DNA of 58,431 nucleotides, the filler included, from Jimgerdemannia flammicorona (Eukaryota): the NCBI GenBank assembly GCA_003990765.1. It is 3 parts of 3 records of this genome, joined end to end, with 100 filler letters (N's around TTAATTAATTAA, not from the genome) between each part and the next. Parts side by side here need not be neighbours in the genome. Positions count along the whole stretch, not along the records: positions 39,026 to 58,431 come from RBNJ01001947.1; 2 more parts are not named here. The stretch is one strand, 5' to 3'. The notes under the pieces are model-generated. The model worked only from the letters and a program-made list of their open reading frames with translations. It made no database searches and was not told the origin of the DNA. This document shows positions 1 to 58,431 of this stretch, in pieces. Every line of letters starts with the position of its first letter. Positions within the stretch are counted from its first letter, which is position 1. Made by a program: the position numbers and the translations under genes.

Positions 1-39
<39 letters not shown>

Positions 40-56
40 CATTCATTTTCAAACAG

Positions 57-589
57 GCGACAATGTCATTATTGGGAGTTACGACAAACGGTTATGTTGG
101 TTCGATATGGATTTGGGCGTAAAGCCGTACAGAACTCTCCGGTATGCCATTTATTTATCCGTTCACATACCCAATCCTATGAGATTATAGATTCACATTC
201 GCATTTATCTTTGCCACACATATATACCTAGCTATCACTCCCAAGCTATCCGTCAAGTTTCCTTCCACCGACGGTATCCGCTCTTTGCGTCATGCTCTGA
301 TGATGGCTCTTTACAGATCTTCCACGGAATGGTTTACTCGGATTTGCTGCAGAATCCGTTGATCGTACCTGTCAAAATTCTTAGGGGGCACGAAGTCGTG
401 AACAGTCTGGGTGAGCTTTAGTCATTCTTTTTAACTGGTGCAACGGGAATTAATAAGCAGCAAGCTCTTTTATACTAACAACCTCCCTGACTTTGGTGTG
501 CGACAGGTGTTCTTCACTGCGAATTCCACCCGACACAACCCTGGATATTCTCGAGCGGTGCGGACGGCAGCATCAAGTTATGGACATAA
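57..589 (+). CDS. ERB1: 3' end of ribosome biogenesis WD40 protein ERB1/BOP1 (5' part outside window); exons 57-141, 232-410, 507-589
   Basis: Splicing at GT-AG sites gives [115 protein letters not shown], the characteristic C-terminal WD40 repeats of BOP1/Erb1. Confidence 0.95.
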
Positions 590-845
590 GCGCATATTTT
601 GGGGCACACTGATGGTCTGGCATCGTAACGAGATTCGGTTTCAGATGAGGAACTGAGTGGGGCGTTCAAAGGGACGAGGACGGCTGTGGCGTCCGCAGAG
701 GGTTGTTGCTCAAACAATGTACAATTAGAAAACACAAAACACATAGAAATTGACTTATGACAATACACACAATCACGTTCACGTGATCATCGACATTTTC
801 TATAATTGCGCGCTTCCGTTGTCCAGAACCTCAGACCGAAGCATA

Positions 846-3800
846 ATGGATAGAACCCTGATCCTGCTCGACTGCCATCCGGTTGCTTTGGCTCAGGCAA
901 ATTGCCCACAGGAAATTGATTTGCCACCTTGTTCGTTGTGGACCTGCCTCGTCGAAGGCACCATCGAGTACTGCCGTGTTGTGTTGGATGTGTGCGCACC
1001 GGAAGCCGCGGTAAGCACCGTCGCCAACGCACTAGGCTTTATAATTCAAGAATTTAAGCCTAAACATGCTTGTTTAACGCATCGGGAGCCTATGCTTACA
1101 TATTTACATTCCTGGCAAAACTTGCTACTGTAGGTCTCTGTCCAAGCCGCCGGACTTCCGCCCTCTCGCAGCACATTAAACACCTGGGACGCATCAGAGC
1201 AATCGATCACGCAGGTAAATTGCTATTTGCTTCATCCAAAACTACATTTTTGGCGATTCTCTCCTGACCTTCCCAGAAAGATCCTATCTTCAATACTATG
1301 ATATACTTCATCTAACTACAGATTTTCAACGCCTTTGGTAACGTCTCCCCTCGTTCCGTCTCTCCTTCCCCTACGCGTCTTCCCTCGGCTCTTGAAACCG
1401 GGTTCGGGACCCTTGCCGAACGCGATCTCGAAGTCGTCGACACGGAGGATGCCTTGCCAACAAGAAAACAATGGAATCGTGGGAGGGTGGTTCTAGTTCT
1501 ATGGGCAAAGGCGCGCGACGAAGATGGCTACAGGTATGTGCCGTGCAGATGGACGAATTGTGCATATCTTTCATTTTGTCATCCAGTCGTTGAAATTTAT
1601 CGACTTGTTATAAATTTATTAAGCTACCGTGAAACTTTGAGCGACGCTAAAACCGACTTAAGAGTCATGATCTATCACGCGCTTGAAAAAGCGAGAAAAC
1701 CCAGGACTCCCGAATACGAGTAAGTGACTGGTACATTTGTAGATACATACATATTTTATCTTTTTAAATTGTTATCTACCAAACTCTAAAGCTAACTGGT
1801 TCTTCGCGCATTATGTTTCTCATTAGACCACTCCATCATGTCGAGGTCAACATTATACGAATCTATCCAGAGATCGCGTTGGATGAGAACCTCCCAGAAG
1901 ATCTGCCAATGCAGGAAGTATGTTACGCATGATTTTATTTTATTTTATTTTATTTTTTCTTGGTTTCCTTGTCCTGTTATCGAAGTACTAATTCACATAA
2001 ATACTTCTCTCGGCCAATGTTTGGGTAAAAATTTCAGATTTCTTCCCACGCTTCCCTCTCCATCCATAATATCCCCAACTCACGCACCAGCTTACCTACG
2101 GCGATGACCAATCTGGTGCAAAAACATCACCAGCTTGATATTATTCATATCACCGGCATCCCGATGAAGGTTCCCTTCTTCGTTTTTATTGAGTGGGCCT
2201 CTGCATCATCTCACTTGCTCAAACGCCGCTCTTATGCATCCTCCATCCGCAGAAAAAATCAGATACGACCCGCATCACTCACGACGTTACGCTCCTCTTC
2301 CCGGTCTCCGAGACGCATTTCATACAAGATCGCGCGGGACGATCGTCGAGCAACGCAATAACCCAAGGGCGGTTGCATTATACAACCCTTCTGGCGGACC
2401 GGGTGCGCCACGTTCGGTGGGTCAAACGGAAAAACGTGGATACAGGTATATTCATGGGAGAGCAAGTGTACGCTTGTTGGGGAGAGCCAAGTAAAATCGG
2501 GACAACGACTGGGTTAAAATGTGACGTATCTTGTTCGTGACTCGGAACCCTGTGAAAATTCGAACATTTAGATTCTCTGCCATGTCGATGCATGCATCCA
2601 ATCACGCCAGTCGATGTGCGTTACCGGCATTACTCTCTGCATGGGTTTGTCAAAAGGACACGCTTAACTGACATATTATATGGTTTGCGCAGGTAATGCA
2701 TCAACCGACAAGTGTCTTCATCAACCAAATCTTATCAGGTAGATTATGATACTTGACGCGATTGCAATTTTCGATTTCGCTTCTGTTGCATGCACTCAAA
2801 GCACTAAAGCCGGTCCTCGATGTCCTCTCAATTGATTTGAAATGCCACCGCTCAACATCAGGCGCCAACTACTTTCTTGCCCCCATTGACGATCCTGCAT
2901 CGATCGATGCCTCTCCGTCCAGCTCGATGGCAATTAAAGCGACACATGCACTGATTAATCACGATGGTGAGAACGCATTCTTCAATGATAATTGCGCGTA
3001 TTCCGGATTTCTTCGTCTGTCTTAAATTTTCCTTCTGCGGTAGGCGTGATATTCCTTCATTGCCTGGATGAAACTCTACAACTCGGGTTGGATGCGATAC
3101 CGAACGATGTGCTGCAGCTGATGAAAAAACGCGCAAACGGGGAGGGCGTGAGCAATGTGAAAATGCAGGTAGGGAGAGTTGAGTGGTTGGCCTTGAACTG
3201 TAGTTTTTAATGATCCGGTTTTGGTAGTAAATAACGTTAGCCAATTTACATTCATTGCGGTTACACTCTCGACCCCAGGAATTCATTGATTCTATCCTCA
3301 CCCCCAATATCCTCACACGCCTCCCTGATTCGCACCTGGGCCCCACATTTGCCCTTCCCGAACCTAACCGCCTGCGCACGATCGAACCCTTCCGATTCAC
3401 ACCCACGATACGTTCCCCTCACATGGGCGAAGCCGTGACCACGGCCAGTTTAGCGTGCGAGACGAAGTGGTGGAGTTGCATGCAGGTGTATGACGACGAG
3501 ATGGCTGGCAAAGGGAGGGTGGTGGAGGGAGGTTTTGGGAGCGCGGTGGTGAGTAGATGCGAGAATGGAATGGGATTTATAATCGAGTTGCCTCGATTCC
3601 AATTTGTGTAATCTTGTCGAGATGTCTAAGTTACTTTCGGCTCATCCAATTCTCTGCCAATGGATTTCATAGGGCCTTATTGCCGACCTTTTTGAGGAGC
3701 TCAAGCAAGTGATGGTGGCGGATGACATTCCCGTTGGCAGCAACCACAATAAGTTGATACATCTAGTGAGCGGACTGATTTGTATTTTGGAATGCTGCGA

Positions 3801-5185
3801 ATGGTTTATGTTTTTTATCGGGGCTGAACTAACACTTCGGTCCAATTTCTATCAGATGATAGACAAACTCGCAACGGCCGCGACCACGGGCGATGGGGGT
3901 GGCCTGTTTCCAAAGACGATCGAGAGGAACAACGTGAGGTGAGTCTGGTGTTGTTAGATGCGTCAAATCTTAAAGGAAGATGGTAGCCAGAGAGTTGTGT
4001 AGTCGAACAATGTTTTTGAAGCGAGTGCGATTCCGAATTCGTGATTATAGGACAATGGCAACCCGATTACTGAAATCGTTGTATTTGATTGGCAAGCGGT
4101 TTCGAGTAACCTCGGATGGACATCGAGAGGTGCTTAACAAGTTTTTAATCTCTTTTGTGGAACTTGCGAGGCGCGATATTCAGAGGCACTCCATTGAGCA
4201 GATTACACTAAGCGCACCCCACCTTCCGTAGCTTTGCACATTTATTTTATCGCAAGTTGACTCTCTCGGCATAGTCACGACCGCGGATGCAACTACCCAA
4301 ACCCCGCCACCAGTAGACCTTGCTACCACACGAACACAGCCACAATCGGGCACGGAAGCCGCTTGGCAGCAGGTTCAAAAGTTTGAGAACATGACGTTAC
4401 GTGAACGGCAGGATTATCTAGAGCAGGACGATGTAAAAGAGATGGTTATGGATAGCGGAGGCGTTGCTGGCAACGGGACTCTCAATCGTCCTCCACAACC
4501 GATGATCAAAACCGAACCAACCTCGTCTAGCATCCCCACCGCGTTTCACCAACAACTCCTGCCCTTCCTCACGCACGCACCGCCTCCGTCACGACCCTAC
4601 TCAGGTCCACCGCGGTATCTGCGGGGCGCTCGTGCTGGTGCCGCCTTCAACCCCAATTTTCGCGGCGCCCCGTCCAGGTCCGGCACGTTGGGTTCTACTA
4701 TTCCAGCGAACCCCGAGGAAACCGGATCAAAGTATCCGGATCACATGGTGGCTAAACCCTACCTTCACCTTGTACACCCGACACATGCGCAACTGGATCA
4801 GGAGCGGATAAAGGAAGAAGATCGCTTCGGTGATCCAGCAGCGTTATTGTGGCAGTATTGGATGGGCGGGAGGGGAAAGCGCGCTACGGGAGAGCTAGGG
4901 GAAATTGGAGAGGGAGAGGATATGCAAGTGGCTGAGGAGGACCTGATACCGACTGTGGTGCGAGTGGAGGTTGGAAGGGATGGTAGACGTATAATGAAAA
5001 GGGTGAGAAAGGAGTTTGATGGAAGGATGCCGGTGGAAGATTGGCAGCAGGAGATGGAGCTTGAAGGAGAGAGAGAGAGAGAGAAAGAGAGGGGGGGACT
5101 GGAGAGAGATAGAGCGGAGAGGTGGAGGGGGAGGGGGAGAGGGAGGAGGGGTAGAGAACGAGAACGAGATGCCGAAGCAATGTAA
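846..5185 (+). CDS. INTS13: Multi-exon Integrator complex subunit 13 (Asunder/Mat89Bb family) homologue; first exons 846-1010, 1134-1214, 1322-1533; internal exon boundaries not all resolved; last exon ends 5185
   Basis: Collinear motifs resembling metazoan Asunder as recalled: SLWTCLVEGTIEYCRVVLDV (cf. SLWTCSVESSMEYCRIMYDI), LNTWDASEQ (cf. LNSWTQEDQ), NRGRVVLV, ITPVDV, THALINHDG..IFLHCL, C-terminal RKEFDGR (cf. EFAGR). GT-AG introns, CpG-rich. Confidence 0.8.
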
Positions 5186-5315
5186 GATGTTTTGTTGTTT
5201 AATCACATTTGAAACATTGTTTGGTGTTGTATTACTTGGTTTGCTAAATATATATGTGAGAATCCAGGGTTGGCGGTGCATTAGAGAAGTTGTAAATTAC
5301 AGGATGATGCACTTG

Positions 5316-5317
<2 letters not shown>

Positions 5318-5362
<45 letters not shown>

Positions 5363-5388
5363 GTCACTTGGACTCTTCCTTTATTACA
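5318..5388 (-). mobile_element. 71-bp 5'-truncated poly(A) retro-insertion with 15-bp target-site duplication
   Basis: GATGATGCACTTGTC at 5303-5317 and 5389-5403 flanks a T-run plus ~29 nt; the minus strand reads TGTAATAAAGGAAGAGTCCAAGTGACTAT-A(n), with an AATAAA signal. Confidence 0.8.
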
Positions 5389-5535
5389 GATGATGCACTT
5401 GTCAGACAAATTGAATTGTGATCTAAAACAAATACTATATGTGGCTGTTCAGAGTATTAATAATATAGTTTAAAATCCCATTAGTATATTAGTATTAAAT
5501 ATAATTTAAATATAAATAATAAGCTCAATAAATAC

Positions 5536-6420
5536 TTTTTTTTTTTGTTTAATGGACTTAGTTTTGCAGATTTTTATTGGAAGGGAATTTAGGTGCAATA
5601 GGGTAAAATTGCCTACACCTCATTTTGTATATTATGCTCTCTCTACTACTAGAGAACAAGCAACCATATGCTAACAATTAAAGATATATCCAAAACTTCA
5701 ATGTATATATAAGGCCATATCTGAGCTAAATAGAATAGTTCCTACTACTTTAAGTAGAGTAATAGATAAAGAAAACTCTCTCTCAAAGTACAGAATAGTA
5801 GATAGGACCTGGTTCTCTCTAATAAGGTAAGTAGAGAACTTATATATAAGGTGGAAGAAGACCTCCTACTCTACTACTCAAGTCTGTGGGTCTTAATTAT
5901 ATTACTATATCAGCTTTTAGTTCTAGTTGAGTATAGCTAAGACATCTGATCCAGGTAGCCCTGGGCCCTCTGATTACCTCTAATGACTGAAACCCAACTC
6001 TATATATTACCAAAAATAGCTGAGAGTGATATTTACTATCTAACTATTCTGCACCAATCAAAAGACTCTACTAATACAGTATCTACTCTAGTTCTAATAA
6101 CTACTCTCAGTCTGATATTCTACTGGTTTACTATTATTACTCTTTCTTTTATCTATAATAGCTATCTTTCCTCTTACTCAAAAAACAATCATATATATCA
6201 GTATCACACTTATCAGAAAGCTTACCAAAGCTCAGAGGGCTCTATTATAGATACTGAGAACCTACAGATAATATATATTAACACTTAATGCTCAAGATCA
6301 ACCAATATTCTATAGTTTATAATATACTAAGATAATATCTTATTAATAATAGTAAAAGAAAAAAGATACTACATATTAAAATAAGTATATCTCAGATATA
6401 TGTAGCCAGAGGTAGTACTT
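5536..6420 (-). mobile_element. Heavily mutated 3' end of the poly(A) retroelement family also seen at 14310-15520 and 19516-19687 (distal boundary approximate)
   Basis: T-run followed by AATGGACTTAG..TTTTATTGGAAGGGAATTTAG matches AATGGACTCAAG..TTTTATTGGAAGGGAACCTAG at ~14334-14375; CCAATCAAAAG is also shared further in. Confidence 0.55.
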
Positions 6421-7422
6421 TAAATAGATACAATTTATCCAGATAAGATTTAATTCAGATTTGTCATATGATAGATTCAAATTAACTCAGATTGATCTAG
6501 ATTAATCCAGATTACTTAAAATCTTTGGTAATATATATCATCCTTTCTTTATCTTTAGTGATATTATTCTTTTTTTGTTTTCTCTTTCTTTATTCTCTCT
6601 TTCTTATTCTTTTTTTCTTTATTCTCTTTAATGCTTCTTTTTATTTCTCTTATTACATTATGAATAAATAAATAGCAGTCCTTAATCATATATTAGTCTA
6701 CTCATTTTTTTATCTAATAATCATTAAAAAAAAAAATATTTGAGATGGGAATGTACTCTCTACTAATAATGTTAAATTCTTTCTCATATAGACAGCATAC
6801 AAACTACTCATTGAGAGCCAAAATAGTAATGGTAATAGTAATAATAATAATGATAGTGATGAGAATGAGAGAGAATTTTGACAGTAACTTATGATAATTC
6901 TTCAGACCTCAGAATTCATAGACCTCATAGCTATATATATAGTAGTCTTTTTAGAGCAGCTGATAGTAGATATAGATTGTCTTTTCACTACTATATTTAA
7001 ATTCCCACAGTATGACCAAGCTCATTTTGTACTGTTTCTCTTTTTCTTATAGTCTACAGCTCTATAACAAGATCTATTGACTTTATTTATAACATCTAGT
7101 CAAGATAAAGAAAGACTAGAGAATATTGTAAAGTATATCTTTAGTGGCTGAGCTGTTAAGTCAATGTATTGTATAGTAGAGATCTCAAAAAGATCAAAAG
7201 TAAGCCTTTATGAGCAATTTTGTACAACTCATTTATATATAACTCATCTGTATATAACTCATTCTCATGCTCTTTTCTAAATACTTACTCTATATTTTAT
7301 TTAACTTTATTTTTATATATTCTTCTCTAAAAACTCTCAAATAATACTTACATATAATCTATTCATATACTTAACTTGGCCCACTACACAGATCAAGACT
7401 CAGTTTTACTATAGAGGAGAAT

Positions 7423-9346
7423 TATAAGTACATAACCTCCAAGCCACTGAAATCACATGTGACCTCTGAACAAATCTGGAAACCATCTGCTTGATCATGA
7501 AGCTGAGTCAAACCAAAGTCACAGTATACAAAGCTGAGTCAATATGAAGTTACAGAACACAAGATTCACATAAATGGAATCTTACCAATTAGGACCAAAT
7601 ATATATATACTGAGCACTGAGATGCATCAAAACAGAGAACCAAAATAAATAACAACCACAACTCCCAACATACAAACATAACCACTGAGATCTACAACTG
7701 TATCTGTACTGATATTTGGAATGCTATTGTCAACCGAGCCATACCCCCTCTACCCCTCATGAATATCCATAGTCTAGCACCTCTTTACTTTATAAAAGCC
7801 TGATAGAATACTCTGAACATGCTTAACAAGGTCCACCAAATTGGACAAATCTCAAGCTACTATCAGATCAGCCGCCTCCTGGAAGATTTAGTTGAACATC
7901 ATCATGATACAGATATTACTCAGATGTCTCAACATCAGAAGCTCATCACCTGCAAACATCGAGAACTCTTCTATAAGTATAGCACTGTTATTCCCCACCT
8001 CCAAGTTACTATAGCTGAAATGGTTGCTATCCTGTCCTATTGCCAAATCGATGACATGATACAAGAACTCAACCACAAGTATCTTGAGTATATTAAAACC
8101 ACAGACAGAACCTTCCCACACCCCAATGATCATATCCTACAAATGCCCCAAGTTGGATATACCATGAAGGACATCTATAATATAATCCACTTCGATGAAG
8201 ATAAAGCAGAAGACAATGATCCCTCCAACACCAACATGACCCCAAGCCAAGGATCCCTGCCAACACTAATTATACCATCAATCTTGTCAATGAACTTATA
8301 ATAGTTCATAACCACATACAAGACTTATTGGGACAATGACTACTAGTATGAATACCAACCTGCATTCACCCCCAATTACTTTAACTAGAATGAAGAGACC
8401 GGAGAATACAACCTATACCTCCAGACAACCCTTGAGATTGAACCAACCTATCCACCACTCAAATATGAGCAATATGAACTATAGCCACCAGCTTACTATA
8501 ACCCCATAACTAATAGTACTGTAACCTATAGAAGACGAAGTTCCAATGTATTATTATCTCAGTGAACAAGGAGAAGTAATCCATGAACCACTCTTCCTAG
8601 ATGACTACTTCATCAGAGATGATACAATCAATGGTGATATCATCGAGAACTATCCAGACAGTGTCTAAACCTATAAATAGCCTAGCAGTCATAGTATAGT
8701 TAGATTAGCCTTGTACGACATGACTGTGAACTGACTCAGCAGTCAGACGATCTCTTAATATGTCAGATCACACTTGTACTATATGATTGCATTCTGACTC
8801 AGCAAAGCACTTAAGTGCTATATTCATATCTAGCATAGTCCAGATAGCCCCCCACTAGTATAAATACCCTCTCCCCCAGACCTCAGAATCTCAGACTTGA
8901 ACACTTGAACAATCCAAACACAACTCCTGAGCACTTCTCTACAAATATCTCTTCACATAACTACTCCTAATATAGCAATATCATGAATAGCAAATAAACC
9001 TATTTAATAACCCACAAAACTACTCTTAAGTAAATCTACTCCCCATTAGGTCCCACTCCTAACCCCATTACGAAATCTCCTAATTGGGTATTGTCTGCAG
9101 CAATATGCCAATTCAACTAAGCTGATCTTAGTTTTTTGAACTTCCTGAAATATGAAAAATCCTGAACATCCAGAACTAGTCTGAAAAAGGACTTTGGTTG
9201 AGACATCAACTCAATCTTGAAATCAATAAGCATAGAGGATGTACTCCATATGAAATTGATCTTGACCATAAGAAAACAGTCTTCCAGAATATCCAGAACT
9301 TCCCCAGAACTACATAATGGTTACCCTGAAAAACAACCCTCTTACA
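7423..9346 (+). repeat. 5' LTR of copy A; contains degenerate LTR-ORF 7678-8668
   Basis: Starts TATAAG (mutated TGTAAG) and ends CTTACA, followed by ACTTGGTAG (PBS-like TGG). TATAAA at 8859-8864, AATAAA at ~8993. Aligns with 17089-19031. Confidence 0.9.
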
Positions 9347-11372
9347 ACTTGGTAGTAGTAGTTTACAATCCAATTCTGCTTCAAGACACTTCCTCACCCT
9401 GCTACAAATCCCTCTGTGAATTCCTACAAGTTGGTATAAAGCCCAACCTCTGAACTGGAATTTATCTTGAACTATCTGACAATCTGGAGAGAATTGAACC
9501 TAACGTACAAGGACAATTTGACCTCCATACTTGCAACAAGTGAGACAAACTTCATTCAAAGAAAGAAGTACTCTGATTAAATCAGCAAATAGGCAAAACC
9601 CTATTCACTGAACTCCTTACACTACACCCAGCAAGTCAAGATGAAGAAGGTCTTATTGAAGCCTTCTTTACTCTTCTCAACAAGAGTTTTGTTAGCTCTA
9701 CAAATCTGAGTGACCTAGGACAACCAGCAGCAGTCTTTCTAGCCTTAGTTCCTCATGAAGCCCAAGCCTCTGTAGCCAAGTGGCTCAACTCTACTGACTT
9801 TTACCATACCAGGACCAAGACCGCATTATACTACCGATTCCAGAACAGCAAGACCTGCTATATTCTTAAAGAAGAAGCAAGAGAAACTCTTCATCAACTA
9901 CCTGACCCAAACCTAAAGCAGGCCCTGCTACAGCCCTACCTGAATCTGAAACCAATACTGAACCTGAACTTGACTTTGAATTAAGTCCATCTGAAATCAG
10001 ATATATAACTGATTTCATCTACTTCAATGCCAAGCAAACCCAATTACACAGGGACCAAACCGAAGAAGAGGAGGAGTATCTCAGTGAATTCAATCCCAGA
10101 TATACTACTGAAGGAGAAGTACCTCTATCAGGACAGAATACACCTACATAGCAACAAACAGTTATCTATCAAGCTCTCACTCCAGACCTACAACTACTAC
10201 TCCAGCAACTTATACAGACCCAAAGAACCCCATCACACTCTGTACTAGTACCTCAAGTAGTACCAGTAACACCACTACCAGCAGTCCAACTGCCTCCAGT
10301 AAACAATATGGCAAACCAACAGATTCTTGATCTTACAGCCCAAGTAGCTATAATGGCAGCAACCATTACTGCATTAGCTGAACAGACCCGACCCACCAAA
10401 AATCTGAGCCTACCTACCTTCAATGATACTGCACAAGAAGTCCAAAGCTTCATTAGTGTAGTTGATACCAACTTTGAAGCCAATCAATGGACCAATGAGT
10501 GAGTTGCTGACCACATTCTGACAAACAATCAAGACCACACTCTGGAACAACTCTTTGCTATCACTACAGCCTATGTTCACTGAGTTATTACATTCTTCCA
10601 AGGACCTGCCGAAGAATGGTGGTGAACCCTTCCTGAAAAACCCCTTACATGGGATACTTGACCTACAGTAGTTACTCAGAATGCAGCAAACAATACCTCA
10701 GGATATGGAGCCCATCCTGCAGCCCCTAGACTCAAACAACTCATGATTGCTCAATACTGCAGTGAAACCATGATTGCTGAATCTCGAGTAAAACTCTGCA
10801 ACCTCAAATTTGATATATATGGCAAAGAAGAATTTGAAACCTTCTGTACAAAACTCGAGTTACTCCTGAACACTGTTGGCCTAGGATATATCACCAATGA
10901 TGAAGCATGAAATGGTATAAGAGCAGACCATTTATTTGATGCCCTGCCTGAATGGCTTACTAGAAAAATCCGAGAACAAGGCCACCCAGTTGGTTGTGAT
11001 CACCAATAATGGTGCCTGACAAGAATCAAGACTATGGTCAAGTGAATCCTAACAGCTGGACCAATGCTGCCCCAAAGACAATTCAATAACAAGGAAAAGA
11101 CTTGGACCAAGAAAGAAGAACCCAAGCATGAAGCATCCCAAGCTCCCTCCATATCCACCTCTTGGACACCTAGAAATCATGAACCCACCCAGCCAAGCAC
11201 CTTCAAAAAACTCACTGAAGGCAAAAGGAATGAACTTCGAAGAAGTGGAGCATATTTCTATTGTCAAAAGACAGGACATATAGCCAGTGCCTGCCCTAAC
11301 TGAAAACCCCAAACAGCAATACAAGCAACTGTTACCACTCTGCACCACCTCAACAACCTGACCACCAGAACA

Positions 11373-11780
11373 CTGGACTTTGTCAAGTTAAGACAAACTG
11401 CTAAGACCCCAATCAAAGGAAGTCAAAAAGCAGCTGAATATGACCTGTATGCAGCCAAAGAAGCTACAGTTTCCAACCGAGAAGTCAAACAAGTCTATAT
11501 AGGAATCAGTATCCAAATTCCTGAAGGACATGTTGGAAGAATATACTGTCGCAGTAGCCTAGCATTAAAAGGACTCTCAGTAGAAAGAAGAGTTATCGAC
11601 AAAGATTACACAGGTGAAATTATTGTCCTTATCCGAAACCATAGTTGAACACCCTTCAAGATCCCTATAGGTTTCTGCATTGCCCAGATTCTATTTGAAA
11701 AAATCGAGTCAACTCTGATAGTCAAGGAAGTCCCTGAACTACTGCTTACTATCCAAGGATCCAAAGGATTTGGCTCATTG
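11373..11780 (+). pseudogene. Trimeric dUTPase domain inside the polyprotein, between nucleocapsid zinc knuckle and protease
   Basis: All five dUTPase motifs are readable in the Gag frame: AAEYDL, CRSSLA, VIDKDYTGEI, IAQILF, GSKGFGS. Also present in copy B at ~24985-25395 (minus). Confidence 0.92.
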
Positions 11781-14309
11781 AACAAGGCCCCAGCCCAACC
11801 TATCATGAGCAAAGAAGAACAATTCTACAAGAAGATCGAAGACAGATATATACCAAGTAGCTGATGCCCTCATGGCATTGGGATATACTCTTCCTGAATG
11901 ATTGATGATTGCTTCTCTTGTGTCAATGAACTGGCTCAAAGAAGAACCAACAGAAGGAAAAGTCCTATAACTGAAATCACCACCATTGGATCAGACAAAC
12001 TACTTATACTTAAAGCTTTTATCAACCGAGCACCTGTCAAGATTATGATAGACAGTGGTGCCTTAGGCAACTTCATCAATGAAGAGATAGCTAACAGACT
12101 CAAGGTCTTCACCTCTCCAGTACAGCAAACTCAAGCAGTTGCTACAGCTGATGAAACCTCACATGTTATTAGCAAAGAAGTCTGCAATCTACCCTTCTGA
12201 ATTGGCGACTACCGAGTATATGTTACCCTCCAAATCATACCACTTCCTGACAATGAAATCATCCTTGGGACTCCATGGTTAAAATAAGAGAACCCCATGA
12301 TTGATTGGATAAACCATTCTCTGACCATCAAGAAAGGATGCCACAACTTCAAACTACAAGACAAAAAGGACCCACTTAATTCTAGTGACTCTGGACCAAA
12401 GATCACCTACATTAATAAGCTATAACTCAAGAAATTGGCCAAGAAATGCCCTCTCTTTGCCATCACCATCCATCCATCCAAAGGAAAACCTGAGAACTCT
12501 GAAGAAGACTTTTTCAAAGTTGATAGCCATGTCAGACCACTACTCCAGAAATTCCGAGACATATTCCCAAAGAAACTCCCAAAAGGCCTACCTCCTAAAT
12601 GAGCAGTAGACCATACCATTAAGACTATCCCAGTACCAAACCAGCCTTCAAGTCAATCTACCACATGTCTCCAAGAGAAATCGATGCACTCAAGAAAGAA
12701 ATTGATGAACTCCTAGAACAAGGATTCATTAGACCCAGTGTATCACCTTATAGTGCACCAGTCCTATTTATTGTCAAGAAAGGAGGAGACCTGTGAATAT
12801 GTATTGACTACCATGATCTCAATGAACAGACCATCAAGAACTATTGCCCACTACTAAGAATCGATGAAATATTTGATAGACTTACCAACCCACAATTCAT
12901 GAGCTCCTTTGACCTGCGAAATGGTTACTGACAAATTGCCATGAAAGAAGAAGACATCTACAAGACAGCCTTCTGAACTTGCTATGGACATTTCGAGTTC
13001 CTGGTTATGCCCTTTGGCTTAACTAATACTTCTGTAACCTTCCAGACCCTAATGAATACTATCCTGCACTCATACCTGGACAAATTCATGGTTGTCTACA
13101 TTGATGACATCCTAGTCTTCAGCAAAACCCTGGAGGAATATCTTGAACACCTTGAACTAGTACTACTGAAACTCCGAGAAAACCAACTCTTTGCAAAACT
13201 CAGCAAGTGCGAATTTCTCTTGAAAGAAATTCAATTCCTTGGACACATTGTCACTCCAAATAGAATCAAAGTAGACCCCAGCAAAATCTCTCAAATCAAA
13301 GATTGGCCCAGATCCAAGAAGCTGAAAGACCTCCAGTCATTCCTGAGATTAGCAAACTATTACAGGCAATTTGTTGCCAACTTTGCTAAAATTGCTACTG
13401 CTCTCACCCAAATGACCAAGCATAGCAAGAAACAAGAACAACTCTGGACCATGAAATAAGAGAAAGACTTCAACAATCTTATAATCTGGGGACCTGAGCA
13501 AGACACCACCTTTCAAGCACTAAAGGATGCCTTGATAACCACTCCAGTACTTCAAGCAGCAAATCCTGCCCTACCATATGAAGTCACTACTAATGCCTCT
13601 GACCTAGCCCTTGGAGCAGTACTCATGCAAGAAGGACACCCTGTGGCCTGTCACTCCCACAAGTTCAATGATGCTGAAATTAACTATATAATCTATGAGA
13701 AGGAAATGCTAGCCATCATAGACACTCTGATCAAATGGTGACCATATCTAGAAGGAGTATACTTTACTATATTGACTGACCACAAGTTATTAGTCAACAT
13801 CAAGACACAGGCTACCCTTTCTCGAAAGCAAGTCAGATGGATGAAAGTCCTCACCAACTTTGACTATGAAATCCAGTATCACCCTGGTAAGGAAAATATT
13901 GTTACCAATGCAATCTCCAGACCACCCATTGAAGAAGTTATCCAAACTCTCACCTTGATTACCAATACTATCATGGAGCAAATTATTGCAGTATATACTG
14001 ATGATAAGGAAGCTCAAGCACTCTGAGAAATCCTGAATAGGATGATGTTGACAAATGTACACAGTATCACCAATATCAACTGAAGGACAATGCTATCTAC
14101 TACAAGAACAGACTGTATGTTCCAAACAACCAAGACTTCTGAAGGACTATCCTATTTGAATGTCATGATGCCCCTATAGCTGGATATTTAGGATTCGATA
14201 AATGTTATGAAGTTATCTCCTGAAACTTCTATTGGCCCCATATGGCAGATCAGCTCAAAACCTACATCACTTCCTGTGATGCCTACCAATGAAATAAGTC
14301 CTCAATACT

Positions 14310-15520
14310 TTTTTTTTTTTTTTTTTTTTTTTTAATGGACTCAAGTCCCGTGGATTTTATTGGAAGGGAACCTAGACTATATAGGCCAAAACCCTCCCCC
14401 ACCACCCACCGAACAATATCCCCCTATTAACCTAGGCTACGAAACTGTCCAGCAGTCCCACCGCTCCAGCTATGCCTGTCGAACACCGGCTACGTCGACC
14501 CCAACGACATAGACTAGACTTGTCTGCTCACTAGGGCTGGATCATCGTTTACACGTGAGAGCACACCTACACGTCAGATCTAGCAGCGCCGGGACTGAAT
14601 TAAGAATAGCCCCCCGAACCCCAAAAGAAAGCCCGAGGCAAAGAAAAAAACCCCCCAACCAACCAACAGAGAGCAAAGTAGATTCAAAGCGGGTGAGTAA
14701 AGGACTTATATGCAGCACCTTCCTCAAAGGACTTACACATGGGCTAGGGCCCGAAGAGACTCCACTCCCACTCCCTGAGCCTGCGGGCCTCGATCACGTT
14801 GCCGTGTCAGCTCCCAGTTCCAGTCGGGTACTGCCAAATGAGGAAGGTTCCACTCCCTAAGCCTGTGGGCCTCGATCACGTTGCCATGTCAGCTCCCAGT
14901 TCCAGTTGGGTACAGCCAGGATGCTGGCCCCTGCACCACCCCACCCCCCATCAGCCAATCAAAAGGCCCCACCGAAATATTGTCTGCCCCAACCCCGATG
15001 ACCGCCCCCAGCCTGGCACCCCACTGGTTCACCATAATCGCCCTTCCTCCTATCTGTGATGGCCATCTCCCCTCCCAACCCGACATCACCCAAAAAGCAG
15101 TCACCTACGCCAGAACTGCGCTCGCCGGGAAGCTCGCCAAAGCCAGAGGGCCCCACTACAGGCACCGAGGACCTGCAGGTAACCTACACTGAGCACTTGA
15201 CGCCCAAGGTCGGCCGACTCCCTACGTAGCCCGAGATACACCGAGACAGCACCTTGTTGACAACGGCAAAAGGAAGAAGGCGCCGCACCAAAATGGATAC
15301 ACTCCAGACGCAGCCAAAGACACCAGAAACCGCGAAAAAATGGAGAAGACACCGATCTGACACCGATAAAGGGGCAACTCATCACCATTGCCCTCCTTCC
15401 ACCATGCCCATGCAGGCACAGCAAACCAACCTGAGGTAGAGGGGGTAATAATAGGGGAAAGGGGACTCGGAAGGTCGCCTACCAAACCTTGTGACTGGTA
15501 AGGTAGCGGAGAAAGGAGCG
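14310..15520 (-). mobile_element. 1.2-kb poly(A)-tailed non-LTR retroelement fragment inserted in the integrase of copy A
   Basis: 16-bp TSD ATAAGTCCTCAATACT at 14294-14309 and 15521-15536; T-run at the left end; AATAAA on the minus strand before the tail; GC/CpG-richer than its host. Confidence 0.92.
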
Positions 15521-17070
15521 ATAAGTCCTCAATACTAGCAAAACCCAGCTTACTTCACCCTATCTCAGTACCATCTGCAAATTGGGAATAAATCTCTATA
15601 GACTTTATTGTACAACTACTCCAAACCAAGAACAGGAAAGATGCAATTGTTGTCTTTGTAGATTATCTAAGCAAACAAGCCCACTTTGTACCTACTACCA
15701 CTACTGTAACAGCACCAAACATAGCCACACTCTTATTTGACAATATCTTCCACTATCATGGTCTTCCTAAGATCATTGTTAGCAACTGAGACCTGAAATT
15801 CACCAGTCATTTTTGAAAAGCCCTCCATGCACACCTTGGAACAAAACTTGCACTATTCACAGTCTTTCACTCTGAAACTGATGGCCAAACTGAAAGAATG
15901 AACCGAACTCTAGAATAAATGCTAAGGAACTATGTTTCCTATAGATAAGATAATTAGCATGAACACCTGACTGCAGTTGAGTTTGCTTATAATAACAGCA
16001 AGCAAGCCTCTCTCGGAATGATCCTATTCTTTGCCAACATTGGACAAAACCCAAACACCCCTTTGACACTTATCTGAACCACTGAAGAACTCTCCACAGT
16101 TGAAGCTATTGAAGAATTCCTACTCTGAATGTGCAATCTAAGCCAGATTGCAATTGAAAATTTATCATGAGCTCAAGAACAACAGTCACAGTATGTTAAC
16201 CAACACTGCTGAGAAGAAATCTTTGATATTGGAGAAAAAGTTCTACTGGACATCAGAGGATACTGAGTTGACAACCTCAAGTACAGACCATCTACAAAGC
16301 TGAACAGCAAGTTCATTGGACTATTTGAAGTCATCGCACAAGTCTCTTCTACCTCCTACAAACTGGTGCTACCAGATACTATTAAGATTCACCCAGTCTT
16401 TAATGTCCAATGTCTCAAGTGATATAATGAGAATGATGACAAGCTATTTCCAAACCAGACTACCCAACCATCTGTACCTGTCATTATTAATAACCACAAG
16501 GAATACAAAGTTGAACAAATCCTCAATAAATGTGGCCACAAGAACTACCCTGAGTACCTTGTGAAATAGAAAGGTTATCCAATCCATGATGCAATCTGGG
16601 AACCTAAGACCAATCTCTAGAATACTACTGACCTAGTTCAGGAATATGATTCCTTGAACAACTAAAACCAAATACTCAGTACCTATCTGTACATACTATA
16701 TATTATCCTCCCGAACACTATAATTATCAAAAGAATCAAGAACTTAGCAAAACAAGACAAGAATACTAACCCTCTAGAAAAAATAGCAAAACTGAAAGCC
16801 AGTCTATTCTCCCCATACCACTGTAGGGAAACAAGGCATAGACATTAAGAAGATTCCATAGAGGAAATTCTCCAGCAGTGAATGATGTCAGAATCACTTC
16901 CAGCATACAGCATTGAACATATGACCCTTTAATGTATGAATCCAACACATTAGGCAACTGTACTATAAGCATGCCACTTTCTGAAAAAATGGACTTTACT
17001 GGACTTTTGATCTCCCAAATGGTGTAACAACACTAGAACAAAATTAGAAGGCCCCGACGAAGATGTCAAA

Positions 17071-17088
17071 AGCTAAGAAGGGGAGAGT
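17071..17088 (+). other. Polypurine tract of copy A
   Basis: AGCTAAGAAGGGGAGAGT directly precedes TGTAAG of the 3' LTR; mirrored in copy B at 20991-21008. Confidence 0.85.
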
Positions 17089-19031
17089 TGTAAGTGCACA
17101 ACCTCCAAGCCACTGAAATCACATATCACTCTCTGAACAAGCCACTGAAATCACACATGACCTTTGAACAAATCTGGAAACCACCTGCTTGATCATGAAG
17201 CTGAGTCAAATCGAAGTCATAGTGTACAAAGCTGAGTCAATATGAAGTCACAGAACACAAGATTCATATAAATGAAATCTTATCAATCAGGACCAAATGT
17301 ATATATACTGAGCACTGAGATGCGTCGAAACAGAGAACCAAAACAAATAACAACTACAACTCCCAACACACAAACATGACCACTGAGATCTACAACTATA
17401 TCTGTGCTGACATTTGGAATACCATTGTCAACCGAGCCACACCCCCTCTACCCCTCATGAATATCCATAGCCTAGCACCCCTTTACTTCGTGGAAGCCTG
17501 ATGGAATGCTCTGAACATGCTTAACAAGGCCCATCAGATTGGACAAATCTCAAGCTACTATCAGATCAGCTGCCTCCTGGAAGATATGGTTGAACATCAT
17601 CATGATATAGATATTACTCAGATGTCTCAACACTAGAAGCTCATTACTTGCAAACATTAAGAACTCTTCTATGAGTATAGCACCATTATTTTCTGCCTCC
17701 AAGTTACTACAGCTGAAATGGTTGCTACCCTGTCCTATGGCCAAATTGACAACATGATACAAGAACTCAACCACAAGTACCTTGAGTATATCAAAACCAC
17801 AGAGAGAACCTTCCTACACCCCAATGATCATATCCTACAAATGCCCCAAGTTAGATATGCCATGAAGAATATCTACGATATAATCTACTTCGATGAAGAT
17901 GAAGCAGAAGACAATGATCCCTCTGACACCAACATGACCCCAAGCCAAGGATCCCTGCCAATACTAATTATACTACCAACCTTGCCAATGAACTTACAAT
18001 AGTTCATAACCACATATGAGACTTATTGAGACAATTACCACTGGCATGAATACCAATCCACATTTACCTCTAATTACTTTAACTATAATGAAAAGACCAG
18101 AGAACACAATCTGTACCTCCAGACAACTCTTGAGATTGAACCAACCACTCCATAACCTGAATATGAGCAATATAAACTACAGCCACCAGCTTACTACAAC
18201 CCCACAACTCATAGTGCTGTAACCTATAGAAGATGAAGTTCCAATGTATTATTATCTCAGTGAACAAGGAGAAATAATCCACGAACCACTCTTCCTAGAT
18301 GACTACTTTATCAGAGATGATGCAATCGATGGTGATGTCATTGAGAACTATCCAGACAGCACCTAAACCTATAAATAGCCTAGCAGTCATAGTATAGTTA
18401 GATTAGCCTTATACAATATGACTGTGAACTGACTCAGCAGTCAGACAATCTCTTGACATGTCAGATCACACTTGTACTATGTGACTACATTCTGACTCAG
18501 CAAAGCACTTAAGTGCTATATCCATATCTAGCATAGTCCAGATAGCCCCCCACTAGTATAAATACCCCCTCCCCCAGACCTCAGAATCTCAGACTTGAAT
18601 ACTTGAACAATCCAAATATAACTCCTGAGCACTTCCCCACAAATATCTCTTTACACAACTACTCCTAGTATAGCAATATCATAAATAGCGAATAAACCTA
18701 TTTAATAACCCACAAAACTACTCTTAAGTAAATCTGCTCTCTGTTAGGTCCCACTCCTAACCCCATCATGAAATCTCCTAATTGGGTATTGTTTGCAGTG
18801 ATATGCCAATTCAACTAAGCTGATCTTAGTTTCTTAAACTTCCTGAAATACAGAAAATCCTGAACATTCAGAACTAGTCTGAAAAAGGACTTTGGTTGAG
18901 ATATCAACCCAATCTTGAAATCAATAAGCATAGAGGATGTATTCCATATGAAATTGATCTTGATCATAAGAAAACGATCTTCCAGAATATCCAGAACTTC
19001 CAGAAAATTCTTCCAGAACTACATAATGGTA
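17089..19031 (+). repeat. 3' LTR of copy A; contains degenerate LTR-ORF 17376-18366
   Basis: Starts TGTAAGTGCACA and is collinear with 7423-9320; lacks the last ~25 nt present in the 5' LTR. Confidence 0.9.
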
Positions 19032-19415
19032 AGAATTCAAAGTTATCTAAGTTTGACTATATCTAGTATCTGATCAAATAGAGAAGTTTGAGAGTAAGTT
19101 ATTCAGTATAAGTAATATCAGTATCATTAAGGTTTGGGAGTCTACATTTAAATTAGAGCTAATTATTCTCAATTAAAGAGCCCATTGGCCTACTGGAGTA
19201 TTCAATAATAAAGAAAACTATATCATTATTAACAAATATGAAAAGTTGTTATAGTAGTAGTAAGAAATCTCTATAGTAATAAGCTTTATTACTATATTAA
19301 TAAGATTTATAAGGATTGTATCAAATACTAGATAGCAGATGAGAGGGAGTATAAAAAGCAAGGAGGGGGAGTTTGGACAGGAATTAAATATACTATAATA
19401 TTAGTAAAGAGTGGG

Positions 19416-19515
19416 NNNNNNNNNNNNNNNNNNNNNNNNNNNNNNNNNNNNNNNNNNNNTTAATTAATTAANNNNNNNNNNNNNNNNNNNNNNNNNNNNN
19501 NNNNNNNNNNNNNNN
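19416..19515. other. Artificial assembly spacer (N-run with TTAATTAATTAA six-frame stop linker)
   Basis: 100 nt with a central TTAATTAATTAA; identical design at 38926-39025. Confidence 0.95.
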
Positions 19516-19649
19516 CCTGGCATGGTCAAGCTGCTGGACAATAGCTAGCCTAGGTTAATGGGGGGGCAGTGCTTGGTGGGTGGTGGGGGAGGGTTTTGGC
19601 CTATATAGTCTAGGTTCCCTTCCAATAAAAATCCGCGGGACATGAGTCC

Positions 19650-19687
<38 letters not shown>
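19516..19687 (+). mobile_element. 3' end and poly(A) tail of the same non-LTR family, abutting the 3' LTR of copy B
   Basis: GGGAGGGTTTTGGCCTATATAGTCTAGGTTCCCTTCCAATAAAA is the reverse complement of ~14354-14398; A-run at 19652-19687. Confidence 0.9.
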
Positions 19688-19689
<2 letters not shown>

Positions 19690-22600
19690 TGAAGTAGTCA
19701 TCTAGAAAGAGTGGTTCTTGAATTACTTCTCTCTGTTTACTTAGGTAATAATATATTGGAATTATGTCACTATCCTACAGGATGATATCATCTGTTTCAT
19801 ATGCTGGATATGGAGTTGGCAGGTAAAGGGGAGGTACATCATCTTCACTTTCATCAGATTCACTATCTGCATATCTTCTATAGGTAACAGTGCTATAAGT
19901 TGTGAAGTTATAGTATGCTAGTAGCTATTGCTTATTTCATTCATACTTAAGAGGTAGGGTTGTTGGTTTGATCTTGAGGGTTGTCTGGAGATATAGCTTA
20001 TATTCTCTAGTCTCTTCATCATAGTTAAAGTAATCAGATATAATTGCAGATTGATACTTATACTAATAGTCAATATCCAATAGGTCTCATAGGTGATTAT
20101 GAACTATTGTAAGTTTATTGACAAGTTGGTGGATGATCAAGGTTGGCAGGGATCCTTGACTGGAGGTCATATTGGTATCAGAGAGATCATTATCTTCTGC
20201 TTTATCATTATTGAACTGGATTATATCTTAGATATCCTTTATAGTATATCTAACTTAGGATATTTGCAGGATATAGTCATCAGGATATAGAAAGGTTCTG
20301 TCTGTGGTTTAAACATACTAAATATACTTGTGTTGAGTTCTTATACCATATCATCAATTTGGCCATAAGATAGGGTAGCAACCATTTCAGCAGTAGTAAC
20401 TCAGAGAGGGGTAATAAAGATACTATATTTATAGAAGAGTTCTTGGTATTTGTAGGCAATAAGTTTCTGGTGTTGTGATATCTGGATAATATCTATATTA
20501 TAGTGGTGTTCAACTATATCTTCTAAAAGGTGGCTGATCTGATAGTAGCTTAAGATTTGTCTGATTTGGTAGACTTAAGTATGTTCAGAGTATTCTATCG
20601 GACTTCCACAAAGTAGAGAGATACCAGGCTATGGATATTCATGAGAGATAGAGAAGGTGTGGCTCAGTTGACAATGGTATTCCAAATATCAATATATATG
20701 TAGTTGTAGATCTTAGTGGTCATAGTTGTATATATGTTTAAGAGTTGTGATTATTTGTTTAGTTTATTGTGGTTTTCTGTTTTGATGCATCTGAGTACTC
20801 AATATATATGTATTCAGTTCTAATTAGTAAGATTCTGTTTATATAAATCTTATATTCCATGACTTTAAGTTGACTCAGATTTGTGCTCTGTGACATCAGT
20901 TTGACTCAGCTTTATGATCTTGTATATAATTTCTGAATTTATTCAGAGGGTGACATGTGATTTTAGTGGCTTAGTGGTTGTGCACTTATAACTCTCCCCT
21001 TTTTAGCTTTTGACATCCTCATTGAGGTCTTCTAATTTTGGTCTAGTGTTGTTACACTGTTTGGATGATCAAAAGTCTAGTAATGTCTATTTTCCTGAGA
21101 AAGTGGTATGCTTGTAGTATAGTTGCCTAATATATTAGATTTATATATTAAAGAGTTATATATTCAATACCATATACTGGAGGTGATTCTGACATCATTT
21201 ACTGCTGAAGAATTTCCTCTAAGGAATCTTCTTAAATATCTATGCCTTATTTCCCACCAGTAGTATGGAGAGAATAGGCTTTCTTTCAGTTTTGTTATTT
21301 TTCTAGAGGGTCAGTATTCTTTCATCTTGACTTGCAGAGTTCTTGATTTCATTCATTATAATTATAAGAGTACTTAATATTCAAGAAGAGTAATATATAT
21401 TATAGGCTAATAGATACTGGAGTATTCAGTTTTCAGTTATTCAAAGAATCATATTCATGAATAAGATCAGTAGCATTCTGGAGATTAGTCTTGGATTTCC
21501 ATATTATATCATGGATTTGATAATCTTTCTATTTGACAAAGTACTCTAGATAGTCCTTGTGACCATATTTATTAAGAATTTGCTCAACTTTGTATTCTTC
21601 TTAGTCATTAATAATGATAGATACAGGTAGTTCTGTAGTTTAGTTTAGGAATAGCTCATCATCATTTTCGTTATATTGCTTAAGATGTTGTATATTAAAG
21701 ACTAGGTGAATCTTAATAGCACCAATTTGTAAGAAGTTGGAGAGACTTGTGTGATGACTTCAAATAGTCTAATAAATTTGATATTTAGCTTATAGATGGT
21801 CTATATTTGAGGTTGTCAACTCAGTATCCTGATGTCTAGTAGAACTTTATCTCTAATATCAAAAGTTTCTTCTTAGTAGTGTTGGTTGATATACTATAAC
21901 TGTTGTTCTTATGCTCAGAATAAATTCTCAATTGCAATCTGACTTAGATTCTATATTCAGAGTAAGAATTCTTCAACAGCTTCAACTATAGAGGATTCAT
22001 CAGTAGTTCTGATAAGTATCAGAGAGATATTTGGGGTTTGTTCTATGTTAGTAAAGAATAGAGTCATTCCAAGAGAGACTTCCTTACTATTATTGTAGGT
22101 AAACTTGACTATGGTAAAGAATTTATACCAATTATCTTATCTATAGAAAATATAGTTCCCTAGTATTTGCTCCAGAGTTTGGTTCATTCTTTCAGTTTAA
22201 CTATCAGTTTTAGAGTAAAAGGCTATAGATAGTATATATTTTATTCTAAGGTATACATGTAGGGCTTTTCAAAAGTGGCTGGTGAACTTCAGATCTCAGT
22301 TACTAACAATAATCTTGGGAAGACCATGATAGTGAAAAATATTGTCAAACAAGAGTTTAATGATGTCTAGTACTGTTACAGTAGTATTATTTGGTATAAA
22401 ATATATTTGTTTGCTGGGATAGTCTATGAAGACAATAATTGTATCTTTCCCATTCTTTGTTTAGAAAGTTGTTTAATAAAATCCATAGAGATTTGTTCCC
22501 AATTAGCAGATGATACTTGGATAGAGTAGAGTAGGCCAAGTTTGCTAGAGTTAAGGACTTGTTATATTGACAGGTATTATAGGAAGTTACATTGATCTTT

Positions 22601-25600
22601 AGTTGATCTGCCATATAGGGCCAATAAAAGTTTTAGGAGATAACTTTGTAGCATTTGTCAAATCCTAAATGTCTGACTGTAGGAGCATTATAATATTGAA
22701 AAAGGATAGTCCTTCAGAGATCTCAATTATTAAAACCCTACAATCTATCTTTATAGTAGATAGTATTGTCCTTTAGTTGGTATTGATGATACTAGTTATG
22801 CTTGTTAGTATCATTACTACTCAGAATTTCTCTGAGAGATTGAGCTTCTTTATCATCAGCATATACTGTGATGATTTGTTCCATGATAGAGTTGGTAACT
22901 AAGGTGGGAGTTTGAATAACTTCTTTGATTAGTGGTCTGGAAATTATATCAGTAATAATATTCTTCTTATCAAGGTGATACTGGATTTTATAGTCAAAGT
23001 TGGTGAGGACTTTCATCCATCTGACTTGAGTAGTCTGGGTCTTGATATTGACTAAGGATTTGTGGTCAGTCAATACAGTAAAGTGTGCTCCTTCTAGATA
23101 TGATTGCTATTTAATTAGGATATCTATGATAGGATAGCTAATATTTCCTTCTTATGGGTTGTATAGATGATTTTTCCATCATTGAACTTGCAAGAATAAT
23201 AGGCCACAGAGTGTCCTTCTTATATGAGTACTACTCCAAGAGCTAGATCAGAGGAATCAGTAGTAACTTTATGGGTAGATAGGGTTTGCCACTTAGAGTA
23301 GTTATCAAGACATCTTTCAGTACTTGAAAGGCTGTATCTTATTCAAGTCTCCAATTTGTAAGATTTTGAAGTATTTTTCTTACTTTGCTGTCCAGGGCTA
23401 TCCTTCTTTCTTACTATACTTGGTCATTTGGATAAGGGCAGTAGCAATCTTGGCAAAGTTTGCAACAAATTACTAGTAACAGTTAACTAGTCTTAGGAAT
23501 GACTAGAGGTCCTTCAACTTCTTGGATCTGGATTATTCCTTGATTGTAGAGATTTTGCTAAAGTCTATTTTGATTTTATTTGGAGTAATAATATATCTAA
23601 GGAATTAAATTACCTTCAGGAGGAATTCACATTTGAAGAGTTGACTTTCTCAGAGTTTCAGTAATACTAGTTCAAGATGTTTAAGATATTTCTCCAGGGT
23701 TTTGCTGAAGACTAGAATGTTATCAATATAGATAATAATAAATTTATCTAGATATAGGTATAGGATGGTATTCATCTATATCTAGAAGGTTACAAGAGCT
23801 TTAGTTAAGCCAAAAGAAATAACCAAGGACTCAAAATGTCAATAGTGAGTTTGGAAGGCTGTTTTGTAGATGTCTTCTTCTTTTATAGCAATTTGCTAGT
23901 AACTATTTCACAGGTCAAAAGAGCTCATAAATTGTAGATTGGTAAGCCTATTAAATATTTTATTGATTTGGAGTAGTGGGCAGTAGTTTTTGGTAGTCTA
24001 TTCATTGAGGTTGCAGTATTCATAAGTCTCCTTCTTTTATAACAATAAAGAGGACTGGTCACTATATAGTGATACACTAGATCTAAAAATCCTTATTCTA
24101 GAAGTTTATTAATATCTTTCTTAAGTATATTGATTTCTCTCAGAGACATATAGTAGATTGACTTGAAGGCAGGCTTAGCATCTGGGATGGTCTTGATAGC
24201 ATGATCTATTACTTTTTTAGGTAGTAGGCCTTTCAATAGTTTCTTTGGAAATATGTCTTGGAATTTCTAAAGTAAGGATCTGATATGGCTGTCAACTTTA
24301 GAAAAGTCTTCTTTGAAGTTTTCAGGTTCTCCTTTAGATAGATAGATAGAGATAGCAAAGAAAGGGCATTTCTTGGTCAATTTCTTGAGTTGTGGCTTGT
24401 TAATTGAGTGATCTTTGGTCTAGAGTTATTAGAACTGAGTTGGTCTTTTTTACCTTGCAGTTTGAAATTGGGATACCCTTCTTGATAGTTAGAGAATGAT
24501 TTACCCAGTTGATCATAGAGTTCTCTTATTTTAACCATGGGGTCCCAACATATACTTAGTAGTCACCAATTCAGAAGAGCAAGTTGCAGACTTCCTTGCT
24601 AATAATATGTGAGGTTCTATCAGCTGTGGCAACTGCTTGAGTTGATTATACTGGAGAGGTTAGGACCTTGAGTCTGTTGGCTATTTCTTCATTAATGAAG
24701 TTGCCTGAGACACCATTGTCTATCATAATCTTAACAGGTGCTCTATTGACAAAAGCTTAGAGTATAAGCAGTTTGTCTGATTAAATAGTAGTGATTTCAG
24801 TCATAGGAGCTTTCCTTCTATTAGTTCTCCTTTGGACCAGTTTATTGATACAAGAGAAGTAATTATCGATCATTCAAGAAGAGTACATTTCAATACCATG
24901 AGAGCATCAGTCACTTGGTACAAATTCATCTTTGATTTTTTTGCAGAATTGTTCTTCCTTATTTATAGTAGATTGTGCTTGAGTCTTGTTTGATAAGCCA
25001 AACTCTTTGGATCCTCAGATGGTCGACAGTAGTCCAGAGACTTCTTTGACTGTCAGAGTTAATTCAATTTTCTTGAATAGAATTTGAGTAATGCAAAAAC
25101 TAATAGGAATCTTAAATAGTATCTAACTATAGTTTAGATGAGGACAATGATTTTGCCTGTATAATCTTTATCAATAATTTCTCCTTCTACTGAGAGTCCT
25201 TTTAATACTAGGCTACTGTGATAGTATATTCTATCAATATGTCTTTCAGAGATTTGAATGCTGATTTCTGTATAGACTTGCTTGACTTCATGGTTAGAAA
25301 CAGTAGCTTCTTCAGCTATATATAGGTTATATTAAGTGTTTTTGGACTTTCTTTAGTTGGGGCCTTAGCAGTTGGCCTTAACTTGACAAAGTCCAAAATC
25401 TTGGTGGTCAGATTTTTGAGGTAGTGCAGAGTGTTAACAGTTGCTCATATTACTGTTTGGGGTTTTCAGTTGGGACAGACATTGGTTAAATGTCCTGTAT
25501 TTTGACAATAGAAGTATACTCCACTTCTTCAGAGTTCATTTCTCTCTCCTTTAGTGAGTTTTTTGAAGGTACTTGGCTGGGTGAGTTCAGGATTTCTGAG

Positions 25601-28600
25601 TGTCCAAGAGGGAATGTAGAAGGAGCTTGAGATGCTTCATACTTGGGTTCTTCTTTTTTGGTCTAAGTTTTTTCCTTATTATTGAATTGTCTTTAAGGCA
25701 GAATTGGTCCAGCTGTTAGGATTTACTCAACTATAGTCTTGATTCTTACCAAGTACTATTGTTGGTGATCACAACCAACTAGGCATCCTTGTTCTTGGAT
25801 GTTTCTTATAAGGCATTCAGATAGTATATTGAATAAAATAGTCTGCTCTTGTACCATTTTATGCTTCATCATTGGTAACATATTCTAGGCCAATAGTGTT
25901 TAGGAGTAACTCAAGTTTTGTATAGAAGGTTTTGAATTCCTTCTTGCCATATATATCAAATTTGAGATTGCAGAGTTTAGCTTGAGATTTGGCAAACAGA
26001 GTTTCACTGTAGTATTGAGCAATCATGAGTTGTTTGAGTTCAGAGACTGCAGGATGGTTTCTATATCTAGAGGTATTATTTGCTTCATTTTGGATAATGA
26101 CTACAGGTCAGGTGTCTTATGTGAGAGGTTTTCAGGAAGGATTTAACACTATTCTTCATCAGGTCCTCAGAAGAATATAACAACTTAATAGATATAGGCT
26201 GTAGTAGTAGCAAAGAGTTGTTACAGAGTGTGGTCTTAATTGTTTGTCAGAAGGTGTTCAGCAACTTACTCATTGGTCCATTGGTTGGCTTTGAAGTTGA
26301 TATCAATTATACTAATAAAACTTTGAACTTCTTGTATATTACTATTGAAGGTAGGCAGGCTCAGACTTTTGGTTGATCAGATCTGTTCAGCTAAGATGGT
26401 AATGGTTGTTGCCATTATAACTACTTGGGCTGTGAGGTCTATAATTTGTTAGTTGGCTATATTATTTACTGGAGGCAGTTAGACTACTGGTAGTAGAGTT
26501 ACTAGTATTACTTGAGGTACTAGTGCAGAGTGTGATAGTGTTCTTTGAGTCTTTGTAAGTTGCTGGAGTAACTATTATATATCTGGAGTAAGGGTTTGGT
26601 AGATAGCTGTATATTGTGCTATAAGTATGTTTTGTTCTAAAGAGGGTGTGTCTTTTTCAGTATTATATCCAGGATTGAATTTACTGAGATACTCCTCCTC
26701 CTCTTTGATTTGGTCTCTATATAATTGAGTTTGTTCAGTATCAAAGTAGATTGTATTAGTTGTATATTGGATTTCAGATATGTAGACTTAATTCAAGAGT
26801 TTGATCTGGTTCAGTATTAGTTTTAGTTTCAGATAGGGCTGTAGCTAGGCCTACTTCTGATTCAGAGTCAGGTTGTTGATCAAGAGTTTCTCTGGCTTCT
26901 TCTTTAAGAATATAGCAGACCTTGCAATTTTGAAAGCAATAGTATAAAGTGGTCTTGATCCTGGTATAGTGATAGTCAGTAGAGTTGAGCCACTTGGCTA
27001 TAGAGGCTTAGGCTTCATAAGGAACTAAGGCTAGAAAGTTAGTTGCTGGTTATCCTAGGTTACTCAGATTTGTAGGGCTGACAAAACTCTTATTGAGAAG
27101 AGTAAAGAAGGTTTCTATGAGACCTTCTTCATCTTGACTTGTGAGGTGTAGAGTAAGAAGTTCAGTATATAGAGTTTTACCTATCTGTTGATTTAATTGT
27201 AGTCCATTTTTTTGTAGATAAAGTCTGTCTTACTTGTTGCAGATATAGAGGTCAAATTGTCCTTATATGTCAGGTTCAATTCTCTCCAGATTATCAGATA
27301 GTTTGGAATGAGTTCTAGTTCAGAGGTTGGATTTTATATCAACTTATAGAAATTATCATAGAGGTTTGTAGTAAGATGAGAAAGAATCTTGAAGTAGAAT
27401 TGGATTGTAAACTGCTGACACTAAGTTATAAGAGGATTACTTATAAAAGTACCAAAGTACAATTATATAGTTCTAAAAGGGTTTTCTAGAAGTTCTGGAT
27501 ATTTTGATATAGAGTATATCCTCTATACTTATTGATTTCAAGATCAGATTGAGGTCTCAACCCAAAGTCCATTTTTGAACTAGTTCTGGATGTTCAGAAT
27601 TTTCCATATTTCAGAAAGTTCAACAAACTAAGACCAGCATAGTTGAATTGGCATATCACTGCAGATAATATCCAATTAGAAAATTTCAACAGAGTTAGGA
27701 GTGAGATCTAATAGAGAGCAGATTTATTTAAAAGTAGTTTGTAAGTTATTAAATAAGTTTATTTGCTATTTATAATATTGCAATACAAGGAGTAGTTGTG
27801 TAAAGAGATTTTATAGAAAAGTATTCAGAAGTTGTTTTTATTATTTCAGTCTGAGTTTCTGAGGTCTGGGAAAGGGAATATTTATACTAATGGGAGGCTA
27901 TCTGGAATATGCTAAATATGGATATAGTACTTAGTGCCTTACTGAGTCAGAATACAGTTATGTAGTACAAGTGTAAACTGATATGTCTAGAAATTATCTG
28001 ACTGCTAAGTTAGTATGCAGTCACATCATATGAGGCTAACCTAACTATACTAATAACTACTAAGCTATCGATAGATTTATATACTATCTGGGTAGTCTTC
28101 GATGACATTACTATTAATGATATCATCTGTTTCATATATGGGATATGGAGTTGGTAGACAAAGAAGAGGTGTATTGGCTTCACTTTCATTAGATTCACTG
28201 TCTGCCCTTCTATAGGTAATAATGCTATAAGTTGTGGGATTATAGTATGCTGGTGGCTTTGGCTTATTTCATTCATATGCAGAAGATGGGGTTGTTGGTT
28301 CAATCTTGAGAGTTGTCTGAAGATACTGATAATATTCTCTAGTCTCTTCATTATAGTTGAAGTAATCAGATATGAGTATAGATTGATACTCATACTAGTG
28401 ATCATTATTCCAATAGATCATATAGGTGGTTATGAACTGTTGTAAGTTCATTGGCAAGGTTGGTAGAGTGATCAAGGTTGGCAGAGATCCTTGGCTAGAG
28501 GTCATATCAGTATCAGAGAGATCATTATCTTCTACTTCATTATTATCAAACTGAATTATATCATAGATATCCTTCATGATGTATCCAACTTGGAGCATTT

Positions 28601-29599
28601 GTAAAATATAGTCATTGGGGTGTGGAAAGGTTCTGTCTGTATTTTAAATATACTTAATATACTTGTAGTTGAGATCTTGTACCATATTGTCAATTTGGCT
28701 ATAGGACAGAGTAGTAACCCTTTCAGTGATAGTAACTTAGAGATAGAGAATAAAGGTACTATACTCATAGAAGAGTTCTCTGTATTTGCAGACAATGAGT
28801 TTCTGGTGTTGAGACATCTGGGTAATATCTATATTATGGTAGTGTTTGACCATATCTTCTAGAAGATGGCTGATCTGATAGTAGCTTGAGATTTGATCAA
28901 TTCAGTAGACTTCACTGAGTATGTTCAGGGCATTCCATTAGGCTTCCACAAAGTAGAGAGGTACCAGGCTGTTGTTATTCATGAGGGGTAGGAGAGGTGT
29001 GGCTCAGTTGACAATGGCATTCCAAATATCAGTACAGATATAGTTGTAGATCTTAGTGGTCATAGTTGTGTATATATTCAAGAGTTGTAATTGTTTGTTT
29101 AGTTTGTTGTGGTTTTCAGTTTCAATATATCTGAATGCTTGATATATATACATTTAGTTCTGATTTGTAAGGTTTTATTGGTATAAATTTTGTGTTCTAT
29201 GACTTTGAGTTGACTCAGCTTTGTACTCTATGACTAGTACTCTACAAACCCAACCCAATTAATCTGAAACCCTACCCATAAAACAGCCAACTCAGAATTA
29301 GATGTTACCTATCTTAACTCAACCCAGAATTATATGTTACCTGTCTTTAAGCTGACCTGGAATTATACATCACCCATCTTTAACCTGACCTGGAAAGATA
29401 CATTACCTATCTTTAATCCAATCTGGAATTAAATATAACCCATCTTTAACCCAATCTGAAAATGGATATCACCTGACTCATTATTTACTCTTAACCCAAA
29501 CCTGAACCTGACCCCTGAACCTGATCCTGAACCTGACCCCTGAACCTGACCCTGAACCTGATCCTCTGAACTCTGCTCTAAAAAAATGATTCAGATAAT

Positions 29600-32030
29600 A
29601 TTTGAATAATATTCAGAGCTATTGAAAGTGAAAAATATCTGAAGATCACCAAGAATCCAAATACATACATGTATGAATTGTTTTACACATAAGCAGTTTC
29701 AACATTCCAGTGACCAGCTTACCAGTAATAGAAAAAATATGTTCAGATGGAACAGATATCACCAAAATAGTAAGATAATCACAAGCCATTCATGAAATAT
29801 TAGGATATACTGACTGATTTTGCCACCACCAATCCAGTATATTTATATAAGAATCAGCTGGATTCTCTGACAAATAACTGAAACAAATAAATATGAGTGA
29901 AAATTAACCAAACCAATAAAAAAACATAAAAACAACACCTACTATTCAAGCTCATCATCTACATTGATATACTGTTTCTTCTCATATATTGAGTTAATGA
30001 AATTATTGGCATCATGAGATATTGAGAGTATAATGACAGCTTTAACAGGCTTATACTCCTTTTCCCAGATATATTCCATCTGATTCTTCCATTCATCAAT
30101 TAAGGATTTTTTCCATTACTCATGATGGAAATAATGTATGTTGATACATAGATCTAAGGCCAAAGCTATGCTGTATAATGGTGTCATCTTACAGTAATAC
30201 TTTAGAAGTTTCATACATATATTCTCAGCAGCAGTAAGCATTATCTATAAAAAATAAAAAATAAATGGAAATATATACATATTACTTTCCAAATATTTAC
30301 CAAATTAGTTCCTAAATTCACAAATAAAATTACTTTCAAAATCATATATATACCTGATTAAAATGTTCACCAGTTTGATATATATTGATGATATCTTCAG
30401 GGTGATCACATAGCCAATTAAATAGTGGGATAACAGCTGCTATTATAGGATACTTCAAAGCTAACATCACAGTTGTCACTTTGGCAAAAGGCTTGAGAAA
30501 TTGGCAAATCAATTCAAATTGTTGCTATGTATCTTTAGATATATTGCTCATTTGCTTATCTATGACATACAATATATCTAAGCCCTATTTGGATGTAATA
30601 TCAATTTATTTAGTACCAAAATACTTCCAAATTGTATTCTAAAATATATATAAATAGATTCAAAATCTTACCTTATGAATCTCCAGACCATGTGCTAACA
30701 TTTCATATATAGAACTCTATCTCATCATAATATCTAAGAGAGGCTTCAAAATGGGAATTCCAGAGGATTCACAGATCTTTATCAGTTGTGCTTATTATTG
30801 TACTGAATTTTTGATCTTCTTTATTAACTCCTATAGCTTTCCAATAGGCTCGCTAAGAGAACCAAGAGTATCATGAATGATGAGATTCAACATATACCCA
30901 AAACAGCATACATAAGTGAGTAGATGATGGAGATTCTCAAACAGAGTATCATTATTACTGATATTATCATACATAATAGTAATGATTTGATTGTCACTAG
31001 GCAATAAATCATCTATTATTAGCTCTAGACTTTTTGCAAGATTGGTACCTATGTGTATTATTTCACTGATATTTATAAAGTCTAAGATAATATCATATAT
31101 CTTCTAATCATTGTCAATCCAATGAGCTATTATTCTAAGGAAGGTCTTAATATTAATATCTGATGTTCAACAATCAAGTATAAGTGATACCTTCAACTTG
31201 AGCTCTGCTAGCCTTACTTTCACTTAAGTCAACAATAATTTGAATTCCTTTTGAATAACTTACAAAATAATATCAGCTGATGGAAGGGCCAGATCAGGGC
31301 ATAATATGTGAAAGAGATACTTGAAGCCAGCATTTTCAATAGTGGAGAATGGCTGATATCCAGTGACAATGAAGTTGGCAATTAATCAATGAAAATTTTC
31401 ATTACTTAAAGTCTTGCTAGTGTGTTCTTATTTGTAATAATAAAATTTGATAAATTATTTTTCCAATACCCTCCTAAGTACTTCCCAAATTACATTCTAT
31501 CCATACTCACAATATCATCTTTCTTAGACCAGCAAGGATTCTCAGCATACTGGGGAGATAAGAGTATAGTATTGTGATGCTTCCAGAGATGTCATTTAAG
31601 ATTGTTGATATTGCTATCCTTCAATATATAGCTCCAAGTTGTACAATGATTGCAACTGATGAGCTTACTTTGCAAATTCTATTTGAATAGAGAGATATGA
31701 GACTATATTAGAATCTCAACTACTTATAACTGACCACTCACTCTTATGACTAATGAGAAGAACTACCTCTATAAATGCAACTATTAGTATAATGTATAAA
31801 ACTACCTTTGTAGTATGATTCCATACCCAGCTATCACCAGGTTTTGTTTTTATTTTTATTCTCATGCTCATTGGTGATAATGAACTAGTAGAGATATCCA
31901 ATATATCCTCCAATATATCCTTTGATATATCATCCAATAGTTTTGAGATTTCTTCTAAATATACTTCTTGATCTTTAGATATTTCAAAAAGTTTTAATGA
32001 TGGTGGGGACTGAGAGCTTGAGTGGGAGGC
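29600..32030 (-). pseudogene. Intron-containing hAT transposase with BED zinc finger (boundaries approximate)
   Basis: Minus-strand remnants: CNHC..NLK*HLWKHH (BED), FIVTGYQPFSTIENAGFK, VSLILDC*TS..IIAHWIDND, CFGYMLNLI, LLDIMMR*SSIYEML (cf. DVxTRWNS), MACDYLTI (hATC dimerisation). Confidence 0.85.
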
Positions 32031-32349
32031 CAAGAGCTGGAAAGTGGCTAGGAAGTGGTGAGCTAGGGAGTGGCAAACTGGAAAATGAGCTGGGGGGGCA
32101 GTGAACTAGAGAGCAGAGAGTTGGGGAGAGGTGGCAAGTAGCAGGGAAAGCCAGGAACTGTGGGGCCTGGAACAGGAGTCAGTGAGCTGAGGGGCAGTGA
32201 GATAGAGAGCAGCAAGGTGGCAGTATAAGATATAATAACTAATGATCAATTGTGGACAGAGGATAGATAAATAAATATGCATAGGTGGTGACTAGTACCT
32301 ATCATGCAACTGCAAACAGCAAATATACTTTGGAGATTCAGCATATTCT

Positions 32350-32790
32350 GTATAATTCAGCATGTTCTGCATAAGCCCCAATTGAGCAAGATTTGCAATG
32401 ACATTTGAGCGAGGTTTGTGGTGCATTTGAGTGAGATTTGCAGTGAGGTTCAAGCAAGATTTGCAAGCAATATTAAAGCAAGATTTGCATGTAAAATTAA
32501 AGCAAGATTTGCATAAGCCAGGTTTTGCAAGCCTTATACTTACAAGTCTGGACAATCTCAGTTACAAGCTAATATGATGTATATATATATAAACTGATAT
32601 CACATAATATAAGCTATTGGCTAAGCTTGCAAGCACAAGGCTTACAAAGCCTGGCTTATGTAAATCTCACTTAAATCTTGCTGCAAATCTCACTGCAAAT
32701 CTCACTCAAATACACTACAAACCTCACTCAAATGTCATTGCAAACCTCACTCAATCAGGGCTTATGCAGAACCCACTGAATTATGCAGAG
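32350..32790. repeat. Imperfect inverted repeat (~180-200-bp arms, ~60-bp spacer) inside the hAT
   Basis: TTTGCAATGACATTTGAGCGAGGTTTGTGGTGCATTTGAGTGAGATTTGCAGTGAG (left) pairs with CTCACTGCAAATCTCACTCAAATACACTACAAACCTCACTCAAATGTCATTGCAAA (right). Confidence 0.85.
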
Positions 32791-32802
32791 AGGAGTAAAA
32801 TA

Positions 32803-32973
32803 CAGTGAGGAAAGCTCTGGATTATAAGCATAAGCATAAGTATAAGCTTTGCTCTGCTCAGTCTGACAAGCTGATAATAAGCTGATATCACATAATATCA
32901 GCTATCAGCTGAGTAGAGCAAAGCTTGCGCTTATGCTTATACTTATACTTGTAATCCAGAGCTTTCCTCACTG
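32803..32973. mobile_element. 171-bp hairpin / MITE-like element
   Basis: Terminal inverted repeats CAGTGAGGAAAGCTCTGGATT / AATCCAGAGCTTTCCTCACTG, extending ~55 bp imperfectly; preceded by TA. Confidence 0.75.
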
Positions 32974-33349
32974 TGTTCCACTCCTCTTGTATTCCACTTC
33001 TCTTGCACAACCCTTACATATTCCTCCACCTCCCTCACTCTCATTTCTTGGATTGCAAATAACATACAATTTAGAAATAAGTTTCAAAAGAGATTTTGAA
33101 GAGATTCTGAAAGAGATTTTGAAGAGATTCTGAAAGAGCTTCTGAAAGAGATTTTGGAGAGATTCTGAAAGAGCTTCTGAAAGATGTTATAGCTTTTGAA
33201 TATTTAAAATATCAAAAGCTTACTTTTGCCTCTCATTCTTTTTGCCTCATCTTTCACTTTGCCTCATCCTTCACTTCACCTCATTCTTTGCTTCACCTCA
33301 TCCTTTACTTCACCTCATTTAATTTATGCTATATTGAGAAAACATAGAT

Positions 33350-34650
33350 ATGACCACCCCACCAATAAGTATTTACTTTGCCCCCCCAAAGCTCAATGCA
33401 TCTCAGCTTGTTGTCCCAAAGCTCAGTACCCTAAAGATGCCCAGCTTACTGATACCCAGCCTGCTGAGCTTACTGATACTCAGCCTGCTGAGCTTGCCAA
33501 CACTCAGCCTGCCAAGCTTGCTGACACCCAGGTTGCCAAGCTCACCAACTCCCAGCTCACTGACCCTCAGCTCCCTGATCTCCACTTGACTACCAGCTCA
33601 CTATCAGTCTGCAAGCACAAGGTCCCCCACTAGATCCCAATAATATAGCTCAAAAAAGTTAGTTTTTTTTTTTTTTGCTTTTTAAATCAATGTCTGAATT
33701 TTTTTCCTAATAACATTCGAAATATACATATCCTCTAGCTTCTAAGCCTGGGCTGGAGTGCAAATCTTGCTACAATTGCCATTTTTGCCATCAAGTTTGC
33801 CCAAGCACTACCTGAAAGTATTGCCAAACCAATTTCCTAGATGCCCCAAACCTCACAGAGAAAAGGCCTTACAAATCAGACATTAGGTGTGCTTTGCTGT
33901 GGCCAATAAATGTATTAAGAAAGTACATAATGACCAACTGAGATAAGAAGTCATAAGAGTGATAGAAAACCATGCAAAAATCATAGAACATTTATCATAT
34001 GTACCATACCAGCTTCAAGGTGAATGTCAAAGCATAGAACAAGTAAGATTGTCTAGATAGAATTGTCATCATGAATGAATACAAAAAACTACTAGCCATA
34101 TTTGAATGAGTACTAGTAAAGAATGACAAAATACTTTATATACAACTGATGGATGACAGTCTTATGCATTTTGTTGAGGGGGATGGTGGTGGAGGAGATG
34201 GAGAGGTGGAAGAAGTCAGTACCAGTAGAGGGGTCAGTGCTGGTGGAGAGGTTGGTGGAGAGGTTGGCACAGGAAAGGTCAGCATAAGGGAGGTCAGTGT
34301 GGGGGAGATCAGTACAGAGGAATATAGAGAGGTCAGTATAGAAGAGGTCAGTATAGAAGACATTAGCACAGAGGAACATGGGGAGGTCAGTATGGGGGAG
34401 GTTGGCATGGAGGAACATAGGGAGGTTGGCATGGGGGAGGTTGGTATAGAGGAACATGGGGAGGTTGGTGCAGAGAAACATGGGGAGGTTGGTATGGAGG
34501 ATGAAATAGAGGTTGGTATAGAGAAAGTCAGTATAGAGGAGGATATAGAAGAGGAGAATATAGAGGAAAGTAGTTCAGAATATATAGAGGAAGATAGTTC
34601 AAAATATGAGAAGGAGGAGGATTAGTTGGTTTATAATGATGAAGAGTAAG
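33350..34650 (+). pseudogene. Degenerate second ORF carried by the hAT, unknown function (QPAELTDT repeats, central domain, acidic repeat tail)
   Basis: 24-bp repeats at 33440-33600; frame ..YHTSFKVNVKA*NK*DCLDRIVIMNEYKKLLAIFE*VLVKNDKILYIQL runs into ORF 34149-34625 (EEHGEVGM repeats). Confidence 0.45.
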
Positions 34651-37231
34651 ATCTGTTCACACTAGTAAGTTCTTTATTTTTCTGATTTACTTCCTATTTA
34701 TTTCTGATTTTATTTTGATTTCTGATTCCTAATTATGTTTCTGTTTATTTTATTCTAAATATATATCTTAGATGTATAATATATTTTTTTTTAGTACCTT
34801 GTAGCTTAAAGGTGGATTAAAGACAGGTCTGTATCAGGTTAAATATGAGTCAGGGTCAGGTCATGTATATTTCTTAAGTTAGGTCACATATATTTCTCAG
34901 GTTGGGTTAAAGATGGATTATGTATAATTCTGGGTCAGATTAAAGAAGGGTGATGTACATTTCCAAGTTAGATTAAAGATGGGTGATATATAATTCCAGG
35001 TCAGATTAAAGACAGGTGATATATATTTCCGAGTTGGATTAAAGATGTATACAAGTCAGCTCAGATTACAATGCACTATCTGTGACTTTGGTTTAACTCA
35101 GCTTCATGATCTTGTATGAGATTTCTGGATTTGTTCAGAGGGTAATATGTGATTTCAGTAGCTTAGAGGTTGTATACTTATAGATAATGATACTTTTTTC
35201 TATAGTAGCAGAGGTTAGTATTGTAGCAAATATATTCAGTTTAACTGTTAAGTTCCTGTGAGCTGAAAAGATATATATACTTAAAGAAATTATCCCAGTT
35301 GATCCTCTAAATATAACATATCAGCTCAATAGAGAAAAATTATAAGATTGAGGCTACTATGTATTTTGGCTTGAGCTCTCAGTTACTCTATCAAAAAGCA
35401 ACAAAATTTTCAATAGTTTCTGGTACAAATTTATATAATATAAGTAATTTGAGAATTTTCTTATTAAGTTAAATTCTTAATTATAGTAGTAATTTAATAA
35501 TTTTAGCAGTTTTCTTCTTAAATAGTAGTAGATAATTCTTATATAGCACAAGTGGCTTCATTATATATATAATTTCTGTATCTATTTTCAAAAGTATATA
35601 ATTTTTCATATAATAATCTAGATCTTGGCATTATATAGATAATTAAGCAGACTTCTTAATATTAAAGTGGAGACCAGAGTAGAAATAAGATATAACTCAC
35701 TATCTCTTAAGTAGTGACTATAGATTGGGCATTTTTTCTATGTATTATAATCCTTCCTAAATCAAGTAGCTCTTGGTAGATATATCTCTCAAAGTATATT
35801 AGACAAACTTGTTTTTTGCTTTTGAACTTTTCAGACTGATATTTATTTAGTCTTACATATCTCTGGGATTTTTTATATAGTTGTAGTTACTATCTAGTTA
35901 CTATATGACTAATTATAGAATATATAGTAATGTTATTTAGAAAAGATAGTGACTAGATATATCTACTGTATAAAGATATATTAGGTGGGCACAGATATAT
36001 ATATCTAATGGGCACAGGTATATCTGATAGTATCCTTAGATATAGATTAATAAATCTAATTTAATATCTTTGACTAACAATATTAGTGGTAGTATATGTG
36101 GGTAATTAGATATATATAGGTGACTATACTATACTAAGTATTACATCATCTAGCTATACAATGTTATTTGCTTATTACAGTAGTTATAGAAAGTATGACC
36201 TCTTATTCCTTCAGGGGAACAGTATTCCTTTAGAGAATAGTATACTTTCAGAAGAGAGTATATTCTTAGTGAATAGCATATCCCAATTTAATATATCTGA
36301 TTATTTATATAAATTGATACCATATATAGATAATAATGTGAGATAAATATGCTAAGTATTCTTTATACATCATTTAGCTATACTATAGTATTTGCTCATC
36401 ACAATACTTATTATTTGACTTTGATAGTATCCCCTCTGATTAAGCAGCATCTAGACTTTCTTTTATTATATAATGTTTTCAAATAACATCTTAATAAATT
36501 TTGATATCTTTGCTCTAATATCAGAATATTTGAAGCCTAAAGTACCCCAAGGGTAAAATGGATTATAAAGAATTTTGTATGTCTCTTTCTGGATTGTGAA
36601 AACATTAGTGCTTAATCTTGGCCACCATATATGTGCCCAGCATTATATCCATTTTCGTGCCCATGTATCACACTAGGTCATATTACACATTTGTAACTTA
36701 TTCGAAATACCTTCTGCTGAAAAGACGAACCCCTCGGTTTCTGTCCGTTGCTGAGATTCCCTGTCACAAAGAATCTTAACGTCAGGAACGCCACTCTAAA
36801 CCCCACGGTAACGAATTTCCCTCCATCGCCGAGATTCCCATCGATGAGATTCCATTGATATGAAGGAAACTCATCCAGTGGATTTGGGCGAGTTTCTTTC
36901 AAGTTATGATGTCCATCGGATCAACTTAATAATCAAAAGCGATCCACAGTGGTAGCAGTCAATAGAAATAACCGGGAGGAGTCGATTGATATGAATAAAC
37001 CAAAGGAATTTGGAGATACCGAGGACGGCGGATTTCGTGGTAGTTAGCTCTATTATGCCAAATCTCAAACAAGATGTAAGAAGGGCTCGCTATCCATCAC
37101 CCACACTTTAGTCAATCACCGATGATGTCAGCCATGGTCAGGCAGCCAGCCAAAGACTAGGAAATCTGAATCGACGAACTGTGAAATTTAAGTAGTGATG
37201 TCTCTCTTTCGCCAAGGACTCTCTTTCCATC

Positions 37232-38222
37232 ATGGCCCGCGGAAGCAATCGTAACAGAAATAGCCACTCCCAATCCCAGCCACATTCTCAACATCCCTCG
37301 CAACCACAATCCCACCCTCAACCTCTCTCCCAAAGCCAGTCCCTCTCTCAAGACCTCTCCCAACGCCAGTCCGGCTCTCAACCCAGCTCCAAATATCGGT
37401 CTCACTCTCTACCCAGCCCGCAACTTCAGTCCCACTCCCAATCCCGCGCCAACAATCGCCTTCCTAAAACCCGCCGTCCGAATAACCGTCGCCGGAACAC
37501 CGCTCATCCGAATACCCACCCTCGGAATACAAGCCATCCGTATATCCGCCCTCGGGATACCGGCCGTCCGATTACCCTTCATACAAATACGGAGTCCCGC
37601 GACAAAAACGCTCCCTCAGCTCCCTTAGTTATTGAAACGTCGACGGAAGACTGGGAGTGGGCAGAGGACACCCTACTTTCCGCCTCGGAGACGTTGGCGG
37701 AATTAGCAAAATCGGAAGATAATAAGGTAAATAAAGAGTTTGAGTTGCGTATACAGATATACCTAAGAGTAATTTGTTGGGGATGCATGTCTAAGGTGTG
37801 CACTTGGACTATATGATCAGATGAAAGAGGAGGAGGAGGATAAGATGGTAGTGAAGAACGAGACAGAAGTGGATGAGGAGGATGAGGGGGAGGAGGACGA
37901 TTTCGAGGAGGATAATGAGAAGGAGGACGAGGACGAGTTGGGGGAAGAGGATGAGAAGGAGGAGGAGTATGAATTGGAAGAGGACGAGGAGGAGGAAGGG
38001 AAGGACAAGTTGGAGGAGGAGGATGACAAGGAGGAGGAAGACGAGCTGTGGGAGGAGAATCAGAAGGAGGAGGAGTATAAGTTGTTGGAGGAGGAGTATA
38101 AGTTTTTGGAGGAGGAGTATAAGTTGTTGGAGGAGGAGTATAAGTTGTTGGAGGAGGATGAAGGACAACTTGGAGGAGGAGGATTAGAAAGAGGAGGAGA
38201 GGGAGATGGGAAGGAAGAGTAG
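37232..38222 (+). CDS. Hypothetical ~298-aa low-complexity protein; exons 37232-37726 and 37821-38222
   Basis: ATG in a CpG-rich island; phase-0 intron AAG/GTAAAT..GATCAG/ATG joins an S/Q/R/N-rich half to an E/D-rich half with a 21-bp repeat (EEEYKLL x4). Confidence 0.55.
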
Positions 38223-38925
38223 GAAGAAGAAAATGATGATGAGCGACTATACAAAGTAGGTTGAATTTCCTTTTATTACACATGCCCAAAATCTTCTCTA
38301 AATCTCACCTCAATCTATATATCATCTCCAACGGCGAAAGTGTGACCCAGAGGTGGCCGGTCCTCCTTGACAAAATTAGTGGTTGGAATCGAGTACTAAT
38401 ATAATGGAACTACGACCACAAATTGCATCGTTACCTGTAGATCGTTGCTATATACATGTTGAACCTTGTCCATTCCAGCTCTTTGATTTTAAATGCACTA
38501 CGTTTAATTCTTCCACATTTTATGCCACCACGACATGCTGACATTTTTGCGTTCCGTATAACGCAAAATATATTTTTTCAGCTGAAGTTTATATTCACTT
38601 CACACCACTCTATAAAGCCAGTTGGCAATTTGACGTAGTGATATTCATTGAATATAAACACCGAACAAAGCACAGCGAGTGCACGAATGCAAAGAGCTAA
38701 AGCTGTAGGACGCGTTTCGTTCTCGTCATCCTCACCAAATAATTTATCGTTTTGAGAGAGATTGTTGGACCTACTTGAGAAGCTACTCAGGCAGAATACC
38801 AACTGATTACATTGAAATTTATTGGTAACCATTACTCCAACGTTTTCTATTATGATCACCAAATCGATCTGTCTATCTACACCTGTCCCGTCTGTGAACA
38901 TTTGTTTTTTTTTTTTTTTTTTTTT

Positions 38926-39025
38926 NNNNNNNNNNNNNNNNNNNNNNNNNNNNNNNNNNNNNNNNNNNNTTAATTAATTAANNNNNNNNNNNNNNNNNNN
39001 NNNNNNNNNNNNNNNNNNNNNNNNN
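38926..39025. other. Artificial assembly spacer
   Basis: 100-nt N-run with a central TTAATTAATTAA. Confidence 0.95.
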
Positions 39026-40899
39026 ATGTTCAGGATTTTCTGTATTTCAGGAAGTTCAAGAAACTAAGACCAGCTTAGTTGAATTGGCGTATCGCTGCAG
39101 ACAATACCCAATTAGGAAATTTCGTGATGGGGTTAGGAGTAGGACCTAACAGAGAGCGGATTTACTTAAGAGTAGTTTGTGGGTTATGGAATAGGTTTAT
39201 TTGCTATTCATGATATTGCTATACTAGGAGTAGTTGTGTGAAGGAATATTGTGGAGAAGTATTCAGGAATGTTCTTGTGTGTTTGAGTCTGAGATTCTGA
39301 GGTCTGGGGGAGGGGGTATTTATACTAGTGAGGGGCTATCTGGACTATGCTAAATATGGATGTAGCACTAAGTGCCTTGCTGAGTCGGAATGCAGTCACG
39401 TAGTACAAGTGTGATCTGATATGTCAAGAGATCGTCTGACTGCTGAGTCAGTTCACAGTCACGTCGTACAAGGCTAATCTAACTATACTATGACTGCTAG
39501 GCTATTTATAGTTTTAGGCGCTGTCTGGGTAGTCTTCGATGACATCACCATCGATTGCATCATCTCTGATAAAGTAGTCATCTAGGAAGAGTGGTTCACG
39601 GATTACTTCTCCTTGTTGGCTGAGGTAGTAATATATTGGGACTTCATCTCCATCCCACAGGATAGCATCGTCTGTTTCATATACTGGATAAGGTGTTGGT
39701 GGGCGAAGGATAGGTGTACTGTCTTCACTTTCATCGGATTCACTATCTGCGTACCTTCTATAGGTTACAGCACTATGAGTCGCGGGGTTGTAGTAAGCTG
39801 GCGGCTGTGATTCAAGTTGCTTATACTCGGGTGGTGGAGTGGTTGGTTCAATCTCGAGGGTTGTCTGAAGGTACAGGTTGTGTTCTCCGGTCTCTTCATT
39901 GTAATTGAAGTAATCAGGGGTAAATGCAGGTTGGTATTTGTGCCAGTGGTCATTGTCCCAATAAGTCTCGTATGTTGTTATGAACTGTTGTAAGTTCATC
40001 GGCAAGGTTGGCGGAGTGATCAGGGTTGGTAGAGATCCTTGACTAGAGGTCATGTCAGCATCAGAGGGATCATTGTCTTCTGCTTCATCTTCATCGAAGT
40101 GGATTATATCATAGACGTCCTTCATAGCATATCCGACTTGAGGCATTTGCAGGATGTGGTCATCAGGGTGCGGGAAGGTTCTGTCTGTGGTTTCGACATA
40201 CTCGAGGTATTTGTGGTTGATTTCTTGTATCATGTCGTCGATTTGGCCGTAAGACAGGGTAGCAACCATTTCACTGGTAGTAACTCGGAGGCGGGGAATA
40301 AAGGTGTTGTACTCATAGAAGAGTTCTCGATGTTTGCGGGCGATGAGCTTCTGGTGTTGAGACATCTGGGTCATATCTGTATCGTGGTGGTGTTCGATCA
40401 TGTCTTCCAAGAGGTGGCCGATCTGGTAGTAGCTTGAGATTTGTCTGATTCGGTGGGCCTCACTAAGCATGTTCAGGGCATTCCATCGGGCTTCCACGAA
40501 GTAGAGGGGGGCCAGGCTATAGATATTCATGAGGGGCAGAGGGGGTGTAGCTCAGTTGACAATGGCATTACAAATGTCAGCGCGGATGCAGTTGTAGATC
40601 TCAGTAGTCATATTTGTATGTTTGGAAGTTGTGGTTGTTGTTTGTTTTGGTTCTCTGATTCGACGCATCTTGGTGCTCAGTATATATGCATTTGGTCCTG
40701 ATTGGTAATATTCCATTTGTGTAGATCTTGTGTTCTGTGACTTCGTATTGACTCAGCTTTGTGCACTGTGACTTCGGTTTGACTCAGCTTCATGATCAAG
40801 CAGGTGATTTCTAGATTTATTCGGAGGTCGTGTGTGATTTCAGTAGCTTGTTCAGAGGGTGACATGTAATTTCGGTGGCTTGGGGGTTGTGCGCTTACA
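39026..40899 (-). mobile_element. Least-mutated LTR of the chromovirus family (copy C; solo or 5' LTR, cut by the gap)
   Basis: Minus strand begins TGTAAGCGCACAACCCCC at 40899 with no PPT upstream; collinear with the other LTRs; retains many CpGs. Confidence 0.92.
39514..40611 (-). CDS. LTR-encoded protein of unknown function: 338 aa open (39514-40530), 365 aa from ATG 40611 once one CGA>TGA is repaired
   Basis: Long ORF wholly inside the LTR. Both copy A LTRs have CGA at the single upstream stop, and the ATG (MTTEIYN..) is present at 17376, 20723, 29063 and 40611. Confidence 0.8.
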
Positions 40900-41658
40900 A
40901 AAGCTAAGTTAGAATGAAACTATTATAATAAAAATATCAAGTTGATAGAAGAATAAAGAAAGTTTATTGACCAGAATTATTCTATATTAAATAGTGAGAT
41001 TGTAACAATTTCATAGTCATATTTAGTCTTAATATATTTTCACATCTTTTAGTTAGTCTTTTCTTGTTATTTCTTAAATATTCTACTATATTCTGTCACC
41101 TTCTACTTGCTTAGAAACCTTTTCTCAGTACCCAGACACTACTAAAACATTCTTGTCTTTCCTTGGCACTAAGCATATTATCTTAGCTAGTTATGGAACC
41201 TTTCAGAGCATTGTAAAATAATATTAGTCAGCTTTGCCAAGAACCTATTTCTTAGCATTTCTCTTTTTTTTCCAAGATTCTTCTAGATCTTTCTTTCAGA
41301 TTATATATAAATATCCTTATTCTCTATCTGAATAAAGCTCAGAATATTTTCTCTCAGAAATCCTTAAAGAATACTTGAACCTATAAATATCTCTTCAAGT
41401 TACTTTAGGCCAACTAGAACTTCCAGATTTAGCTACTTCTTTTTAAAGAAACTAAAACCATTATAGAGATACTATACTATAGTATTGATATAGTTACTTA
41501 TTATAATTATGACTGAGCTCAAAATATTCATATTTCTTATTTAGATCTGTAAATCAGTAATTAGTACTCACAAGATATATTTTTTTGATATCCAAGATAA
41601 GATGGTACATAAGTATTATATTCTTAATAAGAACAAGCTTCTTAGAAAAGATTCAAAT

Positions 41659-42041
41659 TAGTGCTCCCAATGAATCGAATCGAATCGAATTTGGCCCAAA
41701 CTCAATTCGATTTGATTGAATCAAGGGTCTAATTCAATTTGATTTGAATCGAATCAAAGGTCCAATTCGATTCGAAGTTCGATTTGAACCTTAATTTTCA
41801 AAATGTAATAACTTGACGAAAACTCATCCAAATTTAATATATTTTAGCTTGTTAGATTCACTGTATTAATGTGATTCTAACAAGCTAAAGTACGTTAGAT
41901 TTGGATGAGTTTATGCTGAGTTATTGCATTTTGAAAATTAGGGTTTGAATCAGACCCTCAATTTGATTCAACTTTTGATTCGATTCGAATTGATTCAAAT
42001 TGAAAAATCCCCAATTCGATTCGACTCATTTGGGAGCACTA
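41659..42041. mobile_element. hAT-type MITE (383 bp)
   Basis: TIRs TAGTGCTCCCAA / TTGGGAGCACTA; degenerate 8-bp TSD ATTCAAAT / GTTTAAAT; GAATC subterminal repeats; palindromic interior. Confidence 0.85.
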
Positions 42042-44628
42042 GTTTAAATAATATACTTAACCTAGTCTTCAATAGAATTAAGTAATTAAATAAAGATAAA
42101 AAATATTTAAAAATTACTTACAATAATGTAGATAGATAAAATAAAAACAATACTACTCTTTGATTTTATTTATATTTGATAATTTGTAAGTATTATAAAA
42201 GTATTAAATTAAACTTCATAGTTTTTAGCTATAATAAATCCAAATATAATGATAGTTTTAAACTGATCAAAAGACTTTATTGTAAGACAATTTTAGATTA
42301 TATAGATTATATTACAGATATAATAAAAAGATCTAGTATTGCTAGACTAAATAAAGTTTGGTATTATATATATATAATAATAAAGAAGAGTTTCAATATT
42401 TAGATATTTTAAATAGTTTGGCAACATACTTTCAGAAGGTACTGAGCATATAAAAGTTTTAGCATTTTTTTTTACCAGTACTAACCTGAGTATGATCTAA
42501 GTCTAAGAAGTAGCCAATAATCCTTTTTAGAAATTTAAGCTACTAAAGACTAGTAAATCTGAGACTTTAAAGATCTTAGAAAAAATCAAGGCCTTATCAT
42601 TTCCAGTATTAGTATACCTTCTTTAATAAAGTATAAATAGTAAGAATATCTTTATTATAATATTTATCCATTTGTAAAAAATGAATTCAAAGATATTACT
42701 TGTCTAAAACCATCAATATCCAGCAATATGAATAAGTAAAATAATTATTATAAATAGCAAACAATTTTGATTTAATATTGCTAGTAGTTTCTTAAAAATA
42801 ATATATACTTTTTCCAATAATGATTCAAAATATAATATTCACTCTTATTAAAAATAAATTATTATTGCTATATCAAAAAAAAAAAAATACATAACTTGTG
42901 AAAAGGCTTATTTTTCTTTACAAAAGAACCAACTCAAAAGCTGACTATCTAATCTAGATAGAATCATTTTTTCTTTAGTTAATTATCACCCTAATGCTAA
43001 AGCTTATATAGTAGTAATTACTAAATATCATATAGAAGATTTAAGGAGTTTAACTAACTGAGAATGAGCAGATATATTACTAGTCTTAAAAGATAGTATC
43101 AAAAAAAATTAATAAGATTTATTGTCCAGTAGGTTATTTCTTAGAAATTTCTCATTTTTATATGTAGGTAGTACTTAGTATAAGAAGTATTGAGGCAATG
43201 TTGAGACAGATTGAAAAAACAGTTGATATTACTGCATGGAAGAAAATGCCAAACAAACCACAACAGCTCTCCAGTCAGATTAGAATAGAGTGGTTGCTGA
43301 AAAGAGTGAAATAGTGGCTAAGTTATATGCTAATATGGGAATTACAGGCATCTCCACTAAGGCTCACTTACCTAACAATATTAATGCTATCAACCAAAAA
43401 ACTTGAAAAGAAATTGGTGAAATGCTCAAAGAGTTAATGCAGAAGATGGAAGATAAAGATGCTTGTCATGATTTCACTATTAAAATTTGACTTTGAGAAG
43501 AGTGAAATCTTAAAAATGAAGAATCAAAAACTCCTGCAGCTTTTGTCAATGTTATCATAATTCTGAGCTGGTAGTTGGTTTATTTTCTAGATACAAACTG
43601 TAAAGGTGATGACTACCAAATGAAGCATGACCTACTGATAACAAAATTTCAGGCACTATGGAAAGCGAACGTATTGCCGAAAAACTCCGTGATCCTGAAG
43701 GTTATGCTAAAATCTGAGGTAGGAAAACAACTGAATTAGAAAGAAAAATATCATCTTTATGGCTATTACCAGCCATCTTGGCTACGGCCGGGATAACAGC
43801 GATGGTATGCTGGATGCAATGAGGAGGCCTGCCAAGAGGCAAGGAAAATAGCGTCTTTTCAACCACCAAAGCCACAATTGCTCGATGTTCACTTTGTCTG
43901 GTTTTTGTTGTAGCACGCCCCATATATATCTTTAAAACTGGTTATTCTATTTTAGTAAGTGATGGGCTTGTTAAGGTTAATAAGGATATTTTTGTAGGTT
44001 TATTTATAAGTTTTAAGTTAATCATAAAAGTATAAAAACACAATTTCTGACATTTACAAAGTGATAAATATAAAATTATATATTTGCATCAATTTTAGAG
44101 CATTTTTGATGATTGAAAGTTTAATACCTATATTTTTGGTCATGGCAGCTGTTGTTTTTGAAGGGTGATCTGCTATTTGAAGTACAAAGTTGGTTACCGT
44201 CCTGCCGGCCATACCGTCATTGTTTATGAAGTGGTCAACACGGTGATTCGTTCGGCGATGAGCACCATGACAACAAGCATACAATGGGCGGAATCGGCAA
44301 CGCATGATTGGGGACAGGGGTGTGTGGAAGTACAGCGGTGTTGGGGCCCGCTGATTGACACCGAGCCGGATGTCCATAAGCAAGGTCTCGGGAGGATCGG
44401 AGTGAGGGGATTTGGGGTGGGTAACACGGGGTCAGTTTGACAAGAACGATGATCATGAGCATATCGGGCGCGGAATGGCCATATTCGGGCAGCCAGGATG
44501 TGGCCGTAAATTGGTCTCAAAAATTTTCGGATTTCCGTCCGTCAGGAATCCGCCTCCATTAAGGAATCCTTCACATGCAACATCGACTTTGACGACATTT
44601 TAAAGGGCCCAACATCGGCCTTCCCCCC

Positions 44629-44692
44629 CTTCTCTCATCCTTTCGTTTCTTTCTCTCATCCTTTCGTTTCTTTCTCTCATCCTTTCTTTTCT
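44629..44692 (+). repeat. ~21-bp pyrimidine tandem repeat x3 just upstream of the GH9-like gene
   Basis: TTCTCTCATCCTTTCGTTTCT repeated three times, the last imperfect. Confidence 0.8.
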
Positions 44693-44724
44693 TCCACTCT
44701 CCCCCCTGCCGAACACTGAGCAGG

Positions 44725-47700
44725 ATGCTGTTCAAGCCGCGCCAAACCCTCGCGGCCTTGTCGCTGCTTATGCTGGCAAATTTAGCAACCGCCGACCTGC
44801 CAGATGCTTTCCAGAAGCTTGCAGAACGACCTTTGATGGAACTCTCGGAATCTTTTGAAGAGGACTGCACTACTACGCCTATACCCACTCCGATTAATGG
44901 CCTGGACTCCGCCACGTGCGTATGTACGTACAAGAACCCCGCCATCCCAATAGGCGGGACTTATGTCACTGTCACAGTGGTATTGGTGGACAGCAACGGC
45001 AACCCAACTGCCACTATTACGGGTACGGGGATGGCGGTCAACCCCATCGCAACCGGCGTGAACGTCGGCGGCACGGTGATGGTCACCTGGACGGACAGCA
45101 ACGGCAAACCAACTGGTACTGGTGTGGGCATTGTAGGCACCGGCATTGCAGCCACCGGCGTCGCGGGCACCGGCGTCGCGGGCACCGGCGTCGCAGCCAC
45201 CGGCGTCGCAGGCACTGGCGTCGCAGCCACCGGCGTCGCGGGCACCGGCGTCGCAGCCACCGGCGTCGCAGGCACTGGCGTCGCAGCCACCGGCGTCGCG
45301 GGCACTGGCGTTGCAGGCGTCGCGGGCACTGGCGTTGCAGGCGTCGCGGGCACTGGCGTTGCAGGCGTCGCAACCACTGCTGATTCAAATGCGGATACAG
45401 AAGAGACAGGCATCGCAGCTACCGACACAGGCGTCGAAGCCACCGGCACAGGCGTTGAAGCCACCGGCACAGGCGTCGTAGCCACTGGCACAGGTGTCGC
45501 AGCCACCGACACAGGTGTCGTAGCCACCGACACAGGTGTCGTAGCCACCGACACAGGTGTCGTAGCCACCGGCACAGGTGTCGTAGCCACTGCAACTGAC
45601 ACCACCGCCGCCACTGGCACCGCCACCGCCACCGCCACCGCTCCGGCCACCGCCTCAGGATTGAACTCCACCGCCAGGGCCACCTCCACCGCTACGGCCA
45701 CCGCTCCAGGATTGAACTCCACCACCACCGCCACCAACTTTACCTTCACCGCACCTAACTTCGCTGCTATCCTTCCGACGGACTATGGGCTTGTAACCGT
45801 GCCCACTCGTGTCAGCAACACAAGCTCGGAGTATATGAGTCTTCTTAACCACTCAATGTGGTTTTACGCGGCTCAGCAATCTGGTCATCTGGTCAATAAG
45901 CGTGTCTTTTGGTATGCAGCATTTGTGTTCGATTACTGATTTTTAAGATATCAGAGTTTGAAAGGTGATTGACTAGGTAACTAATGTTGATACGTATATT
46001 GTGCAGGCGAAATGATTCTTGCCTAACCGATGGCGCCGATTACAACATTGACCTTAGCGGGGTACGTTGGCATTAGCGACTCGACAAAGCGACATGCGTC
46101 ATTGTTTTTTCTTGCAATCCATCCATCGAACAATTGAATTACCTCTGAACATTGTTACCTTTTTTTTCTTCGTTATCCAGGGCTACTACGCTACGGGCAC
46201 TTACATGAAATACACTTTCACACTTTCATACTCGCTGAACATGCTATCTTGGGGAGCTGTCGAATACCTTGATGGTAACTGCAAGCATTAATTGGATTTC
46301 ACATGTACAATTGTGCAAAATCTGTAGTTTTAAGTCTTTCTGACTCTTTTTTTTTTTTTTTTTTTTTGACTTCCTATAAGGATATATATTGGCCGGTCAG
46401 GTCGACTATCTCCGGGAAACGGTGAAATGGGTAAGATACAGCTTGCTGAAACGTTGCGTAGACAAAGAGCGATTAATCTGAAATACTAACCCAATGCATC
46501 GGCAATCATTGACGTAGGGTACGGACTGGATAATCAAAGCGCATCCGAACCCGGAGACACTCTATGTGCAGGTAGGTTTTGGGACGATTGTCCTAAATTT
46601 CCATTGCAAACAATGCCGACAACTGATTCATGTTATTCTTGTCATTACCTAATGTAGGTCGGCGACTATACCATCGACCATAACTACTGGGGTATATTTC
46701 TGTTCCTTTTTGAACTCTTACCCATACACACAATATCGCATGTCATGCCAACCTCCTAACATCATCGTTTCCCTTTTCATAGGCCCAGACTACAGCGTCC
46801 CTCTCCCGCGTCCCTCCTTCGCCATCAACTCCACAAGACCGGGTACCGACGTCGCTGCCGAAGCTGCAGCAGCTATGGCATCCGCATCCGTCCTGTTCTC
46901 GACTCTGGGCAAGAACCAGACAAACGCGAACGACACCGCCTATGCGGCTGTTTTGCTGAAACATGCTGAAGAGCTGTGGAATTTCGCGGTGAACGCCAAG
47001 CCTTACACTCTATATCAAACTTCGGATACGGCCTTATTGGGGTCATTTTTGAGCACAGGTTTGTAGCTTCACTGTTTAGCTCTCTCCTATATGTGCTCTT
47101 GATTTTGCCTCCCCTCTCCCACGAGTTAATCGCTCGCTCTTACCTATCGTACCTTGACAATACTTTATATTACCAGGTTACGTCGACGAGCTCTTCTGGT
47201 CCTCCGTGCACCTGTATCGCGCCACCAAGAACACAACGTACCTGGACGCGGCGCGAACATTCTGCTCCAGTTTCAATCTTACATCGTCGAAGCGCGCCGT
47301 CAGCTGGGACTGGAAGGTCGGGGCCGCATACGTGCTGATAGCTGAGGTTACCAGTGGAGATGTCGTGACGGGCTTGCCTGCTACTAGCGATGCAGCCTAT
47401 TGGCAGGGTTTGGCTGAGCAGTACTTGGATTCGGTAACCAACATTACAGCTGACGGAGCATACTTGACTAAAGGCGGCTTGTTGTGGTTTAACGGTACTA
47501 GGTGAGTCGGCAGGAACGGTCTGTCTCTTCATTTTATTATCCACATTGACTATACTGTTCATTAACACTTACCTTGCCGTGCATTTTCCGCAGCGAATCC
47601 AACTCTATCAGCACGGCTACGACCCAATCCATGCTCCTTTTTATATATTCATCCTCTGTGTTGCGTCGTATCTCCGGCTCCTCGCAACAAGGTCCGGAGG

Positions 47701-49546
47701 CGATCCGAGCGGCACGTTACGAGACATTCGCGCAAGCGCAGCTCGATTACGTGTTCGGCAGGAATCCGATGGATACATTGTACATTATTGGCCAGCAGCG
47801 GAACTCGCCGCAGAACCCGCACCATGCCGGAGCCAGTGGCGGCTTCAATGCCAGTAATTTGGAAATTCCCAAGAATACGGCGTATGTGTTATACGGAGGT
47901 GAGTAGCTCAAAATATTGCCTAGAAGAATGCCCTGGCAGTGATCGATAATGACCGGGCATCTCTGATTCTGTTAGCATAATGGTCATATCTTAACTGGTT
48001 ACTTCGAATACTTCATTGAATCATAGCTGTTGTTGCCGGTCCGGACCGCTCGGATAGCTACACCGATGACCGCGCTGCTATATCCGAATCCGAAGTCGCG
48101 CTCATTTTCAACGCCCCCTTGCAATCGATATTTGCTCGCCAAGCCCTCTACAGCCCCTCAAATCCTTTCTACATCAACTCCGCGAACTCCGAATCGTCCT
48201 CGAGCACCAGTGGCCTCCCTACCTGGGGCTTAGCTCTCATCATAGTCATCGCGCTGCTTATCTTGGGCCTGCTTCTTCTTTGCTGCTGCCTGAATCGGGC
48301 CATCATCGCCGCGTTTTTCGATAGGGACGATGAGGATCAGGAGGGCATTGCGAATGAGGCTGCTGCGAATATGAATAACGCTTCGACTACGACTGTAGGT
48401 TCGACGACGGGTGTACCCGTACCTGGTGTTGGGATGCATAGAGAAATGACAGAGATCGGATTGCCAGAGGAGTTTGTAGTAGAGGAGATGGTCTTGGAGG
48501 ATGGCGCTGCCCCAGAACAGACTCAAATCGTAATGGATGAGGCCGTAGTTGGAGTGAGGACTGAGACCGAGATGATCATGATCGAGACGGATGACACCTC
48601 AGTGACAGCGCTTGGGAACCAACCTTCGTCCTCGTTCAGATCGGGCTCCGCCTTTGCAGGTGGCGCTGCTGCTGCTGCTGCTGCTGGCGCCGTCGCTGCT
48701 GCTGGAGCTGCTCAAACCCGTTCGGTTTACTCATCGCGATCCGGTACTGCCCTTGTCGGTGGCGCTGCGGCTGGAGCTGCTGCGGGTGCCGCTGCCTCTG
48801 AGTCACGTTCCGTTGGTAGTGCCACTGAAACACGTTCTACCATATCCCGAACAAGTACTGCCGTTGGTGGAGCCCTTGTGGGTGGCGCCCTTGTAGGTAG
48901 TGCGGGTGAGACACGTTCTACCATAACCCGGACAAGTACTAGCGACCTTGTCGGTGGTGCGGCTGAAACACGTACTACAATAACTCGGACAAGTACTTCC
49001 GTCGGTAGCGACCTTGTCGGTGGTGCGGCTGAAACACGTTCAACAATAACTCGGACAAGTACTTCCGTCGGTAGCGACCTTGTCGATGGTGCGGCTGAAA
49101 CACGTTCAACAATAACTCGGACAAGTACTTCCGTCGGTAGCGACCTTGTCGATGGTGCGGCTGAAACACGTTCTACCATAACCCGGACAAGTACCTCCGT
49201 CGGTGGCGCCCTAGTTGGTGGTGAGCCACGGTCCACCATATCCCGGACAAGTACCGCCGTTGGTAGCGTCCTTGGGGGTGGTGCGACTGAGACACGCTCT
49301 CGAACAAGTACCGGCTTTGGGTCCGCCCTTACCGGTAGTGCCGGTGAAACACGTTCGACCATATCGCGAACTAGTACCCTTATTGACGGTGGTGAGACTG
49401 ATACTGTGACTACTACTACTACCACGACCAAAACCATTACCAAATCTGACTCACCGCCCGTGTCCCAGACATCGGAGACAGTATTGGTGAAATCAAACAC
49501 GTTCACGAATACGAGGTCAGAGAGCTTCATCAACAGGCAATCATAG
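44725..49546 (+). CDS. 1299-aa type I membrane protein with GH9 (endoglucanase-fold) domain; exons 44725-45911, 46007-46061, 46181-46274, 46381-46430, 46518-46571, 46658-46691, 46783-47058, 47177-47501, 47594-47898, 48027-49546
   Basis: Ten exons with GT-AG introns total 3900 nt in frame. Signal peptide; T/G/V/A repeats; GH9 motifs FYAAQQSG, IDLSGGYY, KWGTDWIIKAHP, LYVQVGD..DHNYWG, PGTDVAAEAAAAMA, DELFW, QLDYVFGRNP, PQNPHH, GAVVAGPD, EVA; TM helix WGLALIIVIALLILGLLLLCCC; S/T/R-rich tail. Confidence 0.9.
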
Positions 49547-49855
49547 AAGTTGAATTAATGCGATGGATAAATAGAAATGGGAGCGTTACGTAGACTTCCC
49601 TTCCGCTTACCGTTATTTTGACAAGTCTGTGTTATACCTCCATTTATTTTATTTTATTTTTCACTAGTCTTTTCTCGAATGTCGTTGTGTTATTTAAATA
49701 AACATGAATGGCAATTATTTTACAAGCACATAAAAATGAGTCATTGTTATTATCTTGGGCCGTGCTCATCAACGAGAGGTGTCAAGTGACGGAGCAACGA
49801 CCTTGACAAACTGAACTAACGGATTAGAAAGTTGGAGCTACCTCTTAATCCTAAG

Positions 49856-50590
49856 ATGTCCGATATCACCATTTTCTTTGATATCGAGCTGAATCAGACG
49901 AACCCCGCCCTACCTCCTTCAACATTACCGAGAACTTCAGAGTTGCGAGCCTTACGAAGGAACAAGTTCAAGATCTATACTAGGGACTGTAACATAACCA
50001 TCGATCCTATAATTGTTGAGGACATTTTCACTATGTTGTACATGTCAGACTGTCAACAGCCATGCGGGTCTTGTTAGTAGTCTTGTGGCCGTGCAATCAA
50101 TGACCACCTCTGTGATGTCCGTTCAGGAGCGCTCAGTTTCGAAGAATGGCCTCCATATCACTGCAGGACAGTACCCCACGTTTCGGAGGATGATCGATAC
50201 CCTCAAAGCGGGATCTCCTTCGATCTTCATGGAAGTTTTCGAATGAACTGACTCAGCAAGCAAAAAGGACAAACTAGAAGATAAATACATTGACATAGTC
50301 ACCGACGAGTTCCAAGGGCCAACGGTGGTTGTAGAGCTTTGGCCAGGGGAGACTAACTTTATCAAGAATCACATTCACAAGACACTAGAATACAAAGAAC
50401 TTCTCTCTGCAGACGAGGACTGAATCATTCACTTCACTCTTGAAGATAATACTTCGACTACCCTGAACGTCCTTGCTGATCAGCCGAAAGAGAACGTTAA
50501 CACGGTGCACCTCCGGCACAATGTGAACTTTACGACGGTGTGGATGAGCGCTGGATGGATGTGAATGTATGGACAGAAGATTGACGATTA
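49856..50590 (+). pseudogene. Relic of a Crinkler-like protein C-terminal PD-(D/E)xK-type domain
   Basis: DKYIDIVTDEFQGPTVVVELWPGETNFIKNHIHKTLEYKELLSADED*IIHFTLED..VNTVHLRHNVNFTTVWMSAGW resembles, from memory, the C-terminus of an expanded Glomeromycotina/Mucoromycota family; in-frame stops present. Confidence 0.5.
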
Positions 50591-51026
50591 ACCGCTGACT
50601 ATTGGAGATGCCTGGAATTGACGAAAGTTTCTGGTTGTCAATCTGAATAGTTCATATTACAAGGTTTTCTTTGAGTCATTATTCGTTGGTAGCTTGATCA
50701 TTGAAGAGAGATGGCATAAATTGAGTTGATGATAAAGGAATCTAGTTTGTATATTATCAATATCTGAGGATTATACTTCTGGAACAATAGTAGTGAGTGA
50801 TACAATGAGACAGAAGCAGTGTATTTGGGAGTAGTTTTTTGATATCTGATAGATAATGTAATTTTAATAAAAGATATAAAATTAGAAAAATATACTTTAT
50901 ATAAATGGATACACTATATCCAAATACAATTTCTGATATATATACCTGATTGTCATATTCAAATATAATTTCTATCATTTCTAACCTTGTTGAGATGAGC
51001 AAGATAATACCTTTCTCCAGTACAAT

Positions 51027-51566
51027 TAGTGCTCCGAACAAGTCAATCTGGATGGGATTCGAATCCCATCCAGATGGATTTGAATCAACCATTGTTTTGA
51101 TTTCCAAATTAGACAATTAAATGTTTACATTAATAACTCGATGAATAATCATCCAAATTTGATGATCTTGGTGTCATTTGAAAGCCCTTAATAAGGCCTT
51201 TCTAATTATACCAAGAACATTAAAATCAGATTGCGCGTTGCCAAGATATTAAAAAAAAACGTTCTATTTGACAAAATTTCCAAAATCGGCAAATCAAATA
51301 ATTTCCAAAATTGGCAATTCAGACAGTTTCCTTCATAACGCAGCAATGTATGATCCGATTTCAATGTTCTTGGTATCATTAGATAGGCCCTATTAAGAGC
51401 TTTCAAATGACACTAAGATAATTAAATTTGGATGATTATTCATCGAGTTATTGATGTAAACATTTAATTGTCTAATTTGGAAATCTGATTTGAATCCATC
51501 TAGATGGGATTCAATCCAAATCAATCTGAATCCAATCTGGATTAAATTGACTCATTAGGAGCACTA
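51027..51566. mobile_element. hAT-type foldback MITE (540 bp)
   Basis: Perfect 8-bp TSD AGTACAAT (51019-51026, 51567-51574); TIRs TAGTGCTCC / GGAGCACTA; long inverted arms 51100-51240 vs 51340-51484. Confidence 0.92.
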
Positions 51567-51599
51567 AGTACAATTCATGTTATACAAATACCTTTTATT

Positions 51600-52750
51600 A
51601 TATTTTGTATAGTTTTTGGAGAAAATATACTAGAAATATAATAATGCTTAAGAGTTTTGATAGATATACTAGATTGGGTAGATCTGGGGTCTTTGGCTGA
51701 CAATATGTCAGAAGGGGCTATAGTATAGGAATGGGTTTTTTTTGGTAGTATGAGTGAGTAAGAAGAGTCTGGCAGGAGTTGGCTATCTAATAGAAGATAG
51801 TAAGTAGGAGTCAATAAGTTTTACTAATAAGATGAATGTAGGAGATTGACCTAAGAATACTCAGAGTAGTAAGTCTGGAGAGAGAAAAAAGATAAGTACT
51901 GGGAGGGTCAGAGAGTTACTGTCTAATAGAGTAAGTATAGAAGCTGATAGGGCTATTACTGGGAGCTTGGATATATATAACTACTAATAGCAGAGTTATG
52001 GTAGATCTGAAAAAAAATCTAGATAAAACTATAGATAGCAAGACTAAGTAGTTGGGGTATACTAGGAAGGAAGATCTGGTAGATAGTATAATGAGTCTAG
52101 TAGTAGCTCTATTACTTAAGAAATCAATCTTTAAATTTACTATCATATTGTACTTTTAGAGACTAGCAGTAATGACCAAGATAATCTTGGGGCTAATTAT
52201 GAGTCAGATGACTAAAGTAGTCTCAGTGAAGTTCCTATGTAGATTGGAGGAGGTTGAGGTAAAGTTTTAGAAGATGAAGCTATTAGAGGAGACTCTGAGA
52301 ACTAGATTAATGGTTAGAGAAGTAGTAGTGCTGATGACTTAATATCTAAGATAGAACTTAAGTATAGTTTAGCTTCTAATAAAAGTGATATCTATTGTGA
52401 TAGCTATTGAGATAAAAAAAAGAGTATAAGAGGCTATAATAGAGTATAGTAATATAGTAAATATTAGATTTTAGATCTAAAAGAAGATCTTATTCAGAAT
52501 TGAAAATATAGATGTCTAGCTTCAACTTGCTAAAAGAGAGACTACTGAGAATGCTAGAGACTTATCTTTAGTTCTAATATAAACTATCTTTACTTGTAAG
52601 ATAATAAGAGTAAAAGAAAGTAAGGAAAAGAAAGAGAACCTGCTAGAGACTCTGAAGGAACTCAGTGGGGTAGTAAAGTATAGAATAGTAGTATAGTAGA
52701 TATATATAGTATTAATATACTTAGAGATAGTAAATAGAAAGTAGATTTAT
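51600..52750 (+). mobile_element. Older, strongly G>A-mutated relic of a LINE ORF1 related to the downstream element (boundaries approximate)
   Basis: GATAGTATAATGAGTCTAGTAGTAGCTCTATTACTTAAGAAATCA (~52082-52126) aligns to GATGGGGTGATGGGTATAGTGTTAGCCCCATTACTCAAGAAGTCG (~53412-53456) and continues collinearly. Confidence 0.6.
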
Positions 52751-52989
52751 ATAGATAAGATAATATAAGAGAAGGCCCAAATATGTCTTTCTCTAGTAAC
52801 ATTCAGGTAATACAAACTTCAGATAATACTTCAAGTAATGTTTTTAGTAAAAAGGTACTATTAATATAGTAAGCAATGAGTATTCTGAAGAGCATATACA
52901 CCAGTAACATTCAGGTGATACAAGACTCAGACAATACTTTTTACTACATTTTTGGTGTCTGACGACTATTGACATGGATGGCAACAATC

Positions 52990-55900
52990 AAACTGGTGAG
53001 TGTACTGGCCAGGGGGGTGATAGTCTATTTGGCTGGCAGTAGGTAGAGAGGAGGGGAGATGGTCTGGAGATGCCGGGGGCCTTGATGGCTAGCCAAGGCC
53101 CTGGTGGTAGAGAGAGGGGTGGTCTGAGGCAGAGAGGAGGAGAGAGGTCAACCTTTGCTGACAAGGTCAGAATAGGGAAGATGGCCTTTAGTCTAGATGG
53201 TTGGCTGGGTCTGGGGAAGTCATCAACAGCTGCTGATAGGGGATAGGGAGGTATGCCCAGGGGAGTTTCCAATAGTAGGAGAGGAGCGGAAGTAGGAGAT
53301 AGAGATATGACTGTTAATGGGGCTGTGACTGGGGATCTGACAAAAAATCCAGATGTGATGGTGGTCAATATTTCAGGACAGGGGGTGGGCACAAGGCCTA
53401 GGGACCTGACAGATGGGGTGATGGGTATAGTGTTAGCCCCATTACTCAAGAAGTCGAGGTTGGAATTTATGGTCACAATGTGCTTCTGGGGCTTGGCAGT
53501 GATGGTGAGGATGATTTTGGGGCTGGTGGTACAGGAGACAAAGAGAGTAGCATCAGTGAAGTTTTTGAAGAGGAAGGAAGGGGTTAAGGTGGGGTTTGAG
53601 GAGGAAGATGCCTTGCTGGCAGCCTTGGAGAAGGGGGTGACAGTTGGTAGAGTTGTGGTCCCTATGGCCAGGTACTTACACTGGAACCCCTGAGTAGTAC
53701 AGTTGATAGTATTGGATCTCCCTATGGTGTTGAAGGAGAGGATCAGAGAGTTGGTTGTAGAGGTGATCAAGGAGTATAAAGAGATTGTGAATGTTGGGTT
53801 TAAGGTCTGGGAGAGTATAGTGCTTCGGACTGGTGATGTTGATGTCAGGGTGAGGCTGGCTGGGAAGGAGAATACGGGAAAGTCAAGGAACTGATCAGTG
53901 ATGTTGAGGTGGAGACTAGTGGAGTACAAGGTCATGAGGGTAAAGGAGACCCAGGAGGAGGAGGAAGACCTGTTGGAGGCTCTGGAGGATCTGGAAGGGG
54001 CCATTGTAAGGAGGAGATTGGCCTGGAAGGAATTTGAGGCCAGGACGGTAGTAGGAGAGATGGATGAGAAGAGGGTCTAGATGGAGAGGGGGGTCTGGGA
54101 GAAGATGTAGGGGAGGAAAATCCAGAAGGAGCTGCTGGCAAAGCTGGATGGGGGTAGAGCTAATAGAAGCTCAGGGGAGAGGGTTGCGGGATTACAGGAG
54201 AGTGCCTGGGCTGAGGGGGGTGAAAGGGTCCAGAGTGGGGCTCGGATTAGAGTAGAGGGGGGGAGGGAAGGCAATATGGAGGCAGATGTGGAAATGAGCG
54301 AAGGTGTATACCCTCAGTATAGTATCCCAGGTAGTGCTGAGGGGGAGGAGGAGCTGCTAGATGTACTGGATGAGGAGTGGGATGAGTCAGTGAGGAGGAG
54401 TATGCTGGTGGACCCTGAAGTAGATGGGGGACAAATCATTCAGAGTGTGGCAGAGGTGGTGGATAAGGAGAAGTGGATGTGGAAGACCCTGGAAGGGGTA
54501 GCAGCAGAAGAGCTGGGGGGAGAGGACTTCAGAGTTATAGAAGAGAGGTATTGGGAGGAGATCCTATAGGGGGAGGAGGTGCCAAGGAAGATGAGGAATG
54601 AGATCCTGACTGTTCTCCTGGAGTCAGTGGAATATCAAGTTGATGATCAGAGAGAAGAGGAACTTAGGAGGATTGTGAGTGACAGGGCATTATACTTGTG
54701 GAACTCAAGGAAGGGACTGGAGAAGTGGTGTATAGTCTGCGTGGACTACTGGTTGGAGATGGAGATAGTGGATGGGGTGGAATGTCAGGAAATCTTGGAA
54801 GCACTAGATGCTCAGGCTAATGCAGAGGGTGACTTGGAAGCTGAATGGTGCTTGGATCTGGCTGGGGATAAGATGAGTATGGAATACTAGGCTGGGGTCT
54901 CTATTGCAACATTCTTTTAATATAAACAGTACAACTAGGATATTCTCTTTGAATGTAAATGAGTTATGGAGGGCAGCTAAGAGGAAGTATATATTTGGAT
55001 AACTTAAAGGACTGGATGCAGACCTCTTCTTGTTACAGGATATTCGTTATGAGGCAGATGTGGATTTATAGGATTGGACTAAGGAATGGGGGGGGGTGGT
55101 GGTATAGAGGGGGAAAGTGGGTATTCTCATTCGGAAAGAGATGGGGGACATTGGGGACATTGGATATTGGGGATCTCAGGTGGTGTGGGGAGTGTGGAAG
55201 AGGCCTGGATGGGGCTCATTGACAGTTGGATCTTATTACTGCCCAGCTGAGAGAGGGGAGAGGGTGGATTGGATTCGCAGGTTGAAGGAGGCTGGTATCT
55301 TGGGAGAAATTGGGTTGGGGTGATTTCAACATAGTACAGGATGAGGAGATGGATAGAACAGATAGAGGGAGAGGCATACAGAGTGAGAGTGGTGGGTTGG
55401 GTGACTGGTTGGAGACAGAGAGATTGAGTTCTTTAGTGGACTTAGGAAGACAGTTTTGGAACAATCAGTGGGTGTACACTCACTGGGTGGCAGGGCTGGG
55501 CTCTAAAATTGACTGAGTTTTGACAGCGGAGTATTGGGGAGCAGACGTCTGGATGGCGCTGGAGGTAGTTTAGTATCTGTGGTCTGATCACTGGGGGCTG
55601 CTTAGAGGGGGGAGGTTTGGGGGAAGTGAGGATGGGCCTGGACATTGGCAGCTAAAATCTTCCTTGTTGGAGGATAGGGCTTTGTGGGAGGGTTGGGAGA
55701 TGGAGGTTGTAGAGAATATCAGAAGGTGGCAGGAATGGGGCCTGGGGATTGGGGACTGTTGGAGGAGACTGAAGGTAAATGCTCAGGGGTATTGGAGGGA
55801 AGTAGAGAAAGGAAGGTGTGCCCAGTGACAGTAGAGAGTGCTGTGGGCCTTGCGGCATCTGGTAGCACTCATGGGGAGATGGGCAGGTACACTAGAAGAT

Positions 55901-58431
55901 GGGGAGGTGACTGATTGGCATATTGTGAGAATTTGAAAGGAGGTGGAGGAGCTTAAAGGAGTGTTATGAAGAGAGAAGGAGGTGAGGCTGTAGGGAATGG
56001 TGGCCTGACTGCAGTGGCAGGGGCTTGAGGAGGGGGAGAGGCCTACTAGGTTTCTGATGTGGTTGTTATGAGCACAACAAATGAAGCAGTGGTGGGAGGG
56101 AGTTCTGGATGTGAATGGCAAGCTGGTGGTGGGGACTCCAGTGATTCTGGGTTTACTGAGAACCCATTGGGAGAATCTATGGAGTGAGGAGAAAGGAGGA
56201 GTAGATGCTTTGGATATTGAAAGGCAGCTGGGGGATTGGCACCCAAACCCTGCGATGGGCCTAGGGGTTTTGGGGGATACAGTGAGTGGAGAGGAAATTT
56301 GCAAGGTTGTGGTCTCGATGAGTAAGGGGATGGCTTCGGAGGAGGATGGGCTTCTCTGAGATTTTTGGAAAAAGATGGCCAGGGTGGGCAAGGTGCTAGA
56401 GGAAATGACGGCTATGTATGATGAGGTTTTTCAGTCTGGTACTTGGATTGGGGGCCAGTGCCTAGGGCTAGTCTCCTTGCTCTATAAGAATAAGAGAAGG
56501 CAGGAAGATTGGAAGAACTGGTGGCCAATCATGCTACTCGACATGGACCACAAACTGGTGACAAAGATCTTGGTGATGAGACTGCAAGGAATCACTCAGC
56601 AGGTACTTGGTGTGGAGCAGTGTGGGTTTGTCAGTGGCTGGTTGATTTGCAATGGGACAGCTTGGGTATATAGAGTGATTGAAGGTGTCCGGACTACAGG
56701 GGTGAATGGCCATTTGGTATTTCTGAATCAAGAGAAGGCTTATGATAGAGTGTGGAGGATCTGGCTAGAGAGAGTACTGAAATGGATTGGTATCCCCCCA
56801 GGGTTCTGAGGATCATTGATCGGCCTCTTGGAAGACAGTCAGGCAGCATTGGTCATCAATGACTACAGAGGGGTGACCTTTCCCCTGGGACATGGAGTGC
56901 CACAAGGGGACCCCTTGTCACCCATATTGTATGCCCTCTCCTTGGAGCCCCTACTGGGCAGAATTTGACATCAGATTGGGAGTTTGGATATTTTAGAGAT
57001 TAATTGGAAGGTGGGGGCATTTGCTGATGATATGGTGGTCAGGCTGGGCTTCTTGATAGATATGGGAGAGTTACAGAGGTCTGTGGAATAGTATAAGAGG
57101 GGTTCTGGTGCTAAACTAAACTAGCACAAATGCGAGACTCTGGTGCTGGGTGCTGGAATTGTTGGCAGTGATGTAATTGGAATAGTGGTACTGGCTGGTG
57201 AATCAGTGTATTATTTGGGGATTTACTTCTTGGTGTTCAGATCTCTTCTTCCCCATGCATGGTGGAACTGACAACTTCTGGAGTGGGGAAATATTCTGCT
57301 ATGATGGGGTGGTCAGCATATGTCCCTAGTCAGAAGGGTGATGGTGCTGAATGTATATTAGATGCTAAAGCTATGGTATGTGGGGTATCATTTGGATTTT
57401 CCAGCTTGGGTGGTCAAGGGGCTGTTGAAGATGGTAAGGTCGTGGATCTGGGGAGGGTGGCAAAGCCAAGTGAGTTGGGAGGTGCTCACACTGCCTGTGA
57501 AAAGGAGTGGGCTGTGTTTGGTTGACTTTGCTAAGTGGCTTTACTGCTTGAGAGCTTGGTGGTTGAGGAGGGCGAGTGAGCTAAGGGGCTGAGAGTGGGT
57601 GCCACTCATGCAGAGGGTGTGGGAGGTTCGGAATTCTCCTTGTGGTGACTCTGGTGACCGGCTTGCAATGGTGGCCATGGATGGGAGCAGGAGGATATGG
57701 TTTATGGGCTTCTGGTAGGGGGTTGTGGATAGTGTAAAGAAAATTGGACTTTGGTGGCAAGGTGATGAAGCTGAGGAGGATTGGGGATCACAGATGTGGC
57801 AGTGGGACAAGCTTCTACTGGGTGGTGTTCCAGTGGAGGATTTTCGGCTTGGCAAAGATATGGAGTGTTTGCAGGGCTTGGGTGGAGATCTGTGGCCCAA
57901 AGCCTGGCAGAGGGTTGGAATTGATGAGGAGTGGGATTGGAATGGACTCTGGCTCTAGAGCAAACGAGTGAGGCAGTAGCTGCCCCCCAAGTTCTGAGTG
58001 GTGTGGTGGTAAGTCCTATGGCAGAATGTGATGTTGAACTATCAGTCTGGGCACTTGGTGGACAGTGGGATATTCGAGTGCGAGGAATGTTTCAATGTTG
58101 GCCAGGAGGGAGGAGTGGTACAAATGCCTGAACATTGGTTTAGTGAGTGTAAGGTTTTGGAGGAGTTTTGGAGATGCATCATGGACCGGTTAGGACTGTG
58201 TGCCTTGGAGAGAGGGGAAGGGGGGAGATGGGGAGAGCTCTACCAGAGACTGGGGGGTGGGGTTGGGGACAAATGGCTGACCCTTGGTTGGGCCCTGGCT
58301 ATGTGGATTGGGTTGGCTGGGCATTGGGTTTATGTATTTGAGGAGGGATGGTGGATTGGGGTTAGGGACAAGGTAGTATGTTGGGAATGACTATTATTGG
58401 ATATTTTGAATAGCTGGTGGCAAGGGTGGGG
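52990..58431 (+). mobile_element. L1/Tx1-type LINE, degenerate: ORF1 ~53060-54890; ORF2 ~54920 to window end (APE endonuclease, RT, CCHC)
   Basis: IFSLNVN..KRKYIF..LKGLDADLFLLQD, GDFNIV, SKID, SDH (APE); NWWPIMLLDMDHKLVTKIL, QCGFV, NQEKAYDRV, GVPQGDPLSPILY, FADDM (RT); CEEC..EHWFSEC. Confidence 0.92.

Follow-up and report, generated by a model that had tools for sequence, protein, structure and literature searches.

A Ty3/gypsy chromovirus lineage with a dUTPase in its Gag-Pol and a selected gene inside its long terminal repeats

Retrotransposon long terminal repeats (LTRs) are treated as noncoding promoter and terminator modules and are masked by annotation pipelines. The element at positions 7423-19031 of the window (the whole 58,431-nt stretch of DNA analyzed here, filler included) raises the question of whether an LTR can itself carry a gene, and of how closely such an element resembles a retrovirus. 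A preliminary description read the locus as a chromovirus laid out like a complex retrovirus, with a dUTPase between nucleocapsid and protease and an LTR-encoded gene, a combination for which it knew of no described family. In our judgment the window quite likely holds dead copies of one Ty3/gypsy chromovirus lineage whose ancestor had a single Gag-Pol and a selected LTR gene, probably in U3. That ancestor would have made one Gag-Pol polyprotein comprising a long atypical Gag, a CCHC knuckle, a cellular-type trimeric dUTPase, a C-H-C-C linker, protease, reverse transcriptase, RNase H, integrase, and chromodomain; its second gene, of about 340-365 codons, would have lain wholly within the LTR. 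The selected gene borne by the LTR is the main finding and is unusual, while the dUTPase arrangement is already known.

Copy 1, its decay, and its Gag-Pol

Copy 1 is an 11.6-kb Ty3/gypsy chromovirus, and its extent as first described is exact because an AGAAT repeat abuts both element ends. The hallmarks of Ty3/gypsy elements are present, namely LTRs in direct orientation, a short target-site duplication, and a polypurine tract before the 3′ LTR. The LTRs are about 1.9 kb long, and the pair is 91.1% identical over 1864 nt (7440-9303 vs 17138-19001, BLAST). The 5′ LTR starts TATAAGT, where the other LTRs start TGTAAGT, and where a primer-binding site would adjoin this LTR the decayed sequence shows a TGG at 9318-9320, inside the LTR or at its end. 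The features of copy 1 are listed below; several were placed with the help of P0094, an intact 1964-aa single-ORF polyprotein from a public 28.7-kb contig (ENA).

7418-7422 and 19032-19036, unstranded: target-site duplication AGAAT (5 bp, direct; direct sequence reading)
7423-9323, plus strand: 5′ LTR (five-LTR alignment and boundary reading)
9577-10313, plus strand: Gag N-terminal extension, without a Pfam match; conservation is weak even against the closest intact relative
10314-11045, plus strand: Gag core, collinear with P0094 residues 211-450 (BLASTP 30% over 842 aa, E 2e-131)
11256-11300, plus strand: CCHC zinc knuckle (nucleocapsid), aligned with the P0094 knuckle (Pfam zf-CCHC E 9.6e-4; 19.6 bits, slightly below the Pfam curated cutoff of 20.8)
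11400-11777, plus strand: dUTPase (Pfam PF00692 E 2.8e-27, profile positions 3-127 of 129)
11865-11921, plus strand: C-x-H...C-x2-C motif in the dUTPase-protease linker, aligned with P0094, without a family match
11988-12338, plus strand: aspartic protease with DSG (Pfam RVP_2 E 2.7e-9)
12806-13252, plus strand: reverse transcriptase (Pfam RVT_1 E 1.5e-27)
13487-13861, plus strand: RNase H (Pfam RT_RNaseH E 3e-28)
14310-15522, minus strand: poly(A)-tailed retroposon inserted into the integrase gene, with a 14-nt duplication AAGTCCTCAATACT at its flanks
15547-16650, plus strand: integrase core, SH3, and chromodomain (BLASTP 51% over 372 aa to P0094, E 1e-116)
16231-16425, plus strand: Tf2-type SH3 (Pfam SH3_Tf2-1 E 1.9e-14)
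16504-16650, plus strand: chromodomain at the integrase C-terminus, after SH3_Tf2-1 (Pfam Chromo E 9.8e-10)
17076-17088, plus strand: polypurine tract AAGAAGGGGAGAG, followed by T and adjoining the 3′ LTR (direct reading)
17089-19031, plus strand: 3′ LTR (BLAST, five-LTR alignment, direct reading)

Two further relatives of copy 1 lie in the window.

19516-29235, minus strand: copy 2, an older element (BLAST, indel comparison)
39026-40905, minus strand: third LTR, solo or truncated, its 3′ end meeting a run of N (BLAST, five-LTR alignment)

Copy 2 consists of an internal part at 20998-27502, which is 81% identical to that of copy 1, a 5′ LTR at 27503-29235, and a 3′ LTR at about 19700-20997 that is split by the same retroposon family as is found in copy 1. 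The polypurine tract AAGAAGGGGAGAG is present in copy 2 as well. Its GC content is 33% and its CpG o/e is 0.02-0.04; the third LTR is the least decayed, with a CpG o/e of 0.65. CpG decay, stops, and indels have disabled both full copies. Decay after insertion would have proceeded mainly by CpG-to-TpG transitions, with the poly(A) retroposon also inserting into the copies. The retroposon at 14310-15522, whose poly-T run is on the plus strand, is a later insertion and does not belong to the element; it is missing from copy 2. The host genes in the neighborhood code for a GH9 glycosidase and a Mat89Bb-like product, with GT..AG introns of 86-128 nt.

The domain order Gag-NC-dUTPase-PR-RT-RH-IN-chromodomain was borne out by Pfam matches in sequence and by alignment to P0094, which also located the integrase core, Pfam rve giving nothing at E 0.01 in the decayed copy 1. 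Judged by its C-terminal integrase chromodomain the element is a chromovirus, and the Pol order PR-RT-RNase H-IN is that of Ty3/gypsy elements (Metaviridae). Knuckle, dUTPase, and protease share one frame in copy 1, interrupted solely by point-mutation stops. The single frame at 9906-12599 holds 15 in-frame stops (11 of them TGA) and no frameshift; one in-frame TGA, at 11646-11648, falls in the dUTPase. Frameshifts occur near 9907-9988, in the Gag N-terminal extension, and near 12634, where a 1-nt deletion specific to copy 1 shifts the frame right before RT. Copy 2 retains the dUTPase (piece at 25137-25331, E 1.1e-9) but has lost single nucleotides at three points in the stretch from knuckle to dUTPase. 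The claim that the dUTPase follows the knuckle and precedes the protease in frame therefore stands for copy 1, but "directly" is approximate, as about 33 residues separate knuckle and dUTPase; about 70 residues, including the C-H-C-C motif, separate dUTPase and protease.

The five motifs of trimeric dUTPases are recognizable in order in copy 1 when it is aligned with P0003, P0004, and P0094. Several catalytic motif residues have been altered by transitions, as expected because the copy is dead. Matches of the domain to PDB chains named as cellular or DNA-virus dUTPases reach E 8e-21 to 1e-18, compared with only 1e-10 for a chain named "POL POLYPROTEIN". By these scores the enzyme resembles cellular dUTPases more than the retroviral one, in keeping with the suggestion that it is independent of retroviral dUTPases. 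Its place in the polyprotein would have it packaged beside nucleocapsid, where, by analogy with betaretroviruses, it would lower dUTP during reverse transcription.

A gene inside the LTR

The LTRs carry an ORF of about 365 codons, which column-wise translation of the alignment places in the same frame in 5/5 LTRs with no frameshifting insertion.

39514-40611, minus strand: LTR gene in the third LTR, ATG at 40611, TAA at 39514-39516, 365 codons
7678-8668, plus strand: decayed LTR ORF in the copy 1 5′ LTR, first codon ATA, 7 internal stops
17376-18366, plus strand: LTR ORF remnant in the copy 1 3′ LTR, ATG retained, 6 internal stops
8672-8998, plus strand: predicted promoter and polyadenylation signals 3′ of the ORF, TATAAATA at 8672 and 8859, AATAAA at 8993

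ORF-bearing LTRs of about 1.9 kb are thus present as first described, with the frame nearly intact only in the third LTR, the one that retains most CpG. There, 345 codons are open (39514-40551, minus strand) and the one TGA, at codon 20, is shared with copy 2; because it is common to both, the true start may be the conserved Met at codon 28. In the two full copies the ORF is broken by 6-13 internal stops, and the window contains no fully intact copy. A tblastn search with P0005 still matched the decayed ORF at 75-82% identity. A frameshifting deletion of 107 nt is also common to the ORFs of the two copy 1 LTRs. Copy 1 may have transposed with a broken ORF, in which case the ORF can be dispensed with or was provided in trans; otherwise the deletion dates from the last replication cycle of that copy.

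Selection on the frame was assessed with a control internal to the elements. Changes that separate the paired LTRs of a single element supplied the neutral expectation, with which differences fixed between elements were contrasted. Fixed differences between copies 1 and 2 fall 18/5/43 on the three codon positions, a three-base period with position 2 lowest and position 3 highest. Synonymous and nonsynonymous changes number 41:25 among these fixed differences versus 86:179 from LTR to LTR within elements (Fisher OR 3.4, p=1.6e-5). Copy 1 compared with the third LTR gave 61 synonymous and 38 nonsynonymous differences (p 7e-7). The excess persists when only non-CpG sites are counted (39:18 vs 69:139, p 3e-6), and neither shifted frame of the ORF has a synonymous excess. 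The LTR gene is protein-coding and was under purifying selection while the lineage was active, which upholds the proposal of a real gene inside the LTR.

The encoded protein is very acidic (net charge -44) and Tyr/Pro-rich; its N-terminal third is predicted to be helical, and its C-terminus is acidic-hydrophobic. No membrane segment was found (maximal 19-residue hydropathy 0.96), no Pfam family matched, and the structure model, at a pLDDT of 33, is unusable. A search of 1.84 billion representative proteins returned only two homologous fragments, P0006 and P0007, both of LTR type. P0006, from a 998-bp public contig, is 67% identical and has 247 open codons with the same end point, and it aligns in long invariant blocks with in-frame gaps. 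The protein looks like neither an envelope nor an enzyme. Our best guess, a weak one drawn from composition, is that the product may be a trans-acting accessory factor such as an activator or a host-factor adaptor.

Competing readings of the LTR frame

A frame that is broken in both full copies, and for which there is no family, fold, or expression evidence, might not be a gene but a chance open stretch, or a part of U3 conserved as regulatory DNA or RNA, and U3 regions do contain conserved regulatory blocks. Chance does not account for the length of the frame because 0/5000 first-order Markov resamples of the third LTR reach 345 codons, the longest being 239. Regulatory constraint is disfavored because it gives no frame-specific synonymous excess, whereas the period and the excess confined to this frame, at non-CpG sites as well, are what the LTRs display. 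We hold it highly improbable that the frame is not a gene. A gene could also have arrived as a passenger, a host fragment transduced into U3 whose signal of selection comes from host-gene history or recombination. LTR retrotransposons do take up host sequence, and the protein has no similarity to retroelement proteins. However, the substitutions tested date from the divergence of element lineages, later than any capture, and yet are mostly synonymous; beyond the two LTR-type fragments the protein search contained no host-like homologue, and the window has no second copy outside LTRs. A passenger origin seems to us very unlikely.

The place of the gene within the LTR bears on how it would be expressed. 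A transcript starting at a TATA-like run about 75 nt 5′ of the ATG (7600, 17300, 29150) would put the ORF in R or the 5′ leader, where it would head the genomic RNA as its first cistron or form an independent unit in every LTR, solo LTRs included. A TATATATA-like run is retained 5′ of the ATG in the LTR copies, and the AATAAA 3′ of the ORF could terminate such a transcript. Set against this, two canonical TATAAATA boxes and one AATAAA lie downstream of the ORF stop codon at positions conserved in four LTRs; the LTR-covering contigs of spliced RNA from runs X1 and X2 (39026-39358, summed depths 753 and 3251) fall downstream of the second box; and an R region longer than 1.2 kb would be exceptional. 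We regard placement in R or the leader as unlikely. The positions of TATAAATA and AATAAA suggest a putative U3/R/U5 division of the LTR, and the gene is probably in U3 because the TATA boxes are downstream of it. By virtue of that position, a gene borne by U3 would occupy the 3′ terminus of the genomic RNA, and every cycle would duplicate it into the two LTRs; its translation would depend on a transcript that is either subgenomic or internal to the LTR. The contigs of these two small RNA runs contain no transcript or splice joint of the ORF, so the subgenomic accessory expression implied by the term "complex retrovirus" was not seen there; nor was a peptide of the ORF seen. It is a tentative possibility that an accessory gene in U3 was expressed by way of a transcript of one of these two kinds and that the acidic protein acted in trans on element expression or host silencing.

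Relatives and comparison with known systems

P0094 has the same layout, with a long Gag lacking a Pfam capsid match, CCHC, dUTPase, C-H-C-C linker, PR, RT, RH, IN, SH3, and chromodomain. It is 30% identical to copy 1 over Gag-NC-dUTPase-linker-PR (E 2e-131), 47% over RT-RH, and 51% over IN-chromodomain, and because it is intact the layout is a working one. A second intact public polyprotein, P0003, has the same order with canonical motifs (CCHC 327-343, dUTPase 494-621, PR 626-743), and in it a motif resembling C-H-C-C precedes the dUTPase. The preliminary description took the element to be fungal, whereas among named sequences its RT is closest to those of plants and green algae (38-48% identity), and a tree of 97 RT-RH rows gave no well-supported small clade for the copy 1 row. 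Among described elements, PosPlaTy3-3 of Postia placenta is a chromovirus whose Pol begins with a dUTPase, ahead of the protease; the likeness is one of description rather than sequence (Novikova et al. 2010, PMC2864245). The available part of that paper also cites dUTPase-bearing fungal chromoviruses from P. chrysosporium and Tuber (Tmt1), regards such domains as apparently gained on separate occasions, and gives PosPlaTy3-3 an "add. ORF" while making no mention of an LTR ORF in it. With P0094 and P0003 as precedents, and a dUTPase ahead of the protease in PosPlaTy3-3, the CCHC-dUTPase-protease order is not new, and the statement that no described family has these traits was wrong for the dUTPase. 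The protein library, which includes gene calls of contigs such as that of P0094, yielded no homologue of the LTR protein alongside P0094 or P0003, and the LTR gene and dUTPase layout are known together from this window alone.

In two other groups of LTR retrotransposons the extra genes lie in other positions. The bdelloid rotifer elements Juno, Vesta, and TelKA are Ty3/gypsy-like and combine a dUTPase with additional ORFs of varied origin, but in the available text their dUTPase lies between PR and RT, they have no chromodomain, and the extra ORF3 follows pol and precedes the 3′ LTR, outside the LTR itself (Rodriguez et al. 2017, PMC5408684); copy 1 has no ORF between pol and the 3′ LTR. Plant LTR retrotransposons carry extra, often orphan, lineage-conserved ORFs beside gag-pol, which differ in occupying the space that separates an LTR from gag or pol from an LTR, in either orientation, and a term search of that review turned up none located within an LTR (Vicient and Casacuberta 2020, PMC7264820). 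A selected LTR gene means that two gene copies are written per transposition and that solo LTRs left by recombination could still encode the protein. It also indicates that an envelope is no prerequisite for an LTR retrotransposon to evolve 3′ accessory genes of the retroviral kind. Letting the two LTRs of an element calibrate neutral change, against which divergence between elements is then read, is a test that can be reused.

In MMTV, the U3 region of the LTR contains an ORF, sag. The element analyzed here is like the betaretroviruses MMTV and MPMV in having its dUTPase between nucleocapsid and protease, and like MMTV in having an ORF in the LTR. The betaretroviral arrangement is as the preliminary description gave it, the enzyme being made as an NC-dUTPase fusion according to the available part of the source (PMC4531489). 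The differences are substantial. This element has no env and no gag/pro/pol frameshifting, its ancestral frame being single; its integrase bears a chromodomain and its dUTPase is cellular-like; and its LTR protein has neither a membrane segment nor any retroviral similarity. With no env, one frame from Gag to protease, and a relative encoded by a single 1964-aa ORF, "complex retrovirus" is not an apt label, and the betaretrovirus likeness is one of analogy, not membership. Retroelements are known to have captured cellular dUTPases repeatedly, and the present lineage, which has intact relatives, is a further case, with the enzyme in a betaretrovirus-like position. If the gene does lie in U3 and act in trans, it would be the first LTR-encoded regulatory protein in an LTR retrotransposon outside retroviruses, each solo LTR would be a potential gene, and in function the protein would correspond to MMTV sag or to the 3′ genes of foamy viruses.

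Structure of the element and decay of its copies

The Ty3/gypsy chromovirus on the forward strand (copy 1) has exactly the coordinates 7423-19031 that the preliminary description assigned to it, since the ends of both LTRs and a 5-bp AGAAT at each flank could be read directly. Comparing the region with the window by BLAST gave direct repeats at 7440-9303 and 17138-19001 with 91.1% identity over 1864 nt. The reverse strand carries a third LTR and an older relative (copy 2) that matches copy 1 at 5224 of 6439 aligned bases (81.1%).

Structural features of the LTR family
7418-7422 and 19032-19036: target duplication AGAAT (5 bp), both flanks of copy 1
7423-9323 (+): 5′ LTR of copy 1, from base-by-base reading
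17076-17088: purine tract AAGAAGGGGAGAG, before the 3′ LTR of copy 1
17089-19031 (+): 3′ LTR of copy 1, from base-by-base reading
27503-29235 (-): 5′ LTR of copy 2
20998-27502 (-): internal part of copy 2
~19700 (-): early end of the 3′ LTR of copy 2
39026-40905 (-): third LTR
14310-15522, within 14296-15536: poly(A)-tailed retroposon of 1.2 kb in the integrase of copy 1, poly-T on the + strand, with a 14-nt target duplication AAGTCCTCAATACT

Two other readings of copy 1 were set aside. The target duplication accounts for at least part of a stretch upstream of the 5′ LTR that resembles a polypurine tract, and alignment gave no support to a tandem array. An isolated 108-nt piece at 35077-35182 (-), with 84% identity to the first LTR bases, is a remnant of another copy. 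The 3′ LTR of copy 1 (17100-17140) and, near 40830-40870, the third LTR both contain a 32-nt tandem duplication (CAAGCCACTGAAATCACA...) close to the LTR start. The 5′ LTR of copy 1 lacks it, and hence either one LTR of copy 1 was altered after insertion or the LTRs recombined. Rfam had no match anywhere in the window.

Copies 1 and 2 are both dead. Copy 1 carries about 200 stops in each forward frame, and one coding frame is kept over 9906-12599, where 11 of the 15 stops are TGA. The only frameshift before the reverse transcriptase (RT) in the coding run from 9906 is a 1-nt deletion near 12634, through which copy 2 reads. Observed/expected CpG is 0.65 in the third LTR, 0.13-0.17 in copy 1, 0.02-0.04 in copy 2 and 1.03 in the neighboring GH9 gene; the copies differ in age, and their decay was mostly by CpG transitions. 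Classical RIP was considered as the mode of decay, and the pattern does not match it: the stops in copies of this LTR family are mostly TGA and TpA/ApT is 0.8-1.0. Methylation-driven CpG decay of transposons fits the CpG ratios and the TGA stops better than RIP does. The retroposon in the integrase of copy 1 is missing from copy 2. Its family (GC 54%, poly-T on the + strand) has made three insertions into this LTR family, the other two copies lying at 19516-19700 and ~38850-38925 and abutting paired 44-N runs at 19416-19515 and 38926-39025.

The window also holds unrelated features. A gene related to Mat89Bb (Asunder/Integrator subunit 13 family) with short introns lies at 747-2358, its exons matching Pfam Mat89Bb; the Integrator complex is not known from most fungi, which makes a fungal host more doubtful. 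GC skew is very strong (+0.4 to +0.58) over 52000-58431, where RVT_1 also matches at 56360-56806; this is a separate, unrelated retroelement.

A gene carried by the LTRs

The preliminary description reported a 164-codon ORF in the LTR (7807-8301). The presence of an ORF holds, but its extent does not, as that ORF is a fragment of a frame of ~365 codons. Translating the five-LTR alignment column by column recovered this one frame in all five LTRs, with frameshifting insertions in none. Internal stops number 7 and 6 in the 5′ and 3′ LTRs of copy 1, 7 and 13 in those of copy 2 (the 3′ LTR being truncated) and 1 in the third LTR, where 345 codons are open (39514-40551). In 5000 first-order Markov resamples of the third LTR, open frames never reached 345 codons, the maximum being 239. 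A 107-nt deletion that shifts the frame of the ORF is common to the two LTRs of copy 1; either copy 1 moved with the gene already broken or the deletion dates from its last cycle.

An element inserts with two identical LTRs, so the differences that later separate them are neutral and served as the control. Sites at which both LTRs agree within copy 1 and within copy 2 while the elements differ form the fixed class, which arose earlier, in the replicating lineage.

Substitutions in the LTR frame, by class
Fixed, copy 1 vs copy 2: 66 sites, codon positions 18/5/43; 41 synonymous, 25 nonsynonymous; Fisher OR 3.4, p 1.6e-5
Fixed, copy 1 vs third LTR: 61 synonymous, 38 nonsynonymous; p 7e-7 against the within-element class
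Within elements, LTR to LTR (neutral control): 265 sites; 86 synonymous, 179 nonsynonymous
Fixed, copy 1 vs copy 2, non-CpG sites only: 39 synonymous, 18 nonsynonymous; p 3e-6
Within elements, non-CpG sites only (neutral control): 69 synonymous, 139 nonsynonymous

Parallel CpG decay as the cause of the synonymous excess is excluded by its persistence at non-CpG sites. In both shifted frames, synonymous changes in the fixed class are if anything fewer. The excess is thus specific to the frame and is not confined to CpG sites, and the LTR frame was therefore under purifying selection as a protein. The claim that the ~1.9-kb LTRs carry an ORF is borne out by the single frame in all five LTRs and by this comparison of fixed with within-element changes. 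The equivalent codon-position counts for gag-pol of copies 1 and 2 gave only a modest third-position excess, diluted by decay. A 134-codon open frame antisense to the LTR gene, at 40033-40437 (+), is most likely a by-product of codon bias in the sense frame.

Relatives of the LTR protein are few. A HMMER search without a profile against 1.84 billion representatives returned four proteins at E<=0.001, two of them genuine homologues: P0006 (247 aa, 67% identity, on a 998-bp contig) and P0007 (128 aa, 93% identity). The other two, P0008 and P0009, were rejected because they match only through their own internal repeats. P0006 ends at the same C-terminal residue as the window protein; long blocks in it are invariant, and its two gaps are in frame. 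Codon 20 is Arg in P0007 and TGA in the third LTR and copy 2, and codon 28 is Met in all five LTRs, which leaves the start uncertain. The protein has a net charge of -44, 8% Tyr and 9% Pro, with no hydrophobic segment. It matched no Pfam family, had no useful look-alike in the protein atlas and showed no similarity to gag-pol or to the intact public polyproteins P0094 and P0003. Its predicted structure was unusable (pLDDT 33). Neither metagenome contigs nor viral contigs, when scanned, yielded a relative of the LTR protein or of P0094.

In four LTRs, the stop codon is followed by a TATAAATA box that overlaps the stop region, by another such box ~190 nt farther on, and by AATAAA ~120 nt beyond this second box. 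If these are the promoter and the poly(A) signal, the ORF would fill U3; motif positions give copy 1 a putative division into U3 (~7423-8890), R (~8890-9015) and U5 (to 9323). An ORF in U3 would lie downstream of the polypurine tract, as the 3′-terminal gene on the genomic RNA. A further conserved TATA-like run precedes the ATG by ~75 nt and makes an LTR-internal transcript possible.

Transcripts were sought in sequencing runs. Two runs of one organism, X1 and X2, are RNA, since their contigs skip the eight GT..AG introns (86-128 nt) of the GH9 glycoside hydrolase gene, which lies at 45542-48929 in one reading and at 46653-49543 in another. A soil metatranscriptome, X3, covered that gene only, with four near-identical contigs. 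X1 and X2 RNA covers 39026-39358, downstream of the second TATA box (summed depths 753 and 3251), which agrees with a start site there but is no proof of it, and one 407-nt X2 contig spans 39287-39575. Over 39692-40357, most of the LTR ORF, neither run gave an RNA contig at 90% likeness, and with two runs this small absence is not demonstrable. Neither a transcript nor a peptide of the LTR ORF was seen. A further run, X6, contains many LTR fragments at 90-95%.

The dUTPase within gag-pol and its relatives

Pfam was run on ORF pieces and on read-through translations with X at stops.

Pfam domains of copy 1, all (+)
11256-11300: zf-CCHC knuckle of the nucleocapsid (NC)
11400-11777: dUTPase, E 2.8e-27
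11988-12338: protease (PR)
between protease and chromodomain, in this order: RT, RNase H (RH), Tf2-type SH3
16504-16650: chromodomain, E 9.8e-10

The integrase core was recovered by alignment with an intact relative (51% over 372 aa). A dUTPase in frame in two copies had been proposed. In copy 1, knuckle, dUTPase and protease do share a frame, interrupted by single TGA codons, but the copy 2 dUTPase (E 1.1e-9) lies in a knuckle-dUTPase stretch with three 1-nt deletions, and the shared frame is therefore strictly true of copy 1 alone. We infer that the ancestor had NC-dUTPase-PR in a single frame.

The same order exists in other proteins. Searching longer proteins with NC-dUTPase-PR gave two polyproteins among 2177 candidates, P0003 and P0004. 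The intact P0003 (1767 aa) has capsid, CCHC (327-343), dUTPase (494-621), PR (626-743), RT, RH, integrase, SH3 and chromodomain; in P0004 the dUTPase is downstream of PR. When the RT-RH part was searched for longer relatives, one of the 120 best carried PF00692, the intact P0094 (1964 aa), which has CCHC at 516-533, dUTPase at 566-693, PR at 826-955 and the rest ordered as in copy 1. Collinearity between P0094 and copy 1 extends from the Gag core as far as the beginning of RT (30% over 842 aa, E 2e-131). The NC-to-protease linker (11865-11921) contains a C-x-H-x(9-12)-C-x2-C motif, which follows the dUTPase in P0094 (residues ~745-770) as in the window element and precedes it in P0003 (433-455); P0078, a relative with no dUTPase, is without it. 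The motif may be a second zinc-binding module, and its placement is a hint of different entry points for the dUTPase.

Whether the dUTPase was captured once or several times is left open by the RT-RH tree (97 rows: the window row and 96 of 122 hits, the 26 without a 400-aa HSP left out). As drawn, the tree does not unite the three NC-dUTPase-PR elements in one clade, and no well-supported branch forbids such a clade. Their dUTPase identities, all 36-48%, give no grouping. Plants and green algae supply the best named RT relatives (38-48% identity), alongside a single Penicillium row. That the element is fungal, as the preliminary description has it, is a guess. Against solved structures, the window dUTPase matches chains named as cellular or DNA-virus dUTPases at E 8e-21 to 1e-18 and a chain named POL POLYPROTEIN at E 1e-10. 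These stronger nonretroviral matches fit a capture separate from the retroviral one and favor the proposal that the betaretrovirus-like order, which is real, was acquired independently.

Comparison with known systems divides the proposal that no described family combines these traits. The dUTPase layout is a lineage trait that was already known, as P0094, P0003 and PosPlaTy3-3 attest. The LTR-borne gene is undescribed for LTR retrotransposons within the literature searched: searches of open-access papers found no ORF inside a retrotransposon LTR, nor did a term search of a review of plant aORFs (PMC7264820). Novikova et al. 2010 place the dUTPases of Postia placenta chromoviruses at the Pol amino-terminus (PosPlaTy3-3, compared here by description), at the carboxyl-terminus or in the PR-RT gap, and suggest independent acquisitions (PMC2864245); Rodriguez et al. 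2017 describe rotifer elements with a dUTPase between PR and RT (PMC5408684). The betaretroviral NC-dUTPase fusion is as the preliminary description stated it (PMC4531489), and the label "complex retrovirus" is best taken as an analogy. The closest likeness is to P0094, which shares with copy 1 a Gag that Pfam does not recognize and the C-x-H...C-x2-C motif between dUTPase and protease.

What the first reader, a model, noticed from the sequence alone, without database searches (positions are those of the whole stretch)
39514..40611. A ~365-aa gene encoded entirely within the LTR, present in all five LTR copies
Seen: 338 open codons in copy C and collinear remnants at 7678-8668, 17376-18366, 19688-20723 and 28077-29063. 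The ORF fills over half of the LTR and lies upstream of the main TATA and poly(A) signals (U3). The protein has a helical-looking N-terminal half and a D/E- and aromatic-rich C-terminal half, with no signal peptide or TM helix, so it is not env-like. Known: LTR-overlapping genes occur in complex retroviruses (MMTV sag, HIV nef, foamy virus bel region) but are not a standard feature of fungal Ty3/gypsy elements. Inference: a transactivator or anti-silencing factor that is duplicated at every transposition and survives in solo LTRs.
Basis: partly seen in the sequence, partly recalled or inferred. Interest (0 to 1): 0.85.

Follow-up and report, generated by a model that had tools for sequence, protein, structure and literature searches.

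The report
Protein gene inside a retrotransposon's LTR
A Ty3/gypsy-type retrotransposon carries a real, selection-maintained 365-codon protein gene wholly inside its long terminal repeat, an arrangement known from a few complex retroviruses; the protein resembles nothing known and its function is still open.

Summary
The window has five copies of a ~1.9-kb LTR from a Ty3/gypsy chromovirus (gag-dUTPase-PR-RT-RNaseH-IN-chromodomain; PPT; 5-bp TSD). Each carries the same sense-strand frame, starting 288 nt into the LTR and ending 190 nt before the TATAAATAC box. Copy C (40611..39514, minus) has 365 codons with one TGA at codon 20, and 338 open codons from an inner ATG. The other four copies are decayed.

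It is a real coding sequence. Changes that arose before insertion (shared by both LTRs of an element, or private to C) give N38:S63, with 67 of 101 at third codon positions. Changes private to one LTR of a pair give N75:S36, spread evenly (Fisher p=1.7e-5; p=3.7e-6 without CpG transitions). Only this frame shows the full pattern.

Two open relatives exist among about 15 billion proteins. One is 66% identical over 247 aa, with in-frame indels and the same end. The other is 92% identical, starts at the same Met and reads Arg at C's stop.

No family, fold or solved-structure match was found. The protein is acidic (pI 4.3), has no TM segment, and has a helical N-terminus.

Expression and function are untested, so the transactivator idea remains a guess. 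The closest analogue by position is MMTV sag. I rate it a new variant of a known kind.

The parts
39514..40611 (-). LTR-embedded ORF, copy C: 365 codons plus TAA. There is one in-frame TGA at codon 20 (40552-40554). 338 codons are open from the inner ATG at 40530.
   Evidence: P0002 starts at the same Met and reads Arg at codon 20
39026..40899 (-). LTR copy C. The 5' end TGTAAG is at 40899. The 3' part (U5) is cut by the contig-join spacer at 38926-39025. It is the least decayed copy (CpG o/e 0.65).
7423..9322 (+). 5' LTR of element E1. ORF remnant at 7678-8668.
17089..19031 (+). 3' LTR of element E1. ORF remnant at 17376-18366. PPT AAGAAGGGGAGAG at 17075-17087, just upstream.
9323..17088 (+). 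Internal region of E1, decayed: gag with CCHC knuckle, dUTPase (~11400-11777), PR, RT, RNase H, IN zinc domain, SH3, chromodomain (~16504-16650). It is interrupted by a 1.21-kb poly(A) retroposon at 14310-15520.
7418..7422 (.). Target-site duplication AGAAT of E1. The second copy is at 19032-19036.
28077..29063 (-). ORF remnant in the 5' LTR of element E2. It lacks about 108 nt between two DDAI-coding repeats.
19688..20723 (-). ORF remnant in the 3' LTR of element E2. It has 13 stops and four small frameshifts, and its 3' end is cut off by a poly(A) retroposon insertion.
40680..40786 (-). Candidate ORF promoter inside the 5' part of U3. It has two TGAGTCA (bZIP/AP-1/Gcn4-type) sites at 40780-40786 and 40749-40755, and ATATATAC ending at 40680, 76 nt before the ATG. 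The ATATATA core is kept in all five copies.
   Evidence: promoter function is inferred, not shown
39196..39450 (-). Main LTR promoter and terminator downstream of the ORF: TGACTCA site (39444-39450), TATAAATAC (39316-39324) and AATAAA (39196-39201).
   Evidence: the U3/R boundary is inferred
39648..39754 (-). A 107-nt stretch of the ORF that is missing from both E1 LTRs. Its ends read GT..AG, and the junction puts a stop straight after ..YRR.

Best explanation
The ORF is a genuine protein-coding accessory gene of a Ty3/gypsy chromovirus. It sits downstream of the polypurine tract and upstream of the LTR's main TATA box, that is, in U3. Because of that position it is copied into both LTRs at every transposition.

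Shown:
- It lies inside true LTRs.
- It was under purifying selection at the protein level while the family diversified, and it decays neutrally after insertion.
- Open, diverged copies exist in other assemblies.
- The protein belongs to no known family.

Inferred (position):
- On the genomic RNA it would be the 3'-most cistron, more than 7 kb from the cap. It therefore needs its own mRNA.

Inferred (expression):
- The likelier route is an LTR-internal promoter (two conserved TGAGTCA sites and an ATATATA box 76 nt before the ATG) together with the LTR's own AATAAA. Each LTR would then be a self-contained transcription unit.
- The alternative is a spliced subgenomic RNA, as for the ORF3s of other LTR elements.

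Inferred (function):
- The product is a 365-aa acidic protein with a helical N-terminal ~120 aa and an aromatic, acidic, Pro-rich remainder. It most likely acts in trans as a regulator or adaptor for the element, for example on LTR transcription or on host control.
- I give the specific 'transcriptional activator' reading about 0.2. The confidence given below is for 'real, selected, element-encoded protein gene in U3'.
For: 1. LTR status. The repeats flank gag-dUTPase-PR-RT-RH-IN-chromo. There is a PPT and a 5-bp TSD. The E1 LTR pair is 90.65% identical.

2. Selection, tested over 280 codons in 5 copies. Changes shared by both LTRs of an element or private to C give N38:S63, at codon positions 1/2/3 = 26/8/67. 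Changes private to one LTR of a pair give N75:S36, at positions 35/35/41. Odds ratio 0.29, Fisher p=1.7e-5. Of the other five frames, four show no deficit of N. The antisense frame that shares the wobble sites shows a weaker deficit.

3. The signal survives filtering. Without CpG-context transitions it is N23:S49 against N62:S28, p=3.7e-6. With no C/T or G/A changes at all it is N8:S9 against N15:S4, p=0.08.

4. Per-site rates. Pre-insertion changes run at 0.092/0.028/0.242 for codon positions 1/2/3. Post-insertion changes run at 0.127/0.124/0.146.

5. Homologue P0001 (247 aa, from a 998-bp contig) is 66% identical and 84% similar. It has two in-frame 2-residue gaps and the same C-terminal end.

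6. Homologue P0002 (128 aa, from a 1180-bp contig) is 92% identical. It starts at the same Met as the 365-codon frame and has Arg where C has TGA.

7. Decay moves copies away from P0001. Its identity falls from 65.6% with C to 61%, 58%, 55.6% and 44% with the older copies.

8. Variants in other runs. 19 of the 40 best-supported variants that one search listed for other copies (runs X1, X2, X13 and X20 laid) fall inside the ORF. Of these, 12 are at third positions (binomial p=0.007) and 11 are synonymous. A further 271 variants were not shown by the tool.

9. ORF length is 345 codons stop-to-stop, against a maximum of 232 in 1000 simulations.

10. TGASTCA occurs 25 times in the window, against 10.2 +/- 3.1 in shuffles. 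17 of the 25 lie in the LTR copies, at fixed places before and after the ORF.
Against: - There is no evidence of transcription or translation. No listed run is on record as RNA.
- Both LTRs of E1 carry a 107-nt frame-breaking deletion in the ORF. At least one element therefore transposed with a truncated gene, so the gene is not needed in cis.
- The pre-insertion class includes 3 stop-creating changes: 2 shared by the E2 LTR pair and 1 shared by the E1 pair. These may be parallel hits at the same sites.
- The best copy in the window has a stop at codon 20.
- Only two relatives were found among about 15 billion proteins. DNA of relatives could not be fetched. It therefore remains unknown whether homologues are always LTR-bound.
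- No confident structure was obtained (pLDDT 32.4, 51.3).
- The selection test uses parsimony on only three lineages.
Confidence: 0.75

Rival explanations
1. Passenger sequence. A host gene or a piece of another mobile element was captured into U3 of an ancestor and is simply carried along. It has no role in the element's own life cycle, and any selection acts for the passenger's own function.
For: - The E1 progenitor transposed with a frame-broken ORF, so the gene is dispensable in cis.
- LTR retrotransposons are known to capture extra ORFs (PMC5408684: abstract and passages seen).
Against: - No host or other homologue was found outside this LTR family. There was nothing at E<=0.01 beyond P0001 and P0002 in near, shorter and longer length classes. 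The exhaustive search listed two further hits at E<=0.001, P0003 and P0004, but both are multi-stretch repeat proteins and I read them as chance.
- Inside the window, tblastn finds the ORF only in the five LTR copies.
- The purifying-selection signal is measured between element lineages, that is, after any capture. The frame also stays open at 66% identity.
Confidence: 0.1
2. The gene is real but lies in R, not U3. The element's true start site would be the upstream ATATATA box (40687). The ORF would then be the first cistron of the genomic RNA, an 'ORF0' before gag within a very long R. It would be duplicated because R is part of the LTR.
For: An upstream TATA-like box and two bZIP-type sites are conserved in all five copies, 76-175 nt before the ATG.
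Against: - A stronger TATAAATAC box, with its own pair of TGACTCA sites, lies 190 nt after the stop. AATAAA follows 123 nt later. This gives an ordinary short R.
- A transcript started upstream in the 5' LTR would meet that poly(A) signal about 1.5 kb from its cap, before reaching gag.
Confidence: 0.08
3. Not a gene. The frame is open by chance or is preserved by DNA- or RNA-level constraints of the LTR, such as enhancers or RNA structure.
For: - No family, fold or expression evidence.
- Four of the five copies are full of stops.
Against: - The substitution pattern has a three-base period and is specific to one frame.
- Third positions change 4-6 times faster than the flanking non-coding LTR parts on the same branches. 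The E1-pair plus C-only rate is 0.042-0.067 per site outside the ORF, against 0.242 at third positions. That is the opposite of a DNA-level constraint.
- ORF length exceeds all 1000 simulations.
- A 66%-identical relative is still open, with in-frame gaps.
Confidence: 0.04

Closest known systems
MMTV sag (superantigen ORF in the U3 of the mouse mammary tumor virus LTR)
   Same: Both are long sense ORFs of about 320-365 codons, contained wholly in the U3 part of an unusually long LTR and therefore present in both LTRs. [quoted passage not shown] Both sit 3' of the PPT, so each needs its own mRNA.
   Different: There is no sequence relation (0 Pfam families at E<=10). Sag is a type II membrane glycoprotein (recalled); this protein has no hydrophobic segment. 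The host element here is a Ty3/gypsy chromovirus, not a retrovirus with env.
HIV/SIV nef and foamy-virus bel/tas/bet genes (3' accessory genes that run into U3)
   Same: These are accessory genes at the 3' end that overlap U3. [quoted passage not shown] Foamy viruses drive these genes from an internal promoter, and Tas is a transactivator with an acidic activation domain (recalled, not checked here). That is the model behind the proposed internal promoter.
   Different: Those genes only partly overlap the LTR and start upstream of the PPT; this one lies entirely inside. There is no sequence similarity.
Additional ORFs (ORF3 / aORF) of LTR retrotransposons, e.g. bdelloid Vesta/Juno ORF3s, env-like ORFs of Athila and errantiviruses, and the 'add. 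ORF' in fungal chromoviruses
   Same: These are family-specific extra genes of unknown or varied function, added to gag-pol and usually expressed from spliced messages (PMC5408684, passages seen). [quoted passage not shown]
   Different: ORF3 is described as lying downstream of the pol gene (PMC5408684). That it sits before the 3' LTR, and so is present once per element, is my recollection. Here the ORF lies after the PPT, inside the LTR, so there are two copies per element and one per solo LTR. No TM segment or other env-like feature is present.

Membership tests
Ty3/gypsy chromovirus (host element) | Domain order PR-RT-RNaseH-IN, with a chromodomain at the IN C-terminus | tested here: met
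   RVP_2/Asp protease, RVT_1 (1.3e-26), RT_RNaseH (2.8e-27), Integrase_H2C2 (2.8e-14), SH3_Tf2-1 (2.3e-13) and Chromo (7.1e-09), in that order along 9300-17200 on the plus strand. dUTPase (6.8e-27) lies before PR.
Ty3/gypsy chromovirus (host element) | Direct long terminal repeats, with a PPT before the 3' LTR and a short target-site duplication | tested here: met
   LTRs at 7423-9322 and 17089-19031 (90.65% identical); PPT at 17075-17087; TSD AGAAT at 7418-7422 and 19032-19036. The termini read TG..TA rather than TG..CA. No clear tRNA-type PBS was identified.
MMTV Sag-like LTR superantigen | ORF contained in the U3 of the LTR | tested here: met
   The ORF starts 288 nt after the LTR 5' end and stops 190 nt before TATAAATAC. 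The U3/R boundary is inferred from motifs only.
MMTV Sag-like LTR superantigen | Sequence membership (Pfam MMTV_SAg) and a type II membrane anchor | tested here: not met
   0 Pfam families at E<=10. Maximum Kyte-Doolittle 19-residue window is 0.49.
env-like ORF3 of LTR retroelements | Location between pol and the PPT/3' LTR; signal peptide or TM segments | tested here: not met
   The ORF lies downstream of the PPT, inside the LTR. No hydrophobic segment.
Retroelement transactivators (Tas/Tax/Tat-like) | Sequence homology to a known transactivator family | tested here: not met
   Pfam: none. PDB sequences: none at E<=1. Atlas: no usable hit.
Retroelement transactivators (Tas/Tax/Tat-like) | Activates its own LTR in trans | not testable with these tools
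   Only composition is available: residues 146-338 have pI 4.05, with 43 D+E against 7 K+R and 26 aromatic residues.

The most novel reading that the evidence does not exclude
Each LTR of this family is an autonomous gene, made of an upstream bZIP-site/TATA promoter, a 365-codon ORF and the LTR's own poly(A) signal. Solo LTRs would then keep expressing the protein, and its dose would track the family's LTR copy number. The protein, a new fold-less or novel-fold acidic factor, would feed back on the downstream LTR promoter or on host silencing. That would give a Ty3/gypsy retrotransposon a retrovirus-style trans-regulatory circuit, or a copy-number sensor built into its terminal repeat.
Probability: 0.15. 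Interest if true: 0.85.

Novelty: new variant of a known kind. Interest (0 to 1): 0.62.

Why it matters
Genes placed inside U3 are treated as a hallmark of a few complex retroviruses (sag, nef, bel). LTRs of retrotransposons are normally annotated as non-coding, and LTR-finding pipelines mask them.

A selection-maintained 365-codon gene inside the LTR of a dUTPase-bearing chromovirus shows that 'simple' LTR retrotransposons can evolve the same arrangement. It adds an orphan protein family to the list of retroelement accessory genes. It also raises a testable question: do solo LTRs, usually seen as dead remnants or enhancers, remain protein-coding units?

The family is abundant in several soil-metagenome runs, so material for testing should exist.

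Tried and rejected
- **Whole genome:** none is held for this window, so no genome-wide copy census was possible.
- **DNA of relatives:** two scans of metagenome contigs and one of viral contigs matched peptide patterns at 74, 339 and 187 places. None was confirmed by tblastn. The contexts of P0001 and P0002 are therefore unknown.
- **Protein searches:** the 'longer' length class gave nothing, and 'shorter' gave only P0002. P0003 and P0004 are multi-stretch repeat proteins (E 7e-5 and 6.5e-4) and I read them as chance.
- **Family and structure searches:** Pfam found 0 families at E<=10. PDB sequences gave 0 hits at E<=1. The Atlas gave no usable feature hit. The Atlas's own model of P0001 has pLDDT 0.39, with best TM 0.30.
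- **Structure prediction:** AF2 on the 338-aa protein with a 3-row alignment gave pLDDT 32.4. AF2 on P0002 alone gave pLDDT 51.3, all-helical. Both are too poor for a fold search, so none was run.
- **RNA runs on record:** no RNA holder is listed.
- **RNA-guess runs:** two runs guessed to be RNA (X13 and X20, contigs only) cover 39026-39285 at word depth of about 300-7000. They cover 39286-39545 at about 2-24, and have no cover over most of the ORF. The DNA runs stay level across these stretches. This would fit a start site just after TATAAATAC. However, there are loose ends and an indel at that spot, and the runs are of another organism label. It counts neither for nor against expression of the ORF.
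- **No relevant joints:** one search showed no joint across the 107-nt stretch, nor any joint leading into the ORF.
- **Intron reading of the 107-nt E1 deletion:** the ends read GT..AG, but the 3' site is GAG and no CTRAY branch site precedes it. Two other placements of the cut fit equally well. The stretch is also coding and conserved in P0001. A microhomology deletion is equally likely.
- **PPxY motifs:** PPEY and PPAY in C are not kept in P0001, so I dropped them as a functional lead.
- **Upstream ATG:** an in-frame ATG 19 codons upstream of 40611 in C is not kept in frame in the other copies.
- **Literature searches:** searches found no report of a conserved ORF inside the LTR of a fungal LTR retrotransposon. 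Additional file 1 of PMC2864245 and its Figure 3 were not seen and may bear on this.
- **Earlier findings of this scan:** nothing to show.
Full report
**What is in the window**

The 58,431-base window is three contigs joined by two artificial spacers (44 N, TTAATTAATTAA, 44 N) at 19416-19515 and 38926-39025. A ~1.9-kb repeat occurs five times:
- 7423-9322 and 17089-19031 on the plus strand (element E1; 90.65% identical over 1893 nt)
- about 27500-29235 and about 19688-20990 on the minus strand (element E2, about 82% identical)
- 39026-40899 on the minus strand (copy C)

Reading the E1 interior with stops as X gives the following domains, in order: a gag with a CCHC knuckle, dUTPase (6.8e-27), aspartic protease, RVT_1 (1.3e-26), RNase H (2.8e-27), integrase H2C2 (2.8e-14), Tf2-type SH3 (2.3e-13) and a chromodomain (7.1e-09). 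This is a Ty3/gypsy chromovirus with a dUTPase.

A purine run, AAGAAGGGGAGAG, abuts the 3' LTR. E1 is flanked by the 5-bp duplication AGAAT. The repeats are therefore real LTRs.

Copy C has no PPT upstream, and the contig join cuts it inside U5. It is either a solo LTR or a 5' LTR; the window cannot say which.

**The ORF**

In copy C the minus strand has an ATG-started ORF of 338 codons at 40530..39514. The frame continues upstream to an ATG at 40611, with one TGA at codon 20. At that codon both E1 copies have CGA.

The ORF starts 288 nt after the LTR's first base. It ends 190 nt before TATAAATAC (39324), and AATAAA follows at 39201. It therefore fills 1098 nt of a 1900-1943-nt LTR and lies in what the motifs define as U3.

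In those copies it has 7-13 stops in C's codon columns, and E2's 3' LTR has several small frameshifts.

The frame is longer than chance allows. The longest stop-to-stop frame is 345 codons, against a mean of 101 and a maximum of 232 in 1000 first-order Markov simulations of the LTR.

**Is it coding?**

The two LTRs of one element are identical at insertion. Differences private to one LTR of a pair are therefore post-insertion and neutral. Differences shared by both LTRs of an element, or private to C, arose mostly in the replicating lineage.

Over 280 codons aligned in all five copies:

| Class of change | N:S | Codon positions 1/2/3 |
|---|---|---|
| Pre-insertion (shared by a pair, or private to C) | 38:63 | 26/8/67 |
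| Post-insertion (private to one LTR of a pair) | 75:36 | 35/35/41 |

- The odds ratio is 0.29 and Fisher p=1.7e-5.
- Of the five other frames, four show no deficit of non-synonymous change. The antisense frame that shares the wobble sites shows a weaker deficit, as expected.
- Dropping CpG-context transitions strengthens the result: 23:49 against 62:28, p=3.7e-6. Using only changes that are not C/T or G/A leaves few sites: 8:9 against 15:4, p=0.08.
- Per site, pre-insertion change is 0.092/0.028/0.242 at codon positions 1/2/3. Post-insertion change is flat at 0.127/0.124/0.146.
- On the same branches the non-coding LTR parts change at only 0.042-0.067 per site. The fast third positions therefore rule out DNA-level conservation as the cause.
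- Against this reading, three stop-creating changes fall in the shared class (two in the E2 pair, one in the E1 pair). They may be parallel hits at the same sites in both LTRs.

**Independent copies elsewhere**

Among about 5.8 billion clustered proteins (about 15 billion sequences), only two relatives were found:
- **P0001** (247 aa, on a 998-bp contig) is 66% identical and 84% similar to residues 88-337 of the 338-aa protein. It has two in-frame two-residue gaps and the same C-terminal end.
- **P0002** (128 aa, on a 1180-bp contig, named 'hypothetical protein' by its source) is 92% identical. It starts with the same Met as the 365-codon frame and has Arg where C has TGA.

P0001 is closest to C (65.6%) and progressively less like the older copies (61%, 58%, 55.6% and 44%). 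This fits decay away from a conserved protein.

Contigs of public runs laid on copy C show that the family is high-copy in soil-metagenome runs and in a coded organism. 3346 contigs were laid in X1, of which 1516 were at least 95% alike. Of the 40 best-supported variant sites that the tool listed, 19 lie in the ORF. Of these, 12 are third positions (binomial p=0.007) and 11 are synonymous. A further 271 sites were not shown.

**What the protein looks like**

- Composition of the 338-aa form: pI 4.3, with 63 D+E against 19 K+R.
- C-terminal part: residues 146-338 have pI 4.05, 22 Pro and 26 aromatic residues.
- No TM segment: no 19-residue window exceeds a Kyte-Doolittle value of 0.49.
- No family match: Pfam gave 0 families at E<=10 and PDB sequences gave 0 at E<=1.
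- No Atlas lead: there was no usable hit.
- No confident fold: AF2 gave pLDDT 32.4 with the three-row alignment. For P0002 alone it gave 51.3, with five predicted helices in the first ~120 residues. The Atlas's own model of P0001 has pLDDT 0.39.
- Conserved blocks: long aromatic and acidic blocks are nevertheless conserved between C and P0001. The C-terminal part is therefore not free-drifting linker.

**How it probably works**

Shown: position, selection, and duplication with the LTR.

Inferred: the ORF lies after the PPT, so on genomic RNA it would be the last cistron. It needs its own message.

Two features favour an LTR-internal promoter:
- Two TGAGTCA sites lie at fixed positions 138-175 nt before the ATG. 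TGASTCA occurs 25 times in the window against 10.2 +/- 3.1 in shuffles, and 17 of the 25 are in the LTR copies.
- An ATATATA box lies 76 nt before the ATG and is kept in all five copies.

A second pair of TGACTCA sites and TATAAATAC follow the ORF and would drive the genomic RNA. AATAAA, 123 nt further on, would end both transcripts. If so, every LTR is a complete transcription unit.

A spliced subgenomic RNA, as described for the ORF3s of other LTR elements (PMC5408684, passages seen), is the alternative route.

What the protein does is open. The acidic, aromatic composition is compatible with an activation or adaptor domain, but that is composition only. I give the transactivator reading about 0.2.

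Both E1 LTRs carry a 107-nt deletion that breaks the frame. The gene is therefore not required in cis for a round of transposition, which fits a trans-acting product.

**Comparison with what is known**

By position, the closest case is MMTV sag, an ORF inside a 1300-nt LTR. HIV/SIV nef reaches into half of U3, and a long ORF is reported in a foamy-virus LTR (PMC2664473, passages seen). None of these is related in sequence, and the membrane anchor of Sag (recalled) is absent here.

Extra ORFs of LTR retrotransposons are known. ORF3 is described as lying downstream of pol (PMC5408684); that it sits before the 3' LTR is my recollection. PMC2864245 lists an 'add. ORF' of unknown function in its Figure 3 legend and reports dUTPase domains in fungal chromoviruses. 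Its figure and supplementary table were not seen.

Three full-text searches turned up no conserved ORF inside the LTR of a fungal LTR retrotransposon. I therefore rate this a new variant of a known kind: a U3-embedded accessory gene in a chromovirus, coding for an orphan protein.

**Limits**

- No whole genome was held and no DNA of relatives was obtained.
- No RNA evidence was obtained.
- The selection test rests on three lineages.
- The host is only inferred to be a fungus, from a flanking intron-bearing GH9 gene and from the element type.

Noticed in passing
window 19416-19515 and 38926-39025: Two identical artificial spacers (44 N, TTAATTAATTAA, 44 N) show that the window is three contigs joined together. 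Both joins fall inside LTR copies, as expected where an assembler breaks at repeats.
   Followed up: yes
window 14310-15520 (minus strand); also ~19516-19687: A 1.21-kb GC-rich retroposon with a poly(A) tail and a 16-bp target-site duplication (14294-14309 and 15521-15536) splits the integrase of E1. The same 3' end plus poly(A) interrupts the E2 3' LTR inside the ORF. This is a second, non-LTR family that inserts into the chromovirus.
   Followed up: partly
window ~11400-11777 (+): A dUTPase domain (Pfam 6.8e-27) lies between the gag zinc knuckle and the protease of the chromovirus. This rare feature has been reported from some fungal elements (PMC2864245).
   Followed up: partly
window 39648-39754 (-), missing in E1 at 8532/8533 and 18230/18231: Both E1 LTRs lack exactly 107 nt of the ORF. 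The ends of the missing stretch can be read as GT..AG, and the junction creates a stop straight after ..YRR. It is either loss of a spliced intron through an RNA copy or a microhomology deletion; this is unresolved.
   Followed up: partly
window 28077-28116 (E2 5' LTR): The E2 5' LTR lacks about 108 nt between two DDAI-coding direct repeats near the ORF's 3' end. Its partner LTR keeps them, so this is a post-insertion deletion, or one made during reverse transcription.
   Followed up: no
all five LTR copies: CpG observed/expected is 0.65 in copy C, 0.16-0.18 in E1 and 0.04-0.09 in E2. Most differences between copies are C/T or G/A transitions. Decay looks like methylation-type CpG loss, and it grades with age.
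   Followed up: partly
window 46653-49546 (+): An intron-split glycoside hydrolase family 9 gene (four Pfam-matching exon frames) is followed by a long Ser/Thr/Gly-rich tandem-repeat tail. Upstream, at 44593-45939, is a Thr/Gly/Val/Ala repeat ORF with no Pfam match.
   Followed up: partly
window 53000-58431: This stretch has about 50% GC and an extreme GC skew (+0.37 to +0.59). It holds a non-LTR reverse-transcriptase fragment at 56360-56809. The cause of the skew was not examined.
   Followed up: no
E1 LTR ends, 9313-9322 and 19022-19031: The LTRs start with TG but end with ..GGTA or ..GGTT rather than CA. No tRNA-type primer-binding site was recognised after the 5' LTR.
   Followed up: no

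Follow-up and report, generated by a model that had tools for sequence, protein, structure and literature searches.

A transcribed GH9-family membrane protein of Jimgerdemannia flammicorona with a probably disarmed active site and a long tail

What becomes of a cellulase-family protein whose catalytic aspartates have been replaced? The question is raised by a gene of the root-symbiotic Endogonales fungus Jimgerdemannia flammicorona (assembly GCA_003990765.1), found in the window analyzed here, a stretch of 58,431 nucleotides made of three joined parts, of which positions 39,026 to 58,431 come from RBNJ01001947.1. In genome comparisons of Endogonales, GH9 outnumbers every other cellulase family, according to an excerpt of PMC12574304. 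A first-pass annotation had proposed that the protein is a pseudo-enzyme acting as a glucan- or cellulose-binding surface sensor or adhesin, and had compared it with plant KORRIGAN. The gene is surrounded on its contig by transposon remains.

44725-49546, plus strand: ten-exon gene for a 1299-aa putative type I membrane GH9 pseudo-enzyme (gene model; RNA joints within 45700-48700)
46062-46180, plus strand: intron 2, 119 nt, phase 0, directly before the altered motif, at a position common to the intact paralogue C610

The ten-exon frame is intact, as had been stated. Exons 1-5 (44725-45911, 46007-46061, 46181-46274, 46381-46430 and 46518-46571) and 6-10 (46658-46691, 46783-47058, 47177-47501, 47594-47898 and 48027-49546) are modeled with 0 internal stops in 1299 aa, and the nine introns, of 86-128 nt each, are all GT..AG. 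RNA was compared over 45700-48700, a span that begins 975 nt into exon 1 and stops 846 nt short of the end of the gene. RNA-derived contigs from runs X1 and X2 are spliced at the modeled ends of introns 1, 2 and 4-9, with 0-1 differing letters per piece; one contig passes from exon 3 to exon 7 with 138 nt between them, exactly exons 4+5+6, which agrees with intron 3, including its poly-T, being spliced out as well. Joints 8 and 9 also appear in run X3, which is a soil metatranscriptome from a different study. The gene is spliced and transcribed, with splicing seen in runs from three studies; X1 and X2, where it is most strongly represented, are single-organism libraries and not roots. The proposed junction between 46061 and 46181 is confirmed, since RNA contigs join these two ends, and the altered motif GGYYATGT is thus really made. 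Of the three AG acceptors in intron 2, only the one at 46180 lets the reading frame continue into exon 3 without a stop. Alternative splicing that restores a DxxD motif is ruled out, because the other two acceptors lead to stops and the RNA uses 46180; so is an assembly error at the motif, because the exon 3 letters of the RNA contigs all agree.

45820-48150, plus strand: GH9 domain, about aa 366-835, across exons 1-10 (PF00759 matches in exons 3, 7, 8, 9 and 10; alignment with 121 homologues)
46190-46201, plus strand: A418-T419-G420-T421, codons GCT ACG GGC ACT, replacing D-A-G-D (D55 and D58 of Thermobifida fusca Cel9A, TfCel9A)
47046-47048, plus strand: F580 at the Tyr206 equivalent, which is Y in 121/121 homologues
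47311-47313, plus strand: W629 at the Asp262 position, common to the orthologue fragment P0122 and the broken paralogue C24534
48092-48109, plus strand: E816, the kept catalytic acid (48092-48094), and I820-F821 (48104-48109) replacing D428-Y429

Exons 7, 8 and 9 each exceed the cut-off of the PF00759 profile (57, 46 and 65 bits) and exons 3 and 10 give matches that fall short of it, which assigns the predicted protein to the GH9 sequence family. TfCel9A numbering was transferred via P0036 (E 2e-93). In inverting GH9 enzymes D55 and D58 have the role of base, as set out in excerpts of PMC4221708 and PMC7064699. The change of GGYYDAGD to GGYYATGT was correctly read: among the 113 homologues covering these positions the D55 column is D in all and A here, and the D58 column is D in 101, N in 12 and T here. 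The change of EVAxDYNA to EVALIFNA likewise stands, with the catalytic acid (E424 equivalent) present as E816. The Asp428 column is D in 114/118 homologues and I here, the Tyr429 column Y in 117/118 and F here, and the Tyr420 column W or Y in 109 and I here. Tyr206 and Tyr429 have roles at the catalytic water and the -1 subsite; our literature search found no mutagenesis study of these roles. Overall, the TfCel9A positions D55, D58, F205, Y206, D262, Y420, D428 and Y429 are altered, and H125, W128, W260, D261, H376 and E424 are kept. The protein retains 117 of 138 conserved columns of the family alignment, against 122 of 138 in C610, and its losses fall on 5/9 conserved active-site columns versus 16/129 others (Fisher p=0.004), although the nine columns were chosen after the losses had been seen. 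The two Asp of an active inverting GH9 endoglucanase are replaced by A418 and T421, and normal inverting hydrolysis is, following known GH9 chemistry, predicted to be absent. The standing of the protein as a pseudo-enzyme is thus well supported, beyond the original claim, by the additional active-site losses together with verified splicing, expression and past purifying selection. A literature search in which subscription journals were mostly absent returned no description of a catalytically dead fungal GH9.

That the protein keeps enzymatic activity, with E816 paired to some other base or with a new type of linkage as its target, is in our view very improbable. Such activity would be consistent with the retention of E816, H488, W491 and H768, and the fungal family does tolerate motif changes, since D58N occurs naturally in 12/113 homologues and two paralogues carry E-x-x-N. 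However, neither Ala nor Thr carries a carboxylate, the hydroxyls of both Tyr are gone, none of the 111 homologues examined lacks both base Asp, and one related contig from the root metatranscriptome X5 has E816 changed to Asp.

Comparison with the family shows where the protein came from. Phanerochaete Cel9A typifies the fungal membrane-anchored GH9s, which are widespread in Mucoromycota and Basidiomycota. Like them, the protein has a signal peptide (by pattern only), a GH9 domain, a short linker and one C-terminal transmembrane (TM) helix; it differs from them in all three of the base Asp pair, the short N-terminal region and the short tail. Its identity to them is 44-54%, with 54% to C610, which also shares 7/9 intron positions. 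In a quick tree of 39 rows, which omitted C1128, C229 and C24534, it falls among the fungal TM-GH9s, grouped with C610 and Calcarisporiella P0124 (SH-aLRT 90, not starred). The gene is a duplicate, probably lineage-specific, of an intact, ordinary fungal membrane-anchored GH9, relative to which the dead site and the 417-aa tail are new. Seven other GH9 loci were found in the genome: D-A-G-D plus the acid Glu occurs only in C610 and C2394, C1128, like this gene, lacks catalytic residues, two loci are E-x-x-N and two are broken. Orthologues are scarce. Exon 8 gave 52 matches among representative proteins, one of them above 60% identity, namely P0122, a fragment from another record that is 78% identical over exon 8, and none of the searches yielded an orthologue reaching exon 3; exon 7, used among 711 longer-protein candidates, recovered four ordinary GH9s and no full-length orthologue, and exon 8 in metagenome contigs (329 stretches) hit one weak, probably unrelated locus.

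The family background also bears on the receptor-like reading and on the comparison with KORRIGAN. A C-terminal anchor is present in 102 of 114 homologues and is the ordinary fungal GH9 layout, so the type I topology is inherited and is no sign of a receptor. KORRIGAN, a class A plant GH9, is membrane-bound and acts in the organism's own wall, but it is catalytically active and has an N-terminal type II anchor that the present protein lacks; it is not the nearest relative, and was the wrong reference given that fungal GH9s commonly have a C-terminal span. An excerpt of PMC3032700 describes fungal GH9s with a membrane span, judges them 'probably unrelated to cellulose degradation' and leaves their role open.

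44725-44793, plus strand: probable signal peptide, aa 1-23, from sequence pattern (best 9-residue hydropathy 2.63)
44794-45144, plus strand: Thr/Val/Gly-rich segment with two imperfect repeats, aa 24-140, outside known families (Pfam and atlas gave no usable match)
45145-45759, plus strand: Thr/Ala/Gly/Val repeat region, aa 141-345, distal to GH9, with 15-, 24-, 21- and 51-bp arrays
48224-48292, plus strand: single TM helix, aa 860-882, ending in Cys879-881 (hydropathy; model helix pLDDT 66-86)
48293-49546, plus strand: 417-aa predicted cytoplasmic tail with an acidic part, a Gly/Ala-rich part, a repeat array and a Thr-rich end (gene model, sequence analysis)
48827-49411, plus strand: nine tail repeats of 19-27 aa that share an Arg/Ser/Thr core, encoded by a 66-bp array (copies differ with an excess of synonymous changes)

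The layout first proposed holds for the signal peptide (by pattern), GH9 domain, TM helix with CCC and long tail, but not for the stalk: the Thr-rich repeats are N-terminal and distal to GH9, beyond the domain, and therefore form no stalk. The region before GH9 is about 365 aa long, against a family median of 55 and maximum of 131 (95 homologues); aa 141-345 are 29% S+T, mucin-like by composition. Pfam, atlas and sequence searches found no homologue of the N-terminal region, and a lower-bound search of the fungus's own genome found no close copy of exons 1-6. The only set of windows above 1.6 in 19-residue hydropathy (up to 3.44) lies C-terminal to GH9, 14 N-glycosylation sequons precede the TM and one follows it, and the last GH9 motif lies just some 37 residues ahead of this helix. 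Cys879-881 are possible palmitoylation sites.

The tail had been put at about 415 aa, and the gene model agrees at 417, against a median of 26.5 and a maximum of 290 in 102 homologues. Its frame stayed open in 0 of 2000 base shuffles. The nine repeat copies differ by 25.5 synonymous and 29.5 non-synonymous events (ratio 0.48, p=0.004), with in-frame indels, and contain repeated Arg-x-x-Thr/Ser motifs. Neither Pfam (exons 1 and 10) nor atlas, sequence or fold searches identified a homologue or domain; exon 10 residues 1-220 had 0 matches among 8000 candidate proteins of 181-578 aa, the lower-bound search of the own genome revealed no close copy of exon 10, and no recognizable intracellular output domain or known signaling motif was found in the tail. 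A single-sequence AlphaFold model (mean pLDDT 42.7) is confident in the TM helix only, shows the repeats as low-confidence strands and had 0 Foldseek matches at E<=0.001; no claim made here rests on this model or on the Foldseek or atlas searches.

Is such a protein maintained, or is it a duplicate in slow decay, its fold long kept, its constraint now relaxed, its catalytic residues lost first and its repeats by-products of slippage? The latter we regard as unlikely. Against the nearer, broken paralogue C24534, dN/dS is 0.14 (bootstrap 0.08-0.20, 360 codons) at a dS of 1.5, near saturation, which suggests past purifying selection; no ratio is given against C610 because synonymous sites are saturated, and amino-acid changes polarized by C610 number 21 on this branch and 40 on that of C24534. 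The 3.9-kb frame open over ten exons, splicing in runs from three studies, retention of conserved columns almost at the level of C610, and the synonymous excess and in-frame indels of the tail repeats all argue against decay. In its favor are the broken sister copy, the lack of any tail homologue in our searches, the rarity of orthologues, and evidence from relatives in X5. There, 57 differences include 33 usable ones, 9 synonymous and 24 non-synonymous, at a neutral ratio (expected synonymous share 0.237, p=0.68); besides the contig with the E816 change, one contig (depth 5.8) lacks 2 nt at 48314, a frameshift that would end the protein at aa 892, and in one that starts upstream of the GH9 domain, 30 unmatched letters end just short of the motif. 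However, each X5 piece is a single short contig, at depths of 2.6-7.6, and a broken copy may be the source of these pieces. A recent pseudogene as the main reading is rejected on the kept columns, the dN/dS and the synonymous excess in the tail.

We lean instead, tentatively and at a little short of an even call, towards a disarmed GH9, mucin-like membrane protein that would connect the fungus's plasma membrane with its own wall as a tether or sensor. In a duplicate of a membrane-anchored fungal GH9, the side of the active site that activates water would have been lost, and the dead domain would have been retained as the non-hydrolytic, membrane-proximal part of a mucin-like protein, to which a distal Thr-rich repeat region and a long repeat tail were added. 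We infer secretion, type I topology and O-glycosylation of the repeats; H488, W491, H768 and E816, the kept +1/+2 residues, could grip wall glucan or a partner protein, and a palmitoylated, phosphorylatable tail might scaffold or report wall state. Contact with the own wall seems more plausible than with the plant wall because the GH9 domain adjoins the membrane. The glucan grip may be weak or absent, since counterparts of TfCel9A W209, W256, R317, Y318 and R378 are missing from both the fungal family and this protein in the alignment. From the oligosaccharide-binding cleft listed in PMC4579020, H125, W128, D261 and H376 are kept, and F205, Y206, W209, W256, D262, W313, R317, R378 and Y420 are altered or absent, several of them family-wide.

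These absences, the loss of Y420 and a tail that matches nothing leave the cellulose-binding sensor of the first-pass annotation unsupported. Its form as a host-sensing receptor, whose dead cleft would bind cellulose or cello-oligosaccharides of the plant while roots are colonized and would signal via the tail, we consider quite unlikely: the domain would lie under the fungal wall, the minus-subsite aromatics are absent from the family, the tail lacks a signaling domain or known motif, and X1 and X2 are not roots. The kept +1/+2 residues, the new Trp in the cleft, the long tail with its Arg-x-x-Thr/Ser motifs and the transcription of relatives in root and soil metatranscriptomes speak for it. 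There is also a precedent of a glycoside hydrolase turned sensor in Clostridium thermocellum RsgI6-GH10, a membrane protein whose outer domain shows very little activity yet still binds polysaccharide (excerpt of PMC4711584); RsgI6 is, however, bacterial, GH10 and of opposite orientation, with a known anti-sigma output domain. A broader conjecture, on balance unlikely, is that Endogonales derived a glycan receptor from a cellulase anchored in the membrane; its dead cleft, reshaped by W629, would hold beta-1,4-glucan of plant or own wall uncut, and it would signal via a palmitoylated, repeat-phosphorylated tail. If true, it would be the first receptor built on GH9 and would give an early-diverging mycorrhizal lineage a candidate sensor of wall or host.

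For the tether or sensor, fungal signaling mucins offer a parallel in layout. In Msb2, which like Hkr1 acts upstream of a MAP kinase pathway, the order is mucin region, folded domain and TM, which resembles that of this protein. With the signaling mucins and wall sensors (Msb2, Hkr1; Wsc, Mid), as described in an excerpt of PMC9148135, it shares a signal peptide, a Ser/Thr-rich outer region, a single TM and an inner tail, its glycosylation being predicted; kinship in sequence to Msb2/Hkr1 is not evident, the folded domain is GH9, and the tail is long and repetitive rather than short. The active cellulase TfCel9A (E4; PDB 1js4/4tf4) belongs to the same sequence family, but its CBM3 has no counterpart here.

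A non-catalytic helper of own beta-glucan synthesis or of active GH9 paralogues, which would act at the membrane or within the secretory pathway, be it as chaperone, scaffold or competitor, is decidedly unlikely. The genome does hold a GT2 cellulose-synthase-like ORF (PF00535, PF13641), back to back with a GH9 that has Val in the acid column, and two intact TM-GH9s, C610 and C2394; but the GT2 is not linked, this gene lying on a different contig among transposon remains, and the long repeats are left unexplained.

Counting all the GH9s found in this genome as cellulases overstates plant-wall degradation. A dead copy and an intact sister in one genome are a ready pair for asking what fungal GH9s bind, and bear on whether a root symbiont can use a disarmed cellulase as a tether or sensor of the wall. 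The CpG-rich coding noted in the first-pass annotation was also found: the GH9 coding part has a CpG o/e of 1.16, whereas the value for the window is 0.47.

Normal hydrolysis has very probably been lost in the GH9 domain of the gene. The domain was aligned with 121 proteins, one of them from a plant (the best 120 of 1722 matches together with those from a second search), and residue numbering was transferred to T. fusca Cel9A via the protein record P0036; in this numbering both D55 and D58 are replaced. Among these best matches D55 is Asp in 113/113 covering rows, D58 is Asp in 101 and Asn in 12 of 113, and none of the 111 rows covering both positions lacks both. The Asn variants occur in fungal homologues (P0038, P0075, P0080 and others), mostly second copies in Mucorales. 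D55 and D58 form the catalytic base of inverting GH9s, as set out in parts of PMC4221708 and PMC7064699. The loss of the catalytic DxxD claimed in the first-pass annotation is thereby borne out and extended, since Tyr206 and Tyr429 have both become Phe (Tyr in 121/121 and in 117/118 covering homologues of the same set, respectively), and Asp428, Tyr420 and Asp262 have become Ile, Ile and Trp. In GH9, Tyr206 and Tyr429 act at the catalytic water and in the -1 subsite. The former also belongs to the listed sugar-binding residues (PMC4579020). Conserved active-site columns were lost more often than other conserved columns (5/9 vs 16/129, p=0.004), the nine having been chosen on background knowledge and the literature once the losses were known. 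Altered catalysis, in a domain that retains H125, W128, W260, D261, H376 and the acid E424, seems very improbable.

Transcripts carry the altered motif, with splicing as predicted from the sequence. The gene has ten exons, in agreement with the first-pass annotation, GT..AG introns and a single open frame of 1299 aa, with GGYYATGT as first GH9 motif (altered codons at 46190-46201) and EVALIFNA as last. RNA-derived contigs of X1 and X2, single-organism runs that may derive from the same material as the genome, join 46061 to 46181, and in them the remaining introns are spliced out where the model places them (intron 3 by record arithmetic only). Consequently, GGYYATGT is kept, no DxxD is restored by splicing, and an assembly or annotation slip is ruled out as its source. 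Joints 8 and 9 were also seen in X3, a soil metatranscriptome from a separate study. The RNA comparison covered 4/8 runs and positions 45700-48700. Immediately 5' of the start codon a 21-bp pyrimidine-rich unit occurs in three copies (44630-44693).

The window's sequence extends into G000:C1947. Scanning the genome with the PF00759 profile yielded 16 matches spread over 8 contigs, the gene itself among them, which were then read by hand. The closest intact relative is:

G000:C610:18019-21037 (L017), intact sister GH9, 671 aa, with D-A-G-D

It shares 253/467 residues and 7/9 intron positions with the gene, and a quick tree puts the two side by side (SH-aLRT 90, under the starred level); of 138 family-conserved columns the gene keeps 117 vs 122 in this relative. 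The relative has Ala in the His376 column, beside an extra intron. Both it and the locus on C2394 have D-A-G-D, the acid Glu and a C-terminal TM; they are matched by P0123 and P0036, respectively, proteins named Jimgerdemannia flammicorona, which makes the host a member of the Endogonales; P0123, the NCBI model, is without the first exons. Two further loci (C3798, L001; C152, L002) carry E-x-x-N for D-x-x-D with the acid Glu kept; they are nearly intronless, have a Cys-rich segment at the end and split off on a long branch of their own in the quick tree. A third copy, broken, is on C229. Another dead GH9 (C1128; L004, L005, L019) has both base Asp and Val in the catalytic-acid column, and has a GT2 cellulose-synthase-like ORF (PF00535, PF13641, weak PF03552) as its back-to-back neighbour. 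This neighbour speaks for our gene's product assisting a glucan synthase or active GH9 paralogues, a reading we nevertheless consider improbable.

The other broken copy (C24534, L013) is a close paralogue (66% amino-acid identity over 360 codons) with several frameshifts and stops, the 5' part falling outside the contig. Over the same codons dN was 0.22 and dS 1.5, a ratio of 0.14 (bootstrap 0.08-0.20) that speaks for old constraint only, dS being near saturation; 21 changes fall on the gene's branch and 40 on that of the copy. Among copies of the tail repeats, synonymous changes are in excess (ratio 0.48, p=0.004). An exon-8 ORF 78% identical to the gene, in a Logan contig, shares W629, at the Asp262 position. 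Related contigs of X5, a root metatranscriptome, are short and shallow; they differ at 57 places, of which 17 not shown and 7 in a gap-rich stretch were left out, and of the 33 scored 9 are synonymous and 24 change the amino acid, in line with the neutral synonymous share of 0.237 (p=0.68). In one such contig E816, the E424 equivalent, has become Asp. A second, 97% alike and of depth 5.8, carries a deletion of two bases at 48314, by which the protein would be cut short at aa 892. Purifying selection, which the first-pass annotation had proposed to look for, is thus suggested by the old constraint and the tail repeats, but not by the X5 contigs, which would fit a dispensable tail or a gene broken in a relative. 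Slow decay of the gene would accommodate these contigs, and we consider it rather unlikely. The distribution of the gene seems narrow.

The gene represents a new variation on the membrane-anchored GH9 already known from fungi. Of the homologues reaching that far (among the best 120 of 1722 matches and the second search), 102/114 have a hydrophobic span C-terminal to the GH9 domain, and parts of PMC3032700 describe the same layout for basidiomycetes, where fungal GH9s are held to be probably unrelated to cellulose degradation; the predicted type I topology is thus inherited from the family. What is unusual, judging from the translated sequence, is the extra length either side of the core: about 365 residues precede the domain, vs a median of 55 and a maximum of 131 in 95 rows, and the tail has 417 aa vs a homologue median of 26.5. 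Diversisporales TM-GH9s (P0048, P0049, P0147) have long acidic repeat tails, 263 and 290 aa in the two measured, with no sequence relation to the gene's; the family has thus undergone more than one tail expansion. The gene's tail combines an acidic and a Gly/Ala part with nine Arg/Ser/Thr repeats; searches of Pfam, the protein atlas, protein sequences and PDB folds brought up no match for it.

The GH9, TM and long tail of the first-pass layout stand; its Thr-rich repeats lie distal to the GH9 domain and not between it and the membrane. Since the last GH9 motif is about 37 residues from the TM, the domain would be located at the membrane, beneath the wall, and own-wall ligands are favoured. A receptor for host cellulose is unlikely: the alignment revealed no counterparts of T. 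fusca W209, W256, R317, Y318 and R378 in the fungal family or this protein, so that cellulose binding is not to be assumed. The most likely reading, still a tentative one, is a mucin-like protein that may act as a tether to the wall or a sensor of its state, with the dead GH9 as the domain next to the membrane. Likeness to signalling mucins (described in parts of PMC9148135) and to the GH10 sensor domain of RsgI6, itself of low activity (parts of PMC4711584), would be at most one of mode of work, by analogy; the protein belongs to neither group.

The pseudo-enzyme status of the gene is solid, and with its intact relative it offers a testable dead-and-intact GH9 pair in a symbiont. GH9 is handled as cellulase counts in parts of PMC12574304, PMC8778642, PMC6540522, PMC7928374 and PMC4771724, and a literature search at the level of titles and listings, with most subscription journals outside its scope, brought up no account of a catalytically dead GH9 from fungi.

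Other features of the window are:

19416-19515 and 38926-39025, N gaps between joined contigs
7807-8301 (+) and 39514-40551 (-), pair of related ORFs without a Pfam match, 77% alike over 164 aa
12977-13459, reverse-transcriptase fragment (PF00078, E 6e-20) inside a long low-GC stretch

With three contigs placed side by side, sequence left of 39025 need not adjoin the gene in the genome. The two ORFs probably represent a repeat-element family, and the reverse-transcriptase fragment is, by its sequence, a degenerate retroelement.
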